From a virus: a DNA stretch of 64,000 nt. A program made the translations under genes and the position numbers. Where the stretch lies: positions 64,001-128,000 of IMG/VR virus record IMGVR_UViG_3300034283_002790, one strand, 5' to 3'. Under the pieces are notes generated by a model that worked only from the letters and a program-made list of their open reading frames with translations, was not told where the DNA came from and did not search any database. Below, in pieces: positions 1-64,000 of this stretch; position 1 is the first letter of the stretch; each line of letters opens with the position of its first letter.

Positions 1-124
1 TATCGGTCCCAAAAAAGTTTGCTCTTTCCCGTGCAAAACCTAAATTTGGGGTATAAAATTTAAGACCTCTCTCATTAAAGTAATAATAAATTTCAATTTT
101 TTCGACTGTGATTTCTTCTGTCAT
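1..124 (-). CDS. hypothetical protein, runs off window start
   Basis: ATG at 124 (MTEEITVEKIEIYYYFNERG...), open to the edge; TAATTTTG promoter-like element at 148-155. Confidence 0.45.
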   Translation of the reverse strand, partial: MTEEITVEKIEIYYYFNERGLKFYTPNLGFARERANFFGTD

Positions 125-184
125 AGTTTCTATTAATTAATTTGATACAAAATTAGGTAAATTTAAATTAAAAAACAAATTTTT

Positions 185-1333
185 TTATAAAATTTTTGAA
201 AAAATATCCAGAATTCTATTTTTTTCTTCTGAAATTTTTTTGTTGGGATACATTGTGGCGTTCTGTTTGTTTAATTCTGCCTCAATATCATCAAGTTTTT
301 TAGTTCCGGTTGAAAAAAAATCTTCTAATGCCTTTTTTATTTTTTCTTTATCAACTTTTACTACATTGAACTCTACTTGTTCTGGTGCTTCTTCTTCTGA
401 AGGTACTTCTGGAGCATTCTTGATATTACCCTCCTTATCCATAAATTCAAAAATATCTTTTCCTTGATCCGTTCCTATGTGTACGTGGCTTGAACTTGGA
501 TAGGAAGGCCACTCTGTTATTTTCCCAATGAAATCACCAGGTTTTACTTTGTCTCCGGGTTCTAACTTTACAGAATCCAAATGTGTGTAAAAAACACTTG
601 GATCACCATTTTCACCAGAAATGGACAACTGAGTCCCGAAAATATTTTTTTTCTTTTTACTAGATTCGTGTTTTTTTGCCACTTTTCCATGTGTCAAAGA
701 ATAAACTGAAGTGCCTATTGGTGCTTGTATATCCCAAGCATGTCTGGATGACCAATCTGGTGTGGATCTTTTGGCATGATCACTTGGTGTTGATATAATT
801 TTTATTGGGTTTCCTCCAGAAAAAAAAGTCTTAGATTCCATTTTTGGAACTTTTTTCTTTTGTGCTACGGTCATTGTGACTGTCTCTTTATTACCGATTT
901 CACCACTTACTATTTCCGCCCCAGATAGATATTTCTCAGGATTTACCCAATTTCCAGATTCTGATTTTCTAATTTCAAAATGTAAATGTGGCCCAGTTGA
1001 CTTACCACCACCACCTTCTAAACCTTGTCCACCACCAGATTCGGCAATTTTTTGACCCTGTTTAACTTTATCACCCACATCAACAAGTCTTTGAGTTAAA
1101 TGTGCGTAGGCTGAATAGAAATTTTCTCCATCAACATTATGTTTGATTATTATAAAATTACCATAACCACGTTTATTTCTCATGTCGGATCTAACAACTT
1201 CACCATCTGCAACTGAAATCACATCAGAACCATCAGGTATGGCAATGTCAATACCATTATGATGTTTTCCCCATCTAGGACCAAATCCAGAGGTCTTAGT
1301 TCCTTTTTTAGATAATGGATAAACTAATTTCAT
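185..1333 (-). CDS. tandem M23 metallopeptidase (peptidoglycan hydrolase), two M23 domains
   Basis: HNGIDIAIPDG...YAHL...STGPHLHFEIR and a second HAWDIQAPIG...YTHL...HVHIG. Confidence 0.85.
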   Translation of the reverse strand: MKLVYPLSKKGTKTSGFGPRWGKHHNGIDIAIPDGSDVISVADGEVVRSDMRNKRGYGNFIIIKHNVDGENFYSAYAHLTQRLVDVGDKVKQGQKIAESGGGQGLEGGGGKSTGPHLHFEIRKSESGNWVNPEKYLSGAEIVSGEIGNKETVTMTVAQKKKVPKMESKTFFSGGNPIKIISTPSDHAKRSTPDWSSRHAWDIQAPIGTSVYSLTHGKVAKKHESSKKKKNIFGTQLSISGENGDPSVFYTHLDSVKLEPGDKVKPGDFIGKITEWPSYPSSSHVHIGTDQGKDIFEFMDKEGNIKNAPEVPSEEEAPEQVEFNVVKVDKEKIKKALEDFFSTGTKKLDDIEAELNKQNATMYPNKKISEEKNRILDIFSKIL

Positions 1334-1335
1334 AT

Positions 1336-1824
1336 TTACATAAATACTTCATTCTTTGAAAACCACTCAGGTATATTTCTATTTTTCCACACGGCAAAAT
1401 TCTTTTTCGATCCCATGTAGTAATTTCTGTAAGATTCTACCACATCGATAACTTTGTATTCATCTGGCATTGCTTTAGGAGGAGTTGTAAAATCAATGTC
1501 CGGTATTTGTGGTTTGTTAATCATACACCACTCAATAACTTGTTGGGACTTGTGTCGTTTACCGTAACGATAAGTATACTCTTTACACAACTCCAATCCG
1601 AGATCACAAAGATAAAGATAATTAGATAGTGATTCTCGAGCCCAAATCGCACAGGGGTGATTTTTGTGAGATAACTTGTAGGGAACTTGAGGGGTAACTT
1701 GGGGGGTCATATGATGAACACCACATAAAAGTTGTGCTGTTTCAAGGATCATTTTTACTACGTGCTTATCACAATGATATTGAGCACATTTTTTCGTGTT
1801 GTAATCTAAAATAAAAATATTCAT
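1336..1824 (-). CDS. pyrimidine-dimer DNA glycosylase / endonuclease V-like protein
   Basis: MNIF.LD...KCAQYHCDKHVVKMILETAQLL, HKNHPC.IW.RES, YTYRYGKRHKS, YRNYY motifs; TACCTTTG promoter upstream. Confidence 0.7.
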   Translation of the reverse strand: MNIFILDYNTKKCAQYHCDKHVVKMILETAQLLCGVHHMTPQVTPQVPYKLSHKNHPCAIWARESLSNYLYLCDLGLELCKEYTYRYGKRHKSQQVIEWCMINKPQIPDIDFTTPPKAMPDEYKVIDVVESYRNYYMGSKKNFAVWKNRNIPEWFSKNEVFM

Positions 1825-1847
1825 ACCACAAAGGTATAAAATTTTTT

Positions 1848-2459
1848 TTATTGTGCCAAATATGTCATTAGAACACCACCGATAGATGATGCGTGAACCT
1901 GGAGGTGATTAATAGACTCCATGTCCAGATTTGTTTTTCTACGAGTAAAATCAATTGCTAATACACCAATAAACCGTCCCTCAATAGTCTTAATTGCAAA
2001 CAAATATGATGATTTAGATCCACATTCTTCTGCAATATATTTAAGTCCGAAGGTTGCAATTGTTTCATCTTTGAAGTCGGAAATTTGAATTATGTCATTT
2101 TGATAAAGTTCATTTATTGCTCTTGAAAATAACTGAACCGGTATATTTTTGAAATTAGATTGTACTGATTGAGTACTAGCACCGACTGTTTCATACATTA
2201 TTGAGAATTTAGCCATCGATTTACCTGTTGGATAAAAATTACCACCATTATGAAATTGAGAGATCCAAACTCGGTCCGCTTTAAATTCGTCTTTGATGTG
2301 ATCAATTTTTTGATTTATTAATTCACTTACTCTAAGCGTATCCATGACCATATCTGGTTTAACTTTTCTTTTCTCTAAAAAATCTCTAATGTAAATTATT
2401 AATACTGGTCCTAATACCCCGGTGATAAATGCGACTGCAATAGTTACAAAATTCTCCAT
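1848..2459 (-). CDS. N-terminal TM helix plus GAF-like domain protein (possibly T4 holin T-like)
   Basis: Hydrophobic residues 5-24; GAF-like ADRVWISQFHNGG...SSYLFAIKTIEGRFIGVLAIDF. Confidence 0.5.
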   Translation of the reverse strand: MENFVTIAVAFITGVLGPVLIIYIRDFLEKRKVKPDMVMDTLRVSELINQKIDHIKDEFKADRVWISQFHNGGNFYPTGKSMAKFSIMYETVGASTQSVQSNFKNIPVQLFSRAINELYQNDIIQISDFKDETIATFGLKYIAEECGSKSSYLFAIKTIEGRFIGVLAIDFTRRKTNLDMESINHLQVHASSIGGVLMTYLAQ

Positions 2460-2512
2460 GTTATGTAATATTTAAAAACCCCCCAGAAATAAACCCGGGG
2501 GGTGAAAAAATT

Positions 2513-2686
2513 TTATGAGTTGTTTTTTTCGATTATGGACCAGATAGTTCCTGTTAATGTGATTACTCCACCGATGATTTCAGTTAATGTTTTTTCGTCA
2601 ACAATACCTTTCATTACCAAAATACCACCAACAAATGTTAAAGAATGTCTCACAATTCCTAATATTTGTTCTTTTGTAAGTTTCAT
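2513..2686 (-). CDS. putative holin (Pam3-gp28-like), 57 aa; not in ORF track
   Basis: Hand-translated MKLTKEQILGIVRHSLTFVGGILVMKGIVDEKTLTEIIGGVITLTGTIWSIIEKNNS; two TM helices. Confidence 0.65.
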   Translation of the reverse strand: MKLTKEQILGIVRHSLTFVGGILVMKGIVDEKTLTEIIGGVITLTGTIWSIIEKNNS

Positions 2687-2835
2687 AATTAATTTAGTTA
2701 AAAGTTTATTTACTAAATAAATATGTAAACAAAAGTAAAATTATATATTCTTACTGATGATTTTGTTTTTTGTCAATTAGAAACAAAATTAAAATCCATA
2801 CAAATAGACCCATAGGAATAGAGAGAGAAATAATT

Positions 2836-3069
2836 TCAGATATTTTCATTATTATTTTTTTTTTGAATTTTTTTACTTATAAATCTTCTGTACCTTTTTA
2901 GAACATAAATTTTGGACTTATTAAAATAATTTTCACCAATTACAGAATACCAAATTACTGTCATAAAAATCAATGGAAGTCCGGACAATGAAGTACCAAA
3001 GTAAATTGCCCATTTTATGTATAAAAATGTGATGACCAGGTCAAATAAATAATTTAAAAATTTTAACAT
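2836..3069 (-). CDS. small membrane protein
   Basis: Two hydrophobic segments, basic C-tail. Confidence 0.5.
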   Translation of the reverse strand: MLKFLNYLFDLVITFLYIKWAIYFGTSLSGLPLIFMTVIWYSVIGENYFNKSKIYVLKRYRRFISKKIQKKNNNENI

Positions 3070-3082
3070 TGTAATTTAAATT

Positions 3083-3195
3083 GTAATCGAAAAAGGGTTC
3101 GAACCTTTACTACTGTTTTTAACTCAGCATCTCCGTTTAACTGGATAGCGTCTACCACATCAAGTACCTTCGTACTGTCATTTCGCCATTCGATT
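3083..3195 (-). tRNA. tRNA-Leu(TAA)-like gene with ~22-nt D-loop insertion and imperfect anticodon stem
   Basis: Acceptor AATCGAA/TTCGATT, A73, TGGCGAAAT...GGTAGACGC D-arm, long variable arm TGCTG/CAGTA, T-arm AAAGG-TTCGAAC-CCTTT. Confidence 0.6.
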
Positions 3196-3202
3196 AATCT
3201 TT

Positions 3203-3508
3203 TTAATCATTCTTAATTGTGACTAAATTTAGTCTAGTCGGAATAATCTCAATACATTTTTCTTCCACAATCTCTCCTCGGGAGTAGACAATTAAGTCAT
3301 AAATCCCGACTTGTAAATTCCAAAATTTTATATTTTTTACTTTATCCATTCCGATGGGTGGAAGATAAAACCCATCATTATAAGTGATTACAACACTATC
3401 AGAAACTGCGCTTCTGATAGGAATATTTAATCTTGTTTTATTTGTCATTAACATATCCTGTCCATAAATCATGGGAGATATAAAAAGAATCCAAAAGAAC
3501 TTTTTCAT
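3203..3508 (-). CDS. hypothetical exported protein
   Basis: Signal-peptide-like MKKFFWILFISPMIYGQ. Confidence 0.55.
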   Translation of the reverse strand: MKKFFWILFISPMIYGQDMLMTNKTRLNIPIRSAVSDSVVITYNDGFYLPPIGMDKVKNIKFWNLQVGIYDLIVYSRGEIVEEKCIEIIPTRLNLVTIKND

Positions 3509-3730
3509 TTATTTGTTTTTTTTGTTAAGAAAATTTGAAATTTCAGTACTCCAGTATTCATAAGCGGGATAAAGTATTAATACTCCCAAAATCACTAAAA
3601 TCATTGATAATATAGAAACATCATTATAGAAATAATAAGATACCATGAATGAAGATATCAGAACAATCATTGTCCCAATAAAAATTGATAAAAACTCTTT
3701 AAATTTTTCTAACATAACTTTTTTATTCAA
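3509..3730 (-). CDS. small 2-TM membrane protein
   Basis: Two hydrophobic helices; TTTGAC...TATCTTTG promoter upstream. Confidence 0.55.
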   Translation of the reverse strand: MNKKVMLEKFKEFLSIFIGTMIVLISSFMVSYYFYNDVSILSMILVILGVLILYPAYEYWSTEISNFLNKKNK

Positions 3731-3758
3731 AGATAGTAAAAAAAATTAAAAAGTCAAA

Positions 3759-4301
3759 TTAATTAAATCCGAAATTGGGGTCATTGTCTCGGTTAAACCT
3801 ATCACTAAAAGTATCTACCGTTCTTCTTAATGAACCGGAAAAATCACTTAAAAACTCTAAAATCGATGAAGTTTCTTCAACCAAATAATTAAAATCAATA
3901 TTGTAAGACTCATAATCTGAAACATCCATTTGATCCAGCATGATAAATTTATCTTTTAATTTTCCAAGTTTTTTGATTAAAACTTTGGATTTTTCTCTGA
4001 GTTCATCCTCAGTAAAATCTCCTAGTATTTTATCCAACCTAAAAATTACTCGTTCTAGTTTCATTGCGATCGACTCAAAAAACTCTTTCTTTTCCACATT
4101 ATCGAAGTCTGTATCCAGTAATAAGGAAATTATTTTTGCCATCATCAAAGATAATTCACTTATCATTTCTAATGAATTACTAAAAACATGTCTTCCGTGT
4201 GAAGCCATAACAAACGGGTCATCATACCCACCAATTTCTAAAATTACCTTTTTAACGATATTTCGAAGTTGAGATTCTGAAAGTCTAATTACTTTTTTCA
4301 T
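3759..4301 (-). CDS. leader-class A hypothetical (MKKVIRLSESQL..IVK.VILE)
   Basis: Shared N-terminal leader; TATTTAT motif at 4308-4314 (minus). Confidence 0.65.
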   Translation of the reverse strand: MKKVIRLSESQLRNIVKKVILEIGGYDDPFVMASHGRHVFSNSLEMISELSLMMAKIISLLLDTDFDNVEKKEFFESIAMKLERVIFRLDKILGDFTEDELREKSKVLIKKLGKLKDKFIMLDQMDVSDYESYNIDFNYLVEETSSILEFLSDFSGSLRRTVDTFSDRFNRDNDPNFGFN

Positions 4302-4322
4302 ATTATAATAAATATCACCAAA

Positions 4323-4877
4323 TCAAATAAGTTCAAACCCTAACTCAACGCAACTATCCATTTTTAAGATTTCATATTTTAAACCGAACTCCTCTATCAC
4401 CGCAAAACTTAATTTGGCAGAATCCCTTCCTCTATTGTTTACCTCGAAAAATCGTTGTTTTTTCGAGCGTTCAACATTGAAAAAATTTTCAAAATTACTA
4501 TCATAAAATATTTTTATAACAAACACTAATCTACCTTTTGGCGTAAATAATCCACAATAAGTGTCTTTTTGATCATGTGGGGTGTCCATATTGATCCTAC
4601 CTATCTCACCTAATGACTTAGATTTTGTTATCCTGAATTTATTTTCAGAATTGGGTTCGATCTTCGAACTCTTTAAAGAGTATAGTTGTGAATCTGGACC
4701 ATTAATTCTTTTGTTTTGATTATTTTCTATGTTCAAAAAATCTCTCAAAGAAACCTCCCTATACTTGTCATTAAATAAAAATTCCAAAGGTAAAACTTTA
4801 TCTATAAAATCTAACTTATCACCTAATGTTTTTTTATTCAAAAAACAAACTATTATTTTTTCAAAAATTTTTTTCAT
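4323..4877 (-). CDS. hypothetical protein
   Basis: 184-aa ORF; TACTTTTG promoter upstream. Confidence 0.55.
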   Translation of the reverse strand: MKKIFEKIIVCFLNKKTLGDKLDFIDKVLPLEFLFNDKYREVSLRDFLNIENNQNKRINGPDSQLYSLKSSKIEPNSENKFRITKSKSLGEIGRINMDTPHDQKDTYCGLFTPKGRLVFVIKIFYDSNFENFFNVERSKKQRFFEVNNRGRDSAKLSFAVIEEFGLKYEILKMDSCVELGFELI

Positions 4878-4948
4878 ACATATTTCTAAACTTTCACAAA
4901 AGTAAAAAAAACAAACTTAAATGTCAAATTTTAATATTTATATAATAT

Positions 4949-5251
4949 ATGACACAAGTTATTGTTTCTTCAGTAATAGGAGGTACTTTTCCCATTTTCA
5001 TCTATGCTTGTGATAGTTTTGGAAACAATTGCTCATTGGTTGCTAGTGTAACGTCTGTAACACCTTTACCATATATTATAACTCTTCCCCCACAATTTGA
5101 TACAGCACCTCAAATAATGTTAAAATTTGTTGATGCAATCGGTTGCGAACATTCTGAAATTCTTCTATGTACTCTGGATGAAAAAATATTCGAAGATGGG
5201 GTTACCTTTTTATTTATGGATGGAATTACTTTTATTTTTCAAGATCAATAA
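4949..5251 (+). CDS. hypothetical, probable virion structural protein
   Basis: Beta-rich ORF, TATTTAT at 4935-4941. Confidence 0.5.
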   Translation: MTQVIVSSVIGGTFPIFIYACDSFGNNCSLVASVTSVTPLPYIITLPPQFDTAPQIMLKFVDAIGCEHSEILLCTLDEKIFEDGVTFLFMDGITFIFQDQ

Positions 5252-5276
5252 TTGTTATATTTATAATATATAAATT

Positions 5277-6032
5277 ATGTCTCAAGAAAAACTAACAGAC
5301 CGAACTTTAGCAACTGGAGTTACTTTGAATGATTTATTTCATATTGTAATTACGGGAGACACAACGCAGAGTAGTGATGGATCATCATACAAGGCTACAA
5401 TTCAGCAATTAGCAACTGCAATCTCTGGTGGAACAAGCGGAACCAACGGAACAAGCGGAACCAACGGAACAAGCGGAACCAACGGAACAAGCGGAACTTC
5501 TCCTGTCAGTCCATACCCATATGTTTATGGTTTATTTTCACAAACTGGAAATAGTGTAACTGTATCAGGCACTACTTCAGAAACAACGATTATTGGCCCT
5601 GGTATTGGTTCTCTAACAGTATCTGCAAATACTTTTAGTGTTGGTGATTCATTCACAATTAAACTTTTTGGTGACATGGGGTCTCAGAACAACGACACTT
5701 TACAAATAAAAATTAAAAGTGGAAGTGTGATATTAGGAACCACAGGTTCATTAACAATGCCATCAGTAACCAATTCTCATTTCATGTTAAATGTCGGGTT
5801 TACAATAAGATCTACTGGAACTACAGGCGTGGCATCAATAGTCTCCTCTGGATTTTTTACATACACTCAAAACGCATCAGGTAATCAAGAAGGGGGTAGT
5901 TTTAGTACTTTGAATAATACTACTTTTGATACAACATCCTCAAACACTCTCGATATAACGGCACAGTTCAATTCTACAAACTCAGCGAATTTTATCTATT
6001 CTGAATTTTTTGTATTAAACAAAGTTTATTGA
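5277..6032 (+). CDS. probable tail fibre / virion structural protein with GTSGTN repeats
   Basis: Gly/Thr/Ser-rich, DLFHIV...GSSYKATIQQL head motif, TATTTAT upstream. Confidence 0.5.
   Translation: MSQEKLTDRTLATGVTLNDLFHIVITGDTTQSSDGSSYKATIQQLATAISGGTSGTNGTSGTNGTSGTNGTSGTSPVSPYPYVYGLFSQTGNSVTVSGTTSETTIIGPGIGSLTVSANTFSVGDSFTIKLFGDMGSQNNDTLQIKIKSGSVILGTTGSLTMPSVTNSHFMLNVGFTIRSTGTTGVASIVSSGFFTYTQNASGNQEGGSFSTLNNTTFDTTSSNTLDITAQFNSTNSANFIYSEFFVLNKVY
5430..5497 (+). repeat. 18-bp coding tandem repeat GGAACAAGCGGAACCAAC x3.8
   Basis: Read directly; encodes GTSGTN. Confidence 0.95.
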
Positions 6033-6136
6033 TTTAATTCCGATAAATAAAGTTCGTAAAGATAAACGAAATAATCTTCAGAATTTATAAATTCTTCGTG
6101 AATTGTTTGATGAATATCTTCCATATTTTTAATTAG

Positions 6137-6209
6137 TATCCCTATCAGGGCTCGAACCTGAATGATTTCTTTAGAAGAGAAATATGTTATCCAGTTACAT
6201 CATAGGGAC
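6137..6209 (-). tRNA. tRNA-Arg(TCT)
   Basis: Cloverleaf GTCCCTA/TAGGGAT; anticodon arm TTTCT-CTTCTAA-AGAAA; T-arm CAGG-TTCGAGC-CCTG; CCA not encoded. Confidence 0.9.
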
Positions 6210-6246
6210 AAGACTATTATAAGTAAAAAAAAACTTATAATCAACT

Positions 6247-8667
6247 TTATCTATGAAATTTATTTCCAATAACAAAATTTGCTGATTTATAATCTTTATT
6301 ATTTTTGGCTTGAGGTTTTGGAATTTCGTTCGATGGTTTTCTTAAAACTTCTCCGTTTTGATTGATTGAATCCGTTTTTGTTTGGTTTGGTAATACAATT
6401 CTACTTTTATTGAGTAATCTATCTGTAATTGATCTATCCGCAACTCTGTTGTACTTATCTGGTCTATGTGACTCAACCACTTTTCTTACAGGTTTGTTGA
6501 TGACAGAATTAATATTATTAATTGCATTTTGTTTTTTTTCTAAAAAAGAATTTTCAATGAAAGAATAGTCAATCATAGAATCAAAATAGGTATAGTTTCT
6601 TGTGTTCAATATTTCTGGATTACCGGACCCTTTTTTAGATTTCATAATTTTGAAATAGTGATGTCTTAATACTGACCTCATACCAGTATCTCTATTAGTA
6701 GTCAAACTATTCGAGTGAATTCTTCTCTTAAACAGTGGTTTTTTGCTGAAATTAATTTTTGGATTTGATTTATACAGTCTTCCCATAAAATCTGAATCAG
6801 CAGCACACATCCATGGTTCAAAACCATTCATATTCAAAAAAACATCTTTTTGTATTCCAAATACTCCCTCACCATAGTTATTTAAACCTTTAATTTCGGT
6901 GTTTGTTAAGTTATCAAAATTTAACATTCTTGGTTTGATACAAACAAAATGATCTAATTTTTCATTCATGTAGGTAATCATATCTTTTAACATTAAGTCG
7001 TCCGAATCAAAAAAAATTAATTTGTTACTTTTTGATATTGATGCCAAGGTATTTTTAATAGAATAAGGTCCATTATTCTCATCAAAGTAAAATATCTTTA
7101 CGTTTGGTCCAATTGCTCTTTTAGTAAAATGTTCCAGAGTATTAATACACCCATCAATTCCGATCAATATCTCAACATTTTGATTTAAAGACGAAAATTC
7201 AACAGATGACAAACAATCGTCAATAAAATCAACATTATTGTAAGTTGGTATTATTACTGATAATTCTGGTTTTTCAAGATCATAGGGGTATAAAGAACAA
7301 TGTTCATTTTTTAAAATTAATTCATTTTCTGATAAAATTTGATAAAATTTTGTGATGGTCATTTCTGTAATTTTATCAACTATTTTTTCTTCTCGTCTTT
7401 TTCTTATAATTGAGAAATATTTTTGTCTAATACTTGAATTTAAATCGGTTTCCTTTTTTTTGGTTAGATTTTTTTCGTGTCTTCTCCGGTAATAAAGAAT
7501 TTTATTTGATAAAAGGGTATTAACTTTTTTTATTTCTTCTCTCATTTTAAACTCAGAATCTGCACTACAAACCCAAGGTTCGAAACCTTTGAAATCTAAT
7601 AATATTTTTTTATTTATTCCTAATTGACCAATAGATAAAAAATTATTAATATTTTCTTTTTTGAAATTTGTTATATCTGAGTTATTCTTGAAATTATAAA
7701 ATTTAAATCTGAATGTATCATGAGAGTCAAGTGCGTTGATTGTATCGGTAATAAGATCTTCATGTAAAATATCATCAGAATCAACAAATAATATTTTTTT
7801 GGAATTCGAAATTTTAGATAAAGAATTTCTAATAACATAGGGTCCTACACTTTTATCAAAAAAGTAAAATTTAAAATCGTTTTTGAGTGAGTTAAATCTT
7901 TTTGAGACATACTCCTTAGTTTTCTTACAATTATCAATACCAATTAAAACTTCTATATTGTATTTTTTTTTCGATTTAATTATGGAAAGAAAAAAATCAG
8001 ACAAATATTCAATATTATCAAAAGTCGGGGTCACGATTGTTAAATCGTAATCTATTATTTTATCTATTTTTTTGTCTTGAGGATTTATTTTAGAATAAGA
8101 ATTTTTTCCATGAACAACTAATCTTGTATTTTGATCTTTTAATAAAAAAATGTTCGGTGTAATCTCATTCATAAATCTATGATTTTTATCATAGACAAAA
8201 TTAGTAACTTCTTTTTGACACAAAGTTAAAAACATAGAAGTGAAATTACCCTTACTATAATCCAAACCATGTTCATAGATTTCACCAGTATTGTGGTCAA
8301 GTTTGAATACTTTAGAATGAATTATGAATTTGTCAAAAGAGTCTTTATTTTTTGTGTATAAGTTTTGAATCGTTTCAATATAATCTTCTCTCATCCAGTC
8401 ATCACAATCGTGTCTTGTCTGAATTTCTATATTATTTGTGTAACAATAATTTCTTACCTCTTCGAATGTCGAAAAAAATATAACATTATCGTCCAATAAA
8501 TGTTTAATTAAGTCTATGTGTTTTGGATTGATCACAAGACCTATCTTGAAGTTTTTATTTGTTTGAGAATTTATCGATGGGATATAGTACTTTTTCATTA
8601 TTTCAAAGTATTCTTGAAATAATGTATCGTCCTGGAAATTGACTCTAGTAATTACTATATGATTCAT
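6247..8667 (-). CDS. multidomain glycosyltransferase (GT-A-like N-terminus plus two GT2 domains)
   Basis: Two copies of LS/TIV.PT..N...E.LIGID.C...GPY...N......L.F.DSDD; FEPW.C.ADS.F. Confidence 0.85.
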   Translation of the reverse strand: MNHIVITRVNFQDDTLFQEYFEIMKKYYIPSINSQTNKNFKIGLVINPKHIDLIKHLLDDNVIFFSTFEEVRNYCYTNNIEIQTRHDCDDWMREDYIETIQNLYTKNKDSFDKFIIHSKVFKLDHNTGEIYEHGLDYSKGNFTSMFLTLCQKEVTNFVYDKNHRFMNEITPNIFLLKDQNTRLVVHGKNSYSKINPQDKKIDKIIDYDLTIVTPTFDNIEYLSDFFLSIIKSKKKYNIEVLIGIDNCKKTKEYVSKRFNSLKNDFKFYFFDKSVGPYVIRNSLSKISNSKKILFVDSDDILHEDLITDTINALDSHDTFRFKFYNFKNNSDITNFKKENINNFLSIGQLGINKKILLDFKGFEPWVCSADSEFKMREEIKKVNTLLSNKILYYRRRHEKNLTKKKETDLNSSIRQKYFSIIRKRREEKIVDKITEMTITKFYQILSENELILKNEHCSLYPYDLEKPELSVIIPTYNNVDFIDDCLSSVEFSSLNQNVEILIGIDGCINTLEHFTKRAIGPNVKIFYFDENNGPYSIKNTLASISKSNKLIFFDSDDLMLKDMITYMNEKLDHFVCIKPRMLNFDNLTNTEIKGLNNYGEGVFGIQKDVFLNMNGFEPWMCAADSDFMGRLYKSNPKINFSKKPLFKRRIHSNSLTTNRDTGMRSVLRHHYFKIMKSKKGSGNPEILNTRNYTYFDSMIDYSFIENSFLEKKQNAINNINSVINKPVRKVVESHRPDKYNRVADRSITDRLLNKSRIVLPNQTKTDSINQNGEVLRKPSNEIPKPQAKNNKDYKSANFVIGNKFHR

Positions 8668-8668
8668 C

Positions 8669-9397
8669 TTATAGAATATAAATTTGTTTATTTTCTACAT
8701 ATACTAATGAACCAAAAATTCTTTCCATTGCATGATTTATTGATGGTTCATGTACATAACCTGGTGGAGAGATTTCTAAAATTTTATCAATAACATCATC
8801 TGTTAAATATTTTTTCAAAATATCATTATTTATCCAAAAAATTGTCCCCCCAACAAAAAAGTGACCATCAGTATTTGTTTTTAAATTGACCCATGAAAAT
8901 ATTTCATTCATACAACTTAAATTTACCGCAAAATTATTGTTTTTTTTAGCCCCAACCATTCCACAATCGGGGTTATTTTTAAAGTTATCAATAATTCTAT
9001 CAACACGTTCTTTCGAACCAAGTACTCCATGCATCAGACCGTTAAACCAAACCTGTCCCCTATGATTTGCACTTTCTAAACCATGCCTTGACAAATGTAT
9101 TGATGGTCTGGTGGGTGATCCCAAACCTTTTTTTGTGTGAATTTTTAAAATTAAATCATATGAATCTCTTATTGTTTTATATATTTGTAAAAAACCACCC
9201 ACATCCATTCCTATATTTTGTACAAAAACAATATTGGTATTTTTATTTGTTTGTTTAAGATTATGAAGAAAACTTTGAGGATAATTTTTAGTCAATCCAA
9301 TATATAAATCATATTCATGTTCTAGATTACTCAAATATGATCTTATAGAATCTAACATATCAATATGATATAAATGGACACAGACGGCAATTTTCAT
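8669..9397 (-). CDS. rhamnan synthesis F (RgpF)-like glycosyltransferase
   Basis: IAVCVHLYH, N.GMDVGGF, LILKIHTKK, FVGGTIFW, HAMERIFG. Confidence 0.75.
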   Translation of the reverse strand: MKIAVCVHLYHIDMLDSIRSYLSNLEHEYDLYIGLTKNYPQSFLHNLKQTNKNTNIVFVQNIGMDVGGFLQIYKTIRDSYDLILKIHTKKGLGSPTRPSIHLSRHGLESANHRGQVWFNGLMHGVLGSKERVDRIIDNFKNNPDCGMVGAKKNNNFAVNLSCMNEIFSWVNLKTNTDGHFFVGGTIFWINNDILKKYLTDDVIDKILEISPPGYVHEPSINHAMERIFGSLVYVENKQIYIL

Positions 9398-10023
9398 TCT
9401 TCTGTTTTTATTTCATATTTATCTTTGTAAGTTTCCAAATCATTTATACTAATTTCTCTGAAAATTTCATTTGATTTTCTAGTTGCGGCAATTTCACCAT
9501 CTAATTCGGGGTTGAAAATAATCCCGGGATTTTTTGAATTGTTGTATTGAAAAAAATCTCCTCTGAAAATTTTAAACTCCTCTGGTACAATAAAGTAATT
9601 TTTTATGTACATAAAACAACCATATCCCTTTCTTAAAAATTCATTTACCGGTTCTATTCTTAAATCGTCAGAATTTTCCCAACTTATCCCTAAAAAATCA
9701 TAGTCGTTTTTATCTATTAAATCTAATAAATCTCCGATATTTGGGATCAAAATGTCATCATTTGCAATAATTAGTTTATATTTTGACAATGAAACTCCCT
9801 TATTCCACGCAGGATTTACAAATAAATTTTTGTGTTCAGAATAGTATATAATTTTGGACAAATCTTCGATTTTTGGTCTTGATTGGTATTCGTTATCTAT
9901 TAAAATGATTTCTTTAATTTTTTCTTCTTTTTGATAAATTGGTAACATTTTAAGTAGAAACTCACTCTTCCACATTGTAGCAATAACAATAGAGTAACCT
10001 TCTTTGTTGTCCAAATCCTTCAT
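9394..10023 (-). CDS. GT2-family glycosyltransferase
   Basis: SIVIATMW, IILIDN, NLFVNPAWNKG, IIANDDI. Confidence 0.75.
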   Translation of the reverse strand: MKDLDNKEGYSIVIATMWKSEFLLKMLPIYQKEEKIKEIILIDNEYQSRPKIEDLSKIIYYSEHKNLFVNPAWNKGVSLSKYKLIIANDDILIPNIGDLLDLIDKNDYDFLGISWENSDDLRIEPVNEFLRKGYGCFMYIKNYFIVPEEFKIFRGDFFQYNNSKNPGIIFNPELDGEIAATRKSNEIFREISINDLETYKDKYEIKTEE

Positions 10024-10045
10024 TAATTAAAATATTAAGAAATTC

Positions 10046-12586
10046 CTAGAGATTTTGTAGTATTCTTCTTCTTAATCTAGAAACCTTGGATTCATTCATT
10101 GTTCCACTTCTCTCACAAGGACAATTTAATTCTCCAAAGTCAACATCTTTATAATCTCTACTCTTAAGTTTTAAATTTCCAGTTTGACCAGTTTGAATCA
10201 GTTCTTTAATTTCTTTCCACGAAAGTCTTTTTCCGGCCGCTCTACCAAACTCTTCTTGTGATAGATCGTATCTTGTTGCTAAATCCGAAAGATCAATTTT
10301 CAAAGTACCATTGACAAAACTATCGAATCTACCTTTAAGGTAACATGAACATAATTTTTTCCATTTATTTCCTTGATACCTTCCTCCATCAGAAGTTAAA
10401 GCCTCAACAATATATTTTTCTAACTCTTCAATTGCTCTTACATCATCCCATTCACAAGTACAACCACCTGATGAGATTGACGATTCACTACCCTTAAGAA
10501 CAAATATTTTCAAAGCAGATTTGTTACCCAAATAAAATCCAAAATTTGTCTCTCTATAGTTAATTTTTGAGTCATCATCTGTCAATGGAGATAATCCGGA
10601 GAAGTTATTTTCAGTAATTTCGTCACCTCCCTTCACAACATCCCTTGTTTTTTTGACTGATCCTACCTGAACTTGTGATGTCTGTTGTGTCTGATTTGTG
10701 GAGTTGTCTTGCATTTCTCCTTGACCTCCAGGTGTGTTTGTAATATCAGTAGTTTGTGTTTGGTATTTTGGTTCATCATAAACCTCAGTTTCGGTTTTAG
10801 ATGGATACTTCAATAAATGTGCATCTTGTTCTGTGGCATCAAACTCTAGTTTGATTAATTTGTTATAAATATGAAAATAATCAGACCTCGCACCATTATT
10901 AATTGCATTTTGTAAACTTCCCTGACCATTTATCCCATAGTTTGGTAGTTTATCCATTTGAATAATTCTATTTTTTGCGGAAACAGGTTTACCATCCTCA
11001 GTCACAAAACCAAATTGTATACGTAATTGATCTAATTCACTTGCTTGACCAGTAGTCTGTTGATTGGTGGTAGTTGGTTGATTAGTAGTTGGTTGATTAG
11101 TTGTAGGTTGATTAGTTGTAGGTTGATTTGTAGTGGGTTGATTAGTGGTAGTTTGTGTTTGATTTTTACAAATTTGAATTACCTCATCCATTATTTGAAT
11201 AAGTCTATTAACATCTTTTCCAATCGCAGCATTTTGAAATCCGGTTAATTTTGATTTCATTAATTCCAATTGTTGTTTTCCTAAAATAACTTTTTGTTGA
11301 TTATCGGGAGTACATACTTGTGACGAATCAATTGAGTTTAATAATGCGATTGCCTCATCAATTTGTTTTTTATCATCAGGATTGGTTGCTAATCCTCTTA
11401 ATTTTGTTAGTATTTGAATTGCCTCCTGTTTGAGTTTATCAATTTTTTGAATATCCGTTTGACTCAAATTTTGTGTCGTTTGGTTCAAACTATAACCCAT
11501 AAAAGAACTTAAAGTTTGGTTTTGTGGGTTTTGAAAAGAATAATTAATAGATGATTGTTGATTACTTACAAACGGTGCTGAGAAACTGTAAACTTGTTCA
11601 TGAAGTTTTTTTTTTAATGCCCTTTTTAAACTTCTACTGATACTTTCATAAAACGTAACTTGTTCAACTTTTTTCTTTGGAGACCATTTCCAGTTAGGAT
11701 TTACCAAAATTGTTAATTTTTCTCCTTTGAAATCTTTTTCTTTTACGAGTTGCCCTAATTGACCAGTATCACCTACTAAAGGAAAGTGAACAAAATATAC
11801 AAAATCTTTGTCATTTAATTTTTCGACCGTCAATTCATCTTTAGTAACCGGATAATAATTTACCTCTTTACTTGGATCATATTTTGTAATGACATCTTTA
11901 TCATTTTTTGTAATATAGACTGTTTTGCCCTCAAATTTTGCAAAAATCCCATTTGATGTAATTTGTCCATTTTCTATTAGGGTTTCAAAAACCTTCTTTT
12001 GAGCCTCTGGATTATTTTGTGATGGTGTATTCGCATTATTTGGATCAAATGACGGATTTTGTAAGTAAAGTTTATACAAAGCCCCATAACTTCTTTTAAA
12101 TTCGTCTTTTAGATTTTGTGCATAAAATACGTCTCTTATTGTGCAGTTATCATATCTTCTATATGATATCCATAAATCATATTTACTTGCAACATCAGGA
12201 TAAAATCTATGAATAAATTCTCTAAAACTATCCCCTTCAGCCTGATTTTTGAATCCGGTTGTTGAATTTCCACTTTTACACTTTGTTTTTTGTGGAGGAT
12301 TTGGTGTTGGAGTTGGGTTTGATCCTTTACACTTTCCATCACAATTTGACGTTGTGTATGGTCCATTTACATCCGGAACACAATTTTGACCATTACATTT
12401 GTACTTCTTAGTTTGAGAAGATTTCTTTTTAATAAAATATCTTGCACCCTTAACGCAATCTAATTTTCTAGTTTCATATGCGGGATCAACCTTTTTGGAA
12501 TTATACTTTACTTGGCTAACTTTTTCGAAACCACTAAGTTTCAATTTGGCTTCTTCTGAATTACATTTTACTTCTGTAAATGGCAT
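10046..12586 (-). CDS. large hypothetical, probable virion/internal protein with Cys-rich and NQPTT repeats
   Basis: 846-aa ORF; C-terminal MNESKVSRLRRRIL helix. Confidence 0.6.
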   Translation of the reverse strand: MPFTEVKCNSEEAKLKLSGFEKVSQVKYNSKKVDPAYETRKLDCVKGARYFIKKKSSQTKKYKCNGQNCVPDVNGPYTTSNCDGKCKGSNPTPTPNPPQKTKCKSGNSTTGFKNQAEGDSFREFIHRFYPDVASKYDLWISYRRYDNCTIRDVFYAQNLKDEFKRSYGALYKLYLQNPSFDPNNANTPSQNNPEAQKKVFETLIENGQITSNGIFAKFEGKTVYITKNDKDVITKYDPSKEVNYYPVTKDELTVEKLNDKDFVYFVHFPLVGDTGQLGQLVKEKDFKGEKLTILVNPNWKWSPKKKVEQVTFYESISRSLKRALKKKLHEQVYSFSAPFVSNQQSSINYSFQNPQNQTLSSFMGYSLNQTTQNLSQTDIQKIDKLKQEAIQILTKLRGLATNPDDKKQIDEAIALLNSIDSSQVCTPDNQQKVILGKQQLELMKSKLTGFQNAAIGKDVNRLIQIMDEVIQICKNQTQTTTNQPTTNQPTTNQPTTNQPTTNQPTTTNQQTTGQASELDQLRIQFGFVTEDGKPVSAKNRIIQMDKLPNYGINGQGSLQNAINNGARSDYFHIYNKLIKLEFDATEQDAHLLKYPSKTETEVYDEPKYQTQTTDITNTPGGQGEMQDNSTNQTQQTSQVQVGSVKKTRDVVKGGDEITENNFSGLSPLTDDDSKINYRETNFGFYLGNKSALKIFVLKGSESSISSGGCTCEWDDVRAIEELEKYIVEALTSDGGRYQGNKWKKLCSCYLKGRFDSFVNGTLKIDLSDLATRYDLSQEEFGRAAGKRLSWKEIKELIQTGQTGNLKLKSRDYKDVDFGELNCPCERSGTMNESKVSRLRRRILQNL
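11070..11150 (-). repeat. 15-bp coding repeat (NQPTT x5)
   Basis: Seen in DNA and translation. Confidence 0.85.
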
Positions 12587-12614
12587 TTTTTTTTATTTTT
12601 TTAATAGATCTTTA

Positions 12615-14243
12615 TTATTTATCACATTCAAATGTTTGGTTAACCACTTTAGTATTACCATCCTCAAGTGTTACTGTTTCATCGTAAGTACCAGTACAAC
12701 TTGTAGTGTCAAATGCCTCATTAGAATAATTAATTCCATCGGCAGTAAGACTCGCTTGCATAGTTGCTAGTGTACATTTACAAGAATTGTTTGGTGGTGG
12801 AGTTACGTTATTTCCGCTGCATGGTTCCCCGACACCCCCAGCACTTACTGTCCATTTTTCTGAAGTACCACCTTTTCTCACAGCAATTACACACCCCGTG
12901 TTTTCATCAACCCCAAAAGACGCAACCCCATTCGTAGTGTTGTTTTTTGTGTCTTTACACCCATATTTAACGACAACAAATTTTTGCTGATCACTATTAA
13001 GGTCATTATACCCAATTATTGCCTCGCAACAATCTTCGTCCTTTGAATCTGCGGTAATAGTATCTTTTACATCTCGTTTAAACCCACCGTTGGCAAAATA
13101 TTGGTATACTTCATATCCAAGATACAAAACGGCTGCTATTACTAGTATCCACACTATAGTCTTTCTTGTGTTTCCTTTTAATGCTCCCAAAAGTCCGTTC
13201 AAAATTGCTGGGACAATTCCAAATATACCCGCAATAATCTTATGAATCACAGTTATGATTTGATCTGTTTTTTCATTTATATTCGGGGGTATTGGAATAC
13301 CACTATACAAATAACCTCCACCACTTGAGGGTTTTGGTTTTTCATTTTTTAATATAGGCACCACTAAGTCATCAAATACCTTATTGATTTCTTCATCACT
13401 CATTTCATCAACAGCATTTTTCAAACTCGTGATTTCTCCATCGGACAACTTGAGTTTCACGTCGGGATTACTGTTCATTACATTTCTTATTGATGAATAA
13501 TTTCCCTCCTGTAATTCATTTATTGTTTTTTGAATTGCCGGATCTAGTTCAAAGACATCACTACTTTTTGTTTTATAAGCATTTGCCTGGGCTTCAAGTG
13601 AATCAAATAATTCGTTTATTGCGGTTTTTTGAGTTGCGGTTAAATTTATATCACTATCTACTGCATTTCTTAAACCAGGTAATAAGTCAGCGACTGTTTC
13701 TAAATTTGCTGCCTTTTTTGCCTGATCAGGAACATCAATTTGTTTTTGAATGTTCTGTAATTTACTTTGTACCTGTCTTTGAGGTTCAGTTGATAATTCA
13801 GCAATTTGATTTTTTAGTGAAGTTACGTTGGCACCTCCTAAAATATCTCCTAAATTTTTCATAAGGGTAACACCACTTTCTCCTAACTCTTCTACAATAC
13901 TTTGTGCAACTTCTCTTTTAGTTGTACCCATCAAACCACCACTGATTATATCGTCAAATGTCAAATTATCACCAACTTTTTTACCTAGTTTAGTCATGAT
14001 TAAATCACTATTTTTTGCCGACATCAAAATTGCATTCTCGATTTCAGGAAGAACTGTTTTACCGATTAGTGCAACAGATGACCCCGGTGTGAGCCCATCC
14101 AATACACTTGGTAAACCTGATCCTAATGATTCATTTAATCTTATTTTGTTTTCTTTCAGAACTTCTGTGACACCCATTTTATGAAACATTTTTCTCATAA
14201 GAGCAAATTCCTCATTAAGTGTCATTTTTCTATTTCTTTGCAT
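12615..14243 (-). CDS. leader-class D protein, paralog family 1, with central TM segments
   Basis: N-terminal ~100 aa homologous to 32237 and 33802 ORFs; hydrophobic segments near residues 330-385. Confidence 0.65.
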   Translation of the reverse strand: MQRNRKMTLNEEFALMRKMFHKMGVTEVLKENKIRLNESLGSGLPSVLDGLTPGSSVALIGKTVLPEIENAILMSAKNSDLIMTKLGKKVGDNLTFDDIISGGLMGTTKREVAQSIVEELGESGVTLMKNLGDILGGANVTSLKNQIAELSTEPQRQVQSKLQNIQKQIDVPDQAKKAANLETVADLLPGLRNAVDSDINLTATQKTAINELFDSLEAQANAYKTKSSDVFELDPAIQKTINELQEGNYSSIRNVMNSNPDVKLKLSDGEITSLKNAVDEMSDEEINKVFDDLVVPILKNEKPKPSSGGGYLYSGIPIPPNINEKTDQIITVIHKIIAGIFGIVPAILNGLLGALKGNTRKTIVWILVIAAVLYLGYEVYQYFANGGFKRDVKDTITADSKDEDCCEAIIGYNDLNSDQQKFVVVKYGCKDTKNNTTNGVASFGVDENTGCVIAVRKGGTSEKWTVSAGGVGEPCSGNNVTPPPNNSCKCTLATMQASLTADGINYSNEAFDTTSCTGTYDETVTLEDGNTKVVNQTFECDK

Positions 14244-14303
14244 ATCTTGTTTTTTTATAAATACTATTAATTATGAAAAAATTAATTTATAGTTTAATAA
14301 TGT

Positions 14304-16769
14304 TTATTTTCCAATCCTTTTACCAAATTTATCTTTTAATTTTTGTTTTATACCTGGTTTTTTTGGTTCAGTAGTAGTTTCTGGTTGTTGTAACTGAGAA
14401 TTGTTTGAAGGATATTGTTGATTCGGATTATTACTAAATTGATTTGTTTGTTTTATTTTTCCGTAATAAACAACGTTTGGTGGAGTTCCAGCACTGTATA
14501 CATCATATTTATGGGGTTGTATACGGTAACTATTATATTTAACCTGTGTTACTTTTTCCCAATTAGTTCCGGTCCATTCTTCTGGTTTGGGCTCAACTGG
14601 TTTTACCACATTTGGATCCACAGGTCTATTCAAAGGATTTTCTATATTTGTAACAACTTCACCCTTTGCGTACTTTTTATAACCTTCTCTAACATCTGTA
14701 GATTTTGCAATACAAGGAAGACAATTAATTGATCTACCACCAATTTTCTTTTTACAAGCCTCATCATCATCTGTTAAAACATATCCTGATTCCTCACAAA
14801 TTGTTAAAATTTGATTTGCCAAATCAGGATTTTTTGACACAACATCAGTTTCCCAACATAGATCACTATTAAAATAATTTAATAAACCACTGACACCTTC
14901 CAGGTATTCAACCACTTTTTGACCTCCTTGTTGTTGTCTCTTTTTTAAATTAAGAAGGGACTGTAGAAGTACCGTTTCTTTCCATACCTTTGTTGCTTCA
15001 TCGGTAAACACACCATTTTCAAATAATTTCTTTAATGTGTCTTCACTAAATGTCATTGATCTTAATGAAAATTCATCTTGAGCATCTTTTTCTGACATTA
15101 TTTTCTTTTCCCACCCAGGACATTCACTATACTTTTTATCAAGGGCCGCTTTAGAGTTTTGTGCGTGTTGTTTTGCTGTTTGGTCATTAATTTTATCTTT
15201 ATTCTCTGGTTTAGAAGAAAAACGATCATAAATATTAATTAATACTTTTTGATAAGCAACCACCGTTCCAAGAGATTTTGTAAACGTTGATAAAAATCCT
15301 GCATTAGGTTTTGCCAATTCATCATTTATCCCATCAATTAATGATAACACTTTTGCGTATTTTTGTCTAAGTGCTTGCATCGCTAATCCTTCTTCCGTCA
15401 CATTCGATACCAAAGTTTTATTTACTTGACCATAAAATCCTGTCTCTCCGGTTTCAAACAACATCTTAAACGCTTGTTTTATTTCCGCTTGTAACTCAGG
15501 TTTTGTCATTGCTTCCATGAATTTATATAAAACCGCCCATTCTTCTGGTTGCATTGATCCTTTAAGTAATGTCATGGATAACCCCAAATCAACCCCAGAC
15601 AATGCTTGTTCTGTTAATTGTTTTCCTATTATTTCTAACATCGATTTGTTAGAATATTCCGTTCCCAAAAAGTTTTTTAATCCAGGACAATATGCCGAGA
15701 TTGCAGGCCAAGCAGCAAACGCCATTGTTATAAATGCCATTGATTCGTACTCAGGTCCCGCTTTAAGATAATTGAAAGCCAAAAACGAATTTAATCCAAT
15801 CTCACCAATCGTTTGAAAAAGCACCAATCTTAATCTTAGGTTTGCCGGACTAAGATTTGCACTTGTAAATGCCATCGCTCCCTCAGTACCTGCTACGGTT
15901 GAAAAACTTGTTAAAACTACCAATTTTTTTGCCACAAGGTAAATTGCAAGACTCGCCGCAATTTGTGCCAACATTCCTTGCCATGAACCCATAAATTTTA
16001 CAAAATTAGTTCTTGTATCAAGATCAAATGTTGATGGATCATCTTCTACAATAGGTGCTGTTTGGTTGTAAGACTCGTTAGTTTCAACATTAAAATACGC
16101 ACTTCCCAAATCAAACCTCGAACTTGTTGCTGCCATCCCTGGAACTACAATATTCCATCCTCTAGATTTTTCCATAGGTTTCAAAGGAACTTGGTCTTTT
16201 CTTATAACTTCCGGAAATAAGGATTTTTCCAAATCCACCAATTTAATTGCCAAAACAAACATCTTACCCTCACTTGTTTTGAATGCATAAGGTATTTTAT
16301 TTTTTCTTACCCATTCTAAAGTTTGCCAATCATCGGCCGGGTAATATCTTTTAACTATGGTTCCTTGTTTTCTAAGTTCCTTGTAAGGATCGTTTTGTAC
16401 GGGACCAGGAGAGTTCTGAGTAACAGTTATATCGTAATCATCCCAACTTTTTTTAACGTAAGCCTCATGCCACCCAAACTCGTCTTTGAAATGGTTGGGC
16501 TTATTTTCCAAACCAAATAATTTTCCAATATCTAAATTACCTTCAGGTAAATAAAATGCATTAAAACCTTTTTTAACATACCAAATTTTACCGTAAGTAC
16601 CAAAATCAAAACTACCTAAGGGACCTTCTTTATCAGACCCCTGCTCAAGTAAAATATTTTTATGAAATTGTTTTGGACTTAATTTAGTTTCAGTTAATAT
16701 AATGTCCAAATTCATCAACTCATGAATTTTTTTTATTTCAGATAATAAATTTATATTTTTGTTTGTCAT
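14304..16769 (-). CDS. large leader-class D protein with hydrophobic segments (possible ejection/membrane protein)
   Basis: NLLSEIKKIHELM leader; 821 aa. Confidence 0.55.
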   Translation of the reverse strand: MTNKNINLLSEIKKIHELMNLDIILTETKLSPKQFHKNILLEQGSDKEGPLGSFDFGTYGKIWYVKKGFNAFYLPEGNLDIGKLFGLENKPNHFKDEFGWHEAYVKKSWDDYDITVTQNSPGPVQNDPYKELRKQGTIVKRYYPADDWQTLEWVRKNKIPYAFKTSEGKMFVLAIKLVDLEKSLFPEVIRKDQVPLKPMEKSRGWNIVVPGMAATSSRFDLGSAYFNVETNESYNQTAPIVEDDPSTFDLDTRTNFVKFMGSWQGMLAQIAASLAIYLVAKKLVVLTSFSTVAGTEGAMAFTSANLSPANLRLRLVLFQTIGEIGLNSFLAFNYLKAGPEYESMAFITMAFAAWPAISAYCPGLKNFLGTEYSNKSMLEIIGKQLTEQALSGVDLGLSMTLLKGSMQPEEWAVLYKFMEAMTKPELQAEIKQAFKMLFETGETGFYGQVNKTLVSNVTEEGLAMQALRQKYAKVLSLIDGINDELAKPNAGFLSTFTKSLGTVVAYQKVLINIYDRFSSKPENKDKINDQTAKQHAQNSKAALDKKYSECPGWEKKIMSEKDAQDEFSLRSMTFSEDTLKKLFENGVFTDEATKVWKETVLLQSLLNLKKRQQQGGQKVVEYLEGVSGLLNYFNSDLCWETDVVSKNPDLANQILTICEESGYVLTDDDEACKKKIGGRSINCLPCIAKSTDVREGYKKYAKGEVVTNIENPLNRPVDPNVVKPVEPKPEEWTGTNWEKVTQVKYNSYRIQPHKYDVYSAGTPPNVVYYGKIKQTNQFSNNPNQQYPSNNSQLQQPETTTEPKKPGIKQKLKDKFGKRIGK

Positions 16770-16822
16770 TTTTAACTATCTTTCATTACTTTATCTAAAG
16801 TTTTCATAATTGTTCTAAATAT

Positions 16823-18988
16823 TTACTGCCCAACCATGTTGTCCATTACTGATGAACCATCATCTTTAAAACCATAAACGGTTTTAGTAAACACGCCTGA
16901 TGGGGGAACCATTAATGCCATTGGGTATGACCGAAACATTTCTAGTTCGTAACTTGTCTGAGAGGAAACATTATCGGAACATGTCACTAGTTCTCTATTT
17001 AATTTAGGGTCGCAAAAATCATTCCAGATTTCATTAGCCATCCCTAAGATCTCATCTTGACTTTTTCCAACAAATAACATATCAATAGTTCCTTGATTTG
17101 ATCCCGGTTGTTCCAAATCTTGTCCATAGGTTTTCATTATATATGGATTAATTTTTCTAATTATTTTCTTTCTGTGAGCGACTGGTAATAGTTTTCCCAA
17201 AGAATCAAAATCAGAATCATCAATTTTGCCATTTGAGTTCACATCTAATAAATCTAAAATGAATTTTGTTTTTTGATAAGTTGTTTTTTGATCTGGATTT
17301 ATTGATCCGTGAGATGCATCATCATATTCATTATCTGCTTTAGATCTATTTTTGGAATAATAATCATTAGTCCTACATGTCTCAACAGATTTGGATGTTA
17401 CCCAAACATGACTCACATTCATATCTTTACCAATTGGACTATCGGCTTTCGCTGTTTCAAACAATTTAATTCTCACCCATCTTTTAGCAACTCCTGTTGA
17501 TAATGCTGCGTCCATTAATTTTTTATTAGATAAAACTGTATTAGTGGGAATTACATATGACTCAAGTTCACATTCACTTGGTGCCATACCCGCTAAACCT
17601 GTGGCACCACCATAAAGTGTTTGCCAACCACTTTTATCCACTGTTTGTGATTGATTTAGAATACTTTGATCCGCATCTGTAAATTTTGAGGCATTTCCAC
17701 CACATGATGTGAAAACCCCATAATCTACCCCACAAGGATTCGGAAGTTCTTTAGTAGATACTTGGTCGACAACCATAAAAAATGCAGTTTGTGAATCGTT
17801 CACTTCTATTCTTTTCCACGCTGAGTTTTTGAAACCTTGTTCTTTTCCCATTTGTTTACAAGCCACTTTGTGATATAGTGGTAACCAAAGTAAAACTTCA
17901 TCTCCGGTAAATTCTCCAATTATTTTTTTACCCGTCCATTGTGCATAATTATCCCAATAGTCGAAAAATTGCCCCACATCTTTATTAACACCCGGATCTT
18001 CTCTTAAATTTACATAAATCTCCCCATTTCTTAAACATGCAGGACTTTTTACTCTATCCCCGGTGTTATCAATTACATAACCCTCTTGGTCAATATTATG
18101 TTTTTTCATCGATTCGATTTCCGAATCTTTATAGGCCAAAATTTCAAAACTATAGTTCATAACAGATTCAGTAGATGGAATTTCGGGTTTCAAAGGGTTA
18201 TTTAAATTACTAAAAGATGTTTTTTGATCAGCAGGTAAAGAGAATTTACCTAAATCAGTCTCCACATTAGGTGCTGATCTTGAAGTATATATTACATTTT
18301 CTGGACTTACAAGTTCCCAGGGTGAAACGATCTCTGGTATGGGTGTCCATTTTTTAGCATCTGTAATTTTTTTGTTTTGTTCATACCAACTTTGATAAAG
18401 TGGGTATCCTTTAGGAGTAAACCACCAATTCTCTGACCAGGTTACATCTAAGTATTCTGCACCACTTACCCCTTGTTTTTCTTTTCCTACCAGTTCATTA
18501 TAAGCCCCACGATTCATAGCAAACTGTTGATCACAACCTATCGGTATGCTCATCCAAGAATTATAGATTAAAATTAAACACTGTTGAGTTTGTTGTGATT
18601 TCCAAGTATTTTCGTCAGGTAATTTAAGACCCAATTGTCTTTTTTTCAACCACTGTATTTCAGTGTATGACTGACACTTTTCAATCTCACCAGTTTCGCC
18701 TTTTTGTTTTTTTCCTAGTAAATAATTAGTATATTGATCAAATGTCCAAACTTTAAATTTATTTTCTTCATCTGTTGTTGCCCCAGGAATTATTAGTGTT
18801 TTTCCATCCTTACAACTCATAATTTTACCAATCCCCTGATTGGGTTGATTTGCTTTATCAGTTTTTTTTGTTTCTGTATTATTAATAATCGGAATTCGTA
18901 CAGGAAGATTATTTTCAAGAAGCACTAATTTTTCCTGATTTGTTTTTTTTTCGAGTAATCTTTCCTTAATTAATTTTTTGAGTTCCAT
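16823..18988 (-). CDS. large hypothetical virion-like protein
   Basis: 721 aa; MELKKLIKERLLE leader; EF-hand-like DVNSNGKIDDSD. Confidence 0.55.
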   Translation of the reverse strand: MELKKLIKERLLEKKTNQEKLVLLENNLPVRIPIINNTETKKTDKANQPNQGIGKIMSCKDGKTLIIPGATTDEENKFKVWTFDQYTNYLLGKKQKGETGEIEKCQSYTEIQWLKKRQLGLKLPDENTWKSQQTQQCLILIYNSWMSIPIGCDQQFAMNRGAYNELVGKEKQGVSGAEYLDVTWSENWWFTPKGYPLYQSWYEQNKKITDAKKWTPIPEIVSPWELVSPENVIYTSRSAPNVETDLGKFSLPADQKTSFSNLNNPLKPEIPSTESVMNYSFEILAYKDSEIESMKKHNIDQEGYVIDNTGDRVKSPACLRNGEIYVNLREDPGVNKDVGQFFDYWDNYAQWTGKKIIGEFTGDEVLLWLPLYHKVACKQMGKEQGFKNSAWKRIEVNDSQTAFFMVVDQVSTKELPNPCGVDYGVFTSCGGNASKFTDADQSILNQSQTVDKSGWQTLYGGATGLAGMAPSECELESYVIPTNTVLSNKKLMDAALSTGVAKRWVRIKLFETAKADSPIGKDMNVSHVWVTSKSVETCRTNDYYSKNRSKADNEYDDASHGSINPDQKTTYQKTKFILDLLDVNSNGKIDDSDFDSLGKLLPVAHRKKIIRKINPYIMKTYGQDLEQPGSNQGTIDMLFVGKSQDEILGMANEIWNDFCDPKLNRELVTCSDNVSSQTSYELEMFRSYPMALMVPPSGVFTKTVYGFKDDGSSVMDNMVGQ

Positions 18989-19224
18989 TATAGTAAAGTG
19001 TTCGCTTTTCCTCTAGTAATTTTATAAAGTGATGACCAAGTTACTTTATCGTCAATTGTATTTGCAACTCCCCTCGTTAGACCGGTTTCCCATTTTGTAA
19101 CAGTGGGATACCCCTGTGCCGACCCCCCACTTGGTTCACTAGGTGCATCCTGTTCACCTAATTCACTTTCAATATCCTCATTTGAATATTTATTCAAAAT
19201 ATTAATTACGTCATCAAACAACAT
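18988..19224 (-). CDS. small hypothetical protein
   Basis: Translationally coupled to the 16823 ORF; TATTTAT upstream. Confidence 0.55.
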   Translation of the reverse strand: MLFDDVINILNKYSNEDIESELGEQDAPSEPSGGSAQGYPTVTKWETGLTRGVANTIDDKVTWSSLYKITRGKANTLL

Positions 19225-19313
19225 AACAATAAATATCTTTTTTTGTAAATAAATTCCAAAAAGTTTTTTTTTTAAAAAAATTGATTTACATTTGTGGTTT
19301 AAAACTATTTTTT

Positions 19314-19820
19314 ATGAAAAATTTATTTATCTTAATTTCTCCCTTTTTATTATTTTCTTCTTGTATTAAATATGGTCAACCAAAATTATTGTCCCTCAGT
19401 GGAGAATATAGGGTAGATAAAATAACATATGAGGAAATTGACAACTCAGGAAACCCATCTCAAGTAGTTTATTTACCTGGAGACTGGTGTATCAATCCTG
19501 CTGAAATTGATGTTCTAGATTCAATTGATGTTGGCTTTTTCAAAATGCATTTAGATTATTCCATGATTAGATTTCAACCAATACCTACTGGTTCCGGTTC
19601 TTCTTATTGGTCGGTACAATACCCATATCATGTAAGTGGACAATATAGTTCTTATGATCTAGGTTACATCAATTTTAATTGTGATGGTACAAGAAGGTAT
19701 TGGAAAATTATTGATGATGGTGTTGAATCTTTAACTATTAGAACTTCGGGTCAATGGGTTAATGGAAATTCTGGTTCAAATGAATCATTTACATTACATA
19801 TGACTAGAGTTGGTCCTTAG
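19314..19820 (+). CDS. putative lipoprotein (lipocalin-like)
   Basis: MKNLFILISPFLLFSSC lipobox; TACATTTG promoter at 19287-19294. Confidence 0.65.
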   Translation: MKNLFILISPFLLFSSCIKYGQPKLLSLSGEYRVDKITYEEIDNSGNPSQVVYLPGDWCINPAEIDVLDSIDVGFFKMHLDYSMIRFQPIPTGSGSSYWSVQYPYHVSGQYSSYDLGYINFNCDGTRRYWKIIDDGVESLTIRTSGQWVNGNSGSNESFTLHMTRVGP

Positions 19821-20128
19821 AATAACTCCGAATTTGGTAATCTATCGGGATTTACAATATAGTACTCATTAAGGTAGGTAATTAATACGTCTTCGTCGAG
19901 GGTTTCGATATCAAAGAAGTCCTCGACAAATGAGTAGTCATCCTCTTCTTCGTTAACCAAAAAATCCACATCATCCTGTATCAAATCAAATCCCATTCCT
20001 TTTGCTTCTTCGATACTCAAAACATCACTTCTTACTTCATCTTCAGCATCATAAGACAACCTAAAAGAAACCTCAATAGACTTTGTCTCTTCATAAATGT
20101 AATAAGAAATAATTTCAACAACTTCCAT
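19817..20128 (-). CDS. acidic hypothetical protein
   Basis: 103-aa ORF. Confidence 0.6.
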   Translation of the reverse strand: MEVVEIISYYIYEETKSIEVSFRLSYDAEDEVRSDVLSIEEAKGMGFDLIQDDVDFLVNEEEDDYSFVEDFFDIETLDEDVLITYLNEYYIVNPDRLPNSELF

Positions 20129-20129
20129 T

Positions 20130-20756
20130 TTAGTTATACGACTTAAATTTGTTGAACATTTCTTTAGTTCTGTTCAAACTCTCTTCTAATTTTTCATAAT
20201 CATCTGGATCAGTCATATCAGATTTGATTCCATTTTCAATTTCTTTCATCTCATAAGAAAAAATATCATCTCCACTGGGTATATTATAATCACCGAAGTC
20301 GAAGTCACGTAAATTGATTCCCGTGTCTTCTGTTTCCATCATTGGAGTATTAGATTCACACTCTAAACATTCTCCTTCAGGAGAAACACCCAAAGACACA
20401 ATATCAAATTCGTTTTCATTTGGTGAAGGATATAAATCGTGTAAAAAATCAAAGTTTTGTTCCTCATAATCAAAAACACTATCAACATCTACTGTACCAT
20501 TTTTTAAGTCATTTGGTCCGTCTGCAATTTTATCTTTCATGGTGTGCGACTCATTGATATTCATGTTTTGATAAGACATCACGTTTCCTTTATTTGATAC
20601 TGTAATTCCATTTTTATCATTTGCAAAATCCTGAACCATTAAAGGTTGTTGATTATTTTGACCATATAAAGTAACATATCCATCATAAATTTTTTTATGT
20701 TGATCTAAAATGTCATTTTTTTCTGCCTTACTAACTTTGAAGAAATATTGTCCCAT
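20130..20756 (-). CDS. leader-class C hypothetical
   Basis: FFKVSKAEKNDILDQH leader. Confidence 0.6.
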   Translation of the reverse strand: MGQYFFKVSKAEKNDILDQHKKIYDGYVTLYGQNNQQPLMVQDFANDKNGITVSNKGNVMSYQNMNINESHTMKDKIADGPNDLKNGTVDVDSVFDYEEQNFDFLHDLYPSPNENEFDIVSLGVSPEGECLECESNTPMMETEDTGINLRDFDFGDYNIPSGDDIFSYEMKEIENGIKSDMTDPDDYEKLEESLNRTKEMFNKFKSYN

Positions 20757-20787
20757 AATTTTTATTTTATAAATATAACCTTATTAA

Positions 20788-21633
20788 TTAAAATTTTCGG
20801 AACATAGATGTTTGAGCCCATAGTTTAATATACTCTTTTGCATTGTTCTGAATTATTGACTTTAGTCTACTATAAAATTCGTCAGGATTTTTGTCCACAT
20901 CATAACTTTTATTATCTGAAATTTTTTCGTATCCTGAGTTAATCATTATATTTCGAACAGGTTCAATTAAAGAAATTAAAATTTCTAAATTTTCTTTTTC
21001 ATCTTCACAACTTTTGATTTCTTCATCGGTATTCAAATCCTCGCACTTCATATTTTGTATTTCTTTGATACGATGATGATATTGTCTTTTAAATTCATCT
21101 TCACCCATATATAAAAATGGTGAGGCCCCTAACATATTCACAAAACCACTATTTTTTAGAACTTGTAAAAAATTATTTAATGTATTTTTTTTATTACCAA
21201 ATTGATTTGCAAAGTCTAAAAATTTATAAATTAATTTTTCATTCGATTCAGTAATTTGACGTTTTTTAATTCTAAAATTTTCTGTGACATTTGGATCCGG
21301 GTTGTTTTCCACTTTCCACCATTCATCAACATTTTTTAAATCAGTACTACCACAATTTTCGCATACCGTTGATTTACTATTATTAGAGGTGTCACATTCT
21401 TTACATACTTTAAGATCTATTAGACTTAATTTACCCCCATTTTGCCATTCTACACCATAATGTGTTTCAACCCCAACGGAAGTGACTTTATCGACTTTTC
21501 CTCGCATTCCCATAGGAATTCCATTGTAAACTTTGTTTCCGGTGTTCCTATCAATAACAAAGTCATCCATTTGTTTACAAATTACAACATCATCTACTGA
21601 TAGCGGTGCATTTAATATAAGTTTTTGTCCCAT
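20788..21633 (-). CDS. hypothetical with SH3-like N-terminus and Zn ribbon
   Basis: CKEC...CENC; TATTTAT upstream. Confidence 0.55.
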   Translation of the reverse strand: MGQKLILNAPLSVDDVVICKQMDDFVIDRNTGNKVYNGIPMGMRGKVDKVTSVGVETHYGVEWQNGGKLSLIDLKVCKECDTSNNSKSTVCENCGSTDLKNVDEWWKVENNPDPNVTENFRIKKRQITESNEKLIYKFLDFANQFGNKKNTLNNFLQVLKNSGFVNMLGASPFLYMGEDEFKRQYHHRIKEIQNMKCEDLNTDEEIKSCEDEKENLEILISLIEPVRNIMINSGYEKISDNKSYDVDKNPDEFYSRLKSIIQNNAKEYIKLWAQTSMFRKF

Positions 21634-21674
21634 AATTATTTATAAATATGTTTATAATAATATTTATTTAAATA

Positions 21675-22265
21675 ATGAAACTAGTCGTATCCGAATCACA
21701 ATATAAAACGATTTTATTAGAAGAAAAAATCAATACTATTATTGACAAAATCAAAAATGCCAGAAATAAATTTATTTCCCATATGAATAAAACTGAAAAA
21801 ATATTTGATGTTGATTTAAATGATTTAAAATCCCAATCTATGGCAATTGGAGGAATGTCTTATTTTTTAAATGAATTTTTGAATGAGGATGGAAAAAACT
21901 TAAAAAAAGAAGATATTGGTCTTATAATATCAACCACGTTACTTCCTTATTTTTCCAAAAATTTAAAAACTATAAAAAAGTTATTGGAAGAAATAAAAAA
22001 AAGAAAACTGGTTGACTACTTTGATACTTGTCTAGAAAAATTTAACTCATTAAAAGATTCTTTTGAAAACTTCATGAAGAGTTTAGATATTACTTTTAAG
22101 AAAGATCCATTAAGTTACTCTTTTTTGTTACCAGTAATACCGGATTTATATTTTATGGGAAATAACTCTAAATATAAAATTGATATTGATCAAATTATGG
22201 GATCTAATCAAAACCAAGAACTTGGAGTTATTGTTGATGAAATAATCAATAAATTTTCAAATTAA
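21675..22265 (+). CDS. leader-class B hypothetical
   Basis: MKLVVSESQYKTILLEE. Confidence 0.6.
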   Translation: MKLVVSESQYKTILLEEKINTIIDKIKNARNKFISHMNKTEKIFDVDLNDLKSQSMAIGGMSYFLNEFLNEDGKNLKKEDIGLIISTTLLPYFSKNLKTIKKLLEEIKKRKLVDYFDTCLEKFNSLKDSFENFMKSLDITFKKDPLSYSFLLPVIPDLYFMGNNSKYKIDIDQIMGSNQNQELGVIVDEIINKFSN

Positions 22266-22885
22266 TCTTTTTTATATCTTCCTTGATAAAATTTATAATC
22301 GATTAATTTTTTCATAACTTTTTGAACTTCTTCATTATTCATTAAATGTATTTCTTGGTGAGTTTTAAACCAATTTTTCATCACCTCCTCAAATGACTTG
22401 TTAGTTATTTTTGCCAAATGATCAAAACCAAAAACTTGAGCATCCAATTCTTCTGGTCTGGTATAATATTCATATGGGTCTTCTTCTTTTTTATTTTTGA
22501 ACCTGAACATATCGTTGTTAGACTGATGAATGTGTCTTATTTCATGTGCAATCACCTCCCGAAGTTCATTCATTATACTAAAAGTAATATTTGATTTTTC
22601 TTTAGAATTATATTTTATTAACACAACAATTACATCATCATCTCGATAATAGTCTGAATTGACAATAAATTCATCTATTTCATCATCAATTTCAATGATT
22701 AATTCAACAGTAAGACTTTCCGACAATTCAGAAAGAGTATAAACCAGTTTATCCGGATCAAAATGTTCAGGGAGATAAAATTCTCCCTCATCCACCGTTT
22801 TGAATATTTTGATTATGTCCCTAACAATAGATTCGACAAAATCAAAAATTCTAGTTGATTCATTTAATATTTTTTTGTAACTCAT
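22262..22885 (-). CDS. zincin-like metalloprotease domain protein
   Basis: AHEIRHIHQ plus Y...PEE.DA motif. Confidence 0.6.
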   Translation of the reverse strand: MSYKKILNESTRIFDFVESIVRDIIKIFKTVDEGEFYLPEHFDPDKLVYTLSELSESLTVELIIEIDDEIDEFIVNSDYYRDDDVIVVLIKYNSKEKSNITFSIMNELREVIAHEIRHIHQSNNDMFRFKNKKEEDPYEYYTRPEELDAQVFGFDHLAKITNKSFEEVMKNWFKTHQEIHLMNNEEVQKVMKKLIDYKFYQGRYKKD

Positions 22886-22953
22886 AGTAATAAATATTTG
22901 ATTTAAAAATTAATTTTTTTTATCTTTTTATCATTACCAAAATTAATTAAAAT

Positions 22954-23925
22954 ATGAAAACAAAATTTGACTTTGATGAAATCACTTTAATTCCTTCTTA
23001 CAGTATTATTGAATCTCGTTCGGACTGTGATGCAAGTTGTCATTTTGGAGGTTTTAAATTTAATTTACCAATAGTTCCCGCAAATATGCAAAGTGTGATT
23101 GATGAAAGTCTGGCAATTAAATTGGCTGAAAATGGTTACTTTTATATTATGCATAGATTTGATGTGGATATGGTCGATTTTTGTAAAAAAATAACAGATC
23201 TAGATCTAATGTTATCCATTTCCCTAGGTGTAAATGATGACTCATATGAACTTATTGATTCTTTAGTTTCAAAAAACTACATTCCCAATTTTATAACAAT
23301 TGACATTGCTCATGGTCATTGTATAAAAATGAAAAAAATGGTTCACTATATTAAAAATAGAATGCCAGACACATTTGTAATAGGTGGTAATGTTTGTACA
23401 CCACAATCAGTCATAGATCTTCAAAATTGGGGTTGTGACGCAATAAAATGTGGTATCGGTGGAGGTTCTGCTTGTACAACATACCATTCTACTGGATTTG
23501 GTAATCGAGGATGGCAAGCAAATATGATTCTTGAATGTTCTTCGGTTGCAAAAGTCCCAATCATTGCAGATGGATCAATCAAACAAAATTGTGATATTGT
23601 AAAAAGTTTAGTTTTGGGTGCCACTATGGTAATGGTTGGTGGTATGTTATCTGGTTATCAAGAATCCCCAGGTCAAAAAGTTAAAAATCTTGTAACTGGT
23701 AGTTGGCACAAAGAATTTTGGGGGAGTGCTTCCTCATCTCAATCAGGAAAAACTAATCGAATTGAAGGTGTTAAAAAACTAGTTGATTATAAGGATGTTT
23801 CTATCTTCACCAAACTTACGGAAATTGAGGAATCAATACAAAGTGCCATCTCATATGCTGGTGGATATCCTAATACTATTGATTGTTTAAATAACGTAAA
23901 TTTCGTGGTAAAAAGTAATCAGTAG
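22954..23925 (+). CDS. guaC: GMP reductase
   Basis: FDFDEITLIP, PIVPANM, ITIDIAHGH, GNV, GIGGGSACTT, PIIADG, EFWGSAS, IEG; no CBS domains. Confidence 0.92.
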   Translation: MKTKFDFDEITLIPSYSIIESRSDCDASCHFGGFKFNLPIVPANMQSVIDESLAIKLAENGYFYIMHRFDVDMVDFCKKITDLDLMLSISLGVNDDSYELIDSLVSKNYIPNFITIDIAHGHCIKMKKMVHYIKNRMPDTFVIGGNVCTPQSVIDLQNWGCDAIKCGIGGGSACTTYHSTGFGNRGWQANMILECSSVAKVPIIADGSIKQNCDIVKSLVLGATMVMVGGMLSGYQESPGQKVKNLVTGSWHKEFWGSASSSQSGKTNRIEGVKKLVDYKDVSIFTKLTEIEESIQSAISYAGGYPNTIDCLNNVNFVVKSNQ

Positions 23926-23927
23926 AG

Positions 23928-24509
23928 TTACCAAGTCTTGCAAGCCCAATACCTGGGTTTCCATCTTGGTCCTGGATTATCACAATTATGTCTAGCCCTG
24001 AAAGATCTTCTTCTTTCGGGGTTATTTTTTTTAATTACCATTCTTTTACCCTTTGCCGATTTACCACCAAAACCAAAGTTCACCTTTACTACTTTTCCTT
24101 TGTCGTTTTTAACATAAACTTTAAATTTTTTGATATCTCCTTGCATTATCTTCCCAAGTTGTACTTTTCTTCCTTGGTATTCCGCCTCAAACAAGTAACT
24201 ATCATCCTCATAGGGAACATCTAACCAAATTTTTTGACCGGATTCCGAAATAATAAATTTACCCAAGTCCGTTTCAACTAAATCTCTATCGTTCTCATTC
24301 AAGAAAATGAACTGATTATAATAAAGTTTTCTTACTTCTCTAATTAATTCCAAATATTCTTCTGAATATAAATCAAAAATGTTTTCACTAAGTGGAATTT
24401 TATTAATTAAATGATACCGTAAATTTTCAGAAATATGAACAGTATTTATTAATTCCATTGGACTATTGAAAGTTTGACTAAGATTTTTTTTGATTATTTC
24501 ATTTATCAT
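23928..24509 (-). CDS. conserved phage-type hypothetical protein
   Basis: KKFKVYVKN..G.V.KV.FG...NPERRRSFRARHNC...RYWACK.W motif. Confidence 0.65.
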   Translation of the reverse strand: MINEIIKKNLSQTFNSPMELINTVHISENLRYHLINKIPLSENIFDLYSEEYLELIREVRKLYYNQFIFLNENDRDLVETDLGKFIISESGQKIWLDVPYEDDSYLFEAEYQGRKVQLGKIMQGDIKKFKVYVKNDKGKVVKVNFGFGGKSAKGKRMVIKKNNPERRRSFRARHNCDNPGPRWKPRYWACKTW

Positions 24510-24578
24510 ACAACTTATATTTATACCAATAAATACACAATAATTTAAATTGAATATATTTATATAAAAAGTTTTTTT

Positions 24579-25118
24579 ATGAAAAAAATTAGATTGACGG
24601 AAAATGAATTAATTAGTTTGATCAAACAAACCATATTAGAAGATCAAAGTGTGGGATCATCACCAAAAAAAGATAAGAAAAAACCAAATGCAAGGTGTAT
24701 TCCTGAAAATGTACTTCCTCTAGATGAAATTGCTGGATTAAGTGATGATTTTATAACTTACGGTCCTGGAATACAAAAAAGACGTGGAGGAATTGGTCAT
24801 CTTGTTGATTCATTAGGATTATTGAATAATATTAGACTTAATAAAAGTATTAAAGATGGTGGAACTCACCTGGCATACGAGATGATGAATCATTTGAATA
24901 AATTCAGAAATAAAAATTATTTTGATGAGACAAACGGTCAATGTTTACCGGCAATGGAAAAAATTGTACAACTTTATAAAGAAAATGAACATGGCACTGA
25001 GTTAGTCAAAGATATAGAAAAAGTACTTGATTTACAATCTAAAGATGACGATCTAACACCATCAGCAAGAGCAAAGGAATATCTTAAACAATGCATTAAT
25101 CTAATTAAAGGTATCTAA
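24579..25118 (+). CDS. leader-class A hypothetical
   Basis: MKKIRLTENELISLIKQTILE; TATTTAT at 24557-24563. Confidence 0.65.
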   Translation: MKKIRLTENELISLIKQTILEDQSVGSSPKKDKKKPNARCIPENVLPLDEIAGLSDDFITYGPGIQKRRGGIGHLVDSLGLLNNIRLNKSIKDGGTHLAYEMMNHLNKFRNKNYFDETNGQCLPAMEKIVQLYKENEHGTELVKDIEKVLDLQSKDDDLTPSARAKEYLKQCINLIKGI

Positions 25119-25119
25119 A

Positions 25120-25248
25120 ATGGCAAAAAAAACAAATACAACTTCTTCAGTCAAAGTTACTTTTGGTAAGAAGAAATCTGGAAAATTAAAAAAAAGATTT
25201 GGTCCTAAAGAAGAAAGACCAAAAAGATATAGAGGTCAAGGAAGATAA
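25120..25248 (+). CDS. small basic protein, 42 aa; not in ORF track
   Basis: MAKKTNTTSSVKVTFGKKKSGKLKKRFGPKEERPKRYRGQGR. Confidence 0.55.
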   Translation: MAKKTNTTSSVKVTFGKKKSGKLKKRFGPKEERPKRYRGQGR

Positions 25249-25249
25249 T

Positions 25250-25483
25250 ATGAAACGAATGATGAGAAATTACTGGAAACCCACCCCCAAAAAATGGAGA
25301 AAATGGGGGGATACGTTTTTGGCAGTATCTTCAGTACTAGCAATAGGTGGATTATGGCAATTTGACAATCTTAAAGAAATATTCACACCCTCGGAAATCA
25401 AAATCATGATTGTATCTTCAATAATACTGGGTGTAATCGGTAAATTCCTAACAAATTTTTTCAAAGAAGAAGAAAATATATAA
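25250..25483 (+). CDS. putative holin-like 2-TM protein
   Basis: Start reassigned to ATG 25250; PTPKKWRKWGD followed by two TM helices. Confidence 0.55.
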   Translation: MKRMMRNYWKPTPKKWRKWGDTFLAVSSVLAIGGLWQFDNLKEIFTPSEIKIMIVSSIILGVIGKFLTNFFKEEENI

Positions 25484-25504
25484 TTTTTTCATTATCTTTG
25501 TGAT

Positions 25505-25678
25505 ATGAAATCAAAAATTGAAACTAAAAAGTTCGAAAGAACATTTGTTTTTGAAGACTGTACTGTAATTTGGAAATATGACACTTCCAGGTCCGTTCTT
25601 CATCCTATAGAGGTAGAGATCAAATACCCCAAAAAAACCCAGGAAATAACCAAAAAAACCCCAAAAAAACGAAATTAA
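25505..25678 (+). CDS. small hypothetical, 57 aa; not in ORF track
   Basis: MKSKIETKKFERTFVFEDC...; TATCTTTG promoter at 25493-25500. Confidence 0.55.
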   Translation: MKSKIETKKFERTFVFEDCTVIWKYDTSRSVLHPIEVEIKYPKKTQEITKKTPKKRN

Positions 25679-25933
25679 TCACCTTTTTTTGTTATTATTA
25701 GACCTATAAAAGTTGTTTGGGTCTATATTTTTCATCATTTTATCCAAATTTTTCATCATTTCCATTGGATTTTGATCAATAAAGTTTGGAAATGTTGTAT
25801 TTTTCATCAAATTTTCTGGTTTTATTAAAGAAAATAACGTTTTTCCGTATTTTTTCCACCAAATTACACCCAAAATGATGGTAGTTAGTAATAAAATACT
25901 AAAAATTGTCAAAATTACTTGTAAATAAATCAT
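25679..25933 (-). CDS. small single-TM protein
   Basis: N-terminal hydrophobic helix. Confidence 0.5.
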   Translation of the reverse strand: MIYLQVILTIFSILLLTTIILGVIWWKKYGKTLFSLIKPENLMKNTTFPNFIDQNPMEMMKNLDKMMKNIDPNNFYRSNNNKKR

Positions 25934-25988
25934 AATTAATGGTTTTTTTTAGAAATATACTTATATTTTGAAGTATAATCAATTGTAA

Positions 25989-26282
25989 ATGAAAAAAAAC
26001 ACGGAAATTATAGAATTTCTTATAAATTATGGTCTAAAAACTTACAAAAACAATCTTTTTGGTGAAAAATCGCAAGTAAAAGTGACTTTAATACAGTTTT
26101 TAAGTCAAAAAAAGTGTTTTATGGTCCATGTTACTCTGTATATTGAAAATTTGGATCAAAATTTAGAACTTTACCCGGATGGTTTAGAAGAATTGATTAG
26201 ATTAGCATGGTCCGCTTATGGAAAACAAGAAAAAATAGTCATTTCTTCATCGGTTAAATTACTAAGTGACTGTTTTAACTAA
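25989..26282 (+). CDS. hypothetical protein
   Basis: 97-aa ORF. Confidence 0.5.
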   Translation: MKKNTEIIEFLINYGLKTYKNNLFGEKSQVKVTLIQFLSQKKCFMVHVTLYIENLDQNLELYPDGLEELIRLAWSAYGKQEKIVISSSVKLLSDCFN

Positions 26283-26891
26283 ATCTGTTTCTATTTCTGG
26301 AGGATTCAAGGTTTTTCCATCCAAAACCTTACCTACAAGGTCCCCAGTACCCCAAGTTTTAAGGTCTTTTCGACAATGTCTGGCAATATATCTTGCCGTA
26401 CAATTTTTTGTACACGATTCGTTGTTTCTAAGTTGGTCAACTATACAATCATAATGACCGTTTAATAAAGTTTTTATGGTTGCATCAATTCCCACTTGTA
26501 AACTGGGATAATTTCTTACTCCCCCACTACATTTTCCATTTTTTCTTTTTAAACAATTATAAAAACTTGATCCATCCTTTGGTTGAGTTGTATTGAATGG
26601 GTTATATCTTGCATGTGCCCCTTCTGATTGTCTCCAGGCATAGAAGAATTTCATATTTTCGTCGGTAATTGGTGCTCCAATACCCTGTAATATTTTTTTA
26701 TAGACCTCATCATCACTCATATCCACCGAACCAACGGTGACAGATTGAGTTTCATCTTCTTCATCCTCAGTATAAGACGGGATCAGGTCTAATTTTTTGT
26801 TAATTTGGTCAATAATCTGATCTAAAACATCTTTTGGATTTGTGAGATCAAGTTCAAGATCTTTGACAAGGTCATCTAATTCTATTTTCAT
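26262..26891 (-). CDS. lysozyme-like fold protein (putative muramidase)
   Basis: AWRQSEG...YNPFNTT...GVRNYPS...GIDATIKTL.NG.Y. Confidence 0.5.
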   Translation of the reverse strand: MKIELDDLVKDLELDLTNPKDVLDQIIDQINKKLDLIPSYTEDEEDETQSVTVGSVDMSDDEVYKKILQGIGAPITDENMKFFYAWRQSEGAHARYNPFNTTQPKDGSSFYNCLKRKNGKCSGGVRNYPSLQVGIDATIKTLLNGHYDCIVDQLRNNESCTKNCTARYIARHCRKDLKTWGTGDLVGKVLDGKTLNPPEIETDLVKTVT

Positions 26892-26965
26892 ACTTAAATA
26901 AATATTTAACGACTCATAAATGTTTACTTAAGATTTATATTTAATAAATTTTAGAAAAAAATAAT

Positions 26966-27391
26966 ATGAAAAAAGTAGAAAACACAAGTGTTGTAAAATT
27001 TAACTACACAGGAAAATTAGAAGATGGGTCTGTATTTGATTCTTCACTTACTGAAGGTAGAGAACCATTAGTTGCGACTTTAGGTCAAGGACAATTGATC
27101 CCTGGTTTTGAATCAGGATTATTAGAAATGTCAGAAGGTGAAAATAAGACTATAGAAATTGAACCTGATCAAGCATATGGTTTGTTTAGGGAAGATTTAA
27201 TCGATGAGGTTACAAAAGATAAAGTTCCAGAAACTGTACAACCGGGTGACATGTTACAAGCCTGGACCCCTCAGGGTCCTATGCCTGTAAAAGTATTAGA
27301 AGTTAAAGAAGAAACTGTAGTTTTAGATGCTAACCACCCATTAGCAGGTAAAAAACTAATTTTTGATTTAGAGGTACTAGAAGTTTCCTAG
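26966..27391 (+). CDS. FKBP-type peptidyl-prolyl isomerase (SlyD/SlpA-like)
   Basis: YTGKLEDGSVFDSS, G.GQLIPGFE.GL, PDQAYG, LDANHPLAGK.L.F. Confidence 0.92.
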   Translation: MKKVENTSVVKFNYTGKLEDGSVFDSSLTEGREPLVATLGQGQLIPGFESGLLEMSEGENKTIEIEPDQAYGLFREDLIDEVTKDKVPETVQPGDMLQAWTPQGPMPVKVLEVKEETVVLDANHPLAGKKLIFDLEVLEVS

Positions 27392-27669
27392 AAATCTTTT
27401 CCAAATGTGGTTTTTACCCCAGGAACAACTCTTTCTGGTTCGTACAAATCTCTTGGTGATAAAACCTTGATTTTAGTGAGTGGGTAATCTTCATTGAACT
27501 GTTTTAGTGCATCGTAATACTCGTCACCATATTCACTAAACCTATTAACAACAGAATCCACAAGATCAAGTCTCATGGATTCTGTTTCTCTAGGGTCTCT
27601 TCTGGACTCTTTAACTATTTTTTTAATTAACTGTAATAACTGTGTTTCGTTAAGTGTTATTTTTTTCAT
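27388..27669 (-). CDS. leader-class A hypothetical
   Basis: MKKITLNETQLLQLIKKIVKE. Confidence 0.6.
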   Translation of the reverse strand: MKKITLNETQLLQLIKKIVKESRRDPRETESMRLDLVDSVVNRFSEYGDEYYDALKQFNEDYPLTKIKVLSPRDLYEPERVVPGVKTTFGKDF

Positions 27670-27710
27670 TTTGTGGATTTTTATATAAATACCACAACAC
27701 TAATAAAAAA

Positions 27711-28046
27711 TTATCTAAACAATACTACTTTTCCTTTTTTTACAAAACGTTTGTTATTATCAGTAACACATACAATTTTAAAATCATATATTCCTGTTTC
27801 TGATTTGCCACCATCCCAGTATTCTCCAGGATTGTTTGTTTTGTAAACCAACCGGTTTTTCTTGTCTCTGATAACCAAATAATATTTTTTTGGTGTAAAG
27901 GATAATCTACTCATAAATAAGTCATTTACACCGTCATTATTGGGTGTGAATGTATTATTAGTGTTGAGACTAAAATCTTTAACATTAGTTTGTGAGACAA
28001 AAAACGTAGAAATAAATAAAAAGAAGGATACTAAATAAATTTTCAT
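27711..28046 (-). CDS. signal peptide plus stand-alone T9SS type-B (CHU_C, gliding-motility C-terminal) domain
   Basis: NTFTPNNDGVNDLF...I.D...RLVYKT......WDG...G.Y.F.I. Confidence 0.75.
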   Translation of the reverse strand: MKIYLVSFFLFISTFFVSQTNVKDFSLNTNNTFTPNNDGVNDLFMSRLSFTPKKYYLVIRDKKNRLVYKTNNPGEYWDGGKSETGIYDFKIVCVTDNNKRFVKKGKVVLFR

Positions 28047-28079
28047 AAAATATAAATTAAAGGTTACTAAAAATTAATC

Positions 28080-28598
28080 TTAATTTAAAGATACTGTGCT
28101 GATAAATTCATCAACCGCAGTCTGAAGTGATGGGAAATCGTTGAACCCATACCCCATAATTAAATCTGAAATTTTGGAATAAAGAGTTTTCATATCTTCC
28201 AGGTTAACTCTAGTTGATTTTTCTTCATCTGTTAAATCTGGGTTTGTGAGAATATCAAGTCTGTTTTTCCAAAAACCATTCATTGTTTCCTGTCCGGGAA
28301 CGTTGAACTGTTGTGGAAAACCATTTTCTCTACCGGTAGTGATGATTTGAGAGTCCAAATCTGCAAAATCGGTAAATTTCTTTCTTTCATCGTCAGTTAA
28401 ATCGGGAATGAAATCTGCCAATTTGTAATTCAAGGCAGAAAGATTATAACAAGTAAGAATCATTTCGATAATGTCCTGGACTGTCAAATCCATCAAGTTT
28501 CCAGATTCGAATAGGTAATTCAATTTGGATGCTTTGGTGTGCATTTCTAAGATCCTATTTTTCTCGGATCTATCAACTTCAAAAAGGTTATTTTTCAT
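28080..28598 (-). CDS. leader-class C hypothetical
   Basis: FEVDRSEKNRILEMH. Confidence 0.6.
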   Translation of the reverse strand: MKNNLFEVDRSEKNRILEMHTKASKLNYLFESGNLMDLTVQDIIEMILTCYNLSALNYKLADFIPDLTDDERKKFTDFADLDSQIITTGRENGFPQQFNVPGQETMNGFWKNRLDILTNPDLTDEEKSTRVNLEDMKTLYSKISDLIMGYGFNDFPSLQTAVDEFISTVSLN

Positions 28599-28642
28599 AT
28601 TTTATATTTTAGTAATAAATATGATTAAAATTAGAAAAATGA

Positions 28643-29125
28643 TTACTTAATATTATTTTTCACCAAATAGTCCTCCATACCTTGAATTTCGATCCCCGCT
28701 TGTTGATAAAGACGAAAATTGAATATTCCGGTATTTTTCGTCATTTTGGAAATCAATTTGTGTTCTTCTCTAGTGACTTTAACAGTTGAACAAAATCTTT
28801 TCAAGATTGAGGTAAATTCACGAACGGACATTTCAGGATTTTTTGATAACTCATCAAAAATAATTCTCATGGCAAGTGATCTTTGGATATAATGTTCCAC
28901 AGAAACTTTTGTTTCTTCGTCTCGGGATATATACCCATTGGAGACCAATCCAGTAGAAAATGCTTTAGTATTTGTAATATCCCAAAGTGGATTTCTATTT
29001 CTACTTAGAAAAGACTTCATTAATCTTGGAGAACTTTGAACTTCACTATAACGAGGAAGTAATGTTTTGAAATCTTTAAGGGTTTCTTGAAGTTTCATTT
29101 TTTGTTTAGACGACGTTTTTTTCAT
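28643..29125 (-). CDS. hypothetical protein
   Basis: 160 aa; TATTTTTG promoter upstream. Confidence 0.55.
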   Translation of the reverse strand: MKKTSSKQKMKLQETLKDFKTLLPRYSEVQSSPRLMKSFLSRNRNPLWDITNTKAFSTGLVSNGYISRDEETKVSVEHYIQRSLAMRIIFDELSKNPEMSVREFTSILKRFCSTVKVTREEHKLISKMTKNTGIFNFRLYQQAGIEIQGMEDYLVKNNIK

Positions 29126-29296
29126 ATTACTTGTTTTTATTGTTTTAATATTTCTACAAAAATAAGAATAAAAAACTTTCCAAACAAATTTTTTTGAAAT
29201 TATTTTTTCAATTTAGAGATTATCTCCATATTATTTTTAATAATCTCTAATTTTTTTTTCAGGTTTGATCTGTTTCTCTTTTTTTTTCCTTCCTTT

Positions 29297-29593
29297 CTAG
29301 CCTTTGCCATTTTTACATTTTTTAATTTTTTTATCATAAAATTTTTTAATATGTTCCGAGTCATTTGTCAGAAACCTAAAAATTGACATTTTGGTGTCCA
29401 TATCGTCACTTAATTCCTCAAGTTTAATTATTGATTCGTTAATTACGTCATTAAAAAACTTATTCCATCCATAATAACCCATTTCTTTATATTCACAAAC
29501 ATTTTTTTGATTCAATATTTCGTCAATTATAAAATTAATCAATTCATAATTTTTGATGATCTTTTCTTGTTTTTCAGAAATTATTATCTTCAT
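29297..29593 (-). CDS. leader-class B small helical protein
   Basis: MKIIISEKQ leader. Confidence 0.55.
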   Translation of the reverse strand: MKIIISEKQEKIIKNYELINFIIDEILNQKNVCEYKEMGYYGWNKFFNDVINESIIKLEELSDDMDTKMSIFRFLTNDSEHIKKFYDKKIKKCKNGKG

Positions 29594-29659
29594 AATAATA
29601 AATAGTGTTAAATAAAAAAACCCTCACAAGAGGGTTTTCAAATCATGGATTATAAGATA

Positions 29660-30655
29660 TTATCCTCGGACAACAACTGAATCACATAGTTCTTTTATCA
29701 TTTCATCAGTGACTGGTCTTTGAGTATAACCAATTTTGTTAAGAAGATGATCTGTTTCACAACCAAATTTACCATCAATCAAAATATCTCCAAAATCTGG
29801 TACTTTACTAAGACATCTTTGTATTTCTTTTATTTTTTCACACTTTTCACATCTTTCATAGACAGTTTTTCCCTCACAAGATTTAAAATTTGTACATTGT
29901 TTAGAACCATCTATACACCTTTTAGGTTCTGGTTTTGGTTCTGGTTTAGGGTCTCTACCAAAACAACATTTTTCACATTTACTTTTATTTTCGAATCCAC
30001 CAGGTCCAGTTCTAAACTCACATCCGTCTTCATCTACAAACCATCCTTGTACTTGTTGACAAGGTGATCCTGGAAAACAAGGTTTTGCATTACATTGATC
30101 ACTACATCCTTTGGTTCGTTTTTTATCATTACAATATCCTTTTTCACCTGGTTTGGGGTATGCAACAGCATATTGTCTTTCCGTGTAACTTTTCATTTTA
30201 TCACCACAACAAAACATACTTCTTAAACCTACAGGTAAACCAGGTGCACCTGATCCTGACTTACCTTTGCCAATATTAATAAGTCCACTTGTTCCTTGAG
30301 CAATCACATTCCATTCAAATTCATTTAAAATTGGAGAAATTTTAGGACAAGGAAGATCTGCGTATAAATTAACCCCCTTATACTTACCGATGTAAAATCT
30401 CATTTTTTGATCTTTAGTGGCATATATCCTTTTTCCGACCTTAATTGTGAAACTTTTCCCATTTAAAAAACTATATTTTTTATCAAGAATTGATAGTATA
30501 ATAAATTTGAATTCTGTTGTTGTTGTGAATGAACCATTTGCATCTAATTGACCATCATACCTAGATTCTTTTATTAAAGGTTTGAAATCATAGTTTTTGT
30601 GGAGATTTAATATTCTTTTTTTTTCTTGTTCAGAAATTAATTGTCCCTTACTCAT
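29660..30655 (-). CDS. leader-class C Cys-rich protein with C-terminal PG-binding-like domain
   Basis: ISEQEKKRILNLH; IKEIQRCL...IDGKFGCET. Confidence 0.6.
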   Translation of the reverse strand: MSKGQLISEQEKKRILNLHKNYDFKPLIKESRYDGQLDANGSFTTTTEFKFIILSILDKKYSFLNGKSFTIKVGKRIYATKDQKMRFYIGKYKGVNLYADLPCPKISPILNEFEWNVIAQGTSGLINIGKGKSGSGAPGLPVGLRSMFCCGDKMKSYTERQYAVAYPKPGEKGYCNDKKRTKGCSDQCNAKPCFPGSPCQQVQGWFVDEDGCEFRTGPGGFENKSKCEKCCFGRDPKPEPKPEPKRCIDGSKQCTNFKSCEGKTVYERCEKCEKIKEIQRCLSKVPDFGDILIDGKFGCETDHLLNKIGYTQRPVTDEMIKELCDSVVVRG

Positions 30656-30697
30656 ATATTTTATTTTATAAATATTTTAATGTATCAAAAAAATCAA

Positions 30698-31750
30698 TTA
30701 AGAAGTTTTTTTAACTCCCAAAGAATCCGGAGAATAACATTTCTCTGGATTATCAATGACTTGCTCAATCGATTGAACATAGTAATTAACTTTTTCGGGT
30801 GAAATATAAAAAATCCATGAATTCCTTAAAATTTCTCTAAATGTTTCATTGTCATAGATTTTATAAGGTACATTGATACACCCAAGACTTAAATTAAGAT
30901 AATCTGATGGTTCGTCCACTGTTTTAGATGTTCTTTTAAATGCGTTTGCAAATGCTTGAACTCTTTCTGGTTTGTTTAACATTCTATGAATTGCATTCGA
31001 CAAGAGTGTTCCATTTAAAGTCTTTAAAAAAGCAATGTCAAACTTATTTTTACCTTCAGGATATTTATCTCCACCATATAACTTAATTTTTCCTGGTTCT
31101 GTAGAAAATATTTGTGGGTAAACTGTTGTACTTCCCAAAACTGAAAAAAGATCATTAACTGTTACCGGATAATTTTTTTTATCTTCGTCTGTAATTGATT
31201 TCCAATCTTCATCGGTAACATCTTCAAATTTTTTACTTAGTTTTTTCATGGCCGTTACCCATTTGTATTGGTCAAATTGCGAAAGATTTACAAAATCTTT
31301 TATTCTTCCTGTTGGGACCAAGTCTGATTCTTTTCCGGTAATAATTGGTATAGGATTTTTTTGATTGGGATCTAAGTAAGGGGTAACATCATTAAGATTT
31401 TGGTCAAAAGAATATATTGTGTGATAATTTGGATCCACTACTGTCATATATTTTTTATCTTTGAACCCGGGTCTAATATATATTAATCCTGCTTCACATG
31501 CGGTTCTATCTGGGATACCTTTATCAACTAATGTTTTAGCAACCTCTTCTATCTTAGTATTGATTATCTTGAATGTTTCTTCTTCTGTTGATGCTGAATA
31601 AGCGTTCAAAATATCTTGATAATCAACTACTAGTGTTTTTGATTCAGTATTGAATTCAGTACAAAGTTTAGTTGTATCTTCCTCATCAAGACGATATAAC
31701 CCCCTGATTGATGATTTTTCTTCTTCACTTATAATAAATCTTTTTCCCAT
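30698..31750 (-). CDS. leader-class C protein with L,D-transpeptidase (YkuD)-like domain
   Basis: PIITGKE, NAIHR and LSLGCINV (catalytic His/Cys pattern). Confidence 0.6.
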   Translation of the reverse strand: MGKRFIISEEEKSSIRGLYRLDEEDTTKLCTEFNTESKTLVVDYQDILNAYSASTEEETFKIINTKIEEVAKTLVDKGIPDRTACEAGLIYIRPGFKDKKYMTVVDPNYHTIYSFDQNLNDVTPYLDPNQKNPIPIITGKESDLVPTGRIKDFVNLSQFDQYKWVTAMKKLSKKFEDVTDEDWKSITDEDKKNYPVTVNDLFSVLGSTTVYPQIFSTEPGKIKLYGGDKYPEGKNKFDIAFLKTLNGTLLSNAIHRMLNKPERVQAFANAFKRTSKTVDEPSDYLNLSLGCINVPYKIYDNETFREILRNSWIFYISPEKVNYYVQSIEQVIDNPEKCYSPDSLGVKKTS

Positions 31751-31822
31751 TTATAATAAATATGATTAAATAAAAAAAACCCTAACCAAAAGGATAGGGT
31801 TTGATTAAAATAGGTCCAAAAA

Positions 31823-32170
31823 TTATTTGTTTCTCAAATAATATGCAACCCACGAAAAAACACCAATCATAATTGGCATCAATATACCTGATCCACCCAT
31901 GTAAGATAGGTGAATAACAGCGGCTGCTGACATGATGGACGTGATTAAAATCGAACCGTACAATGTAGTTCGAGAATAAATCAACAATCCAACACTCAGT
32001 AATTCTGCAATACCAACAAGAGCCAAATAAGGAAGTAAATTAATGGATGTAAAATTACGAACCATTTCTTCGCTTCCGATTACTTTGTTGAAACCAGAAA
32101 AAATTAGCATAAACGAAACAAGTGCGGTTACCAACCACCCTGTGTTTCTAAGTGTTAAATAATTACTCAT
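31823..32170 (-). CDS. DoxX-family membrane protein
   Basis: F.SG..K......F......G..E...GL.....G......M..A...H pattern. Confidence 0.75.
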   Translation of the reverse strand: MSNYLTLRNTGWLVTALVSFMLIFSGFNKVIGSEEMVRNFTSINLLPYLALVGIAELLSVGLLIYSRTTLYGSILITSIMSAAAVIHLSYMGGSGILMPIMIGVFSWVAYYLRNK

Positions 32171-32236
32171 ACATCAAATATAGGAAATTCAAATTAATAA
32201 GTCAAATATCGATCAATAAGAATAAATTTTAATTTT

Positions 32237-33805
32237 TTAAAATTGAACTGGTTTTCCTGGATTACCAGTTAAACCTTGATCATCAATAAATTTGTCTTTG
32301 AGATATTGTCTGAAATCTGGAATACCATAATTTTCAAAACCCCCTCTTGATATGTATTTAAACTCTCCAGTGTCTAATGCTTGTTTTATTAATGAATTAT
32401 AATCATTTGAGTTTTTTGCATTGGTAATTTTAGACCAGTCAATAAGACTATCATCACCAAGAACATTCGATATGAAATTCGTATTTTTTTGTGGTGGTGT
32501 TTGAATTGAAACCGGTGGTAAATCAAAAATGTCAGGTACATCATTTGGTTTATAGGGACCTCCTTCGTTTTTAGAATACATGTTTGAGTAATCGGACGGA
32601 AGTGGTTTTTTTGTTATTGGATCTATTCCTGGTGATACAGTTGAGATCCCAGTTTTATAATCAATGGGTCCCAATAATTCATATCTATAATGAATTGCGG
32701 GGGTCAAGGCTTTATCCCCTGAAATGGTACCACCCTTTTTATATCCAGATATGGCAGTTTGTATATCTTCGAACATTTTTTTTTGTAAATTACTATTTAT
32801 AACATCTACTGGAATATAAATTGTTACCCCCTGTTTTCCATATTGATATCCACCTGGTTTAAATGCGTCTAATGAGAGATGTCCAGTTCCCCCAACCTTA
32901 CCATGTGCTCCATATTTTTCAATTACAGGTGTAAGTGCATCAGTCAAATAAACCAAATCTTTTATGTCTTCACCAAAGACATGAAATTTCCATCCACTAG
33001 AAACCCCAGATCCAGTACGGATCGTTTTCCAACCAAAAGAGTTGTGAATTTTTTCTAATTCTTCTTTTGTGTATTTGTTTAAATATGATTGTGGATCTGT
33101 TGAATCTATATTTGGTAGGTTTTGAGAAATAGGTGAAGATTGTCCTTGAAGTTTTAAAGTGTTTAACTGGAGTTGGGTGTTGTAACAACTTTCTTTAATG
33201 AAATCTTTAAGGTCCGGGGATATAAAACTTTCTTCAACTTTTTTCAAAATAATTGGTAGTTGTATTTCCAAAATGTCAACTGCTCCTTGTGTCATTCGAC
33301 CCTGACTCAAATCAAAATAAGCACTATTAAAAAATTTTTTTACACTATCATGTAATTGCTTATCTATCTTTTCAAGACCTACAATTTTTCTTTCTAATAT
33401 TTTAAAATTTTTATTACCAACTATATCCGCAACATCTTGTAATATCGAATCTGCCTGACTTTTTCCGACAATCGATAATAAATTACTTGCAATTTCACTT
33501 TTGGTACTTCCACCAGTTATTGTTTTAAGATCGTCAAAGGTAAGATTATCACCGACATTTTTTCCAAGTTTTTGAGTTATAAGTTTTGAATTTTTTGCGG
33601 TGTTTAAAATTGAAGTTTCAATCTGACTTGCAATTTCTGACCCTAAAGTTTTAACCATACCTGGAGTTGCACCATCCAAAATTGATAATGCGGTAGGTCC
33701 GGGACCTGGTGTCAACGATTCTTTTATAACTCCAAATCCCATTCCCATAACATTAAAAATCTGGGATATTTTTTCTAATTCTTCGTTAAGTGTTCTTTTT
33801 TTCAC
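32237..33805 (-). CDS. paralog family 1 protein with OspF/LanKC-N-like phosphothreonine lyase domain
   Basis: Shared N-terminal domain; internal GWKFHV...HGKVG...GKQGVTIYIP. Confidence 0.6.
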   Translation of the reverse strand: MKKRTLNEELEKISQIFNVMGMGFGVIKESLTPGPGPTALSILDGATPGMVKTLGSEIASQIETSILNTAKNSKLITQKLGKNVGDNLTFDDLKTITGGSTKSEIASNLLSIVGKSQADSILQDVADIVGNKNFKILERKIVGLEKIDKQLHDSVKKFFNSAYFDLSQGRMTQGAVDILEIQLPIILKKVEESFISPDLKDFIKESCYNTQLQLNTLKLQGQSSPISQNLPNIDSTDPQSYLNKYTKEELEKIHNSFGWKTIRTGSGVSSGWKFHVFGEDIKDLVYLTDALTPVIEKYGAHGKVGGTGHLSLDAFKPGGYQYGKQGVTIYIPVDVINSNLQKKMFEDIQTAISGYKKGGTISGDKALTPAIHYRYELLGPIDYKTGISTVSPGIDPITKKPLPSDYSNMYSKNEGGPYKPNDVPDIFDLPPVSIQTPPQKNTNFISNVLGDDSLIDWSKITNAKNSNDYNSLIKQALDTGEFKYISRGGFENYGIPDFRQYLKDKFIDDQGLTGNPGKPVQF

Positions 33806-35256
33806 AAAAGTTTTTTTATTTTATTTATTTCCCTGTTCAATGATTCATTCATACCAGGAAGTGTATTGATATTATAAAATCCTTTATTTTTCAAATCTTC
33901 CATATCTTTCTTTTGTTTGTCCATCCATGTTTTATAATTATAATCACCCTCTTTGGGCATATCGTACCACTTATCCCATTTGTCTAGTTGTTTTTGTATT
34001 TCTTGAGAATTTTGAAGTTGATTATAATTTAACTGATTTTTTGTGTTTGTTGTCGGTGGCTCTATAGAAAAATCCCAACTAAAGGGACTTGACCATCGTG
34101 GGTCAAAATTTGCCAAATCACTTGGAGGAAGTGACGTATTAATCCTTAAAGTATTATCTTTATATTTTTTAATAATGAAATCTCGAAAATTATCAGTACC
34201 AAACTTTTCGAATCCTGTTATTGGAAAAAGTTCGGCAGCATCTCTGATTGTCGCCTCCTTTTCAATCGGGGACATATCTAAACCTATGCTTTTTAAAAGT
34301 TGAAGTCCGGCACCAATCGATCTGATTATTGTTGTTTCCAACCAATTTTTCAACCCCCACTTTTCAATTGATTCCGCATCTTGAATAATAAGTCTTTGTA
34401 TCCATTCCATAGGGAATGCATCTTCCTTAAATTTAATGTTATTGAAATCAATTAATTCTGGATCGAAACTATTATTCGAAAATGTCGTAGAATAAGTTTT
34501 TAGATTTACTGGGGTATAACTTGGTTTTTCGTGAAAAGTCATGTTGGGCCAGTCGTCAATACTAGGCTCAACATTTTTTACTTGAGGTGTTGAAGAAGGT
34601 GAAAGTTCTTTTGAAAATTTATGAGTATTAATTTGTGTTTGAAAACTATCTAAGACTCTCTCTAAATCTACTTTTAGAGTTTGATCCATTTCGATGGTTT
34701 TTAACTGTTCTTTTAATTTTGGAATTGTAGCCTCCATTACCTCACAAGCAGTTTCAAAAGTCGCCTCATCATCTATACTTTTACTAAATTGTGTCTGTAA
34801 GTCTTGTAAACTTGTTTTCAATGCTTGTTGATTAGTTTTATCAAGTTGTTTAACATAACTTCCTAAAGCAGTTAAATTTTTTGGATTAATTTTATTTAAC
34901 AAAAGATCATCCAAAACTTTTGAACCTTCCGATCCTAGTTCTTTTAAAACCATTTCTGCGGCTGAAGATTTTGTTGTTTGACCATAAAGTGTTTTGATAT
35001 CATCAAAACTTACATTGTCACCAATTTTTTTTCCCATTTTATTCAAAATTAATTCTGAATTTTTTACGGAGGTTAAAATTGAATTTTCAATCTGAGTTGC
35101 AAGTTCTGTACCCAAAGTTTTTACAAGTCCTGTACTTGATGCATCTAACGCACCCAAAATTAATTTATCGCCTGGTCCCACACTTTCATTCAACAAATTT
35201 AATCCAAAACAATTTTTAATTTTTTGAATTTCTTTAATTAGTTTTTTATTATTCAT
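33802..35256 (-). CDS. paralog family 1 protein
   Basis: Start reassigned to MNNKKLIKE (TATTTAT upstream); shared N-terminal domain. Confidence 0.65.
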   Translation of the reverse strand: MNNKKLIKEIQKIKNCFGLNLLNESVGPGDKLILGALDASSTGLVKTLGTELATQIENSILTSVKNSELILNKMGKKIGDNVSFDDIKTLYGQTTKSSAAEMVLKELGSEGSKVLDDLLLNKINPKNLTALGSYVKQLDKTNQQALKTSLQDLQTQFSKSIDDEATFETACEVMEATIPKLKEQLKTIEMDQTLKVDLERVLDSFQTQINTHKFSKELSPSSTPQVKNVEPSIDDWPNMTFHEKPSYTPVNLKTYSTTFSNNSFDPELIDFNNIKFKEDAFPMEWIQRLIIQDAESIEKWGLKNWLETTIIRSIGAGLQLLKSIGLDMSPIEKEATIRDAAELFPITGFEKFGTDNFRDFIIKKYKDNTLRINTSLPPSDLANFDPRWSSPFSWDFSIEPPTTNTKNQLNYNQLQNSQEIQKQLDKWDKWYDMPKEGDYNYKTWMDKQKKDMEDLKNKGFYNINTLPGMNESLNREINKIKKLL

Positions 35257-35320
35257 GATAATAAATATTCTGAAATTATTGTTTTTTTTCAATTCATATA
35301 TTTATATTAAAAAACTTAAT

Positions 35321-35662
35321 ATGAAAAAAATTGTAAGATTAACAGAAGCAGATCTAGTTCGTATTGTTAAACGAGTAATTAAAGAAAATCAAAACGATAT
35401 TCCAACAGAAATTATTGGTTGTGCAACTGAAGTATTATCATTAAATAATCTTGATCCAATTCCTACTTGTAAGGAATTAGGTATGGGGGTTATTACTTCT
35501 AAAAAAATCCCAACTGATTTAGTGAAATTAATGGCTTGTGGTACGGAATTATCTAAATTAAATAAAACACCACAAGATGGAATTAAATTCATGAATTGTG
35601 TTTTGCAAAAAATTAGTACATCACCTCCGGTTATGAATGAAAGACGATCTAGAAGATGGTAA
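35321..35662 (+). CDS. leader-class A hypothetical
   Basis: MKKIVRLTEADLVRIVKRVIKE; TATTTAT at 35299-35305. Confidence 0.65.
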   Translation: MKKIVRLTEADLVRIVKRVIKENQNDIPTEIIGCATEVLSLNNLDPIPTCKELGMGVITSKKIPTDLVKLMACGTELSKLNKTPQDGIKFMNCVLQKISTSPPVMNERRSRRW

Positions 35663-35956
35663 TTATTGGAAAGACACAGGTAGGTTCTTGATGTCGTTCA
35701 ATGAAATATTTTTTAATTGAAGTGTTCCATGAGATAATTGTGAGAACATCCCAATCTGTTGAAGATACTGAAAGTAATAAAAAAGAAAATCAGGTAAAAC
35801 TCTGTCTAAATATTCTTCACGAACTTTTACCCCAATGTTTTCTTCATTGAAAGATCTAGTTGGGGTTCCCACTGTTTTCTCCGAACCTTTTCTAATTAAC
35901 CAAAAGTCGGCATTTTCAAAATTGAGTTTAAATTCACAAATTGTTCCTAGTGTCAT
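35663..35956 (-). CDS. small protein resembling a type I R-M specificity (HsdS) TRD fragment
   Basis: M.LG.ICE start and PDFLFYYF..........G....NIS..DIKNLP. Confidence 0.45.
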   Translation of the reverse strand: MTLGTICEFKLNFENADFWLIRKGSEKTVGTPTRSFNEENIGVKVREEYLDRVLPDFLFYYFQYLQQIGMFSQLSHGTLQLKNISLNDIKNLPVSFQ

Positions 35957-36636
35957 ATTTTTATATTTAATTCTAATTTATTCCAATCAACCCCAAAGGT
36001 TGTTAACTCCGAATAATATTCATCTTCTTTAAACTCAATCCAACCCGTTCCTCCAGGATCATCTGCCCATCTTGAACCAAACTCATAAAAAACAAATTTT
36101 GTTACAAGGTCTTCGATGTCATCTGTAAGTTTATTCCACCATCTTTGATTTCTCAAACTTGGGTCAGGAACTTCTAAATAATAACGGTCACAATAAATAT
36201 AACCCCCCTCACCATCAAAAAACACCACAAAGTTATCAATATATTCTTGATTTAAAAATTTTTTAACAATTTTATGATCATCACCTTTAATATTTGATTT
36301 ACCAACGTCATATTTTTCATACTCCGATTCATAAAGAACTTTTTCAAGTATGATTTGATTTAAAAATCTTAACGGTGATTCTGATTTATTAATTTTTAAT
36401 ATTATGTCAGTTCTATCATTTGATTTATTCTCTAGTTTTTTGAGTATATCTGGTAAATAGTCTATGACTATTTCATTTAAAAAATTTCTAACTATGTCTA
36501 TAACTGGAAAAGTTTTTTTTCTATTAAGGTCGAATAATTCCACATCTTCCAAATTATAACCAAAATACATCATGTCAACAATAATTACATCTTCACCAAA
36601 AGAAGATAAATAGGAAAAAAGTGCCTTTCTATTCAC
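35953..36636 (-). CDS. hypothetical protein
   Basis: 227-aa ORF in a coupled run. Confidence 0.55.
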   Translation of the reverse strand: MNRKALFSYLSSFGEDVIIVDMMYFGYNLEDVELFDLNRKKTFPVIDIVRNFLNEIVIDYLPDILKKLENKSNDRTDIILKINKSESPLRFLNQIILEKVLYESEYEKYDVGKSNIKGDDHKIVKKFLNQEYIDNFVVFFDGEGGYIYCDRYYLEVPDPSLRNQRWWNKLTDDIEDLVTKFVFYEFGSRWADDPGGTGWIEFKEDEYYSELTTFGVDWNKLELNIKI

Positions 36637-36642
36637 AACTTA

Positions 36643-37755
36643 TTATATTAATCGCCGAAGTTTATTTTGAATTAAAATATATCTTTCGAATAGTTCAGGT
36701 TCAAACAAACTTAAATTTAATTCCTCTATATTATTTGCACTTCGCACTTCTGTACTTCCTTGGCTGTATGGAGAATCAGACCCTTGAGGATTTGGTTTAT
36801 AAACATCAAACACAAGATATGGCCTTTCAAAATTTAACTTTTTAAAACGAACCTCTATTTTTTTGTTCGGGATAGAAATCCAATACCCAAAACCACCCAT
36901 TTCATTTACTTTATTGTAAAGTTCCAAATAATTTTCAAAATCTAAATTTTCATCTAATTTAGATTCTGCGTCCTCTAAGATTTTTTCTAAAGACCATTTA
37001 AATGTACTATTAATAGAAGATATATCTAAATCTTCTATTTGACAATTTACGTTATACTTAAGTTCATCCCAAAACCCAATATCTTTATCAGAATCTAGTT
37101 TTTCGACCCAATATGTCAAAACTTGATCAACATCTTCATTTTCTTTTTGACTCATTCGGTACCATAATAATAAGTTTGCTACTGTTGTACTATATAAATA
37201 ACCATAGTGTTCCTCTTCGATTCCAATCTTTTTGTAAGGATCTTTACACTCGCTAATCATTATATCTTTTACACGTTGTGTAATGCAATCATCCATTTCC
37301 GATCCAAAACTTAAATACATATCTTCAACTTTATCACCATATGTATTGTATAAAAACTCAGAAACTTCAGCATGATCACTAAGACGTAAAGTTGGGTTTG
37401 TTATTTTCAATATCTCAGATAACAAATTAAGATTTTCCGGATCAAAATAGTTTATAATATACCCATCTAACCATTCCTCTTTCCAGGTATATTCATCTGT
37501 TTGGTAATAGTTATAATATGGTGAAAATGCATCTTCATATTCTCGAATATCAGAATCATCCAAACCTAAGGTTTTCAAAAATTTTTCAGTTGAGTCAAAT
37601 CTAATATAAACCTTTGAAAATTTTGGATTTGTTTTATTAAACTCTAGTCTATAAATATAATCTGAGGGATAATTGTAATATGGATCATACCCATTACTCA
37701 CATTTAATAAAAAATTATAGGTATCTCCGTAGTTATTGTTCTCTTCTTCTACCAT
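36643..37755 (-). CDS. acidic hypothetical protein
   Basis: 370-aa ORF. Confidence 0.6.
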   Translation of the reverse strand: MVEEENNNYGDTYNFLLNVSNGYDPYYNYPSDYIYRLEFNKTNPKFSKVYIRFDSTEKFLKTLGLDDSDIREYEDAFSPYYNYYQTDEYTWKEEWLDGYIINYFDPENLNLLSEILKITNPTLRLSDHAEVSEFLYNTYGDKVEDMYLSFGSEMDDCITQRVKDIMISECKDPYKKIGIEEEHYGYLYSTTVANLLLWYRMSQKENEDVDQVLTYWVEKLDSDKDIGFWDELKYNVNCQIEDLDISSINSTFKWSLEKILEDAESKLDENLDFENYLELYNKVNEMGGFGYWISIPNKKIEVRFKKLNFERPYLVFDVYKPNPQGSDSPYSQGSTEVRSANNIEELNLSLFEPELFERYILIQNKLRRLI

Positions 37756-38234
37756 TGTATATTAATAAAATCTACTTTTATATTAAATTCATTACAAATT
37801 TTGAATAAAAAACTAGAAATTTCATATTCAACATATTCTTTAAATTCAAAATATGAACTAAAATCATCCAATGGTATATCTCCAGATGCAAAATGGAGTT
37901 CATATCTATCATTATCAGCAAAATATCTTCCTTCAAGTACGACGCAATCCATCATGAACCCAATACTATTATCAATGGTTACTTTATTTGAAGATAGTAC
38001 TTTGAATCTCATTTCGAGTTCATTAGAATCGTTTAAACTAAAAACTTTATCTGTTATAAAATTATTAAAATCCTCAAAATCGTCACCAGAAGACTCCCCT
38101 TTTGTTAAATTGTGTAATTTCTTAAATCCCCCAACAGCATTTGACGCATGAACAACACCATATCTTTGTATTAATTTTTCAATCTCTTGTTTAATACTTT
38201 CATTTTCTAATAATAGTCTAATTTTAGAAATCAT
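37749..38234 (-). CDS. hypothetical protein
   Basis: MISKIRLLLE leader-like; TATTTAT upstream. Confidence 0.55.
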   Translation of the reverse strand: MISKIRLLLENESIKQEIEKLIQRYGVVHASNAVGGFKKLHNLTKGESSGDDFEDFNNFITDKVFSLNDSNELEMRFKVLSSNKVTIDNSIGFMMDCVVLEGRYFADNDRYELHFASGDIPLDDFSSYFEFKEYVEYEISSFLFKICNEFNIKVDFINIQW

Positions 38235-38307
38235 ATTTTATAAATATCATAAAAATAAAAAACCCCATCGAAAAAGATGAGGTTTAGTTCGTTGTATGTT
38301 TAATTTA

Positions 38308-38784
38308 TCAAACAGTTGGTCTTTTGGAACCTGTGATAGTACCTGATAAAACAACTTTATCGATTCTTGAATCTGTATATGAAATGGCATCCGATATTCT
38401 CCCTTCTAAAGTACGAATAATTTCATCTTCATGCATTTGGTGTTTTTTATCAATTTCATGAATTGTTTTTTCTATCTCATCTTCATGCCTATGAATCATA
38501 ACTACTTCATCATGAATATGTCGATTAGTTAAATCGATTTCTTTATCAATTCGTTGCATAATAGTTCTTTCCACCAACGTAATTTCTCTGTTAGTCTCGT
38601 CCATAATTCTTCGAACATCTCTTTCTCTTGAATCCATTTCTAATCTTATGTTAGAAATATAATCCTCAAGTGACTTTTGTTGTTTTACCAACCTACTAAT
38701 CTTGACTAAACCTATAACAACTAGAGCGGTCAATGTTACCCCATAAGTCATAAGCATACCCAAAACAAATGATTGTGTTTCCAT
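38308..38784 (-). CDS. N-terminal TM plus coiled-coil protein
   Basis: Hydrophobic residues 5-27, heptad-rich body. Confidence 0.6.
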   Translation of the reverse strand: METQSFVLGMLMTYGVTLTALVVIGLVKISRLVKQQKSLEDYISNIRLEMDSRERDVRRIMDETNREITLVERTIMQRIDKEIDLTNRHIHDEVVMIHRHEDEIEKTIHEIDKKHQMHEDEIIRTLEGRISDAISYTDSRIDKVVLSGTITGSKRPTV

Positions 38785-38851
38785 AAATTTTTGTTTTTTT
38801 TTAGTTTATTTTAATTGAAAAATAAAATAAATATGAGATTAGTAAATAGAT

Positions 38852-39253
38852 CTAATTAATATCTATTCTTAAGGTTAACTCTAAATTCATTATTCCATCA
38901 TTATCGAAGAACTCTAAAAAATCTAATTTTGTCCCAGCACCACACTCATTTCCAGTGTTTACTTTGAGTGTTCTTGAATCTATTGGAAAAATACTTGCAT
39001 TTCGTAAATCTCCCATAAATTGTCTCACCTCGGATCCAATACGTAAAGGTTCGAACCCGCAGTCATCACAGTCAAGAGAGACCTGTAAAGTAAACCAAAA
39101 CTCGTGTCCATCAAAATTTTCATAACCCATCCCTATATGGTCTTCCAAATTAAATTTTACTTGTTTATTCATATAGTCACTAAGCAAATTTAATTTAGAT
39201 AAAATTACATATTTTATAACTTTTATTTTTTCTTCAAATTCTTGTCTTTCCAT
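38852..39253 (-). CDS. hypothetical protein
   Basis: 133-aa ORF. Confidence 0.55.
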   Translation of the reverse strand: MERQEFEEKIKVIKYVILSKLNLLSDYMNKQVKFNLEDHIGMGYENFDGHEFWFTLQVSLDCDDCGFEPLRIGSEVRQFMGDLRNASIFPIDSRTLKVNTGNECGAGTKLDFLEFFDNDGIMNLELTLRIDIN

Positions 39254-39319
39254 TTTTAACTATAAATATCAACCAAAAAAAAATCCCCAAAAAATCTGGG
39301 GATAACCGATTCAAAAATT

Positions 39320-39589
39320 CTATTGTTCAATGAAAACTTTTTCAATACTAGAATCATCAAAATAAATTATTAAAAATTTATTAAATTCCAAATTACACTC
39401 TTGTCCGGTAAGATCAGTAACTTTAATAATGTTCTTCACTGGAGTAGGGAGTGTGTTTGGTTTTTGAGTACACCCCGGTGACTTTATAATCTTGTCATTG
39501 GGTACTACTTCAAAACTTCTAGAACTGGTCTGAGAAAAGTAAAAAGAAGATATACAAATAAAGGATAAAAATAAAATTGGTTTTTTCAT
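39320..39589 (-). CDS. signal peptide plus T9SS CTD-like tail
   Basis: IIKVTDLTGQE....NKFLIIYFDDSSIEK resembles Bacteroidota secretion C-terminal tails. Confidence 0.5.
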   Translation of the reverse strand: MKKPILFLSFICISSFYFSQTSSRSFEVVPNDKIIKSPGCTQKPNTLPTPVKNIIKVTDLTGQECNLEFNKFLIIYFDDSSIEKVFIEQ

Positions 39590-39643
39590 TATGTAAAAAT
39601 TTTTACAAATATATGAAAAAATAAATAATAAGTAAAATGTTTT

Positions 39644-40480
39644 TTATTGTGTGGTTCCAATTTTACAGTTTTCTGCACAATATTTCGAAAACTTTACTTT
39701 ATACTGTCGTAAAGGATCTATATTTGTTATGGGTTGTATATCTATATATCCAGTATTTTTATCCATTAAATATTGACAAACCTGACATCCAGACATGTTC
39801 GGAATTCCAGGAATTGTTGGAATATCTCCAGTACCAGGAATTGTTGGAATATCTCCAGTACCAGGAATTTGGATATCTGAACCCAATAAACAAGTAAAAA
39901 TTTGTGATGGGTTGTTTATATTGTCAATCAAACATTTTTTAATTTTTTCACAATCAAGATTTGGAATTTGATTAATTATTTCATTATTTCCTTCTTGGTC
40001 TGTGGGAATTTCATTTTGGTTTTGGTTATTTTCACACTTACATGTTGGACAAAAGGTTGCTTTTGGTAATGAATTTGTGAATTTCAAATTATCACACATC
40101 GCTTTATGAGTTTCGTAACCAACAACCCCATCGGGTGATAATCTATATTTTTGTTGAAATGAGGTCACAGCATCTTTGGTTCTAGTTTTGTAATCACCAT
40201 CACAACTTGGGTATTCAGTATCACATCCCTGTTTCATGCCCCCACCGTAAAAATCACCCCCAAATCCGTTATTTGAAAGTAGGTGTTGAATCATTTTTAC
40301 AATATCTCCTTTTGCACCTACCCCGGCATATTTGTTTTTACAAACAATATCACAAATTTTGTCACCCTGCATTACTAATCCACCTTCATATGCCTCTGAA
40401 ACCACAAATTTTTTGGATGCTAAACTATGTAAATTTAAAATTCTAGATTTTTCTTCTTCAGTTATAATAAATCTTTTCAT
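39644..40480 (-). CDS. leader-class C protein with peptidoglycan-binding domain
   Basis: GDIVKMIQHLL...TKDAVTSFQQKYRLSPDGVVGYET. Confidence 0.7.
   Translation of the reverse strand: MKRFIITEEEKSRILNLHSLASKKFVVSEAYEGGLVMQGDKICDIVCKNKYAGVGAKGDIVKMIQHLLSNNGFGGDFYGGGMKQGCDTEYPSCDGDYKTRTKDAVTSFQQKYRLSPDGVVGYETHKAMCDNLKFTNSLPKATFCPTCKCENNQNQNEIPTDQEGNNEIINQIPNLDCEKIKKCLIDNINNPSQIFTCLLGSDIQIPGTGDIPTIPGTGDIPTIPGIPNMSGCQVCQYLMDKNTGYIDIQPITNIDPLRQYKVKFSKYCAENCKIGTTQ
39807..39869 (-). repeat. 27-bp coding tandem repeat x2.3 (IPGTGDIPT)
   Basis: CCAGGAATTGTTGGAATATCTCCAGTA repeated. Confidence 0.9.
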
Positions 40481-40504
40481 AAGATGTTTTTATTTATAAA
40501 TATA

Positions 40505-41077
40505 TCAGAATGATAATAATTTAGGAATAACCTCATTTTCAAAAAAATTTTCAAACATTCCCCTTTTATCATAATTGTCATCCATTAGATTTGTGACGTT
40601 TCTTGTTGTAAAGTCTATATTTGCATCAATAAAATCATAATCAATTAAATTCTGTGATTTATTAGTTACAATAACTCCATGATATTCCATATCATCAAAA
40701 TATAAAGTCCCATATAAATGAATTTGATTATCTTCTTTTTCCTCGTAATCAAAAATAAAAGTAATTTTTGGAAAATTATCAAACGAAGATTCAAAGGACG
40801 TTCCCTCTCTGGGGTCTTCTTCTTTAAAAGAAATGGTTTCAGGTGATAAATCTAAATTTAAAATACTTTTTTCTTCATCATTTAAATTTTTTTCACCATG
40901 AGTTTTTTCTTTTTCTCTAATTCTTTCTTGTTTGGAAAAAAATTCTAAAAACTTTTTTTCATCTATACTTAATGATTCATATCCTTTGTCTGACATTTTA
41001 TCAAGTATAGAATCAATGTAATTTTGATTTTCAACTAACCTTGTAAATTGAGACTCCTTAATTATTATTTTCATCAT
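40505..41077 (-). CDS. leader-class B protein with DUF6576-like helical domain
   Basis: IDSILDKMSDKGYESLSIDEKKFL. Confidence 0.6.
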   Translation of the reverse strand: MMKIIIKESQFTRLVENQNYIDSILDKMSDKGYESLSIDEKKFLEFFSKQERIREKEKTHGEKNLNDEEKSILNLDLSPETISFKEEDPREGTSFESSFDNFPKITFIFDYEEKEDNQIHLYGTLYFDDMEYHGVIVTNKSQNLIDYDFIDANIDFTTRNVTNLMDDNYDKRGMFENFFENEVIPKLLSF

Positions 41078-41934
41078 CCAAAAACTATTTCACCCATAAC
41101 ACACAATTGTAAAAAAACATCAGCATCTCCAGCATCTGCCTGCTCTAATAGTATGTTTTCCCAGATTTCAGGGTATTCTGTTTTTATTACTGATATTGAG
41201 TCCAAGATTTTATCCATGTCAACATATCCTAAATATGTTTCATCAATATCTTCATCAAATCTTTTTTGATCAATAATATCACCTTCTATTTTATATTCCC
41301 CTCTATTAAAATTACGAATTACCTCAGATCTTAATTCATCATCATAAAAATAAACTTTGTTTCCTTGTAAGATATATTCTCCAACGGCTTCAGATATAAA
41401 CTGCCCATAACTTTTTATATTATCAGGTAAGTCCATATAATACCAGTAGTTAGATCCACCCTCTAAAGCAGTAACAAATAGATCTATTATATCTTCTTTA
41501 GTAAGTTTTCTATTAAGTGCTTCTTCTCGATATCTGTTATATCTAAACGCAAACCCAACACCTCCAGCACTATATAAATGCCACTGCATTTTTTTTTGTT
41601 TCCAATCTTCAAAATTGAAATTCTCAAGCCCATTTTTTAGTTTCTCTAATTCTTTTTTCTTTGGTTTGATGAAGTCTTGTATAATAAAATCTTTTACACT
41701 GTCATGTAAATCGGAAATGTTAGAAAAATCAAAATTTGAATATAAATCTACCTGTTTTTGTAATTCCTGTATATTATTTTTTAGTCTTTCAAGATCATCC
41801 TTAACTTCTTCCTCAACGATTTTCTCAACTTCACGCATTTCGTCATCAGTAAGACCATATTCATTCAATTGATCATCTTCTTTCAATATTAACCTAATTT
41901 TTTTGAGTTGGGATTCTGTTATTATTATTTTCAT
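41074..41934 (-). CDS. leader-class B hypothetical, coiled coil
   Basis: MKIIITESQL. Confidence 0.6.
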   Translation of the reverse strand: MKIIITESQLKKIRLILKEDDQLNEYGLTDDEMREVEKIVEEEVKDDLERLKNNIQELQKQVDLYSNFDFSNISDLHDSVKDFIIQDFIKPKKKELEKLKNGLENFNFEDWKQKKMQWHLYSAGGVGFAFRYNRYREEALNRKLTKEDIIDLFVTALEGGSNYWYYMDLPDNIKSYGQFISEAVGEYILQGNKVYFYDDELRSEVIRNFNRGEYKIEGDIIDQKRFDEDIDETYLGYVDMDKILDSISVIKTEYPEIWENILLEQADAGDADVFLQLCVMGEIVFG

Positions 41935-41947
41935 AGTGAAAAAGTTT

Positions 41948-42520
41948 TTATAATTGTGGAATTACCACTTCTTCAATCCATGTAGTTAGTTCATCCCATA
42001 AAGATCCCATTTCTTCTTCCAAAGAAATATAATTCTCTGGTTCATACAATAAATAATCCGATTCTTCATCATTAGGTAACAATCCATAATGAGTACCTAC
42101 AAGATTCCCATCATAGTCAACTTCAATATAACCATCCCAGTTTTCATCATCCCATCGTATTGATGATTCGTATTCAATATATTTATCAAATGATTTTGGT
42201 ACATCATTTGTCACGAATTCAACAGGACCTAAATTTTGTAATTCACCATTTATGACTATTTGTTTGTGGTTATCTCTTAAGTCCAATGCGGCTTTTATTT
42301 TTTTACCAACCTCTTGGTCACCCACATCATCATCGTCTTCGTATTTGAATTCGTTTTTTTGTCCACTCTGTAACCATTGACTATAATCACTTAGTATTGT
42401 TTTTTCTTTGTCGTCAAGACCATCATACCCAACCTCTGACATTTTATCAATAATTTGATTAATTACTGGAATATTTTCTAGAAGAAATTTATATTGGGAT
42501 TCGGAAACTATTATTTTCAT
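41948..42520 (-). CDS. leader-class B protein with DUF6576-like domain, paralog of 40505
   Basis: INQIIDKMSEVGYDGLDDKEKTIL. Confidence 0.6.
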   Translation of the reverse strand: MKIIVSESQYKFLLENIPVINQIIDKMSEVGYDGLDDKEKTILSDYSQWLQSGQKNEFKYEDDDDVGDQEVGKKIKAALDLRDNHKQIVINGELQNLGPVEFVTNDVPKSFDKYIEYESSIRWDDENWDGYIEVDYDGNLVGTHYGLLPNDEESDYLLYEPENYISLEEEMGSLWDELTTWIEEVVIPQL

Positions 42521-42529
42521 ATACTTTTT

Positions 42530-42979
42530 TTATATATCTAATTTAACCCAATTACCTTCTTTGGATTTGATCATAACATCATTCTTATCGGTAGTTTTGA
42601 CCGCCTGAACACTTCCATCTTTAAAATATATAAATTCGCGATTTTTCAAATCCGGAAATTGTTTTATCCATAATTGTTCTTGTTGGCGTTTTTTATCATC
42701 TCTTCGGTTTAATGCCATTTTTACCCCCAAAACAATTCCGCCAATAGCAGGAATTATGATGCCCGCTAATGGACCCGGACAAAATTCACACTCCCCTTCA
42801 ATGACTGAACCACTTTCAACTTTTGGACATAAACCTTGAGACCAACATGGATTATTTTTGAGGGTAGTCCCTGCTTGAGACTTCAAAATGGATATTTTAT
42901 TTTCCGATTCGGTATTTTCTTTGATTATCTTTTTTATAAGATTGACAAGTTGAGATTCGGAAAGTCTTATTTGTTTCAT
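42530..42979 (-). CDS. leader-class A protein with one TM helix
   Basis: MKQIRLSESQLVNLIKKIIKE; LAGIIIPAIGGIVLGV. Confidence 0.6.
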   Translation of the reverse strand: MKQIRLSESQLVNLIKKIIKENTESENKISILKSQAGTTLKNNPCWSQGLCPKVESGSVIEGECEFCPGPLAGIIIPAIGGIVLGVKMALNRRDDKKRQQEQLWIKQFPDLKNREFIYFKDGSVQAVKTTDKNDVMIKSKEGNWVKLDI

Positions 42980-43028
42980 TATTATTATTATTATTTACAA
43001 TAATAAATATCCCTAAATACAAAAAATA

Positions 43029-43181
43029 CTAATCAAGTTTATCTAATTGATTCGATAACCAAGAACCCACCCAGGAACCTATTTGGTAACACCCGATAAG
43101 ATAAATTAGAAAATTTGGTAAAATAAAAAATAATAGAATAATTGTGACGATTGCCGCAACATAAATAGACAGTTTATTCAT
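43029..43181 (-). CDS. small membrane protein, 50 aa; not in ORF track
   Basis: MNKLSIYVAAIVTIILLFFILPNFLIYLIG... Confidence 0.45.
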   Translation of the reverse strand: MNKLSIYVAAIVTIILLFFILPNFLIYLIGCYQIGSWVGSWLSNQLDKLD

Positions 43182-43194
43182 TTAAGATTACTTT

Positions 43195-43374
43195 TTATAA
43201 TCTTGATGCCGACTCAGTTATATGTCTAAGTTTAGTCTCTAATTCTCTGACTTGTCGTAATTGAATCTCATTCAAGTTAATAGATTCCCCTTTGATTGAT
43301 GAAATTCTATTTTGAATTCTTGTGTATTCAAACATGAGTCTTTCATATTCTTTTGCTTTTTGTTCGTTATTCAT
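43195..43374 (-). CDS. small coiled-coil protein, 59 aa; not in ORF track
   Basis: MNNEQKAKEYERLMFEYTRIQNRISSIKGE... Confidence 0.55.
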   Translation of the reverse strand: MNNEQKAKEYERLMFEYTRIQNRISSIKGESINLNEIQLRQVRELETKLRHITESASRL

Positions 43375-43385
43375 ATATGTATTAA

Positions 43386-43808
43386 TTAATTATCAAATAA
43401 ATTGCTGTCACAAATAATCGGGTCGTCAAAAACCTCATAACGACCAAATCTTTGAGTACTTTCTACAACATCCGAAAGTCTACCATCCCCTTTATCCATA
43501 ATGTCTTGTATTTTTTCTGATAAGGGTTCCAAGTACTTACAAACAAGATCATTAGCCCCTTGAAAGGTTCTTGATTTAAGTTCTGAAAATACAAACCTTA
43601 TGGAATCTTCACCTAAAAAATTGTCATTACAAATCAAAAGAGGGTTGTAATGTCTACCCTCAGTATCTTCTTGATAACCAATTTTAAGTTTACAGAAATT
43701 GTCACCCCTCTCAAAAGTTATATCTTGAGTTGAAAATTTGTTTTCTGTCAAAGGTTTTACATTCCCAACAGATGACTCTAAAAGTTGTTTGAACCTACTT
43801 TTATTCAT
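43386..43808 (-). CDS. leader-class E hypothetical
   Basis: RFKQLLESSVGNVKPLTE. Confidence 0.65.
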   Translation of the reverse strand: MNKSRFKQLLESSVGNVKPLTENKFSTQDITFERGDNFCKLKIGYQEDTEGRHYNPLLICNDNFLGEDSIRFVFSELKSRTFQGANDLVCKYLEPLSEKIQDIMDKGDGRLSDVVESTQRFGRYEVFDDPIICDSNLFDN

Positions 43809-43909
43809 ATAATTAATTATAATAAAATAATGAAAATAGAAAATCTAATTCTGTTATAAATATTAAAAAAAACATTTACAAACAATAATGAATAAAATTT
43901 TTTAAAAAT

Positions 43910-44470
43910 TTATTCCTCACAATCGGCATTATGATAGGTATTGTAAGTTTTTTTTGAAAATAATGAGGACAGATAACTTTGAACTTCATTAAATTCTGAA
44001 CCATTGATTTTCAGATCCCCATAAGTGTATAAAAAATCAGATAGAATTTTATTAAACAATATTCTTTTATATTGTTCATATCTGGGATAAGTACATGGGT
44101 CGAAATCAGGATCTTTTGATGATTTTTCAAAAATGTCTATCAATATTGATTCTCTTCTTTTGATATGATTAAGAGAAATTATTTTTCTTGATGATTCGGT
44201 GACTATTTTTTGATCACAATCAACATCTTTCTTATATACGGCCATAGTAATTTTAAAAATGTCATGAACTTGTTCCCAACATTCGTTTAGACAATCATCT
44301 TTATGGGAAGAACCTAAATTTGAATTATCAAAATATACTATTAGATGAAGAGAGTTAAGTTCGAAGATATCATCTTTTATTTGTTCTACCTTAATAAAAC
44401 AAACTTTTGGATAACGAATTAAAACATTCTTCTCCAAAAAATTTTTTATAATCAGTGATATCGGCTCCAA
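43910..44470 (-). CDS. hypothetical; C-terminal half resembles the RR small-helical family
   Basis: IVTES...IKRRESIL...DPC.Y. Confidence 0.5.
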   Translation of the reverse strand: MEPISLIIKNFLEKNVLIRYPKVCFIKVEQIKDDIFELNSLHLIVYFDNSNLGSSHKDDCLNECWEQVHDIFKITMAVYKKDVDCDQKIVTESSRKIISLNHIKRRESILIDIFEKSSKDPDFDPCTYPRYEQYKRILFNKILSDFLYTYGDLKINGSEFNEVQSYLSSLFSKKTYNTYHNADCEE

Positions 44471-44475
44471 AACTA

Positions 44476-44913
44476 TTAATCGAATTTTTTGTGCATAAAT
44501 CTACCACCTTCTGGCATTCTTCCTTCTTCTTTTTTATTGGCAAACTTAAAAAAACTTAGAACCGAACGAATCCCAACCTCCAAATTATCCTCAAAAGTTC
44601 CGTTATGTTTTGGTACACTCACAAACAATACTTGATCGTCTTTTGATCTTGCTCTTCTTGGTTGAATGACATATCTACCATCTGAATTAACCGTGATTTG
44701 TAGGTCTTCTCCTGGTTTTCTTACCTCAATAAAATCATTCATCAAACCACTTATTTTAGCGTCTATACCATTATTAATTAATTCTTTTTCTAATTTACGT
44801 AGATTGTTTGGTGGTACATCCCTATATTTGACAACTTGATTTTCACTTTCTATAATCACTTGTTTTACAATTTTTTCTAAATCCCTTTCTGTTAACTTTA
44901 TAATTTTTTTCAT
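44476..44913 (-). CDS. leader-class A hypothetical
   Basis: MKKIIKLTERDLEKIVKQVIIE. Confidence 0.65.
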   Translation of the reverse strand: MKKIIKLTERDLEKIVKQVIIESENQVVKYRDVPPNNLRKLEKELINNGIDAKISGLMNDFIEVRKPGEDLQITVNSDGRYVIQPRRARSKDDQVLFVSVPKHNGTFEDNLEVGIRSVLSFFKFANKKEEGRMPEGGRFMHKKFD

Positions 44914-44997
44914 TTTTTTTTATAATAAATATACGAATTTATTCAAATAAAAAACCCCATTAATTAAATGGGGTTAAATAATTCTATAAAATATAAA

Positions 44998-45174
44998 TTA
45001 TTTTTCAAGGGATGATTTGTTGTCAGATGCATTTTGAGTTGAATCATCATTTCCAGTAGTATCTGTTGTAGTGGTGTTTTGAGTTGACTCAGTTTTTGAG
45101 TTTTCTGAACCACAAGAACTAACTAGAATTGTGAAAATCATGGTCAAAAGACCTGACAAAACTAACATTTTCAT
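44998..45174 (-). CDS. small lipoprotein
   Basis: MKMLVLSGLL...LVSSCG lipobox, T/D/S-rich tail. Confidence 0.55.
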   Translation of the reverse strand: MKMLVLSGLLTMIFTILVSSCGSENSKTESTQNTTTTDTTGNDDSTQNASDNKSSLEK

Positions 45175-45256
45175 AAATAAAAAATTAATTGGTTTATTTG
45201 TTAACAAATATTAACAAATATAAATATAATAATCAATAGTGTTTATGATTTTATTT

Positions 45257-45643
45257 TCAATAAAAGTCATCTTCCCAAAACAGATCAATAATTTTGGAAA
45301 ATTTTAACCCCAACGCAAAAAACTTTTCTAACTTGGGTATTTCATATAAATTATATATAAATCCATTTTCACTAATAATCCACTCCTGATCAAGTCTATT
45401 CTGATATAAAAATTTTTCACCCTCAATATCAATCAAAAACATTGGACCATAAAAATTTAACATACTTCTTGTATATTCTGGAGGTGAAACTCTGCTTAAT
45501 TCAAGTGGTATATCATAGGATGATTGAATTATTGAGATTTTATTTGTAAAATCTAAACCATTTTTTATTAAAAAGTTTTTGAGAAATTCGTCTTGGGACT
45601 CAACTAATAATTTTTTTTGTTTCGGATTAATAATTATTTTCAT
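45257..45643 (-). CDS. leader-class B hypothetical
   Basis: MKIIINPKQKKLLVE. Confidence 0.6.
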   Translation of the reverse strand: MKIIINPKQKKLLVESQDEFLKNFLIKNGLDFTNKISIIQSSYDIPLELSRVSPPEYTRSMLNFYGPMFLIDIEGEKFLYQNRLDQEWIISENGFIYNLYEIPKLEKFFALGLKFSKIIDLFWEDDFY

Positions 45644-45686
45644 AATGGTTATTCTTTATCAATAATCACGGTTTGGATTTTAGTTG

Positions 45687-46145
45687 TTATAGTTGAAAAT
45701 CTGAAGGGTCTATATCGCAATCATTTTCAACAAGAAGACCTTTCAATATATTTAAAGATTCGTCAAATAAATGACCCAATTCCAATAACTCAATTTCAAT
45801 CTCATACTCACCCATATATTCGTTGTAAAGTTGAATTATTTCATTTAAAAATTCATACCCTTGTTCGCATAAATCATCCTCACTTGAGGTTGACCTAAGC
45901 ATTTCTATATCTGAATTTATCAAAGATAATTCACTTGTGAGTTCGTCTTCCAATTTCAAAAAATCATCCCTGTATTTTTCTATACTCCTCATAGTGTTAA
46001 TATCCCCTTTTGTGGATAAAATATTAATCACATAGTTAAACATATCTTCTACACTATACACATCTTCTATATTCTGACTTTCTTTGATTGTTTTTTTTAC
46101 AACTCTAATTAAATCTGATTCTGTCAATCTTATTACTTTTTTCAT
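45687..46145 (-). CDS. leader-class A acidic hypothetical
   Basis: MKKVIRLTESDLIRVVKKTIKE. Confidence 0.65.
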   Translation of the reverse strand: MKKVIRLTESDLIRVVKKTIKESQNIEDVYSVEDMFNYVINILSTKGDINTMRSIEKYRDDFLKLEDELTSELSLINSDIEMLRSTSSEDDLCEQGYEFLNEIIQLYNEYMGEYEIEIELLELGHLFDESLNILKGLLVENDCDIDPSDFQL

Positions 46146-46167
46146 GTCATTGTTTTTATTATAAATA

Positions 46168-46743
46168 CTAAAATTTTATATTAAAATTTGTGGCACCTAG
46201 TTTATTTAATTGATTCATATATTTTTTTTTATCTTCAGTGGATGGTACTTCGTAAGTGTTTAAAAGTTGCCTACCATATTTTTTGAGGAATTTCAAATCC
46301 CCACCCTTTTGATTTGTAAATTCTGAAGTAAATTGAATGTGATAATAGTCCCATCCCCATGAAAGCCCATACGATTCAAACCCCATTTTTTGGGCAATTT
46401 GTAACATCTCATCTGTTGGTCTATCCCATTTGGTTCCATTCCAATGATAAACATCAACTGCATGACCATAATTATGAATTCCTAAACCCCCAGGAACCTT
46501 GCTTGTTCCTCTATCGAAAAAAATTTCTTGTTTTTCGAAATCTCTATAACTTTCTGATATCTTAAAAATAATTCCCTTCGATTTCCAATAGTCAAAAAGT
46601 TCTTTAAATTGTTTTTGGACATATGGGTGAAGTTTTTTTAGATGTTCATTTATAGAAGAATCCATTTCCTGGCTGTAAGAACTTTCTGATGAAATTTCTT
46701 CAACAAGATATTTGAATTGTGATTTAGAAATAACAAATTTCAT
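46168..46743 (-). CDS. M15-family peptidoglycan peptidase (L-Ala-D-Glu-like), leader class B
   Basis: LHP...SYRDFEKQ...HNYGHAVD...WD..HIQF. Confidence 0.8.
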   Translation of the reverse strand: MKFVISKSQFKYLVEEISSESSYSQEMDSSINEHLKKLHPYVQKQFKELFDYWKSKGIIFKISESYRDFEKQEIFFDRGTSKVPGGLGIHNYGHAVDVYHWNGTKWDRPTDEMLQIAQKMGFESYGLSWGWDYYHIQFTSEFTNQKGGDLKFLKKYGRQLLNTYEVPSTEDKKKYMNQLNKLGATNFNIKF

Positions 46744-46787
46744 ATATCATAAATACACCCTATGAATGATTTACTTACTATAGAAGG

Positions 46788-47681
46788 TTAACCTATATAA
46801 AATAAGTGCCAGGGTTCTGGACCCCTTACCTTTCCTCTTGTTGTTGATTCGGTGTAAGTAACTTCAAGATTATATTTTGACGCATTATTTCTTATGCAAG
46901 ATTTGACATTAGGTCTTGAATTCCACCACTCAGGGTCAGTTGAAAATATATCAAATGCCTTTCCTGTGTGGTGTTGGCTAAACCCAGGAAGGGCATTCCA
47001 TTTTTGAGTATCGTCAACACCCCTAGATTGTGCCTTTTTTCCAAAATTATCGATTTGGGAGGTATAACTTCTATAATGAGATACAATATTCTGTACCGAC
47101 CCAATTTCATTCGAATATTTACCTCTACAAAATTTAATTAACTTCAAAACTGAAGACTCCGCTTCTTTATTAATCCCACCACCATCTTCTCTTGTCGTAC
47201 CTTCTTGATCTAATTCTTTTTGTATGTGATCAGCGGTAATTTTCAGATTATATTTTTTAGACATTCGTGAAATTAAGTCGTCAACTTCTTTGTTTTTTGT
47301 GGATGAAGAACTAGATGGTTTTGAAGTTTTTGTTTCTGGAAAATCTTCCACTTCTTCTTCATCATCCTCTGGTTTGACTAATGGTTCTGGTTTCTCTTTA
47401 TGGGTATTTTTTTTACCTTCAGTCTTTGAATCTCCGGGTCTCCAACCCTCACAAAATTTATTTCTAAGTTCCGTGTTTTCAGAATGTGTTCCAGATGATC
47501 CATATTCTTGTCGAACCTTCTTCCAGGATAAACCGGCTTTAGTCACAACATTATATGGTATGTCTTTTTTACATGCAGACATACTACTATATCCTTCATG
47601 CTCCTCACCTGAGAAACCTTCGGTCAAGTAATACATGTTAAGAATTTCCCTTTTTTCAGACTCAGATATAGTAAATCTCAT
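46788..47681 (-). CDS. VanY-like D-Ala-D-Ala carboxypeptidase (M15B), leader class C
   Basis: SHYRSY..Q, ALPGFSQHHTGKAFDI, EPWHLFYIG. Confidence 0.85.
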   Translation of the reverse strand: MRFTISESEKREILNMYYLTEGFSGEEHEGYSSMSACKKDIPYNVVTKAGLSWKKVRQEYGSSGTHSENTELRNKFCEGWRPGDSKTEGKKNTHKEKPEPLVKPEDDEEEVEDFPETKTSKPSSSSSTKNKEVDDLISRMSKKYNLKITADHIQKELDQEGTTREDGGGINKEAESSVLKLIKFCRGKYSNEIGSVQNIVSHYRSYTSQIDNFGKKAQSRGVDDTQKWNALPGFSQHHTGKAFDIFSTDPEWWNSRPNVKSCIRNNASKYNLEVTYTESTTRGKVRGPEPWHLFYIG

Positions 47682-47778
47682 AATAGTTGGGTATTGGGTT
47701 TTTTTACTTATTTAACTCTAGGAACTATTTTTTTAATCAATGAAATCAATTGTGATTCACTTAGTCTAATTTGTTTTT

Positions 47779-48354
47779 TCATAGCGTTTTAGTCAAATTA
47801 AAATTGGGTATTATTGTCCCAACCGGAAAAGGGGAACCTTCAGGTGCTTGAGTAATTGAGGTTTGTCCTGGGTGAACCCTGACCGATTTACGTAAAGGGA
47901 CTGCCATTTCGTTAAGTGGACCAAAACATTCGGCTAAATCAACCCCATTTACATTTTTAAATATTCTACATGGCATACAAAACATATTACTCATTTGATT
48001 ACTTTCTCCTTCACCTATTACAAATGAACGATTAACCGTTGGTAATGTTTCCCAAGTGGGTGCTTGTGGAACTTCATCGTAATACCAAAAAAATGACCAA
48101 ACAGTATTTTCTGTTCCATCGGGAGTGATAGATGGATCAGAAACCAATTCGATATTTGCAATTGAGGTTCCATTCATGACTGGACAAACCGATCTTCCTT
48201 CTCTGAATTTGTTTCCTTGTACTTCGATTATTTTTCCAGTTGGTTTCGCACCTGACGCACCACAAAAAGCAAACTTACCGTTGTATATTCTCAATGCGTG
48301 GTCAATTGAATTTTTTTTAGTTGTTTTTTTAAAAAAAGAAAATAAATTTTTCAT
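47779..48354 (-). CDS. Cys-containing hypothetical protein
   Basis: 191-aa ORF. Confidence 0.55.
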   Translation of the reverse strand: MKNLFSFFKKTTKKNSIDHALRIYNGKFAFCGASGAKPTGKIIEVQGNKFREGRSVCPVMNGTSIANIELVSDPSITPDGTENTVWSFFWYYDEVPQAPTWETLPTVNRSFVIGEGESNQMSNMFCMPCRIFKNVNGVDLAECFGPLNEMAVPLRKSVRVHPGQTSITQAPEGSPFPVGTIIPNFNLTKTL

Positions 48355-48384
48355 ATGTAATTATAAATATTAACAAAAACCTAT

Positions 48385-48894
48385 TTAACCATTTGCCAGG
48401 TCAAATCCAGTTGTAAATTCTTCCTCCGTCACACCAAGAACTTTATTTTTTTCACCCCCGACAGGAATACCAGTTTCCATGTTTATTATTGATCTTGCAA
48501 TTTGTTTACCATATTTATCCCAAGTTAATAGATCGGTTGTTTTTACCCCAATTTGATTTGCAACAAATGACGCATAATTGTTTGGATCATTTGACCCATG
48601 ACCAGATGGTGCATATTTTTTAAATAACTTAATTAAACTCGTGGAAGTTAATCCTTTTCCAAAATAAGTATTTTTTAAATTTTTGACACCGGCCCTTACA
48701 CCATACTTCATTTCTTTGAACTTGAGTTTTCCATTTACGTCACCGTTCAAACCATCCCAATCGTCCGGGGGGTTTTGAATAAGTGCCATAGGATTTTTAT
48801 AAGTAATTGCCCAACCTCCGGTGGATCCGGCAATAGATGTTTGGTCCTCTTTTATGATTTCTAAGATTCTTTGTATATTTTCTTGTAGGTTCAT
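48385..48894 (-). CDS. lysozyme-like virion protein, leader class D
   Basis: NP..L....W.G...F....G.RA....L...G.......KYAP...ND..NY...V. Confidence 0.55.
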   Translation of the reverse strand: MNLQENIQRILEIIKEDQTSIAGSTGGWAITYKNPMALIQNPPDDWDGLNGDVNGKLKFKEMKYGVRAGVKNLKNTYFGKGLTSTSLIKLFKKYAPSGHGSNDPNNYASFVANQIGVKTTDLLTWDKYGKQIARSIINMETGIPVGGEKNKVLGVTEEEFTTGFDLANG

Positions 48895-48923
48895 ATTAAT
48901 AAATATTGTAGGATCAAAGAAAT

Positions 48924-49811
48924 TTAACTCGATTTACTATCAAGTTCTGATCCGATGGTTTTATAGATTGGTTTATTACCATGGGGTTCTATTTTTCCAA
49001 TTGGGGGATCAATTACCTCAACTCCCTGATCTTTAAATTTTTGGTAATATTTTTTGACTTTTTCTTCTTTAATATTTTTTAATCCACCCCAACCCCATGA
49101 TCCTTGGATTGCAAATAAATTCGCTCTAGGAAATTTATTTCTAAGTTCTGAAACTAAACCTGGGATATTATCTTTGGAACTAAAAGCACCATTTGTCCCA
49201 ATACAAATTGCAATATTTTTTACTTTTTTTGATCCGGGATGATTTTCTACCGCATCTAATAACCAATTCAATCCCATACCCCCCAACCACAATGAACGTT
49301 TGGATCCTTTGTCTGATATCAGACTAAACTTCGAACTACCGTTAGCAACATATGGTGTTTGTGAATCACCAATAACGATATTGCTTTTAATATTTTTATC
49401 ATCTAGGATTGTCTCCGTTTTGTCTTTTTTGATATTTAATAAATCTGTATTTTCAAAGTTTTTATTAACTAGTTCTTCTACTATTTTTTGAAGAACTTCT
49501 TTTGTAACAACACCTGTAACTTCCATGGAGTTTTCTTCCTGGAAGTTTTCAACCGAAATTTCAGTTTCCGGACCAAATTTTCCGTCTACACCCCATTTGG
49601 GTAGCGAAAACCCAAGAAATTGTAATGCGATTTGTATCATTTCAACTCTTTTATCATATGGTATTGGTGTTGATTTTCTTTCTAAGGTACTATTTTCATC
49701 AATTAATTTTTGTAAACCCGTTACAACAATACTATCTTTTTTAGAAATTCCCATAAGATCTTTAATCCTGTCGATCTCTTCACCGATAATTTTTAGATTG
49801 GGATTCCTCAT
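48924..49811 (-). CDS. PG-binding domain plus SGNH hydrolase-like domain, leader class D
   Basis: IQIALQFLGF...GVDGKFGPET..V..FQ; IVIGDSQ, GMG, IGTN. Confidence 0.7.
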   Translation of the reverse strand: MRNPNLKIIGEEIDRIKDLMGISKKDSIVVTGLQKLIDENSTLERKSTPIPYDKRVEMIQIALQFLGFSLPKWGVDGKFGPETEISVENFQEENSMEVTGVVTKEVLQKIVEELVNKNFENTDLLNIKKDKTETILDDKNIKSNIVIGDSQTPYVANGSSKFSLISDKGSKRSLWLGGMGLNWLLDAVENHPGSKKVKNIAICIGTNGAFSSKDNIPGLVSELRNKFPRANLFAIQGSWGWGGLKNIKEEKVKKYYQKFKDQGVEVIDPPIGKIEPHGNKPIYKTIGSELDSKSS

Positions 49812-49819
49812 ATAATAAC

Positions 49820-50143
49820 TTAAAAGTCGTATAAATTATCGATGTCAACACAATTAAAATTACACATTTCACAGTATGATTCATAAATTTCTTGTTTTTT
49901 ATAGTTATCAATAAATTTATCAACCATGGAAATTTTATCACCACTTAAATCAGAATAGTTTTCCTCCAATTCTTTTATTACTTTGAATTTTACTCCTTCC
50001 AGTAAGTCGTCAAAATTAATTTTTTCACAATCTTTTGGGTCTAAATTGTGTTTAAAGTCATCAAGGTGCTTATTTATGACATCATTCATGTATGACATCC
50101 TTCTTAATAAATAATATTGTGATTCGGAAATTAAAATTTTCAT
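49820..50143 (-). CDS. leader-class B small helical protein (RR family)
   Basis: MKILISESQYYLLRR. Confidence 0.65.
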   Translation of the reverse strand: MKILISESQYYLLRRMSYMNDVINKHLDDFKHNLDPKDCEKINFDDLLEGVKFKVIKELEENYSDLSGDKISMVDKFIDNYKKQEIYESYCEMCNFNCVDIDNLYDF

Positions 50144-50145
50144 TT

Positions 50146-50478
50146 TTACATTAGGGTTTCTTGGTGTCTTTTTTTTAGGTAATCGTAATAATTTGTTTGA
50201 ATAAACCTTTGTAACTGATTTCTGTAAGTTACAAAGTCATCGTTGTCGTCGTCATCTCTTGGATTCATTTCGCTTTTTGCGATTTGATGTGCAATTGTGT
50301 ACGATACAAATGGTATAAATTCATCTAATCCTACTTTATGTGTTCCAAAAGCACCTGGTCCAGTGTCAAAAACTCTATAAATAAATTCATCGTCGTCAAC
50401 ATATTTTTTAAAAAGGTCTTCTATGATACCAACTCTTCTAATAAAATTGTATTGGGACTCGTTGATTACAAATTTCAT
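50146..50478 (-). CDS. leader-class B small helical protein (RR family)
   Basis: MKFVINESQYNFIRR. Confidence 0.65.
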   Translation of the reverse strand: MKFVINESQYNFIRRVGIIEDLFKKYVDDDEFIYRVFDTGPGAFGTHKVGLDEFIPFVSYTIAHQIAKSEMNPRDDDDNDDFVTYRNQLQRFIQTNYYDYLKKRHQETLM

Positions 50479-50494
50479 ATTCTATAAATATTAA

Positions 50495-50824
50495 TTAAAA
50501 ACGCGAATAACCACATTTACGAACAAAAAGATTTCGAATATAGTTTCCATATTCTTTATTAACAATGTCATACAATATTTGAGTGTCCATATTGGCTCCC
50601 CCAGTTTCACTATCGTCATGAAAAAAATCCCAATTCTGATCAACAAATATTTCAATAGATCTTCCTTTAAGATTATCAAAAAAAGACTCGGGGTTGTTGT
50701 GTTTACACCACCACGGATTATCTTCTTGTTTTTCATATCCTTTAATCTGTTTTTCAACAATATCAATAAACTCTTGGATTCGTCTAAAAATAAATAGTTG
50801 ATTTTCTGTGATAATGACTTTCAT
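50495..50824 (-). CDS. leader-class B small helical protein (RR family)
   Basis: MKVIITENQLFIFRR. Confidence 0.65.
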   Translation of the reverse strand: MKVIITENQLFIFRRIQEFIDIVEKQIKGYEKQEDNPWWCKHNNPESFFDNLKGRSIEIFVDQNWDFFHDDSETGGANMDTQILYDIVNKEYGNYIRNLFVRKCGYSRF

Positions 50825-50825
50825 A

Positions 50826-51077
50826 TTAACTAATTAAATCTTCAAAATTTTTTTCAATGAATCGTCGTAACTTATCAAAATTTTTTTTATTGTTCTCAAT
50901 GTCAGTATCGGAATCATTTAAATATGTCCATGGGGAGTGATCTATTGTCATATCTTTTGCATCATATGGTGAGTGTCCTCTTTTCAATAAATAATTATAG
51001 TCATCACTAACCCAATCTTTAATTTCTTGGTATCTTCTAATAAATTGAAATTGAGATTCTGTTATAACAATCTTCAT
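50826..51077 (-). CDS. leader-class B small helical protein (RR family)
   Basis: MKIVITESQFQFIRR. Confidence 0.65.
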   Translation of the reverse strand: MKIVITESQFQFIRRYQEIKDWVSDDYNYLLKRGHSPYDAKDMTIDHSPWTYLNDSDTDIENNKKNFDKLRRFIEKNFEDLIS

Positions 51078-51147
51078 ATATTATAAATATATGAAAAACA
51101 AAAACCCCCACTTGATGAGGTGGGGGAGTTTTTAAACTTAGATACAA

Positions 51148-51579
51148 TTAAGATTTTCCGGATATATAGTCGTCAAAGTTCACTTTTAATTCATTAAAGT
51201 ATTTTTCATACAAGTATTCTTCCAATTCATCTCTAACTTCATATGCCGATTCTGGGGGTAAGTTATTTTCGTTTTTTTCTGTTTCTTCATCTTCATCCCA
51301 ACTATCACCCCAATCATCATCATCGTCATCAGTGTATCCTTCACCACCGAAATAAAAACCAACTGCAGTATAAATACAAAATTCGGCAAACTCATCCCCA
51401 TCATCAAAATTTTCTACTTCTTGAATTGACTCTTGAAAATAAATCATTTCTTCGAGTTTTTCTAGATCAACCCCTCGTCTTTTAAAAAAGTTTTCCTCAC
51501 TTTTTAAATTATTATTTTCAATGGATTCTTTGATGAGTCGGATCAATTGAGTTTCAGTTAATCTTATAACTTTTTTCAT
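51148..51579 (-). CDS. leader-class A acidic protein (RR family)
   Basis: MKKVIRLTETQL...FFKRR. Confidence 0.65.
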   Translation of the reverse strand: MKKVIRLTETQLIRLIKESIENNNLKSEENFFKRRGVDLEKLEEMIYFQESIQEVENFDDGDEFAEFCIYTAVGFYFGGEGYTDDDDDDWGDSWDEDEETEKNENNLPPESAYEVRDELEEYLYEKYFNELKVNFDDYISGKS

Positions 51580-51582
51580 AAA

Positions 51583-51978
51583 TTATTCTGTTGCAAATCC
51601 AAATTTTATGACACCACCTTCATTATAAACATATGCCTCATATCTGAAACCTGTACTCGGTTTAAAATAAACCTCATCCCCAGAGTTAGGAACCTTAATA
51701 TAATCGGTCGGTTTTAAATATTTTCCTTTCAAGTTTTTTGAAACCCCACCAACTGACGGAGATCCCTTAACAGTCAGAATTTCAAAATTTGTATTATCAT
51801 TTTGAGTTAGTTCATACAAACCCACCCAATCTTTTTTTTCTGTGGGTGTCATATCTCGTTTTGCCAAACTTTTGACAGTACCTCCAACAGATCCGTTATT
51901 TTGATTCTCCATTTCTTGAATGGTTCTCTTAACCAACCGTACAAGTTCGGATTCAGTTAATCTTATAACTTTTTTCAT
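51583..51978 (-). CDS. leader-class A hypothetical
   Basis: MKKVIRLTESELVRLVKRTIQE. Confidence 0.65.
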   Translation of the reverse strand: MKKVIRLTESELVRLVKRTIQEMENQNNGSVGGTVKSLAKRDMTPTEKKDWVGLYELTQNDNTNFEILTVKGSPSVGGVSKNLKGKYLKPTDYIKVPNSGDEVYFKPSTGFRYEAYVYNEGGVIKFGFATE

Positions 51979-52029
51979 AATTTATTTTATTTATAAATAC
52001 AAAGAAACTTTAAAAAACAATTCAATAAT

Positions 52030-53244
52030 TTAAACTGATTGATTGATTGGGGTAAATTTCAAATAAAGATAATTTGATTTTTTGTTTTCATCTTCCGGAC
52101 CTTTAGAAGTTTGATTTAATCTTCCCAACAAATAAAACGATACATAAATGTTTCCTTGTGATTGTATTCCATACTCGGAAAATAATTGTTGGGTATTATG
52201 AGAACTAAGACCGTTGACTAAAATCATTTTCCTCAAAGATTTCATAATTTCATTTGCTTGGTCAACAGACGCTTTTCTGGGTTTAGTGGAACTATACATT
52301 GCCGATAGATCAAATCCCTTAACCTGGATGGTTCCAGATCTAATTTTATTAAAAAATTTGTTTAACATTTGATTTCCATCGTCCATTGGGCCGGCTTCAA
52401 TAATTGTCCTAAAATTATTTAATCTACTATAAGTTTCCGAATCGTTGGTTATATATGTTTGTGAGTATTCTTGTTGGGAAGTTGGAGTATTTTGTGTTAA
52501 GATATAGGTTGGTTCTTTATAAATCCTTAAAAAATTATCAATCAAATGTCCCATCTCATGTTTTGTTACTTGATCGAGTGATGCAATATAATTTTTCCCA
52601 TTATGAATATTAAACACGTTTAAATTTATTGATTTGTATTTTAATTCATTTAGTTGGGAAGCACTTTTTGCATATTTAACCCACCCAAAAGTTTTCGGAT
52701 TGGGTGATTGATTTTTATTATAATATGATTTGTAAGAAGTAAGGGTATTAATATATTTTAAAAGTTGGGGAATAAGTTTTTGGTTTTTGAATTTTTTTCT
52801 TGTGTTTTCATCACTAAACCATTTTAAATATTCGTTTCTTGCCTTTGAAATAGATCTTTTAATATCTTCATTAATTGTGAAAGTTAATGGGAGATTTAAT
52901 TGGGAACCTCCTTTCAAATACTCATTTCCCACTCTATTCCATGCCGATTGGGTAAGTTTTCCAAATTTCCCATCAACCCCATCTTTTTTTATTCCGAAGG
53001 TTCCAAGGTTTATCGATGGATAATTTTTCTTAACCCATTTTTGAAACCTGACCGTAGAATTATAATCATAAGGTTTGACTAAAGTTGATTTTTTGAAATT
53101 GTCCCAGAAAGCATCTGCGGTCTCATCAGATTGAGCAATATTTACATTACACTCATCTGCCGACGTTTCAGATTCTTCCACCAATAGAGGTTTAACGGTC
53201 CCCAGTTTTGATTCAATTAATTGTTTAAATCTAAATTTTTCCAT
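52030..53244 (-). CDS. leader-class E protein with PG-binding-like and zincin domains
   Basis: Start reassigned to MEKFRFKQLIES; VDGKFGKLT..AW; HEMGH. Confidence 0.65.
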   Translation of the reverse strand: MEKFRFKQLIESKLGTVKPLLVEESETSADECNVNIAQSDETADAFWDNFKKSTLVKPYDYNSTVRFQKWVKKNYPSINLGTFGIKKDGVDGKFGKLTQSAWNRVGNEYLKGGSQLNLPLTFTINEDIKRSISKARNEYLKWFSDENTRKKFKNQKLIPQLLKYINTLTSYKSYYNKNQSPNPKTFGWVKYAKSASQLNELKYKSINLNVFNIHNGKNYIASLDQVTKHEMGHLIDNFLRIYKEPTYILTQNTPTSQQEYSQTYITNDSETYSRLNNFRTIIEAGPMDDGNQMLNKFFNKIRSGTIQVKGFDLSAMYSSTKPRKASVDQANEIMKSLRKMILVNGLSSHNTQQLFSEYGIQSQGNIYVSFYLLGRLNQTSKGPEDENKKSNYLYLKFTPINQSV

Positions 53245-53245
53245 A

Positions 53246-53590
53246 TTAACGAAGAGTATCAGATACCGCAACGGTTCCAGATATCGGACAACTCCCGGTC
53301 GCGTGTTTCAATGTGTCACCATTCAATAGAATTGTTGCAGAAACAAATTGATTTTGACCTGAGGTGTTCATGGCATACACCAAAACCAAACTGTCTTTCA
53401 TTCCAACAAAGTTATGAGACCAGGTTGAGTTTTGATGAAATTCTGATTTTGGTTTTCCGTTTTCTTTATAATAAACATAACAATCCGAACACTGGATTTT
53501 ATATGTGACATTTCTTTGTGGCTCTACTTCCTTTTTTTTACATGAAAATAGTAATGAAATAAAAACCAAATATATAAGTACGTTTTTCAT
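53246..53590 (-). CDS. putative lipoprotein
   Basis: ISLLFSCKKKE Bacteroidota-type lipobox. Confidence 0.7.
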   Translation of the reverse strand: MKNVLIYLVFISLLFSCKKKEVEPQRNVTYKIQCSDCYVYYKENGKPKSEFHQNSTWSHNFVGMKDSLVLVYAMNTSGQNQFVSATILLNGDTLKHATGSCPISGTVAVSDTLR

Positions 53591-53624
53591 AATTTAACTC
53601 TTTAAAATAAATATCACGATAAAT

Positions 53625-53655
53625 AAAAAACCCCACCTGTTAAAGATGGGGTTTT
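53625..53655 (-). terminator. intrinsic terminator downstream of the CRISPR array
   Basis: AAAACCCCA/TGGGGTTTT stem with U-tail on minus strand. Confidence 0.75.
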
Positions 53656-53666
53656 AATATAATAAA

Positions 53667-54084
53667 TTCAAATACAGATCATATACAACTTTCAGAAAAT
53701 TTAAATGTAGATAGATTTGTTGTGATTACCCTACAAATAAAGACCATACACAACTCAAAACAAACGATTGTGCGACCTTAATTTGTTGTGATTACCCTTC
53801 AAATAAAGATCATACACAACTTTAGGTTGTTATACAGCACTTTCCATCTCGTTGTGATTACCCTTCAAATAAAGATCATACACAACTGTTTTCTATTAAT
53901 CGGCAAACCGTTGAGCGTTGTGATTACCCTTCAAATAAAGATCATACACAACTTGAAAAAGGAAGCGCTAACCCAAATCCCCGTTGTGATTACCCTTCAA
54001 ATAAAGATCATACACAACGCGATAAGTTGTCTTCTACACTCTTCCTCCGTTGTGATTACCCTTCAAATAAAGATCACACACAAC
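53667..54084 (-). CRISPR. CRISPR array: 6 full 36-nt repeats, five 30-nt spacers, plus a 29-nt spacer and a partial terminal repeat; type VI-B-like repeat
   Basis: Plus-strand GTTGTGATTACCCTTCAAATAAAGATCATACACAAC at 53719 (2 mismatches), 53785, 53851, 53917, 53983, 54049 (1 mismatch); partial copy 53667-53689 (21/23). Confidence 0.97.
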
Positions 54085-54194
54085 TGTGTATTTTGGAAAC
54101 ATAATAAATGAAAGGCTCTTGTTGTCATTATAAACCCACAAATTGAGTTTTGACCACAATTAAATTGGATGTCACACCACCCAGTTTTTGTTTC

Positions 54195-55442
54195 CTAATT
54201 TTCTAAATTTTCAAAGAACATTTTCTTACCTAAGTCCCGAATGTTTAAAGCCGCATTGTAATCACGATCAATTTCGCTTTTGCAGTTTTTACATTCCCAA
54301 ACCCGTTGAGATAAAAGTAGATTTTCATTCACCGTACCGCAATTATTACATTTCTTGCTTGATGGAAAAAATCTATCCACTTTAATTGTGTGTTTCCCGC
54401 TGGAGACACTTTTATAAATAATCATTTCACGTAACATCCCAAGACCAGCGTCCAAAATATTTCGATTTAAGTTTGATTTTTGTTTAACGTTGGTACCAGG
54501 ATTTTCAACGGTACCTTTATTTGATTTCGTCATTTCAACAAGATCCAAATCTTCCATACAAATCAAATCATATTGATCGACCAGTCTTTTGGATACATTG
54601 TGATTATAATTTTTTCTACAGTTTGATATTTTTTCTTCTAAAACATGAACTTTTTTATTCAACTTTTTCCAGTTGTTAGAGTACTTTACACATTTGTCCC
54701 TATTACTTATCAATTTTGACAAATGATTTAAATGTTGGTTCAGGTATTTTGGATTTTTAATAACTTCATTTTCTGATGTAACAATCAAAGATTTTACACC
54801 CGCATCGATACCAACCACAGACTTGACTTCCTTTTTTGAAACATCGTTCTTATATTCTACCAAAATTGACACATAGTACTTTCCATGTTTTTTGGAAATC
54901 GTATATTTTTTTGGAATTCCAATAATTGGTCTATGATATTGGACTTTGATATTTCCAGTAATTTTTGGTAAAGTTAACTTACCATCTTCTTTTATTCCGT
55001 GTTTTTGTATATTAGTATTAATTAATCGTGTTGTAAAACTTTGTTTTTGGTCATTCTTTTTTGTAAAATCCGGTGGTGTGGGACGTTTCATATCGGTCTT
55101 CGGATTGTTTTTAATGACTTGTTTATAGATTTTTGTATTATCAAAAAAATCTGACCAAGCCTTACTTAAATGTTCCATTTCATACATATAAATCTGTGAA
55201 TCGTGATCATTTAAAAAGGGTGCCGATTTTCTATAATTTGTTATATGTTTATTTAATCCAAAATGTGATAAATTTGGTTTTCCACCCAGAGAATATATTT
55301 GTCGATCAAGATCGATGGTTAGGTTTCGAACATACCTTGCCGCTTGTATTGCACCCTCGATTTGTTTAATCTGGGTTTTATTGGGGTATATTCGATACTT
55401 AAACCCCTTATTTAATACTCCAACCTTTTTTTCTCTTTTCAT
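54195..55442 (-). CDS. tnpB: TnpB-family RNA-guided RuvC nuclease (IS605 OrfB-like), CRISPR-adjacent
   Basis: KYRIYPNKTQ N-terminus, RuvC-I VGIDAG, RuvC-II MEDL, Zn finger CNNC/CKNC, RuvC-III DRDYNAALNI. Confidence 0.93.
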   Translation of the reverse strand: MKREKKVGVLNKGFKYRIYPNKTQIKQIEGAIQAARYVRNLTIDLDRQIYSLGGKPNLSHFGLNKHITNYRKSAPFLNDHDSQIYMYEMEHLSKAWSDFFDNTKIYKQVIKNNPKTDMKRPTPPDFTKKNDQKQSFTTRLINTNIQKHGIKEDGKLTLPKITGNIKVQYHRPIIGIPKKYTISKKHGKYYVSILVEYKNDVSKKEVKSVVGIDAGVKSLIVTSENEVIKNPKYLNQHLNHLSKLISNRDKCVKYSNNWKKLNKKVHVLEEKISNCRKNYNHNVSKRLVDQYDLICMEDLDLVEMTKSNKGTVENPGTNVKQKSNLNRNILDAGLGMLREMIIYKSVSSGKHTIKVDRFFPSSKKCNNCGTVNENLLLSQRVWECKNCKSEIDRDYNAALNIRDLGKKMFFENLEN

Positions 55443-55446
55443 AGTA

Positions 55447-55478
55447 CAAATTTAGAATTAATTTTTTCAATAGTCAAA
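55447..55478 (-). promoter_or_regulatory. Bacteroidota housekeeping-sigma promoter of tnpB
   Basis: TTTG (55478-55475), 20 nt, TAAATTTG (55454-55447); matches the TTTG-N19-21-TAnnTTTG consensus. Confidence 0.75.
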
Positions 55479-55537
55479 TTTTTTTTCAAAATATTTTTAA
55501 AAAATATTCGGACGAAGTCCGGAACGGGTGTTCCAAC

Positions 55538-56176
55538 CTAGGATTTCCATGTTAAAGAATTTTTTTTGACGTTTCTATTAATGTGAGAACATAGGGGCTG
55601 AAAATTTGTATAATGGTTAAGTTTAAAAACATCTTCCTTTGTGACGGCTGATGACAAAGGTATAATATGATCCAGGTCCCAACCAAAATTCAATTTTCCA
55701 TTATAAAGACCATAATTATCCCAGGTCATCCAAAGTTCAAATTGGGATTCAATATGTGACTTAAACTCACCATGATCACACCCAAGAATTTCAATTGTCT
55801 TGAGTTGTTTCGATGACTTAAATTTGGACAATGATTTTCGAATTTTGGATCTAACTCTTTCCTTCAATTTAAAAATGGGATCAATCAATTTTCTTTGTTT
55901 GATGTAATCTTTGTGTTTTGCCGATAAAACCTTTCGATTATCTTTTCTATATTTTTTTCGTTGATTAGATATTGAATCTTTATTTAATACTTGATATTCT
56001 TTTATTTTTTCAAGTTCTCGAGTTTTATTTTTTGCGTAATATTTTTTTCTTTCTGCTGATCTACACAATTTACATTGTGGGGAAAAGTTATCAGATTGTC
56101 GTTTATTTTTATTAAACTCTGTGAGAACTTTTTCTTCACCACATTTTGTGCAAACCTTTTTTTCCATCTTTTTCAA
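55538..56176 (-). CDS. HNH endonuclease (homing-type) with N-terminal Zn finger
   Basis: CTKC/CKLC; WDLDHIIPL...NHYTNFQPLC...N..K. Confidence 0.8.
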   Translation of the reverse strand: MKKMEKKVCTKCGEEKVLTEFNKNKRQSDNFSPQCKLCRSAERKKYYAKNKTRELEKIKEYQVLNKDSISNQRKKYRKDNRKVLSAKHKDYIKQRKLIDPIFKLKERVRSKIRKSLSKFKSSKQLKTIEILGCDHGEFKSHIESQFELWMTWDNYGLYNGKLNFGWDLDHIIPLSSAVTKEDVFKLNHYTNFQPLCSHINRNVKKNSLTWKS

Positions 56177-56222
56177 AACTAAATGAAAATATCTATATTA
56201 TCAAATTTTTTTCAAAAAAACC

Positions 56223-56837
56223 CTAAAGTTGGTCTTTCATCAAGTTATAATAATACTCGCTAATATCATCCGGAGAATAAATATTATTGGACCTTAGTTC
56301 TGATCTAATTTTAGTAATAAAATGAGCAAGTTGAGATTCGGAAACATTTTTATACATTTCAATTGGAACAAAGTTTCTACTGATCAAACCCATTTTTTGA
56401 AGTTCTCTAATTTTTCGGGATGCAAAACTATCGGCAACCGTTTCAACTTCCTTCATAAATTTTGCGGTCTCAATAACCGATATTTCATCGTTATAAAATT
56501 CATACATTTTTTCAATACCATATTTCTTATATTGGTACTGATGAGCAATCTCATGAAATATTGAAAACAATGCAACTTCCAATGAACCACGTAAAACCAC
56601 ATCATTAATTAATACCCCATTATGAAGGGACGCCCCCAAGGCTGCGTACTTAAATTTTGCAAATTCTATTTTATTACAATTTGAATTTTCGATGAAGTCA
56701 CTAACAAAACCAACCAATTCATCTGACATATTAAAGTTTGATCTCAAGGTTTCAATAAAATCCCCATGACCGGATGTTTCTTCTTTAATAACTCGTCTGA
56801 CCAGTCTAATCAACTCTGATTCTGTAATTCTTCTCAT
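56223..56837 (-). CDS. leader-class A zincin-like protein
   Basis: Start MRRITESELIRLVRRVIKE; FHEIAHQYQ. Confidence 0.65.
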   Translation of the reverse strand: MRRITESELIRLVRRVIKEETSGHGDFIETLRSNFNMSDELVGFVSDFIENSNCNKIEFAKFKYAALGASLHNGVLINDVVLRGSLEVALFSIFHEIAHQYQYKKYGIEKMYEFYNDEISVIETAKFMKEVETVADSFASRKIRELQKMGLISRNFVPIEMYKNVSESQLAHFITKIRSELRSNNIYSPDDISEYYYNLMKDQL

Positions 56838-56888
56838 ATAAGATAAATATGATATAAAAGAAAAAACCCCCAATTATGGGGGTTAATT

Positions 56889-57317
56889 TTAATATAATTG
56901 AAAAACATTTGTTCCGTCCGTTGAATCGACGGCAATGTATCCGACATTTTCCACAGTATAGATATAAAGTGGTGGATACTTAACCGAATACAACGGGGCT
57001 CTCAACAAAACAACTGACCAACGACCGGTATAACCAGCATCAATCAAATATTGTTCAGATTCCTCTTGTGTCATTTGAAGGGGTGGATGAATAACTAGAT
57101 CATCCAAGTATGGACTATCAACGGTTTGAATGCTGATCTTACCTTCACAAGTACAGTTAACCATAATTGTCGCATATTCATCGTTACCTCTGAAGATACA
57201 ATGGATAAAACTTAGATCATGAGGTGATGAACCCTGGTAAAGTTTTGCCATTTTTGTCATTCCAAGTGCAGTTTCCCAACACTTATTTAACATTTCATTA
57301 AAATTCAATTTTTCCAT
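56889..57317 (-). CDS. hypothetical protein
   Basis: 142 aa; TATTTAT upstream. Confidence 0.55.
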   Translation of the reverse strand: MEKLNFNEMLNKCWETALGMTKMAKLYQGSSPHDLSFIHCIFRGNDEYATIMVNCTCEGKISIQTVDSPYLDDLVIHPPLQMTQEESEQYLIDAGYTGRWSVVLLRAPLYSVKYPPLYIYTVENVGYIAVDSTDGTNVFQLY

Positions 57318-57393
57318 AGTAATATTTTTATAATAAATACCACCACAAATTGTTAAACAAAAAACCCCACTGATGAGGTGGGGGATTTAAATA

Positions 57394-57636
57394 TTACTTA
57401 TGCAATTTATCGGCCAAGTTTTCCCATTCATCATGTACACTAAACCTTTTTTTGTTTTCTCGTCTAAGTGCTTTGGCCAATTCTTCTTTTGTATAATCTT
57501 TAAGTAGTGTCGGACTATATCCAAGTCTCATAAGTATTCTACGGGCATCTCCTTTAAGAGAGTCCACATCTTCATTGATCACAAGTTTAACAATTCTTGT
57601 TAAATCTGATTCTGTAAGTCTAACTATTTTTTTCAT
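57394..57636 (-). CDS. leader-class A small protein
   Basis: MKKIVRLTESDLTRIVK. Confidence 0.65.
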   Translation of the reverse strand: MKKIVRLTESDLTRIVKLVINEDVDSLKGDARRILMRLGYSPTLLKDYTKEELAKALRRENKKRFSVHDEWENLADKLHK

Positions 57637-57651
57637 AATTATATTCCTTTA

Positions 57652-57996
57652 TTAAAATAAACTATTAAGGGGGCCTAAAGTTACAACACCTGTAGTATCG
57701 TTATAATCAAATCTCCCAAACTCTTTATTGGAATTTATTGGTCTATTATTAATATCAAACTTACAATAATTTTTAAGATAGGTATTTTCTATTTTACCAA
57801 AATGTATTTGTTTTCCATCTTCACTCTTTAACCATCCGTACTCAGATCTAGTGTATGGTTTTTTGAAATACCCATTCATACAAGTCATTTCATCTTTAGT
57901 TAAGATGAAGTCTTTTTCAGGATCGGGAGATTCATTTAAAACTTTCATCACAATACGAGTTAAATCTCTTTCTGTAAGTCTAATTATTTTTTTCAT
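57652..57996 (-). CDS. leader-class A small protein
   Basis: MKKIIRLTERDLTRIV. Confidence 0.65.
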   Translation of the reverse strand: MKKIIRLTERDLTRIVMKVLNESPDPEKDFILTKDEMTCMNGYFKKPYTRSEYGWLKSEDGKQIHFGKIENTYLKNYCKFDINNRPINSNKEFGRFDYNDTTGVVTLGPLNSLF

Positions 57997-58056
57997 AATT
58001 TTTATTTATAAATATACTTTTAAAAAAACCCCACCGTTTATGTTAATTAACAAACT

Positions 58057-58392
58057 CTAATAATCAAACTCAACTATTTTTACGTTTTCAACCGTATCAT
58101 TTGTTATGTTATTCCAAATCTCTCTAAAATTATCTTCGTCCGTTTCATTAATTTTGTAAATTCCAGGATAAAAAAATTCTTTGCTTACCGCTAACAGTTT
58201 GCCAAATTTTTTGGCAACAAGATCAACGTTATCATTGTCAATATTATAATATTTATTTTCGGTTTTTTTCAAACTATCTATTTTTTCTTTAATAATAGAT
58301 TGATCATCATTTTCTTGATCATCATTTTCTTTAATGATTCTTTTAACAATACGAGTTAAATCTCTTTCTGTTAGTCTTATAATTTTTTTCAT
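58057..58392 (-). CDS. leader-class A small protein
   Basis: MKKIIRLTERDLTRIV. Confidence 0.65.
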   Translation of the reverse strand: MKKIIRLTERDLTRIVKRIIKENDDQENDDQSIIKEKIDSLKKTENKYYNIDNDNVDLVAKKFGKLLAVSKEFFYPGIYKINETDEDNFREIWNNITNDTVENVKIVEFDY

Positions 58393-58442
58393 AATAAATT
58401 ATTTCAATTATAAATATATCAATAAAACAAAAAGTAAATGAA

Positions 58443-58838
58443 CTATAAAGAGGTGTATCCCCTTAAATTGTAAACCTCAGACAACCACTCTTTTATAAGT
58501 TCTTTAATGTCAGGATTGAAAAGACCAACGTCAAGTAAAGGTTTCCATATTTCTTCGTAATTAATGAAAACATAATCATATTTTCTCTCGTAAATCATCA
58601 AATTACGTTTTGGTTCATATCTATATAAAGTCCAATCAGGTTCTTCTTCACTTTGAACTTGCTCCAAGTCATCAAACAAATGTAAAAACTCCATTGGTGA
58701 ATTTATATCCATGATTTCAAAAAAGTTATCCTTTCCACCCACACTACTAAAAGCAATTTGAATGCCTTTTGATCTTATAAGTTGTTTTAATAAAACCTTA
58801 AGATTATTTTTCTGACTTTCTGTAATGAGGTATTTCAT
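58443..58838 (-). CDS. leader-class B hypothetical
   Basis: Start MKYLITESQ. Confidence 0.6.
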   Translation of the reverse strand: MKYLITESQKNNLKVLLKQLIRSKGIQIAFSSVGGKDNFFEIMDINSPMEFLHLFDDLEQVQSEEEPDWTLYRYEPKRNLMIYERKYDYVFINYEEIWKPLLDVGLFNPDIKELIKEWLSEVYNLRGYTSL

Positions 58839-58896
58839 ATAAATGATAAATATACTGGAAAACAAAAAACCCCCTAACTAAGAGGGGGGTTTTCAA

Positions 58897-59157
58897 TTAA
58901 ACTTCTTCAACATAAAATTCTGTCGAATCGTCAGTGATATCGTCATAATCAATATCAGTTTCTGAAAGTTCTTCACCAAGTGAAGAATAAACACCATCAC
59001 TGGTTGGTTTCATATCCCAGACATTGTTATCAATATAATCACTAATTTCATTTTCATTCATACCTTCCAATTCCGGATAATCTTCAGTGTTAATCACAAT
59101 AGACGATCTTGTTACGGTTGTTGTGAATGTTTCTTGGGCGTAGATTTTAATTTTCAT
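58897..59157 (-). CDS. small acidic hypothetical
   Basis: 86-aa ORF followed by a hairpin terminator. Confidence 0.6.
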   Translation of the reverse strand: MKIKIYAQETFTTTVTRSSIVINTEDYPELEGMNENEISDYIDNNVWDMKPTSDGVYSSLGEELSETDIDYDDITDDSTEFYVEEV

Positions 59158-59169
59158 TTTTTAAATTAT

Positions 59170-59625
59170 TTAAGGTTTAGACATAAATTCAAGTGCTGAT
59201 GATGATTTGCTCATATTAAATTCGTAATACTCGGTGGTACAATAGGACTCGTTGATTCTAATTTTTAATTTGGAACATTTTTTAAACCAATCAACGGTTT
59301 CAAATTCTTCGTTTAATAAATTGGGGGTAAAAAATACAATATCACTCGATTCAGATTTAATACCGGTACCACTTACTTTATAAACTTGTTCTCCAAGTTG
59401 AAAAACAAAATCATACGTAGGATTCTCATCACAATAATACCCCCCTTTAATATAAAATACAAGATTACCATCAACGTTTTCCATTTTTAGAAATGCTCCA
59501 GTTGGATTGTCCGTATAAGCAATCTTATATGGATCATCAAATCCATCGGTAATAGTTTTATAAACCCACTGACCATGTAGGTTTGAAATAAAGAATAAAG
59601 ATAAAAGTAAAATAATTGTTTTCAT
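59170..59625 (-). CDS. exported protein (signal peptide)
   Basis: MKTIILLLSLFFISNLHGQW. Confidence 0.65.
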   Translation of the reverse strand: MKTIILLLSLFFISNLHGQWVYKTITDGFDDPYKIAYTDNPTGAFLKMENVDGNLVFYIKGGYYCDENPTYDFVFQLGEQVYKVSGTGIKSESSDIVFFTPNLLNEEFETVDWFKKCSKLKIRINESYCTTEYYEFNMSKSSSALEFMSKP

Positions 59626-59678
59626 ATGTTTTTAATATTTTTATTAAAATATAAAACTAAATAAATTAATTGTCAAAT

Positions 59679-59707
59679 AAAAAACCCCACCTGTTGAAGA
59701 TGGGGTT
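59679..59707 (-). terminator. intrinsic terminator, near-identical to 53627-53655
   Basis: AAAACCCCACCTGTTGAAGATGGGGTT. Confidence 0.7.
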
Positions 59708-59726
59708 ATAATTAATATGAGTTTTA

Positions 59727-60074
59727 TTAGAATAGTTTTTCTTTTGTTAAAAACCTACATTCAATTGTTCCATTATCCAAATTTTTAAAAACCATTAACC
59801 CGTCCACATTTCTATCAAATCCTTTTTCATCTGCATTCAAATATATTGTTTGTCTTAAATGTTCTTGACCCGATTGTTTTATTCTGGCCACGACACTTAA
59901 TTGACCATAAAACATATCATTCTTATTTGGGGGTATTGTTCCAGGACTATATTCATATCCTTCTTTTTCCCACTGTTTCCACTTTTTTGGAGTGTCGTCA
60001 TCACCTTCAGTTAATAATGGTTTTACATTACCAAGAGTTGATTCTAATAATTGTTTAAATCTAAATTTATACAT
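59727..60074 (-). CDS. leader-class E hypothetical
   Basis: MYKFRFKQLLESTLGNVKPLLTE. Confidence 0.65.
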   Translation of the reverse strand: MYKFRFKQLLESTLGNVKPLLTEGDDDTPKKWKQWEKEGYEYSPGTIPPNKNDMFYGQLSVVARIKQSGQEHLRQTIYLNADEKGFDRNVDGLMVFKNLDNGTIECRFLTKEKLF

Positions 60075-60230
60075 AATATATTTCTTTAGTTATAAATACC
60101 TCCCATTTTCTAAAATTTTTCCCAAAATTTTTTTTTGAATATTGGGGTATATTAGAAATGGGGGGTCGTGTTTCCAGGGAAAATAAATTGATTTAATAAT
60201 TTTTAATTTCTACATTTGTCAATATATCTT

Positions 60231-60521
60231 ATGGGAAAAAAGAAAATAACAATTAAAGAAAAAAAGTGGATGGATAATACCCTTGTTAAATTAAAAGACA
60301 CAAAACACTTTAGGTTGAAAGACACGGTCGATCCAAACTCAAATTTTATAAATTTAAATGGGGGTTATTTTAATAAGGGGAAGTACAAAGGAATTGAAGT
60401 TAATAGATCCCCAGTTGAATATTTAAATTGGTTATTAAATAAAAGTATGATTGTTCTCAATAGGGGTGAGATTAAATTAATTAATAAATTAATCGAAAAT
60501 AAAAAACCCCTATCTTATTAG
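60231..60521 (+). CDS. small protein with exonuclease-X C-terminal/DUF3820-like motif
   Basis: FNKGKYKG...P.EYL.WL; TACATTTG promoter at 60211-60218. Confidence 0.5.
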   Translation: MGKKKITIKEKKWMDNTLVKLKDTKHFRLKDTVDPNSNFINLNGGYFNKGKYKGIEVNRSPVEYLNWLLNKSMIVLNRGEIKLINKLIENKKPLSY

Positions 60522-60567
60522 AAATGTGGGGTCGACGACCCCATTTATGAGTTGGGGGTTGTTATAG

Positions 60568-61047
60568 TTAAAAGATACGGGTTTTATTTAATTCACCCCT
60601 ACTTTTATTCTTATGATCTTCAATTAATAAAGGTTGGATATTTGTATAATGACATAATCTAATAAGGTCCTCAAAAGTTTGAATATTCTTCAGTGCAATT
60701 ACGTGGTCAACCTCCCACTTTTTTTGTTTTTTACTATAGTTTTCCCAAGTAATTCCACCATAAAACTTACTTTCCATGTATATTCTGAATCCATCTCGAT
60801 CAATTCCAAATATCTTGTCAAAGTTAATGGTTTTTTTTAATCCTTTTTTTTTACAGATCGAACGGATCCTTCTTTTTTGATATTCTATAATTCTTAGTAC
60901 TGGATCACGCATTCTTTTTTCTTCCTTTTTTCTATTTAAGCATTTTTTACACTTACTACCAGTTTTTGTTTTTTCTTTATTATCGAAATAAAATTCAGTT
61001 CGACATTTTATCTCATTACATACATTACATCTTTTTGTGTCACACAT
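60568..61047 (-). CDS. HNH endonuclease, paralog of 55538
   Basis: CNVC/CKKC; WEVDHVI...CHYTNIQPL. Confidence 0.75.
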   Translation of the reverse strand: MCDTKRCNVCNEIKCRTEFYFDNKEKTKTGSKCKKCLNRKKEEKRMRDPVLRIIEYQKRRIRSICKKKGLKKTINFDKIFGIDRDGFRIYMESKFYGGITWENYSKKQKKWEVDHVIALKNIQTFEDLIRLCHYTNIQPLLIEDHKNKSRGELNKTRIF

Positions 61048-61352
61048 GTTACTTAATATAATATTTAATATTTCGAATGTCAATTTTTTCCCAAAAATTT
61101 TTCCAGAAATTTTTTTGACCATATGTTACATTGGGGATTGAGGGGGGTTTTGACCCCCAATTTTGGTCTATATGGGGGGGATACGGGAGGGGACTCCCCC
61201 CAGGTAGGTAGATATAGGGGGATCCCCCCGGGGTAAAAGGGGGGTATATAAGAAAAAAACTTATAGGGTCCCCCCCGGTCACTATAAAACTTACTAACAC
61301 CCCCCTGGTATAAATTGTTAATAACTTTATATTAAAAAGGGGGGGGAAAATA

Positions 61353-61384
61353 TTTGTGGATGTCAAATATAGTTTGTACCTTTG
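61353..61384 (+). promoter_or_regulatory. Bacteroidota-type promoter with no downstream ORF
   Basis: TTTG 61353-61356, 20 nt, TACCTTTG 61377-61384. Confidence 0.7.
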
Positions 61385-61388
61385 TATT

Positions 61389-61483
61389 GTCGGTGATTAG
61401 ATTCGAGACGGGTTCGACCAACAGTGGGGGTCGCAGAGGGTAGACTCCCACGTGCGTGGTCGGGTGAGACCACTCCAACCTAC
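61389..61483 (+). ncRNA. candidate structured ncRNA of unknown family
   Basis: GC-rich island directly after a consensus promoter; three hairpins. Confidence 0.55.
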
Positions 61484-61522
61484 TTTATAAAAATATAAAT
61501 CAATGTCCCCCCAGGTTTAAAG

Positions 61523-62008
61523 TTATATTTCTGTTACTTTAACAATATGGTAATCATTATACTCAGTTTCTAAAATGTTTTCACGAAATAGATTAGAACT
61601 ATCAAATAGATCTAGTTCACCATTAGAAATGTACTCATATACTGATTGTCTAAGAACACTCTCAGTTAAAAAAGATTCAACTTCAGTTCGATAAATAACT
61701 TCTTGATTAACAACTTGATCTTCACTCATGAAAACATAATATGATTTCTTTTCAGGAATAACAATTTCACCTGTGTTCATAAATGACTGTAATAATTCAA
61801 ATAAAAACTCTCTATCTTCTCTACTCATTTTTTGTCCGGTCATGGATTCAACCATAGAGGTTATTTGTTGATCCTTATCGGACCCATATAAAAAATAGTA
61901 ATCGAAATTATCTTCTAAATCAGAAAACTCTATATTATTTACTAATTGATTTAAAATTACTTTTAAACCACTTTGTGACATATTTTGTAGATTTGTATCC
62001 CCCATCAT
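61523..62008 (-). CDS. acidic hypothetical protein
   Basis: 161 aa; TATTTAT upstream. Confidence 0.55.
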   Translation of the reverse strand: MMGDTNLQNMSQSGLKVILNQLVNNIEFSDLEDNFDYYFLYGSDKDQQITSMVESMTGQKMSREDREFLFELLQSFMNTGEIVIPEKKSYYVFMSEDQVVNQEVIYRTEVESFLTESVLRQSVYEYISNGELDLFDSSNLFRENILETEYNDYHIVKVTEI

Positions 62009-62244
62009 TAATTTTTAATTTATAAATATTTGTTTATTATATTTAAATTTACTATTTTTAAAATTAAAGAAAAGTTGTTATGTTAATATTTAAGTTGTTA
62101 CTGATCTTTATGTTCATCTATTTTCTATATAACTCTTACACCAGAGATGGGGAGGTTGAATGTAGAGAGATTAATTTTGAAAAGGATTTATTATCCATTA
62201 TTATAATGATCATATTGTTTTACCTCGCTGGATGTATTTAAGTT

Positions 62245-62421
62245 ATGATTGAGAAACTATCTGATATATTTGAAATAATTGTTTTTTGTGTGATCTCTTT
62301 TACTCTATTTTTAATTGGGGCTATGATGTGGTGTGTGTCCTATATAAGAAAAGATCCTGAGTCTAGATTATCTAAGTTTATTAAAAAACACATTCTTACA
62401 GATCAAGATCTTGAGTTATAA
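62245..62421 (+). CDS. small membrane protein, 58 aa; not in ORF track
   Basis: MIEKLSDIFEIIVFCVISFTLFLIGAMMWC... Confidence 0.4.
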   Translation: MIEKLSDIFEIIVFCVISFTLFLIGAMMWCVSYIRKDPESRLSKFIKKHILTDQDLEL

Positions 62422-62758
62422 CTTTTAAGTTATGATCTCGAAGTGTCATCTCCACTTTTGTCATATCATCTTTTGAGATCCCCCCATTTAAATTAAGGTA
62501 TTCTATTATATCCCCCATCTCACTTTGGGTTAGAATTAAAACTTCTTGTCTTAACCGGTTAGAAACTCTTACCTGGTTGTACTCACACCACCCACTTAAT
62601 GGTCCGTTTGTATAAGTAAGTGTTATGGTACTCCCACTTTTTGTTACAGAAGTTGTGAATTTGTCTATTAAATCAATCATTTTTTTATTATAAAGATATG
62701 ATTTTTTCATTTTTTCTGTAGAGTTGGGGGACACGTTAAACACGACACAATCCCCCAC
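62396..62758 (-). CDS. hypothetical protein (true start probably downstream)
   Basis: 120-aa ORF. Confidence 0.5.
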   Translation of the reverse strand: MGDCVVFNVSPNSTEKMKKSYLYNKKMIDLIDKFTTSVTKSGSTITLTYTNGPLSGWCEYNQVRVSNRLRQEVLILTQSEMGDIIEYLNLNGGISKDDMTKVEMTLRDHNLKVITQDLDL

Positions 62759-62771
62759 CTAAAATTAGATC

Positions 62772-63202
62772 CCACTTTAATGATCCCACTTTTTACCACT
62801 TTTGACGTTTATAATAGTGTAAGAGTTAATTTTTCCCCCCTGGTGATAGTAATATGACCACTTTTTTACTACATACGTTTTCCAGCGAAAACTATACAGT
62901 TATGGTACAAACTCGGGGGACAGTCCTTTAGGACGTTAGAATCCCCATTTTAGATCCATTTAGTAGACAACTTAATGACTTACTTAGTAACTTCTTCAAC
63001 TCATTTTTGACTAAAAAATGACATTTCATGAACACTTTTTTTAATGGTGGTAAAAAGTGGGGATTATGTTTTATATCATTCTAGTCAGGTTAAACCTGAC
63101 AATACGGATATACTTTAATTCCCCCACCACTAACCACCCCAAAATATAATACCATATTGTTTATGGTTTACCAGTCTTTTGACTTTGTAATAAACCACTT
63201 TT
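62772..63202. repeat. dispersed CCACTTTT motif cluster in a non-coding stretch
   Basis: Exact copies at 62786, 62796, 62858, 63195, inverted at 63053, near-copy at 62772. Confidence 0.6.
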
Positions 63203-63382
63203 ACCATTATACCATAACTGTGTTCTTAATTTGTCATCTACTAACCGGGGGGAATTGTTTTTTAAAGGGGGGGATTACATTTCTTTAAAGTATATGTGGT
63301 AAATTGGGGGACATATTCTGAATAGATATGTAAACAAAAAAAGACCCCAGTGGAGTCTTTCTATTTAGATAAATTACTTTAA

Positions 63383-64000
63383 TTATTTTCTAATAAAAAA
63401 GAGTTCATCATCTCTTCTAACCTTCTTAAGATTTGTTAAATAATCATTTTCACTATCTCTGTAACCCAAAGGTAAAACAACCGCTGATCTTAAACCATTA
63501 TCCTGTAAATTTAAAATTCTATCTACTTCACTGGAATTAAAACCTTCCATAGGTGTACAGTCAATTCCTTCATATGCTGCCATTGACAGAGCAAAACCTA
63601 AACCGATGTATGCTTGTTTTTGAGCCCAGGTAATCTTTTGTTCATTGTTCATAGAAGATATTGTACCTTTAATCATGTTTGAAAACTCATTTAATGATTC
63701 TACCGGTATTTCTCTTTGACTTGCAACCTCATTCATGTAAGTATCCACAGAACTATCTGTAATGTCATCCCAGGTAGCAAATACAAGAACACAAGAAGAA
63801 TCTACCAACTGAGTTTGACCATAACATGCTCCTTGTAGTTGTTCTTTAAGTGATTGATCTTCGACAACAATAACATGGTAAGGTGTAAGTCCATAAGAAC
63901 TTGGTGCCAGTTTGGTTGCTTTTAGAATTGTATCTAATTTATCCTGAGGGATTTTTTCCCCATTCATTTTCTTTGTGGCGTATCTCCACTCTAACGCATT
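63383..64000 (-). CDS. nitroreductase-family flavoprotein (NfsB-like), 5' end outside window
   Basis: LEWRYATKKM read to the edge; LAPSSYGL.P, Q.Q...S, D.TPMEGF, LGYR, K.R. Confidence 0.9.
   Translation of the reverse strand, partial: NALEWRYATKKMNGEKIPQDKLDTILKATKLAPSSYGLTPYHVIVVEDQSLKEQLQGACYGQTQLVDSSCVLVFATWDDITDSSVDTYMNEVASQREIPVESLNEFSNMIKGTISSMNNEQKITWAQKQAYIGLGFALSMAAYEGIDCTPMEGFNSSEVDRILNLQDNGLRSAVVLPLGYRDSENDYLTNLKKVRRDDELFFIRK

Follow-up and report, generated by a model that had tools for sequence, protein, structure and literature searches.

A lake-water phage unit joining a TnpB-family gene to a structured scaffold RNA and a CRISPR array

The window analysed here is a 64,000-nucleotide stretch of the 187-kb record of a lake-water phage. 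It carries, entirely on the minus strand, a compact unit made up of a promoter, a tnpB gene, a linker, a CRISPR array, a decayed repeat and a terminator (Table 1). Every detail of this anatomy given in the original prediction, from the promoter and the 415-aa TnpB through the 110-nt linker and the repeats to the terminator, was borne out by the sequence and by the tools applied to it. The promoter matches the Bacteroidota -33/-7 consensus (TTTG-20 nt-TAAATTTG), and the ATG of tnpB lies 5 nt past the -7 box. On the other side of the promoter, a second terminator-like hairpin closes the upstream gene, so that the unit is bracketed. Homology to the related locus L008 begins at the promoter, with the promoter block kept at its start (alignment A1), and ends past the terminator, which is the behaviour of a cassette; the terminator is kept in L008 and L036 with compensatory changes, and the genes flanking the relatives have homologues at other places in the present genome. 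The 187-kb record, estimated to be 64% complete, contains one tnpB and one array. The window had been described as free of tnpA, cas1 and cas13, and a search of the whole record likewise found no Y1 TnpA, Cas1 or Cas13b. The phage is tailed, and its host is probably a Bacteroidota bacterium.

Table 1. Features of the unit and its upstream border, in positions of the window
Feature	Position	Strand	Details
Terminator-like hairpin, end of upstream gene	55521-55509		
Bacteroidota-type promoter	55447..55478	-	TTTG 55478-55475, 20 nt, TAAATTTG 55454-55447
tnpB, 415 aa: HTH, RuvC (D213, E297, D394), zinc ribbon (four Cys)	54195..55442	-	ORF and profile matches
Scaffold RNA (putative, omega-RNA/tracrRNA-like), four elements	54085..54197	-	folds, compensatory changes, covariance model
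Scaffold closing stem	54195-54189 paired with 54101-54095		
Scaffold hairpin P1	54183-54166		loop GUGUGA at 54177-54172
Scaffold hairpin P2	54159-54156 with 54122-54119		variable inner stem in addition
Linker, 110 nt	54194-54085	-	
CRISPR array, six 36-nt repeats and 30-nt spacers	53719..54084	-	R1 54084-54049, R6 53754-53719
Last spacer S6 and decayed terminal repeat	53666..53718	-	S6 53718-53689, repeat 53688-53666; sequence
Intrinsic terminator	53625..53655	-	hairpin 53655-53627, 12 pairs, then T run

The 415-aa protein has the TnpB architecture of HTH, RuvC (OrfB_IS605) and zinc ribbon, above curated cut-offs, with Pfam matches to OrfB_IS605 (2e-21), Cas12f1-like_TNB (2e-20) and HTH_OrfB_IS605 (1e-6) and an NCBIfam guided_TnpB score of 275 bits against a cut-off of 100. 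The three RuvC acidic motifs and the zinc finger that had been recognized by eye are intact, since D213, E297, D394 and the four cysteines C365, C368, C384 and C387 are unchanged in 21 of 21 clade members (alignment A2). The best solved relatives are ISDra2 TnpB (1e-32) and 9j09 (1e-41), the latter cited as Cas12n (bioRxiv 10.64898/2026.03.27.714800). Cas12u4 is the best PADLOC model (248 bits), and the c2c8 and Cas12f2 models score far under their own cut-offs. The AlphaFold model, built from a 21-row alignment, was poor (pLDDT 62.5, with the RuvC region below 50). The hallmarks of a mobile insertion sequence were not found: tnpB is single in the 187 kb, with no Y1 TnpA and no recognisable IS ends, and no IS-like spread was seen among the close relatives, all of which sit in scaffold-array cassettes. 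Nor does the 3' flank of tnpB have the form of an omega-RNA with a single fixed transposon-flank guide; it consists of a scaffold and a multi-spacer array that turns over.

All TnpB relatives with downstream DNA at 40-94% identity possess the scaffold and an array of 66-nt period, and they fall into nine array-linked sub-lineages (the window and L028; L008/L036; L030; L038; L039-43; L033-35; L042; L119; L044-46). Among relatives at 36% identity or lower, a downstream array was found at 0 of the 66 IMG/VR loci that had sufficient flanking sequence and at 0 of 31 metagenome loci. In the phylogeny that had been proposed as a check, the array-linked proteins (27 rows) form a single clade with an SH-aLRT of 100 and a branch length of 0.64. 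The original prediction had also named two observations that would speak against it, namely close TnpB homologues without arrays and relatives with the array but without tnpB. No homologue at 40% identity or more lacked an array, and no related module consisted of an array without tnpB, a solitary related array being present on the viral contig L207. The unit is therefore no chance neighbourhood of tnpB and array: a TnpB/Cas12-family effector is kept beside a downstream array across the clade, as in type V systems of the V-U or TranC-like kind. The term nascent, by which the unit was first described, was an overstatement, as the clade is established and has diversified in freshwater and marine phages.

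The repeats of the array, GTTGTGTATGATC...GGGTAATCACAAC, are 36 nt long and recur at 66-nt spacing; four of the six are identical, one has a single change and one has two, and a seventh copy retains only the 5' 23 nt. Six 36-nt repeats at fixed spacing are far beyond chance. The window spacers are all 30 nt long and distinct, and the expected combination of a conserved tnpB-array linkage with variable spacers was found between near-identical phages. L028, with a TnpB 94% identical and the same flanks, has no spacer in common with the window; L039 and L040 have one distal spacer in common and differ at the scaffold-proximal end, so that turnover is polarised. About 70 spacers, compared by local BLAST with the entire phage record and every retrieved locus, gave self-matches only, comparison of the array with INPHARED phages gave chance-level matches only (E at least 0.4), and four exact IMG/VR scans with spacers retrieved nothing or the arrays themselves. 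A scan of 401 Bacteroidia genomes yielded one borderline match, of S6 to genome G242 over 25 of 26 nt (E 1.3e-4 per genome), for which the crRNA would be antisense to an mRNA. A 26/27 match in G037 was rejected as chance, as it spans a spacer-repeat junction.

The sequence between gene and array is conserved in its own right. Over the scaffold, identity to L008 reaches about 95%, compared with about 80% in the coding sequence, so that the linker is more constrained than the gene. The predicted scaffold comprises a closing stem, the hairpins P1 and P2 and a conserved single strand, AAGAGCCUUUCA. All 14 named pairs hold in 12 lineages, with changes on both sides in five of them, and both P1 and P2 show compensatory changes. 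A covariance model of the scaffold scores 127 bits at the window locus; it detected nothing homologous at some 140 outgroup TnpB loci or next to Cas13b arrays, and in an Rfam search the scaffold fitted no family. One scaffold-like match, in G123, is attributable to chance, lying as it does inside an apparent arginyl-tRNA synthetase gene (frame reading).

The P1 loop reads GUGUGA and the repeats end in UCACAAC in all lineages except L119, where the loop is GUGUAA and every repeat ends in UUACAAC. The resulting five-pair helix between loop and repeat is paired in all lineages, L119 being the single compensatory event and the other lineages being invariant there. From this one compensatory change, we predict a pseudoknot between the P1 loop and the 3' end of the repeat; a comparable pseudoknot occurs in the ISDra2 omega-RNA, where positions -5 to -3 pair with -103 to -105 (PMC10097598). 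In L044, L045, L046 and L119, the 3' half of a repeat together with a spacer is fused directly to the scaffold, and L044 and L045 contain a second scaffold-plus-array copy that has its own promoter and no tnpB coding sequence.

Co-transcription of tnpB and the array, as originally proposed, is supported by RNA-library contigs from four lake metatranscriptome runs. These contigs are identical to the window and join the 3' end of tnpB to the linker, and the linker to R1, S1 and R2; being assembled, they carry no information on ends or strand and may include DNA carry-over. No contig covers the 5' third of tnpB or the distal array, a gap that contigs of this kind cannot turn into evidence of absence. 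Sigma-70-like hexamers in the linker are no commoner than in shuffled sequences.

The unit is probably, in our view, a type V-like system that is built on TnpB, carried by the phage and self-contained, and that obtains its spacers via host machinery. Its effector, still like a transposon TnpB in size and domains, would have left transposon life behind and become fixed to a CRISPR array in the V-U or TranC-like manner. A single promoter would drive tnpB, the structured scaffold of about 110 nt and the array, an arrangement seen in the anatomy and backed by the RNA-library contigs. The scaffold would be the equivalent of an omega-RNA or tracrRNA, with the P1 loop GUGUGA pairing with the repeat 3' end UCACA just upstream of each spacer; judged by the change in L119, this pairing may rebuild the guide-pseudoknot-stem architecture of the ISDra2 omega-RNA. 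The repeat 3' end and the spacer would together form the guide, and TnpB would cut matching DNA next to a TAM. Turnover and its polarity are seen directly, and new spacers would presumably enter at the scaffold-proximal end through host Cas1-Cas2 acting in trans, which is possible because the repeats belong to a family whose Cas13b arrays are already serviced in Bacteroidota hosts. Such a system may serve to compete with other phages or mobile elements or to attack the DNA of the host.

The repeat itself had been judged type VI-B rather than type V, and the first half of this judgement stands. The array resembles those beside genuine cas13b genes in its 36-nt repeats, 30-nt spacers and GTTG...CAAC ends and in an exact 19-mer, the closest bacterial repeat is identical at 30 of 36 positions, and the array orientation matches the orientation transcribed beside cas13b. 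The family is not exclusive to type VI-B, however. In a complete jumbo phage, a Cas12f-like gene is followed by an array of the same repeat family, and the family is therefore not diagnostic of Cas13b. Cas12f1 repeats have a similar end, ...GAAGGAATGCAAC, a likeness for which a text search of the literature gave no confirmation and which we do not count as evidence. A Cas13b model that detects Cas13b in L014, L015, L016, L025 and L196 found none in the present record (64% complete) and none in four viral records that are related or carry an array, and no host with identical repeats was found among the bacterial arrays compared.

This kinship could mean that the viral array feeds a host Cas13b, either hitting the transcripts of rival phages or acting as a decoy that blocks this enzyme, with TnpB and the scaffold using the first spacer at most or being linked to the array for some other reason. 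That viral mini-arrays can exploit host effectors is established (PMC11656645), L207 carries a related array by itself, and the sole candidate target, in G242, gives an mRNA-antisense crRNA. We nevertheless regard this explanation as unlikely. It leaves unaccounted for the inseparability of tnpB, scaffold and array across nine sub-lineages, the joint duplication of scaffold and array, and the conserved half repeat before spacer 1 together with the co-variation of loop and repeat end. Moreover, the single spacer of L033-35 has a full repeat before it and only a 5' stub after it, and can thus be used as repeat-then-spacer but not in the spacer-then-repeat order of Cas13b. The lack of an identical-repeat host among those compared and the occurrence of the family under the Cas12f-like gene of the jumbo phage also speak against it. 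A further, quite doubtful reading would have one array read in two polarities, by the phage TnpB as repeat 3' end and spacer against DNA and by the host Cas13b as spacer and following repeat against RNA, with the host adaptation module restocking it. In that case, capture of a type VI-B array would have given the phage its type V system, and Cas13b, Cas12f-like and TnpB effectors of Bacteroidota and of the phages infecting them would share the repeat family as a common currency.

It is very improbable that TnpB is a guided binder or regulator of the TldR-like or Cas12m-like kind, repressing phage or host genes and not cutting DNA. RNA-guided transcription factors derived from domesticated TnpBs are known (bioRxiv 10.1101/2023.11.30.569447), and the one fixed spacer that L033-35 keep across many contigs would suit a regulatory guide; but TldR and Cas12m have lost catalysis, whereas all 21 members here retain an unchanged RuvC D-E-D triad and zinc finger, and the fast spacer turnover in most lineages fits immunity or competition better than a fixed regulatory role. 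That an ordinary IS200/IS605 tnpB-only element inserted by chance beside a pre-existing array, with no joint function, is scarcely credible and already contradicted by the comparative data: the protein does score as a plain TnpB, and insertion of a transposon close to an array already in place is among the accepted origins of Cas12 (PMC10691335) and may well be the historical origin of the unit, but the gene is single-copy, with neither TnpA nor recognisable IS ends, its linkage holds down to 40% protein identity while the spacers turn over, and the linker is more constrained than the coding sequence.

The TnpB-based system that we favour is not without precedent. The TranC and V-U kind has recently been described, including a phage TranC9 of about 414 aa, and the present unit is a further variant of it. 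TranC clade 9 effectors average about 414 aa, and the tested member, CauTranC9, which derives from a Caudoviricetes genome, was active in a PAM-dependent manner when expressed from its native operon (bioRxiv 10.64898/2026.03.27.714800). Like them, the present effector is TnpB-sized (415 aa), with no added REC or WED domains; like CauTranC9, it lies in a tailed-phage genome with a short downstream array of about five repeats and neither cas1 nor cas2. The repeats are reported as 38 bp there and are 36 here, and the two, compared by description, may or may not belong to the same clade; no tracrRNA was identified in that study and kinship to Cas13b arrays goes unmentioned, whereas a conserved structured scaffold is present here. 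As in the type V-U branches and Cas12n/V-U4 (PMC10691335), a TnpB-derived effector is consistently followed by a linked array, and adaptation genes are absent; the protein is, however, shorter than the roughly 540 aa of Cas12n and scores higher as a plain TnpB (guided_TnpB).

With ISDra2 TnpB, the unit shares the domain set, size and catalytic residues and a scaffold 3' of the gene; the fused scaffold of L044 and L119 measures about 100-113 nt, against 116 nt for the ISDra2 omega-RNA, and in both the pseudoknot, proposed in the present case, joins a 5' element to the nucleotides just upstream of the guide. In contrast to ISDra2, there is no TnpA, there are no transposon ends and the gene is single-copy, the guides come from an array that turns over and not from a fixed transposon flank, and the scaffold is independent of the 3' end of the coding sequence. 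Bacteroidota type VI-B systems have the same repeat family, 36-nt repeats, 30-nt spacers and effector-then-array layout and likewise lack adaptation genes of their own, and adaptation in trans has been shown for type VI-B in Flavobacterium columnare (PMC8092290); the neighbouring effector here, however, is a predicted TnpB-family DNA nuclease, and no cas13b was found in the record. Viral mini-arrays (PMC11656645) are also short, with host-type repeats and no adaptation genes, but they have 1-2 spacers, whereas the arrays here have 5-7 repeats, are tied to their own effector and scaffold, and showed neither repeats identical to those of any host found nor spacer targets in our searches.

The unit stands, as a natural intermediate, between the nucleases of transposons and type V CRISPR systems, and one clade holds a natural series leading from transposon TnpB toward the latter. 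Its forms are a scaffold joined directly to half a repeat with a single guide, the same fused unit with full repeats after it, a scaffold apart from a full array, and a duplicate scaffold-array unit at a distance from the gene. Our results also indicate that arrays of a family serviced for Cas13b can support a type V-like system, which bears on whether Cas12 arrays arose by duplication of omega-RNAs or by capture of existing arrays. With an effector of 383-415 aa and a scaffold of about 100 nt, members of the clade are candidate compact editors.

The unit lies in a linear IMG/VR phage record of 187,384 bp, estimated to be 64% complete, of which the window covers bases 64001-128000 and which encodes a large terminase (Terminase_6N, 47 bits). 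Reading of the sequence and analysis with tools agreed base for base with the minus-strand anatomy of the original prediction, as listed in the table. Pfam and NCBIfam both identify the protein as a standard TnpB, in which D213, E297, D394 and the four cysteines of the zinc finger do not vary across 21 aligned relatives. The record carries one tnpB and one CRISPR array; no Cas13b, Cas1 or Y1 TnpA was found in its 187,384 bp (estimated 64% complete). Elsewhere in the window, a tRNA-Arg(TCT) lies at 6136-6209, and nine large ORFs of 350-846 aa (6247-18988 and 30698-37755) have no PHROG family at E 1e-5, indicating therefore a phage group poorly represented in reference sets.

Positions of the elements of the minus-strand unit in the window and of a Cas12f/V-U3-like gene and array in a jumbo phage
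Feature	Position	Strand or side
Terminator-like hairpin ending the upstream gene	55521-55509	minus
Promoter, TTTG-20 nt-TAAATTTG	55478-55447	minus
tnpB, 415 aa	55442-54195	minus
Linker, 110 nt	between tnpB and first repeat	minus
Array, six 36-nt repeats with 30-nt spacers	54084-53719	minus
Final spacer and repeat reduced to its 5' 23 nt	3' of repeat six, before terminator	minus
Terminator, 12-pair	53655-53627	minus
Cas12f/V-U3-like gene and array of jumbo phage G405	L214:2046-4104 and L208:1-840	

We consider it probable that the unit is a TnpB-based type V-like system, borne by the phage, with the array spacers as guides and host machinery for adaptation; the earlier interpretation of the TnpB and array as a type V-like system is supported by conserved linkage, spacer turnover and scaffold covariation. 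About 20 loci encoding a TnpB 40-94% identical to that of the window emerged from protein search, from look-ups of contigs and from scanning IMG/VR and JGI metagenomes, and every such relative with downstream DNA has the order tnpB, homologous linker and array (period of about 66 nt, spacers of 29-30 nt). These array-linked loci, sampled from fresh and marine waters, fall into nine sub-lineages. Relatives of at most 36% identity showed no downstream array at any of 66 IMG/VR loci, each with at least 400 nt of flank, or at any of 31 metagenome loci, part of which have short flanks. A quick maximum-likelihood tree unites the array-linked proteins in one clade (27 rows, SH-aLRT 100, stem length 0.64), and a single change suffices for the array character. 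Judged from these comparisons, the linkage of tnpB to the array is conserved and not accidental. Homology between the window and the array-linked relative L008 starts at the promoter and stops past the terminator, and the genes flanking the unit in relatives have homologues elsewhere in the window's phage genome; the tnpB-scaffold-array unit thus behaves as a cassette.

Upstream of tnpB the window has an endonuclease VII/HNH-like gene (phrog_1035; 55538-56176, minus strand), which in the relatives L039, L041 (L041:4757-5257) and L043 is found downstream of the array, and the L040 array abuts a 5'-truncated copy (L040:2424-2554); this gene may encode a homing endonuclease that acts as a partner in moving the cassette. 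The cassette of L036 and L008 stands among paralogous small genes (L036:1890-2000, 2440-2500 and 4650-4760) that share the terminator and the conserved start region (protein MKYIITE...) before them, surroundings that suggest a cassette-shuffling region. Direct repeats with a period of 71-76 nt occur just upstream of tnpB at L125, L134 and L137, IMG/VR loci with outgroup TnpBs of 33-34% identity.

The window and L008 share about 95% identity in the linker and about 80% in the coding sequence. Twelve lineages retain hairpin P1 with the loop GUGUGA (invariant except in the relative L119), hairpin P2 with a variable inner stem and a conserved single strand, and several of them also have a closing stem that begins in the stop codon. 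All 14 named linker pairs are paired in all sequences, five having changed on both sides; slid controls gave no such pairs. The linker therefore appears to be a structured RNA tied to the array. In L044 (1930-2300) and L045 (2580-2960), a second scaffold, with a half repeat and three or four spacers, has its own promoter-like motif, TAnnTTTG, and stands on the upstream side of tnpB; these marine phages therefore bear two arrays flanking one tnpB, and the scaffold is independent of the coding sequence of tnpB and moves together with arrays. Direct joining of the scaffold to a 3' half repeat is seen in L044, L045, L046 and L119, where a spacer and then full repeats come next, and this fused form of about 100-113 nt is close in length to the ISDra2 omega-RNA scaffold (116 nt). 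In the ISDra2 omega-RNA, positions -5 to -3 pair with -103 to -105, a pseudoknot common to all Cas12 guides (PMC10097598). An analogous pseudoknot would form here by pairing of the P1 loop UGUGA with the UCACA of the repeat at -7 to -3. Both partners are invariant in all lineages but L119, in which the loop is GUGUAA and every repeat ends in UUACAAC, a G-C to A-U compensation; without an interaction between scaffold and repeat end, this one event would be difficult to account for.

The main rival explanation, to which we give a low probability, is that the array serves a Cas13b of the host. The 3' 19-mer of the repeat also occurs in arrays of Bergeyella zoohelcum, Sphingobacterium hungaricum, Chryseobacterium, Capnocytophaga and several MAGs; the four arrays checked (Bergeyella, Sphingobacterium, Chryseobacterium and a Bacteroidales MAG) adjoin ORFs scoring 794-853 bits with the Cas13b model, and a Cas13b-linked repeat in the Bacteroidia genome G154 matches that of the window at 30 of 36 positions, which together verify the predicted Cas13b type of the repeat. 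The Bergeyella array (L014) alternates two repeat classes with only the 3' 19 nt in common (GTTGGAACTGCTCTC... and CTCATGAATGCAAAGC...). Cas13b guides have the order spacer then repeat, and those of TnpB and Cas12 the order handle then guide. The cas13b-then-array orientation at the checked bacterial loci is consistent with the former order. In every array-linked lineage an intact repeat 3' end precedes each spacer, L033-35 have a single spacer followed by only a 17-nt 5' stub, and in the window lineage the repeat after the last spacer lacks its 3' half, all of which favour TnpB polarity; Cas13b has no need of the half repeat that is conserved upstream of spacer 1.

The repeat family is not exclusive to Cas13b, however. 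G405 (IMGVR_UViG_3300015615_000196), a complete jumbo phage of 362.6 kb (362,603 bp) with direct terminal repeats, encodes a 501-aa Cas12f/V-U3-like protein (PADLOC Cas12u3, 278 bits), followed by about 250 nt of non-coding DNA and a long array, spanning the contig end, of 36-nt repeats of the same family (GTTGTTGATCTATTGAATTTGAAAGGTAGTCACAAC) and 30-nt spacers; Cas13b had no match in this record. In G404 (IMGVR_UViG_3300019477_000133, L207:1988-3720), a viral array of related repeats ending in ...GCAAGGTAATCACAAC, with 30-nt spacers, immediately follows the gene for a 421-aa protein that has no Pfam or PADLOC match, no profile similarity to TnpB and viral hypothetical proteins as Atlas neighbours; this could be a solitary array, or the protein could be an unknown effector. 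The repeat family thus looks like a shared array type adopted by several effectors. Capture of a pre-existing array is one of two origins considered previously (PMC10691335), and would be the more economical history for the window unit.

Transitions from TnpB to Cas12 are established, and a further 40 V-U branches in which the array follows the effector have been listed (PMC10691335). The intermediate state has been formalised as TranC systems, of which clade 9 averages 414 aa; its tested member, from a Caudoviricetes genome, has five 38-bp repeats and native spacers matching phages and, expressed from its native operon, showed activity in a PAM screen (2026 preprint, bioRxiv 10.64898/2026.03.27.714800). 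The clade that includes the TnpB of the window may be TranC clade 9 or a neighbour of it. For such systems, we found no literature description of repeat kinship with Cas13b arrays, of a defined scaffold with loop-repeat covariation, or of natural fused and duplicated scaffold-array forms.

The window stretch is present in fourteen lake-water DNA runs, and six lake metatranscriptome runs contain 22-41% of its sampled words. Contigs identical to the window, from four of these RNA runs and four studies, span the 3' half of tnpB, the entire linker and R1-S1-R2-S2-R3 (repeats and spacers numbered from the scaffold), with bridges across the stop codon (54104-54425) and across the linker-R1 junction (53989-54192 and 54068-54346). 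These agree with the co-transcription of tnpB and array anticipated earlier; because the data are contigs, they give no information on RNA ends, strand or level and may include carried-over DNA.

Spacers turn over between close relatives. L028 is of the same phage lineage as the window, with a 94% identical TnpB and the same flanking genes, and none of its four readable spacers is shared. L039 and L040 have one distal-end spacer in common and differ in all scaffold-proximal spacers, the signature of polarised acquisition. The phage record yielded no adaptation gene, so that acquisition by host Cas1-Cas2 in trans is the simplest inference; servicing of a type VI-B array in trans by type II-C machinery has been demonstrated in Flavobacterium columnare (PMC8092290). 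The last spacer of the window matches the Bacteroidia genome G242 at 25 of 26 nt (L198:1501-1526, equal to G242:C54:20611-20636), a match that is borderline over 401 genomes. The site lies inside a gene for a 209-aa secreted protein, to whose mRNA the crRNA would be antisense; its motif appears to resemble the FISUMP domain.
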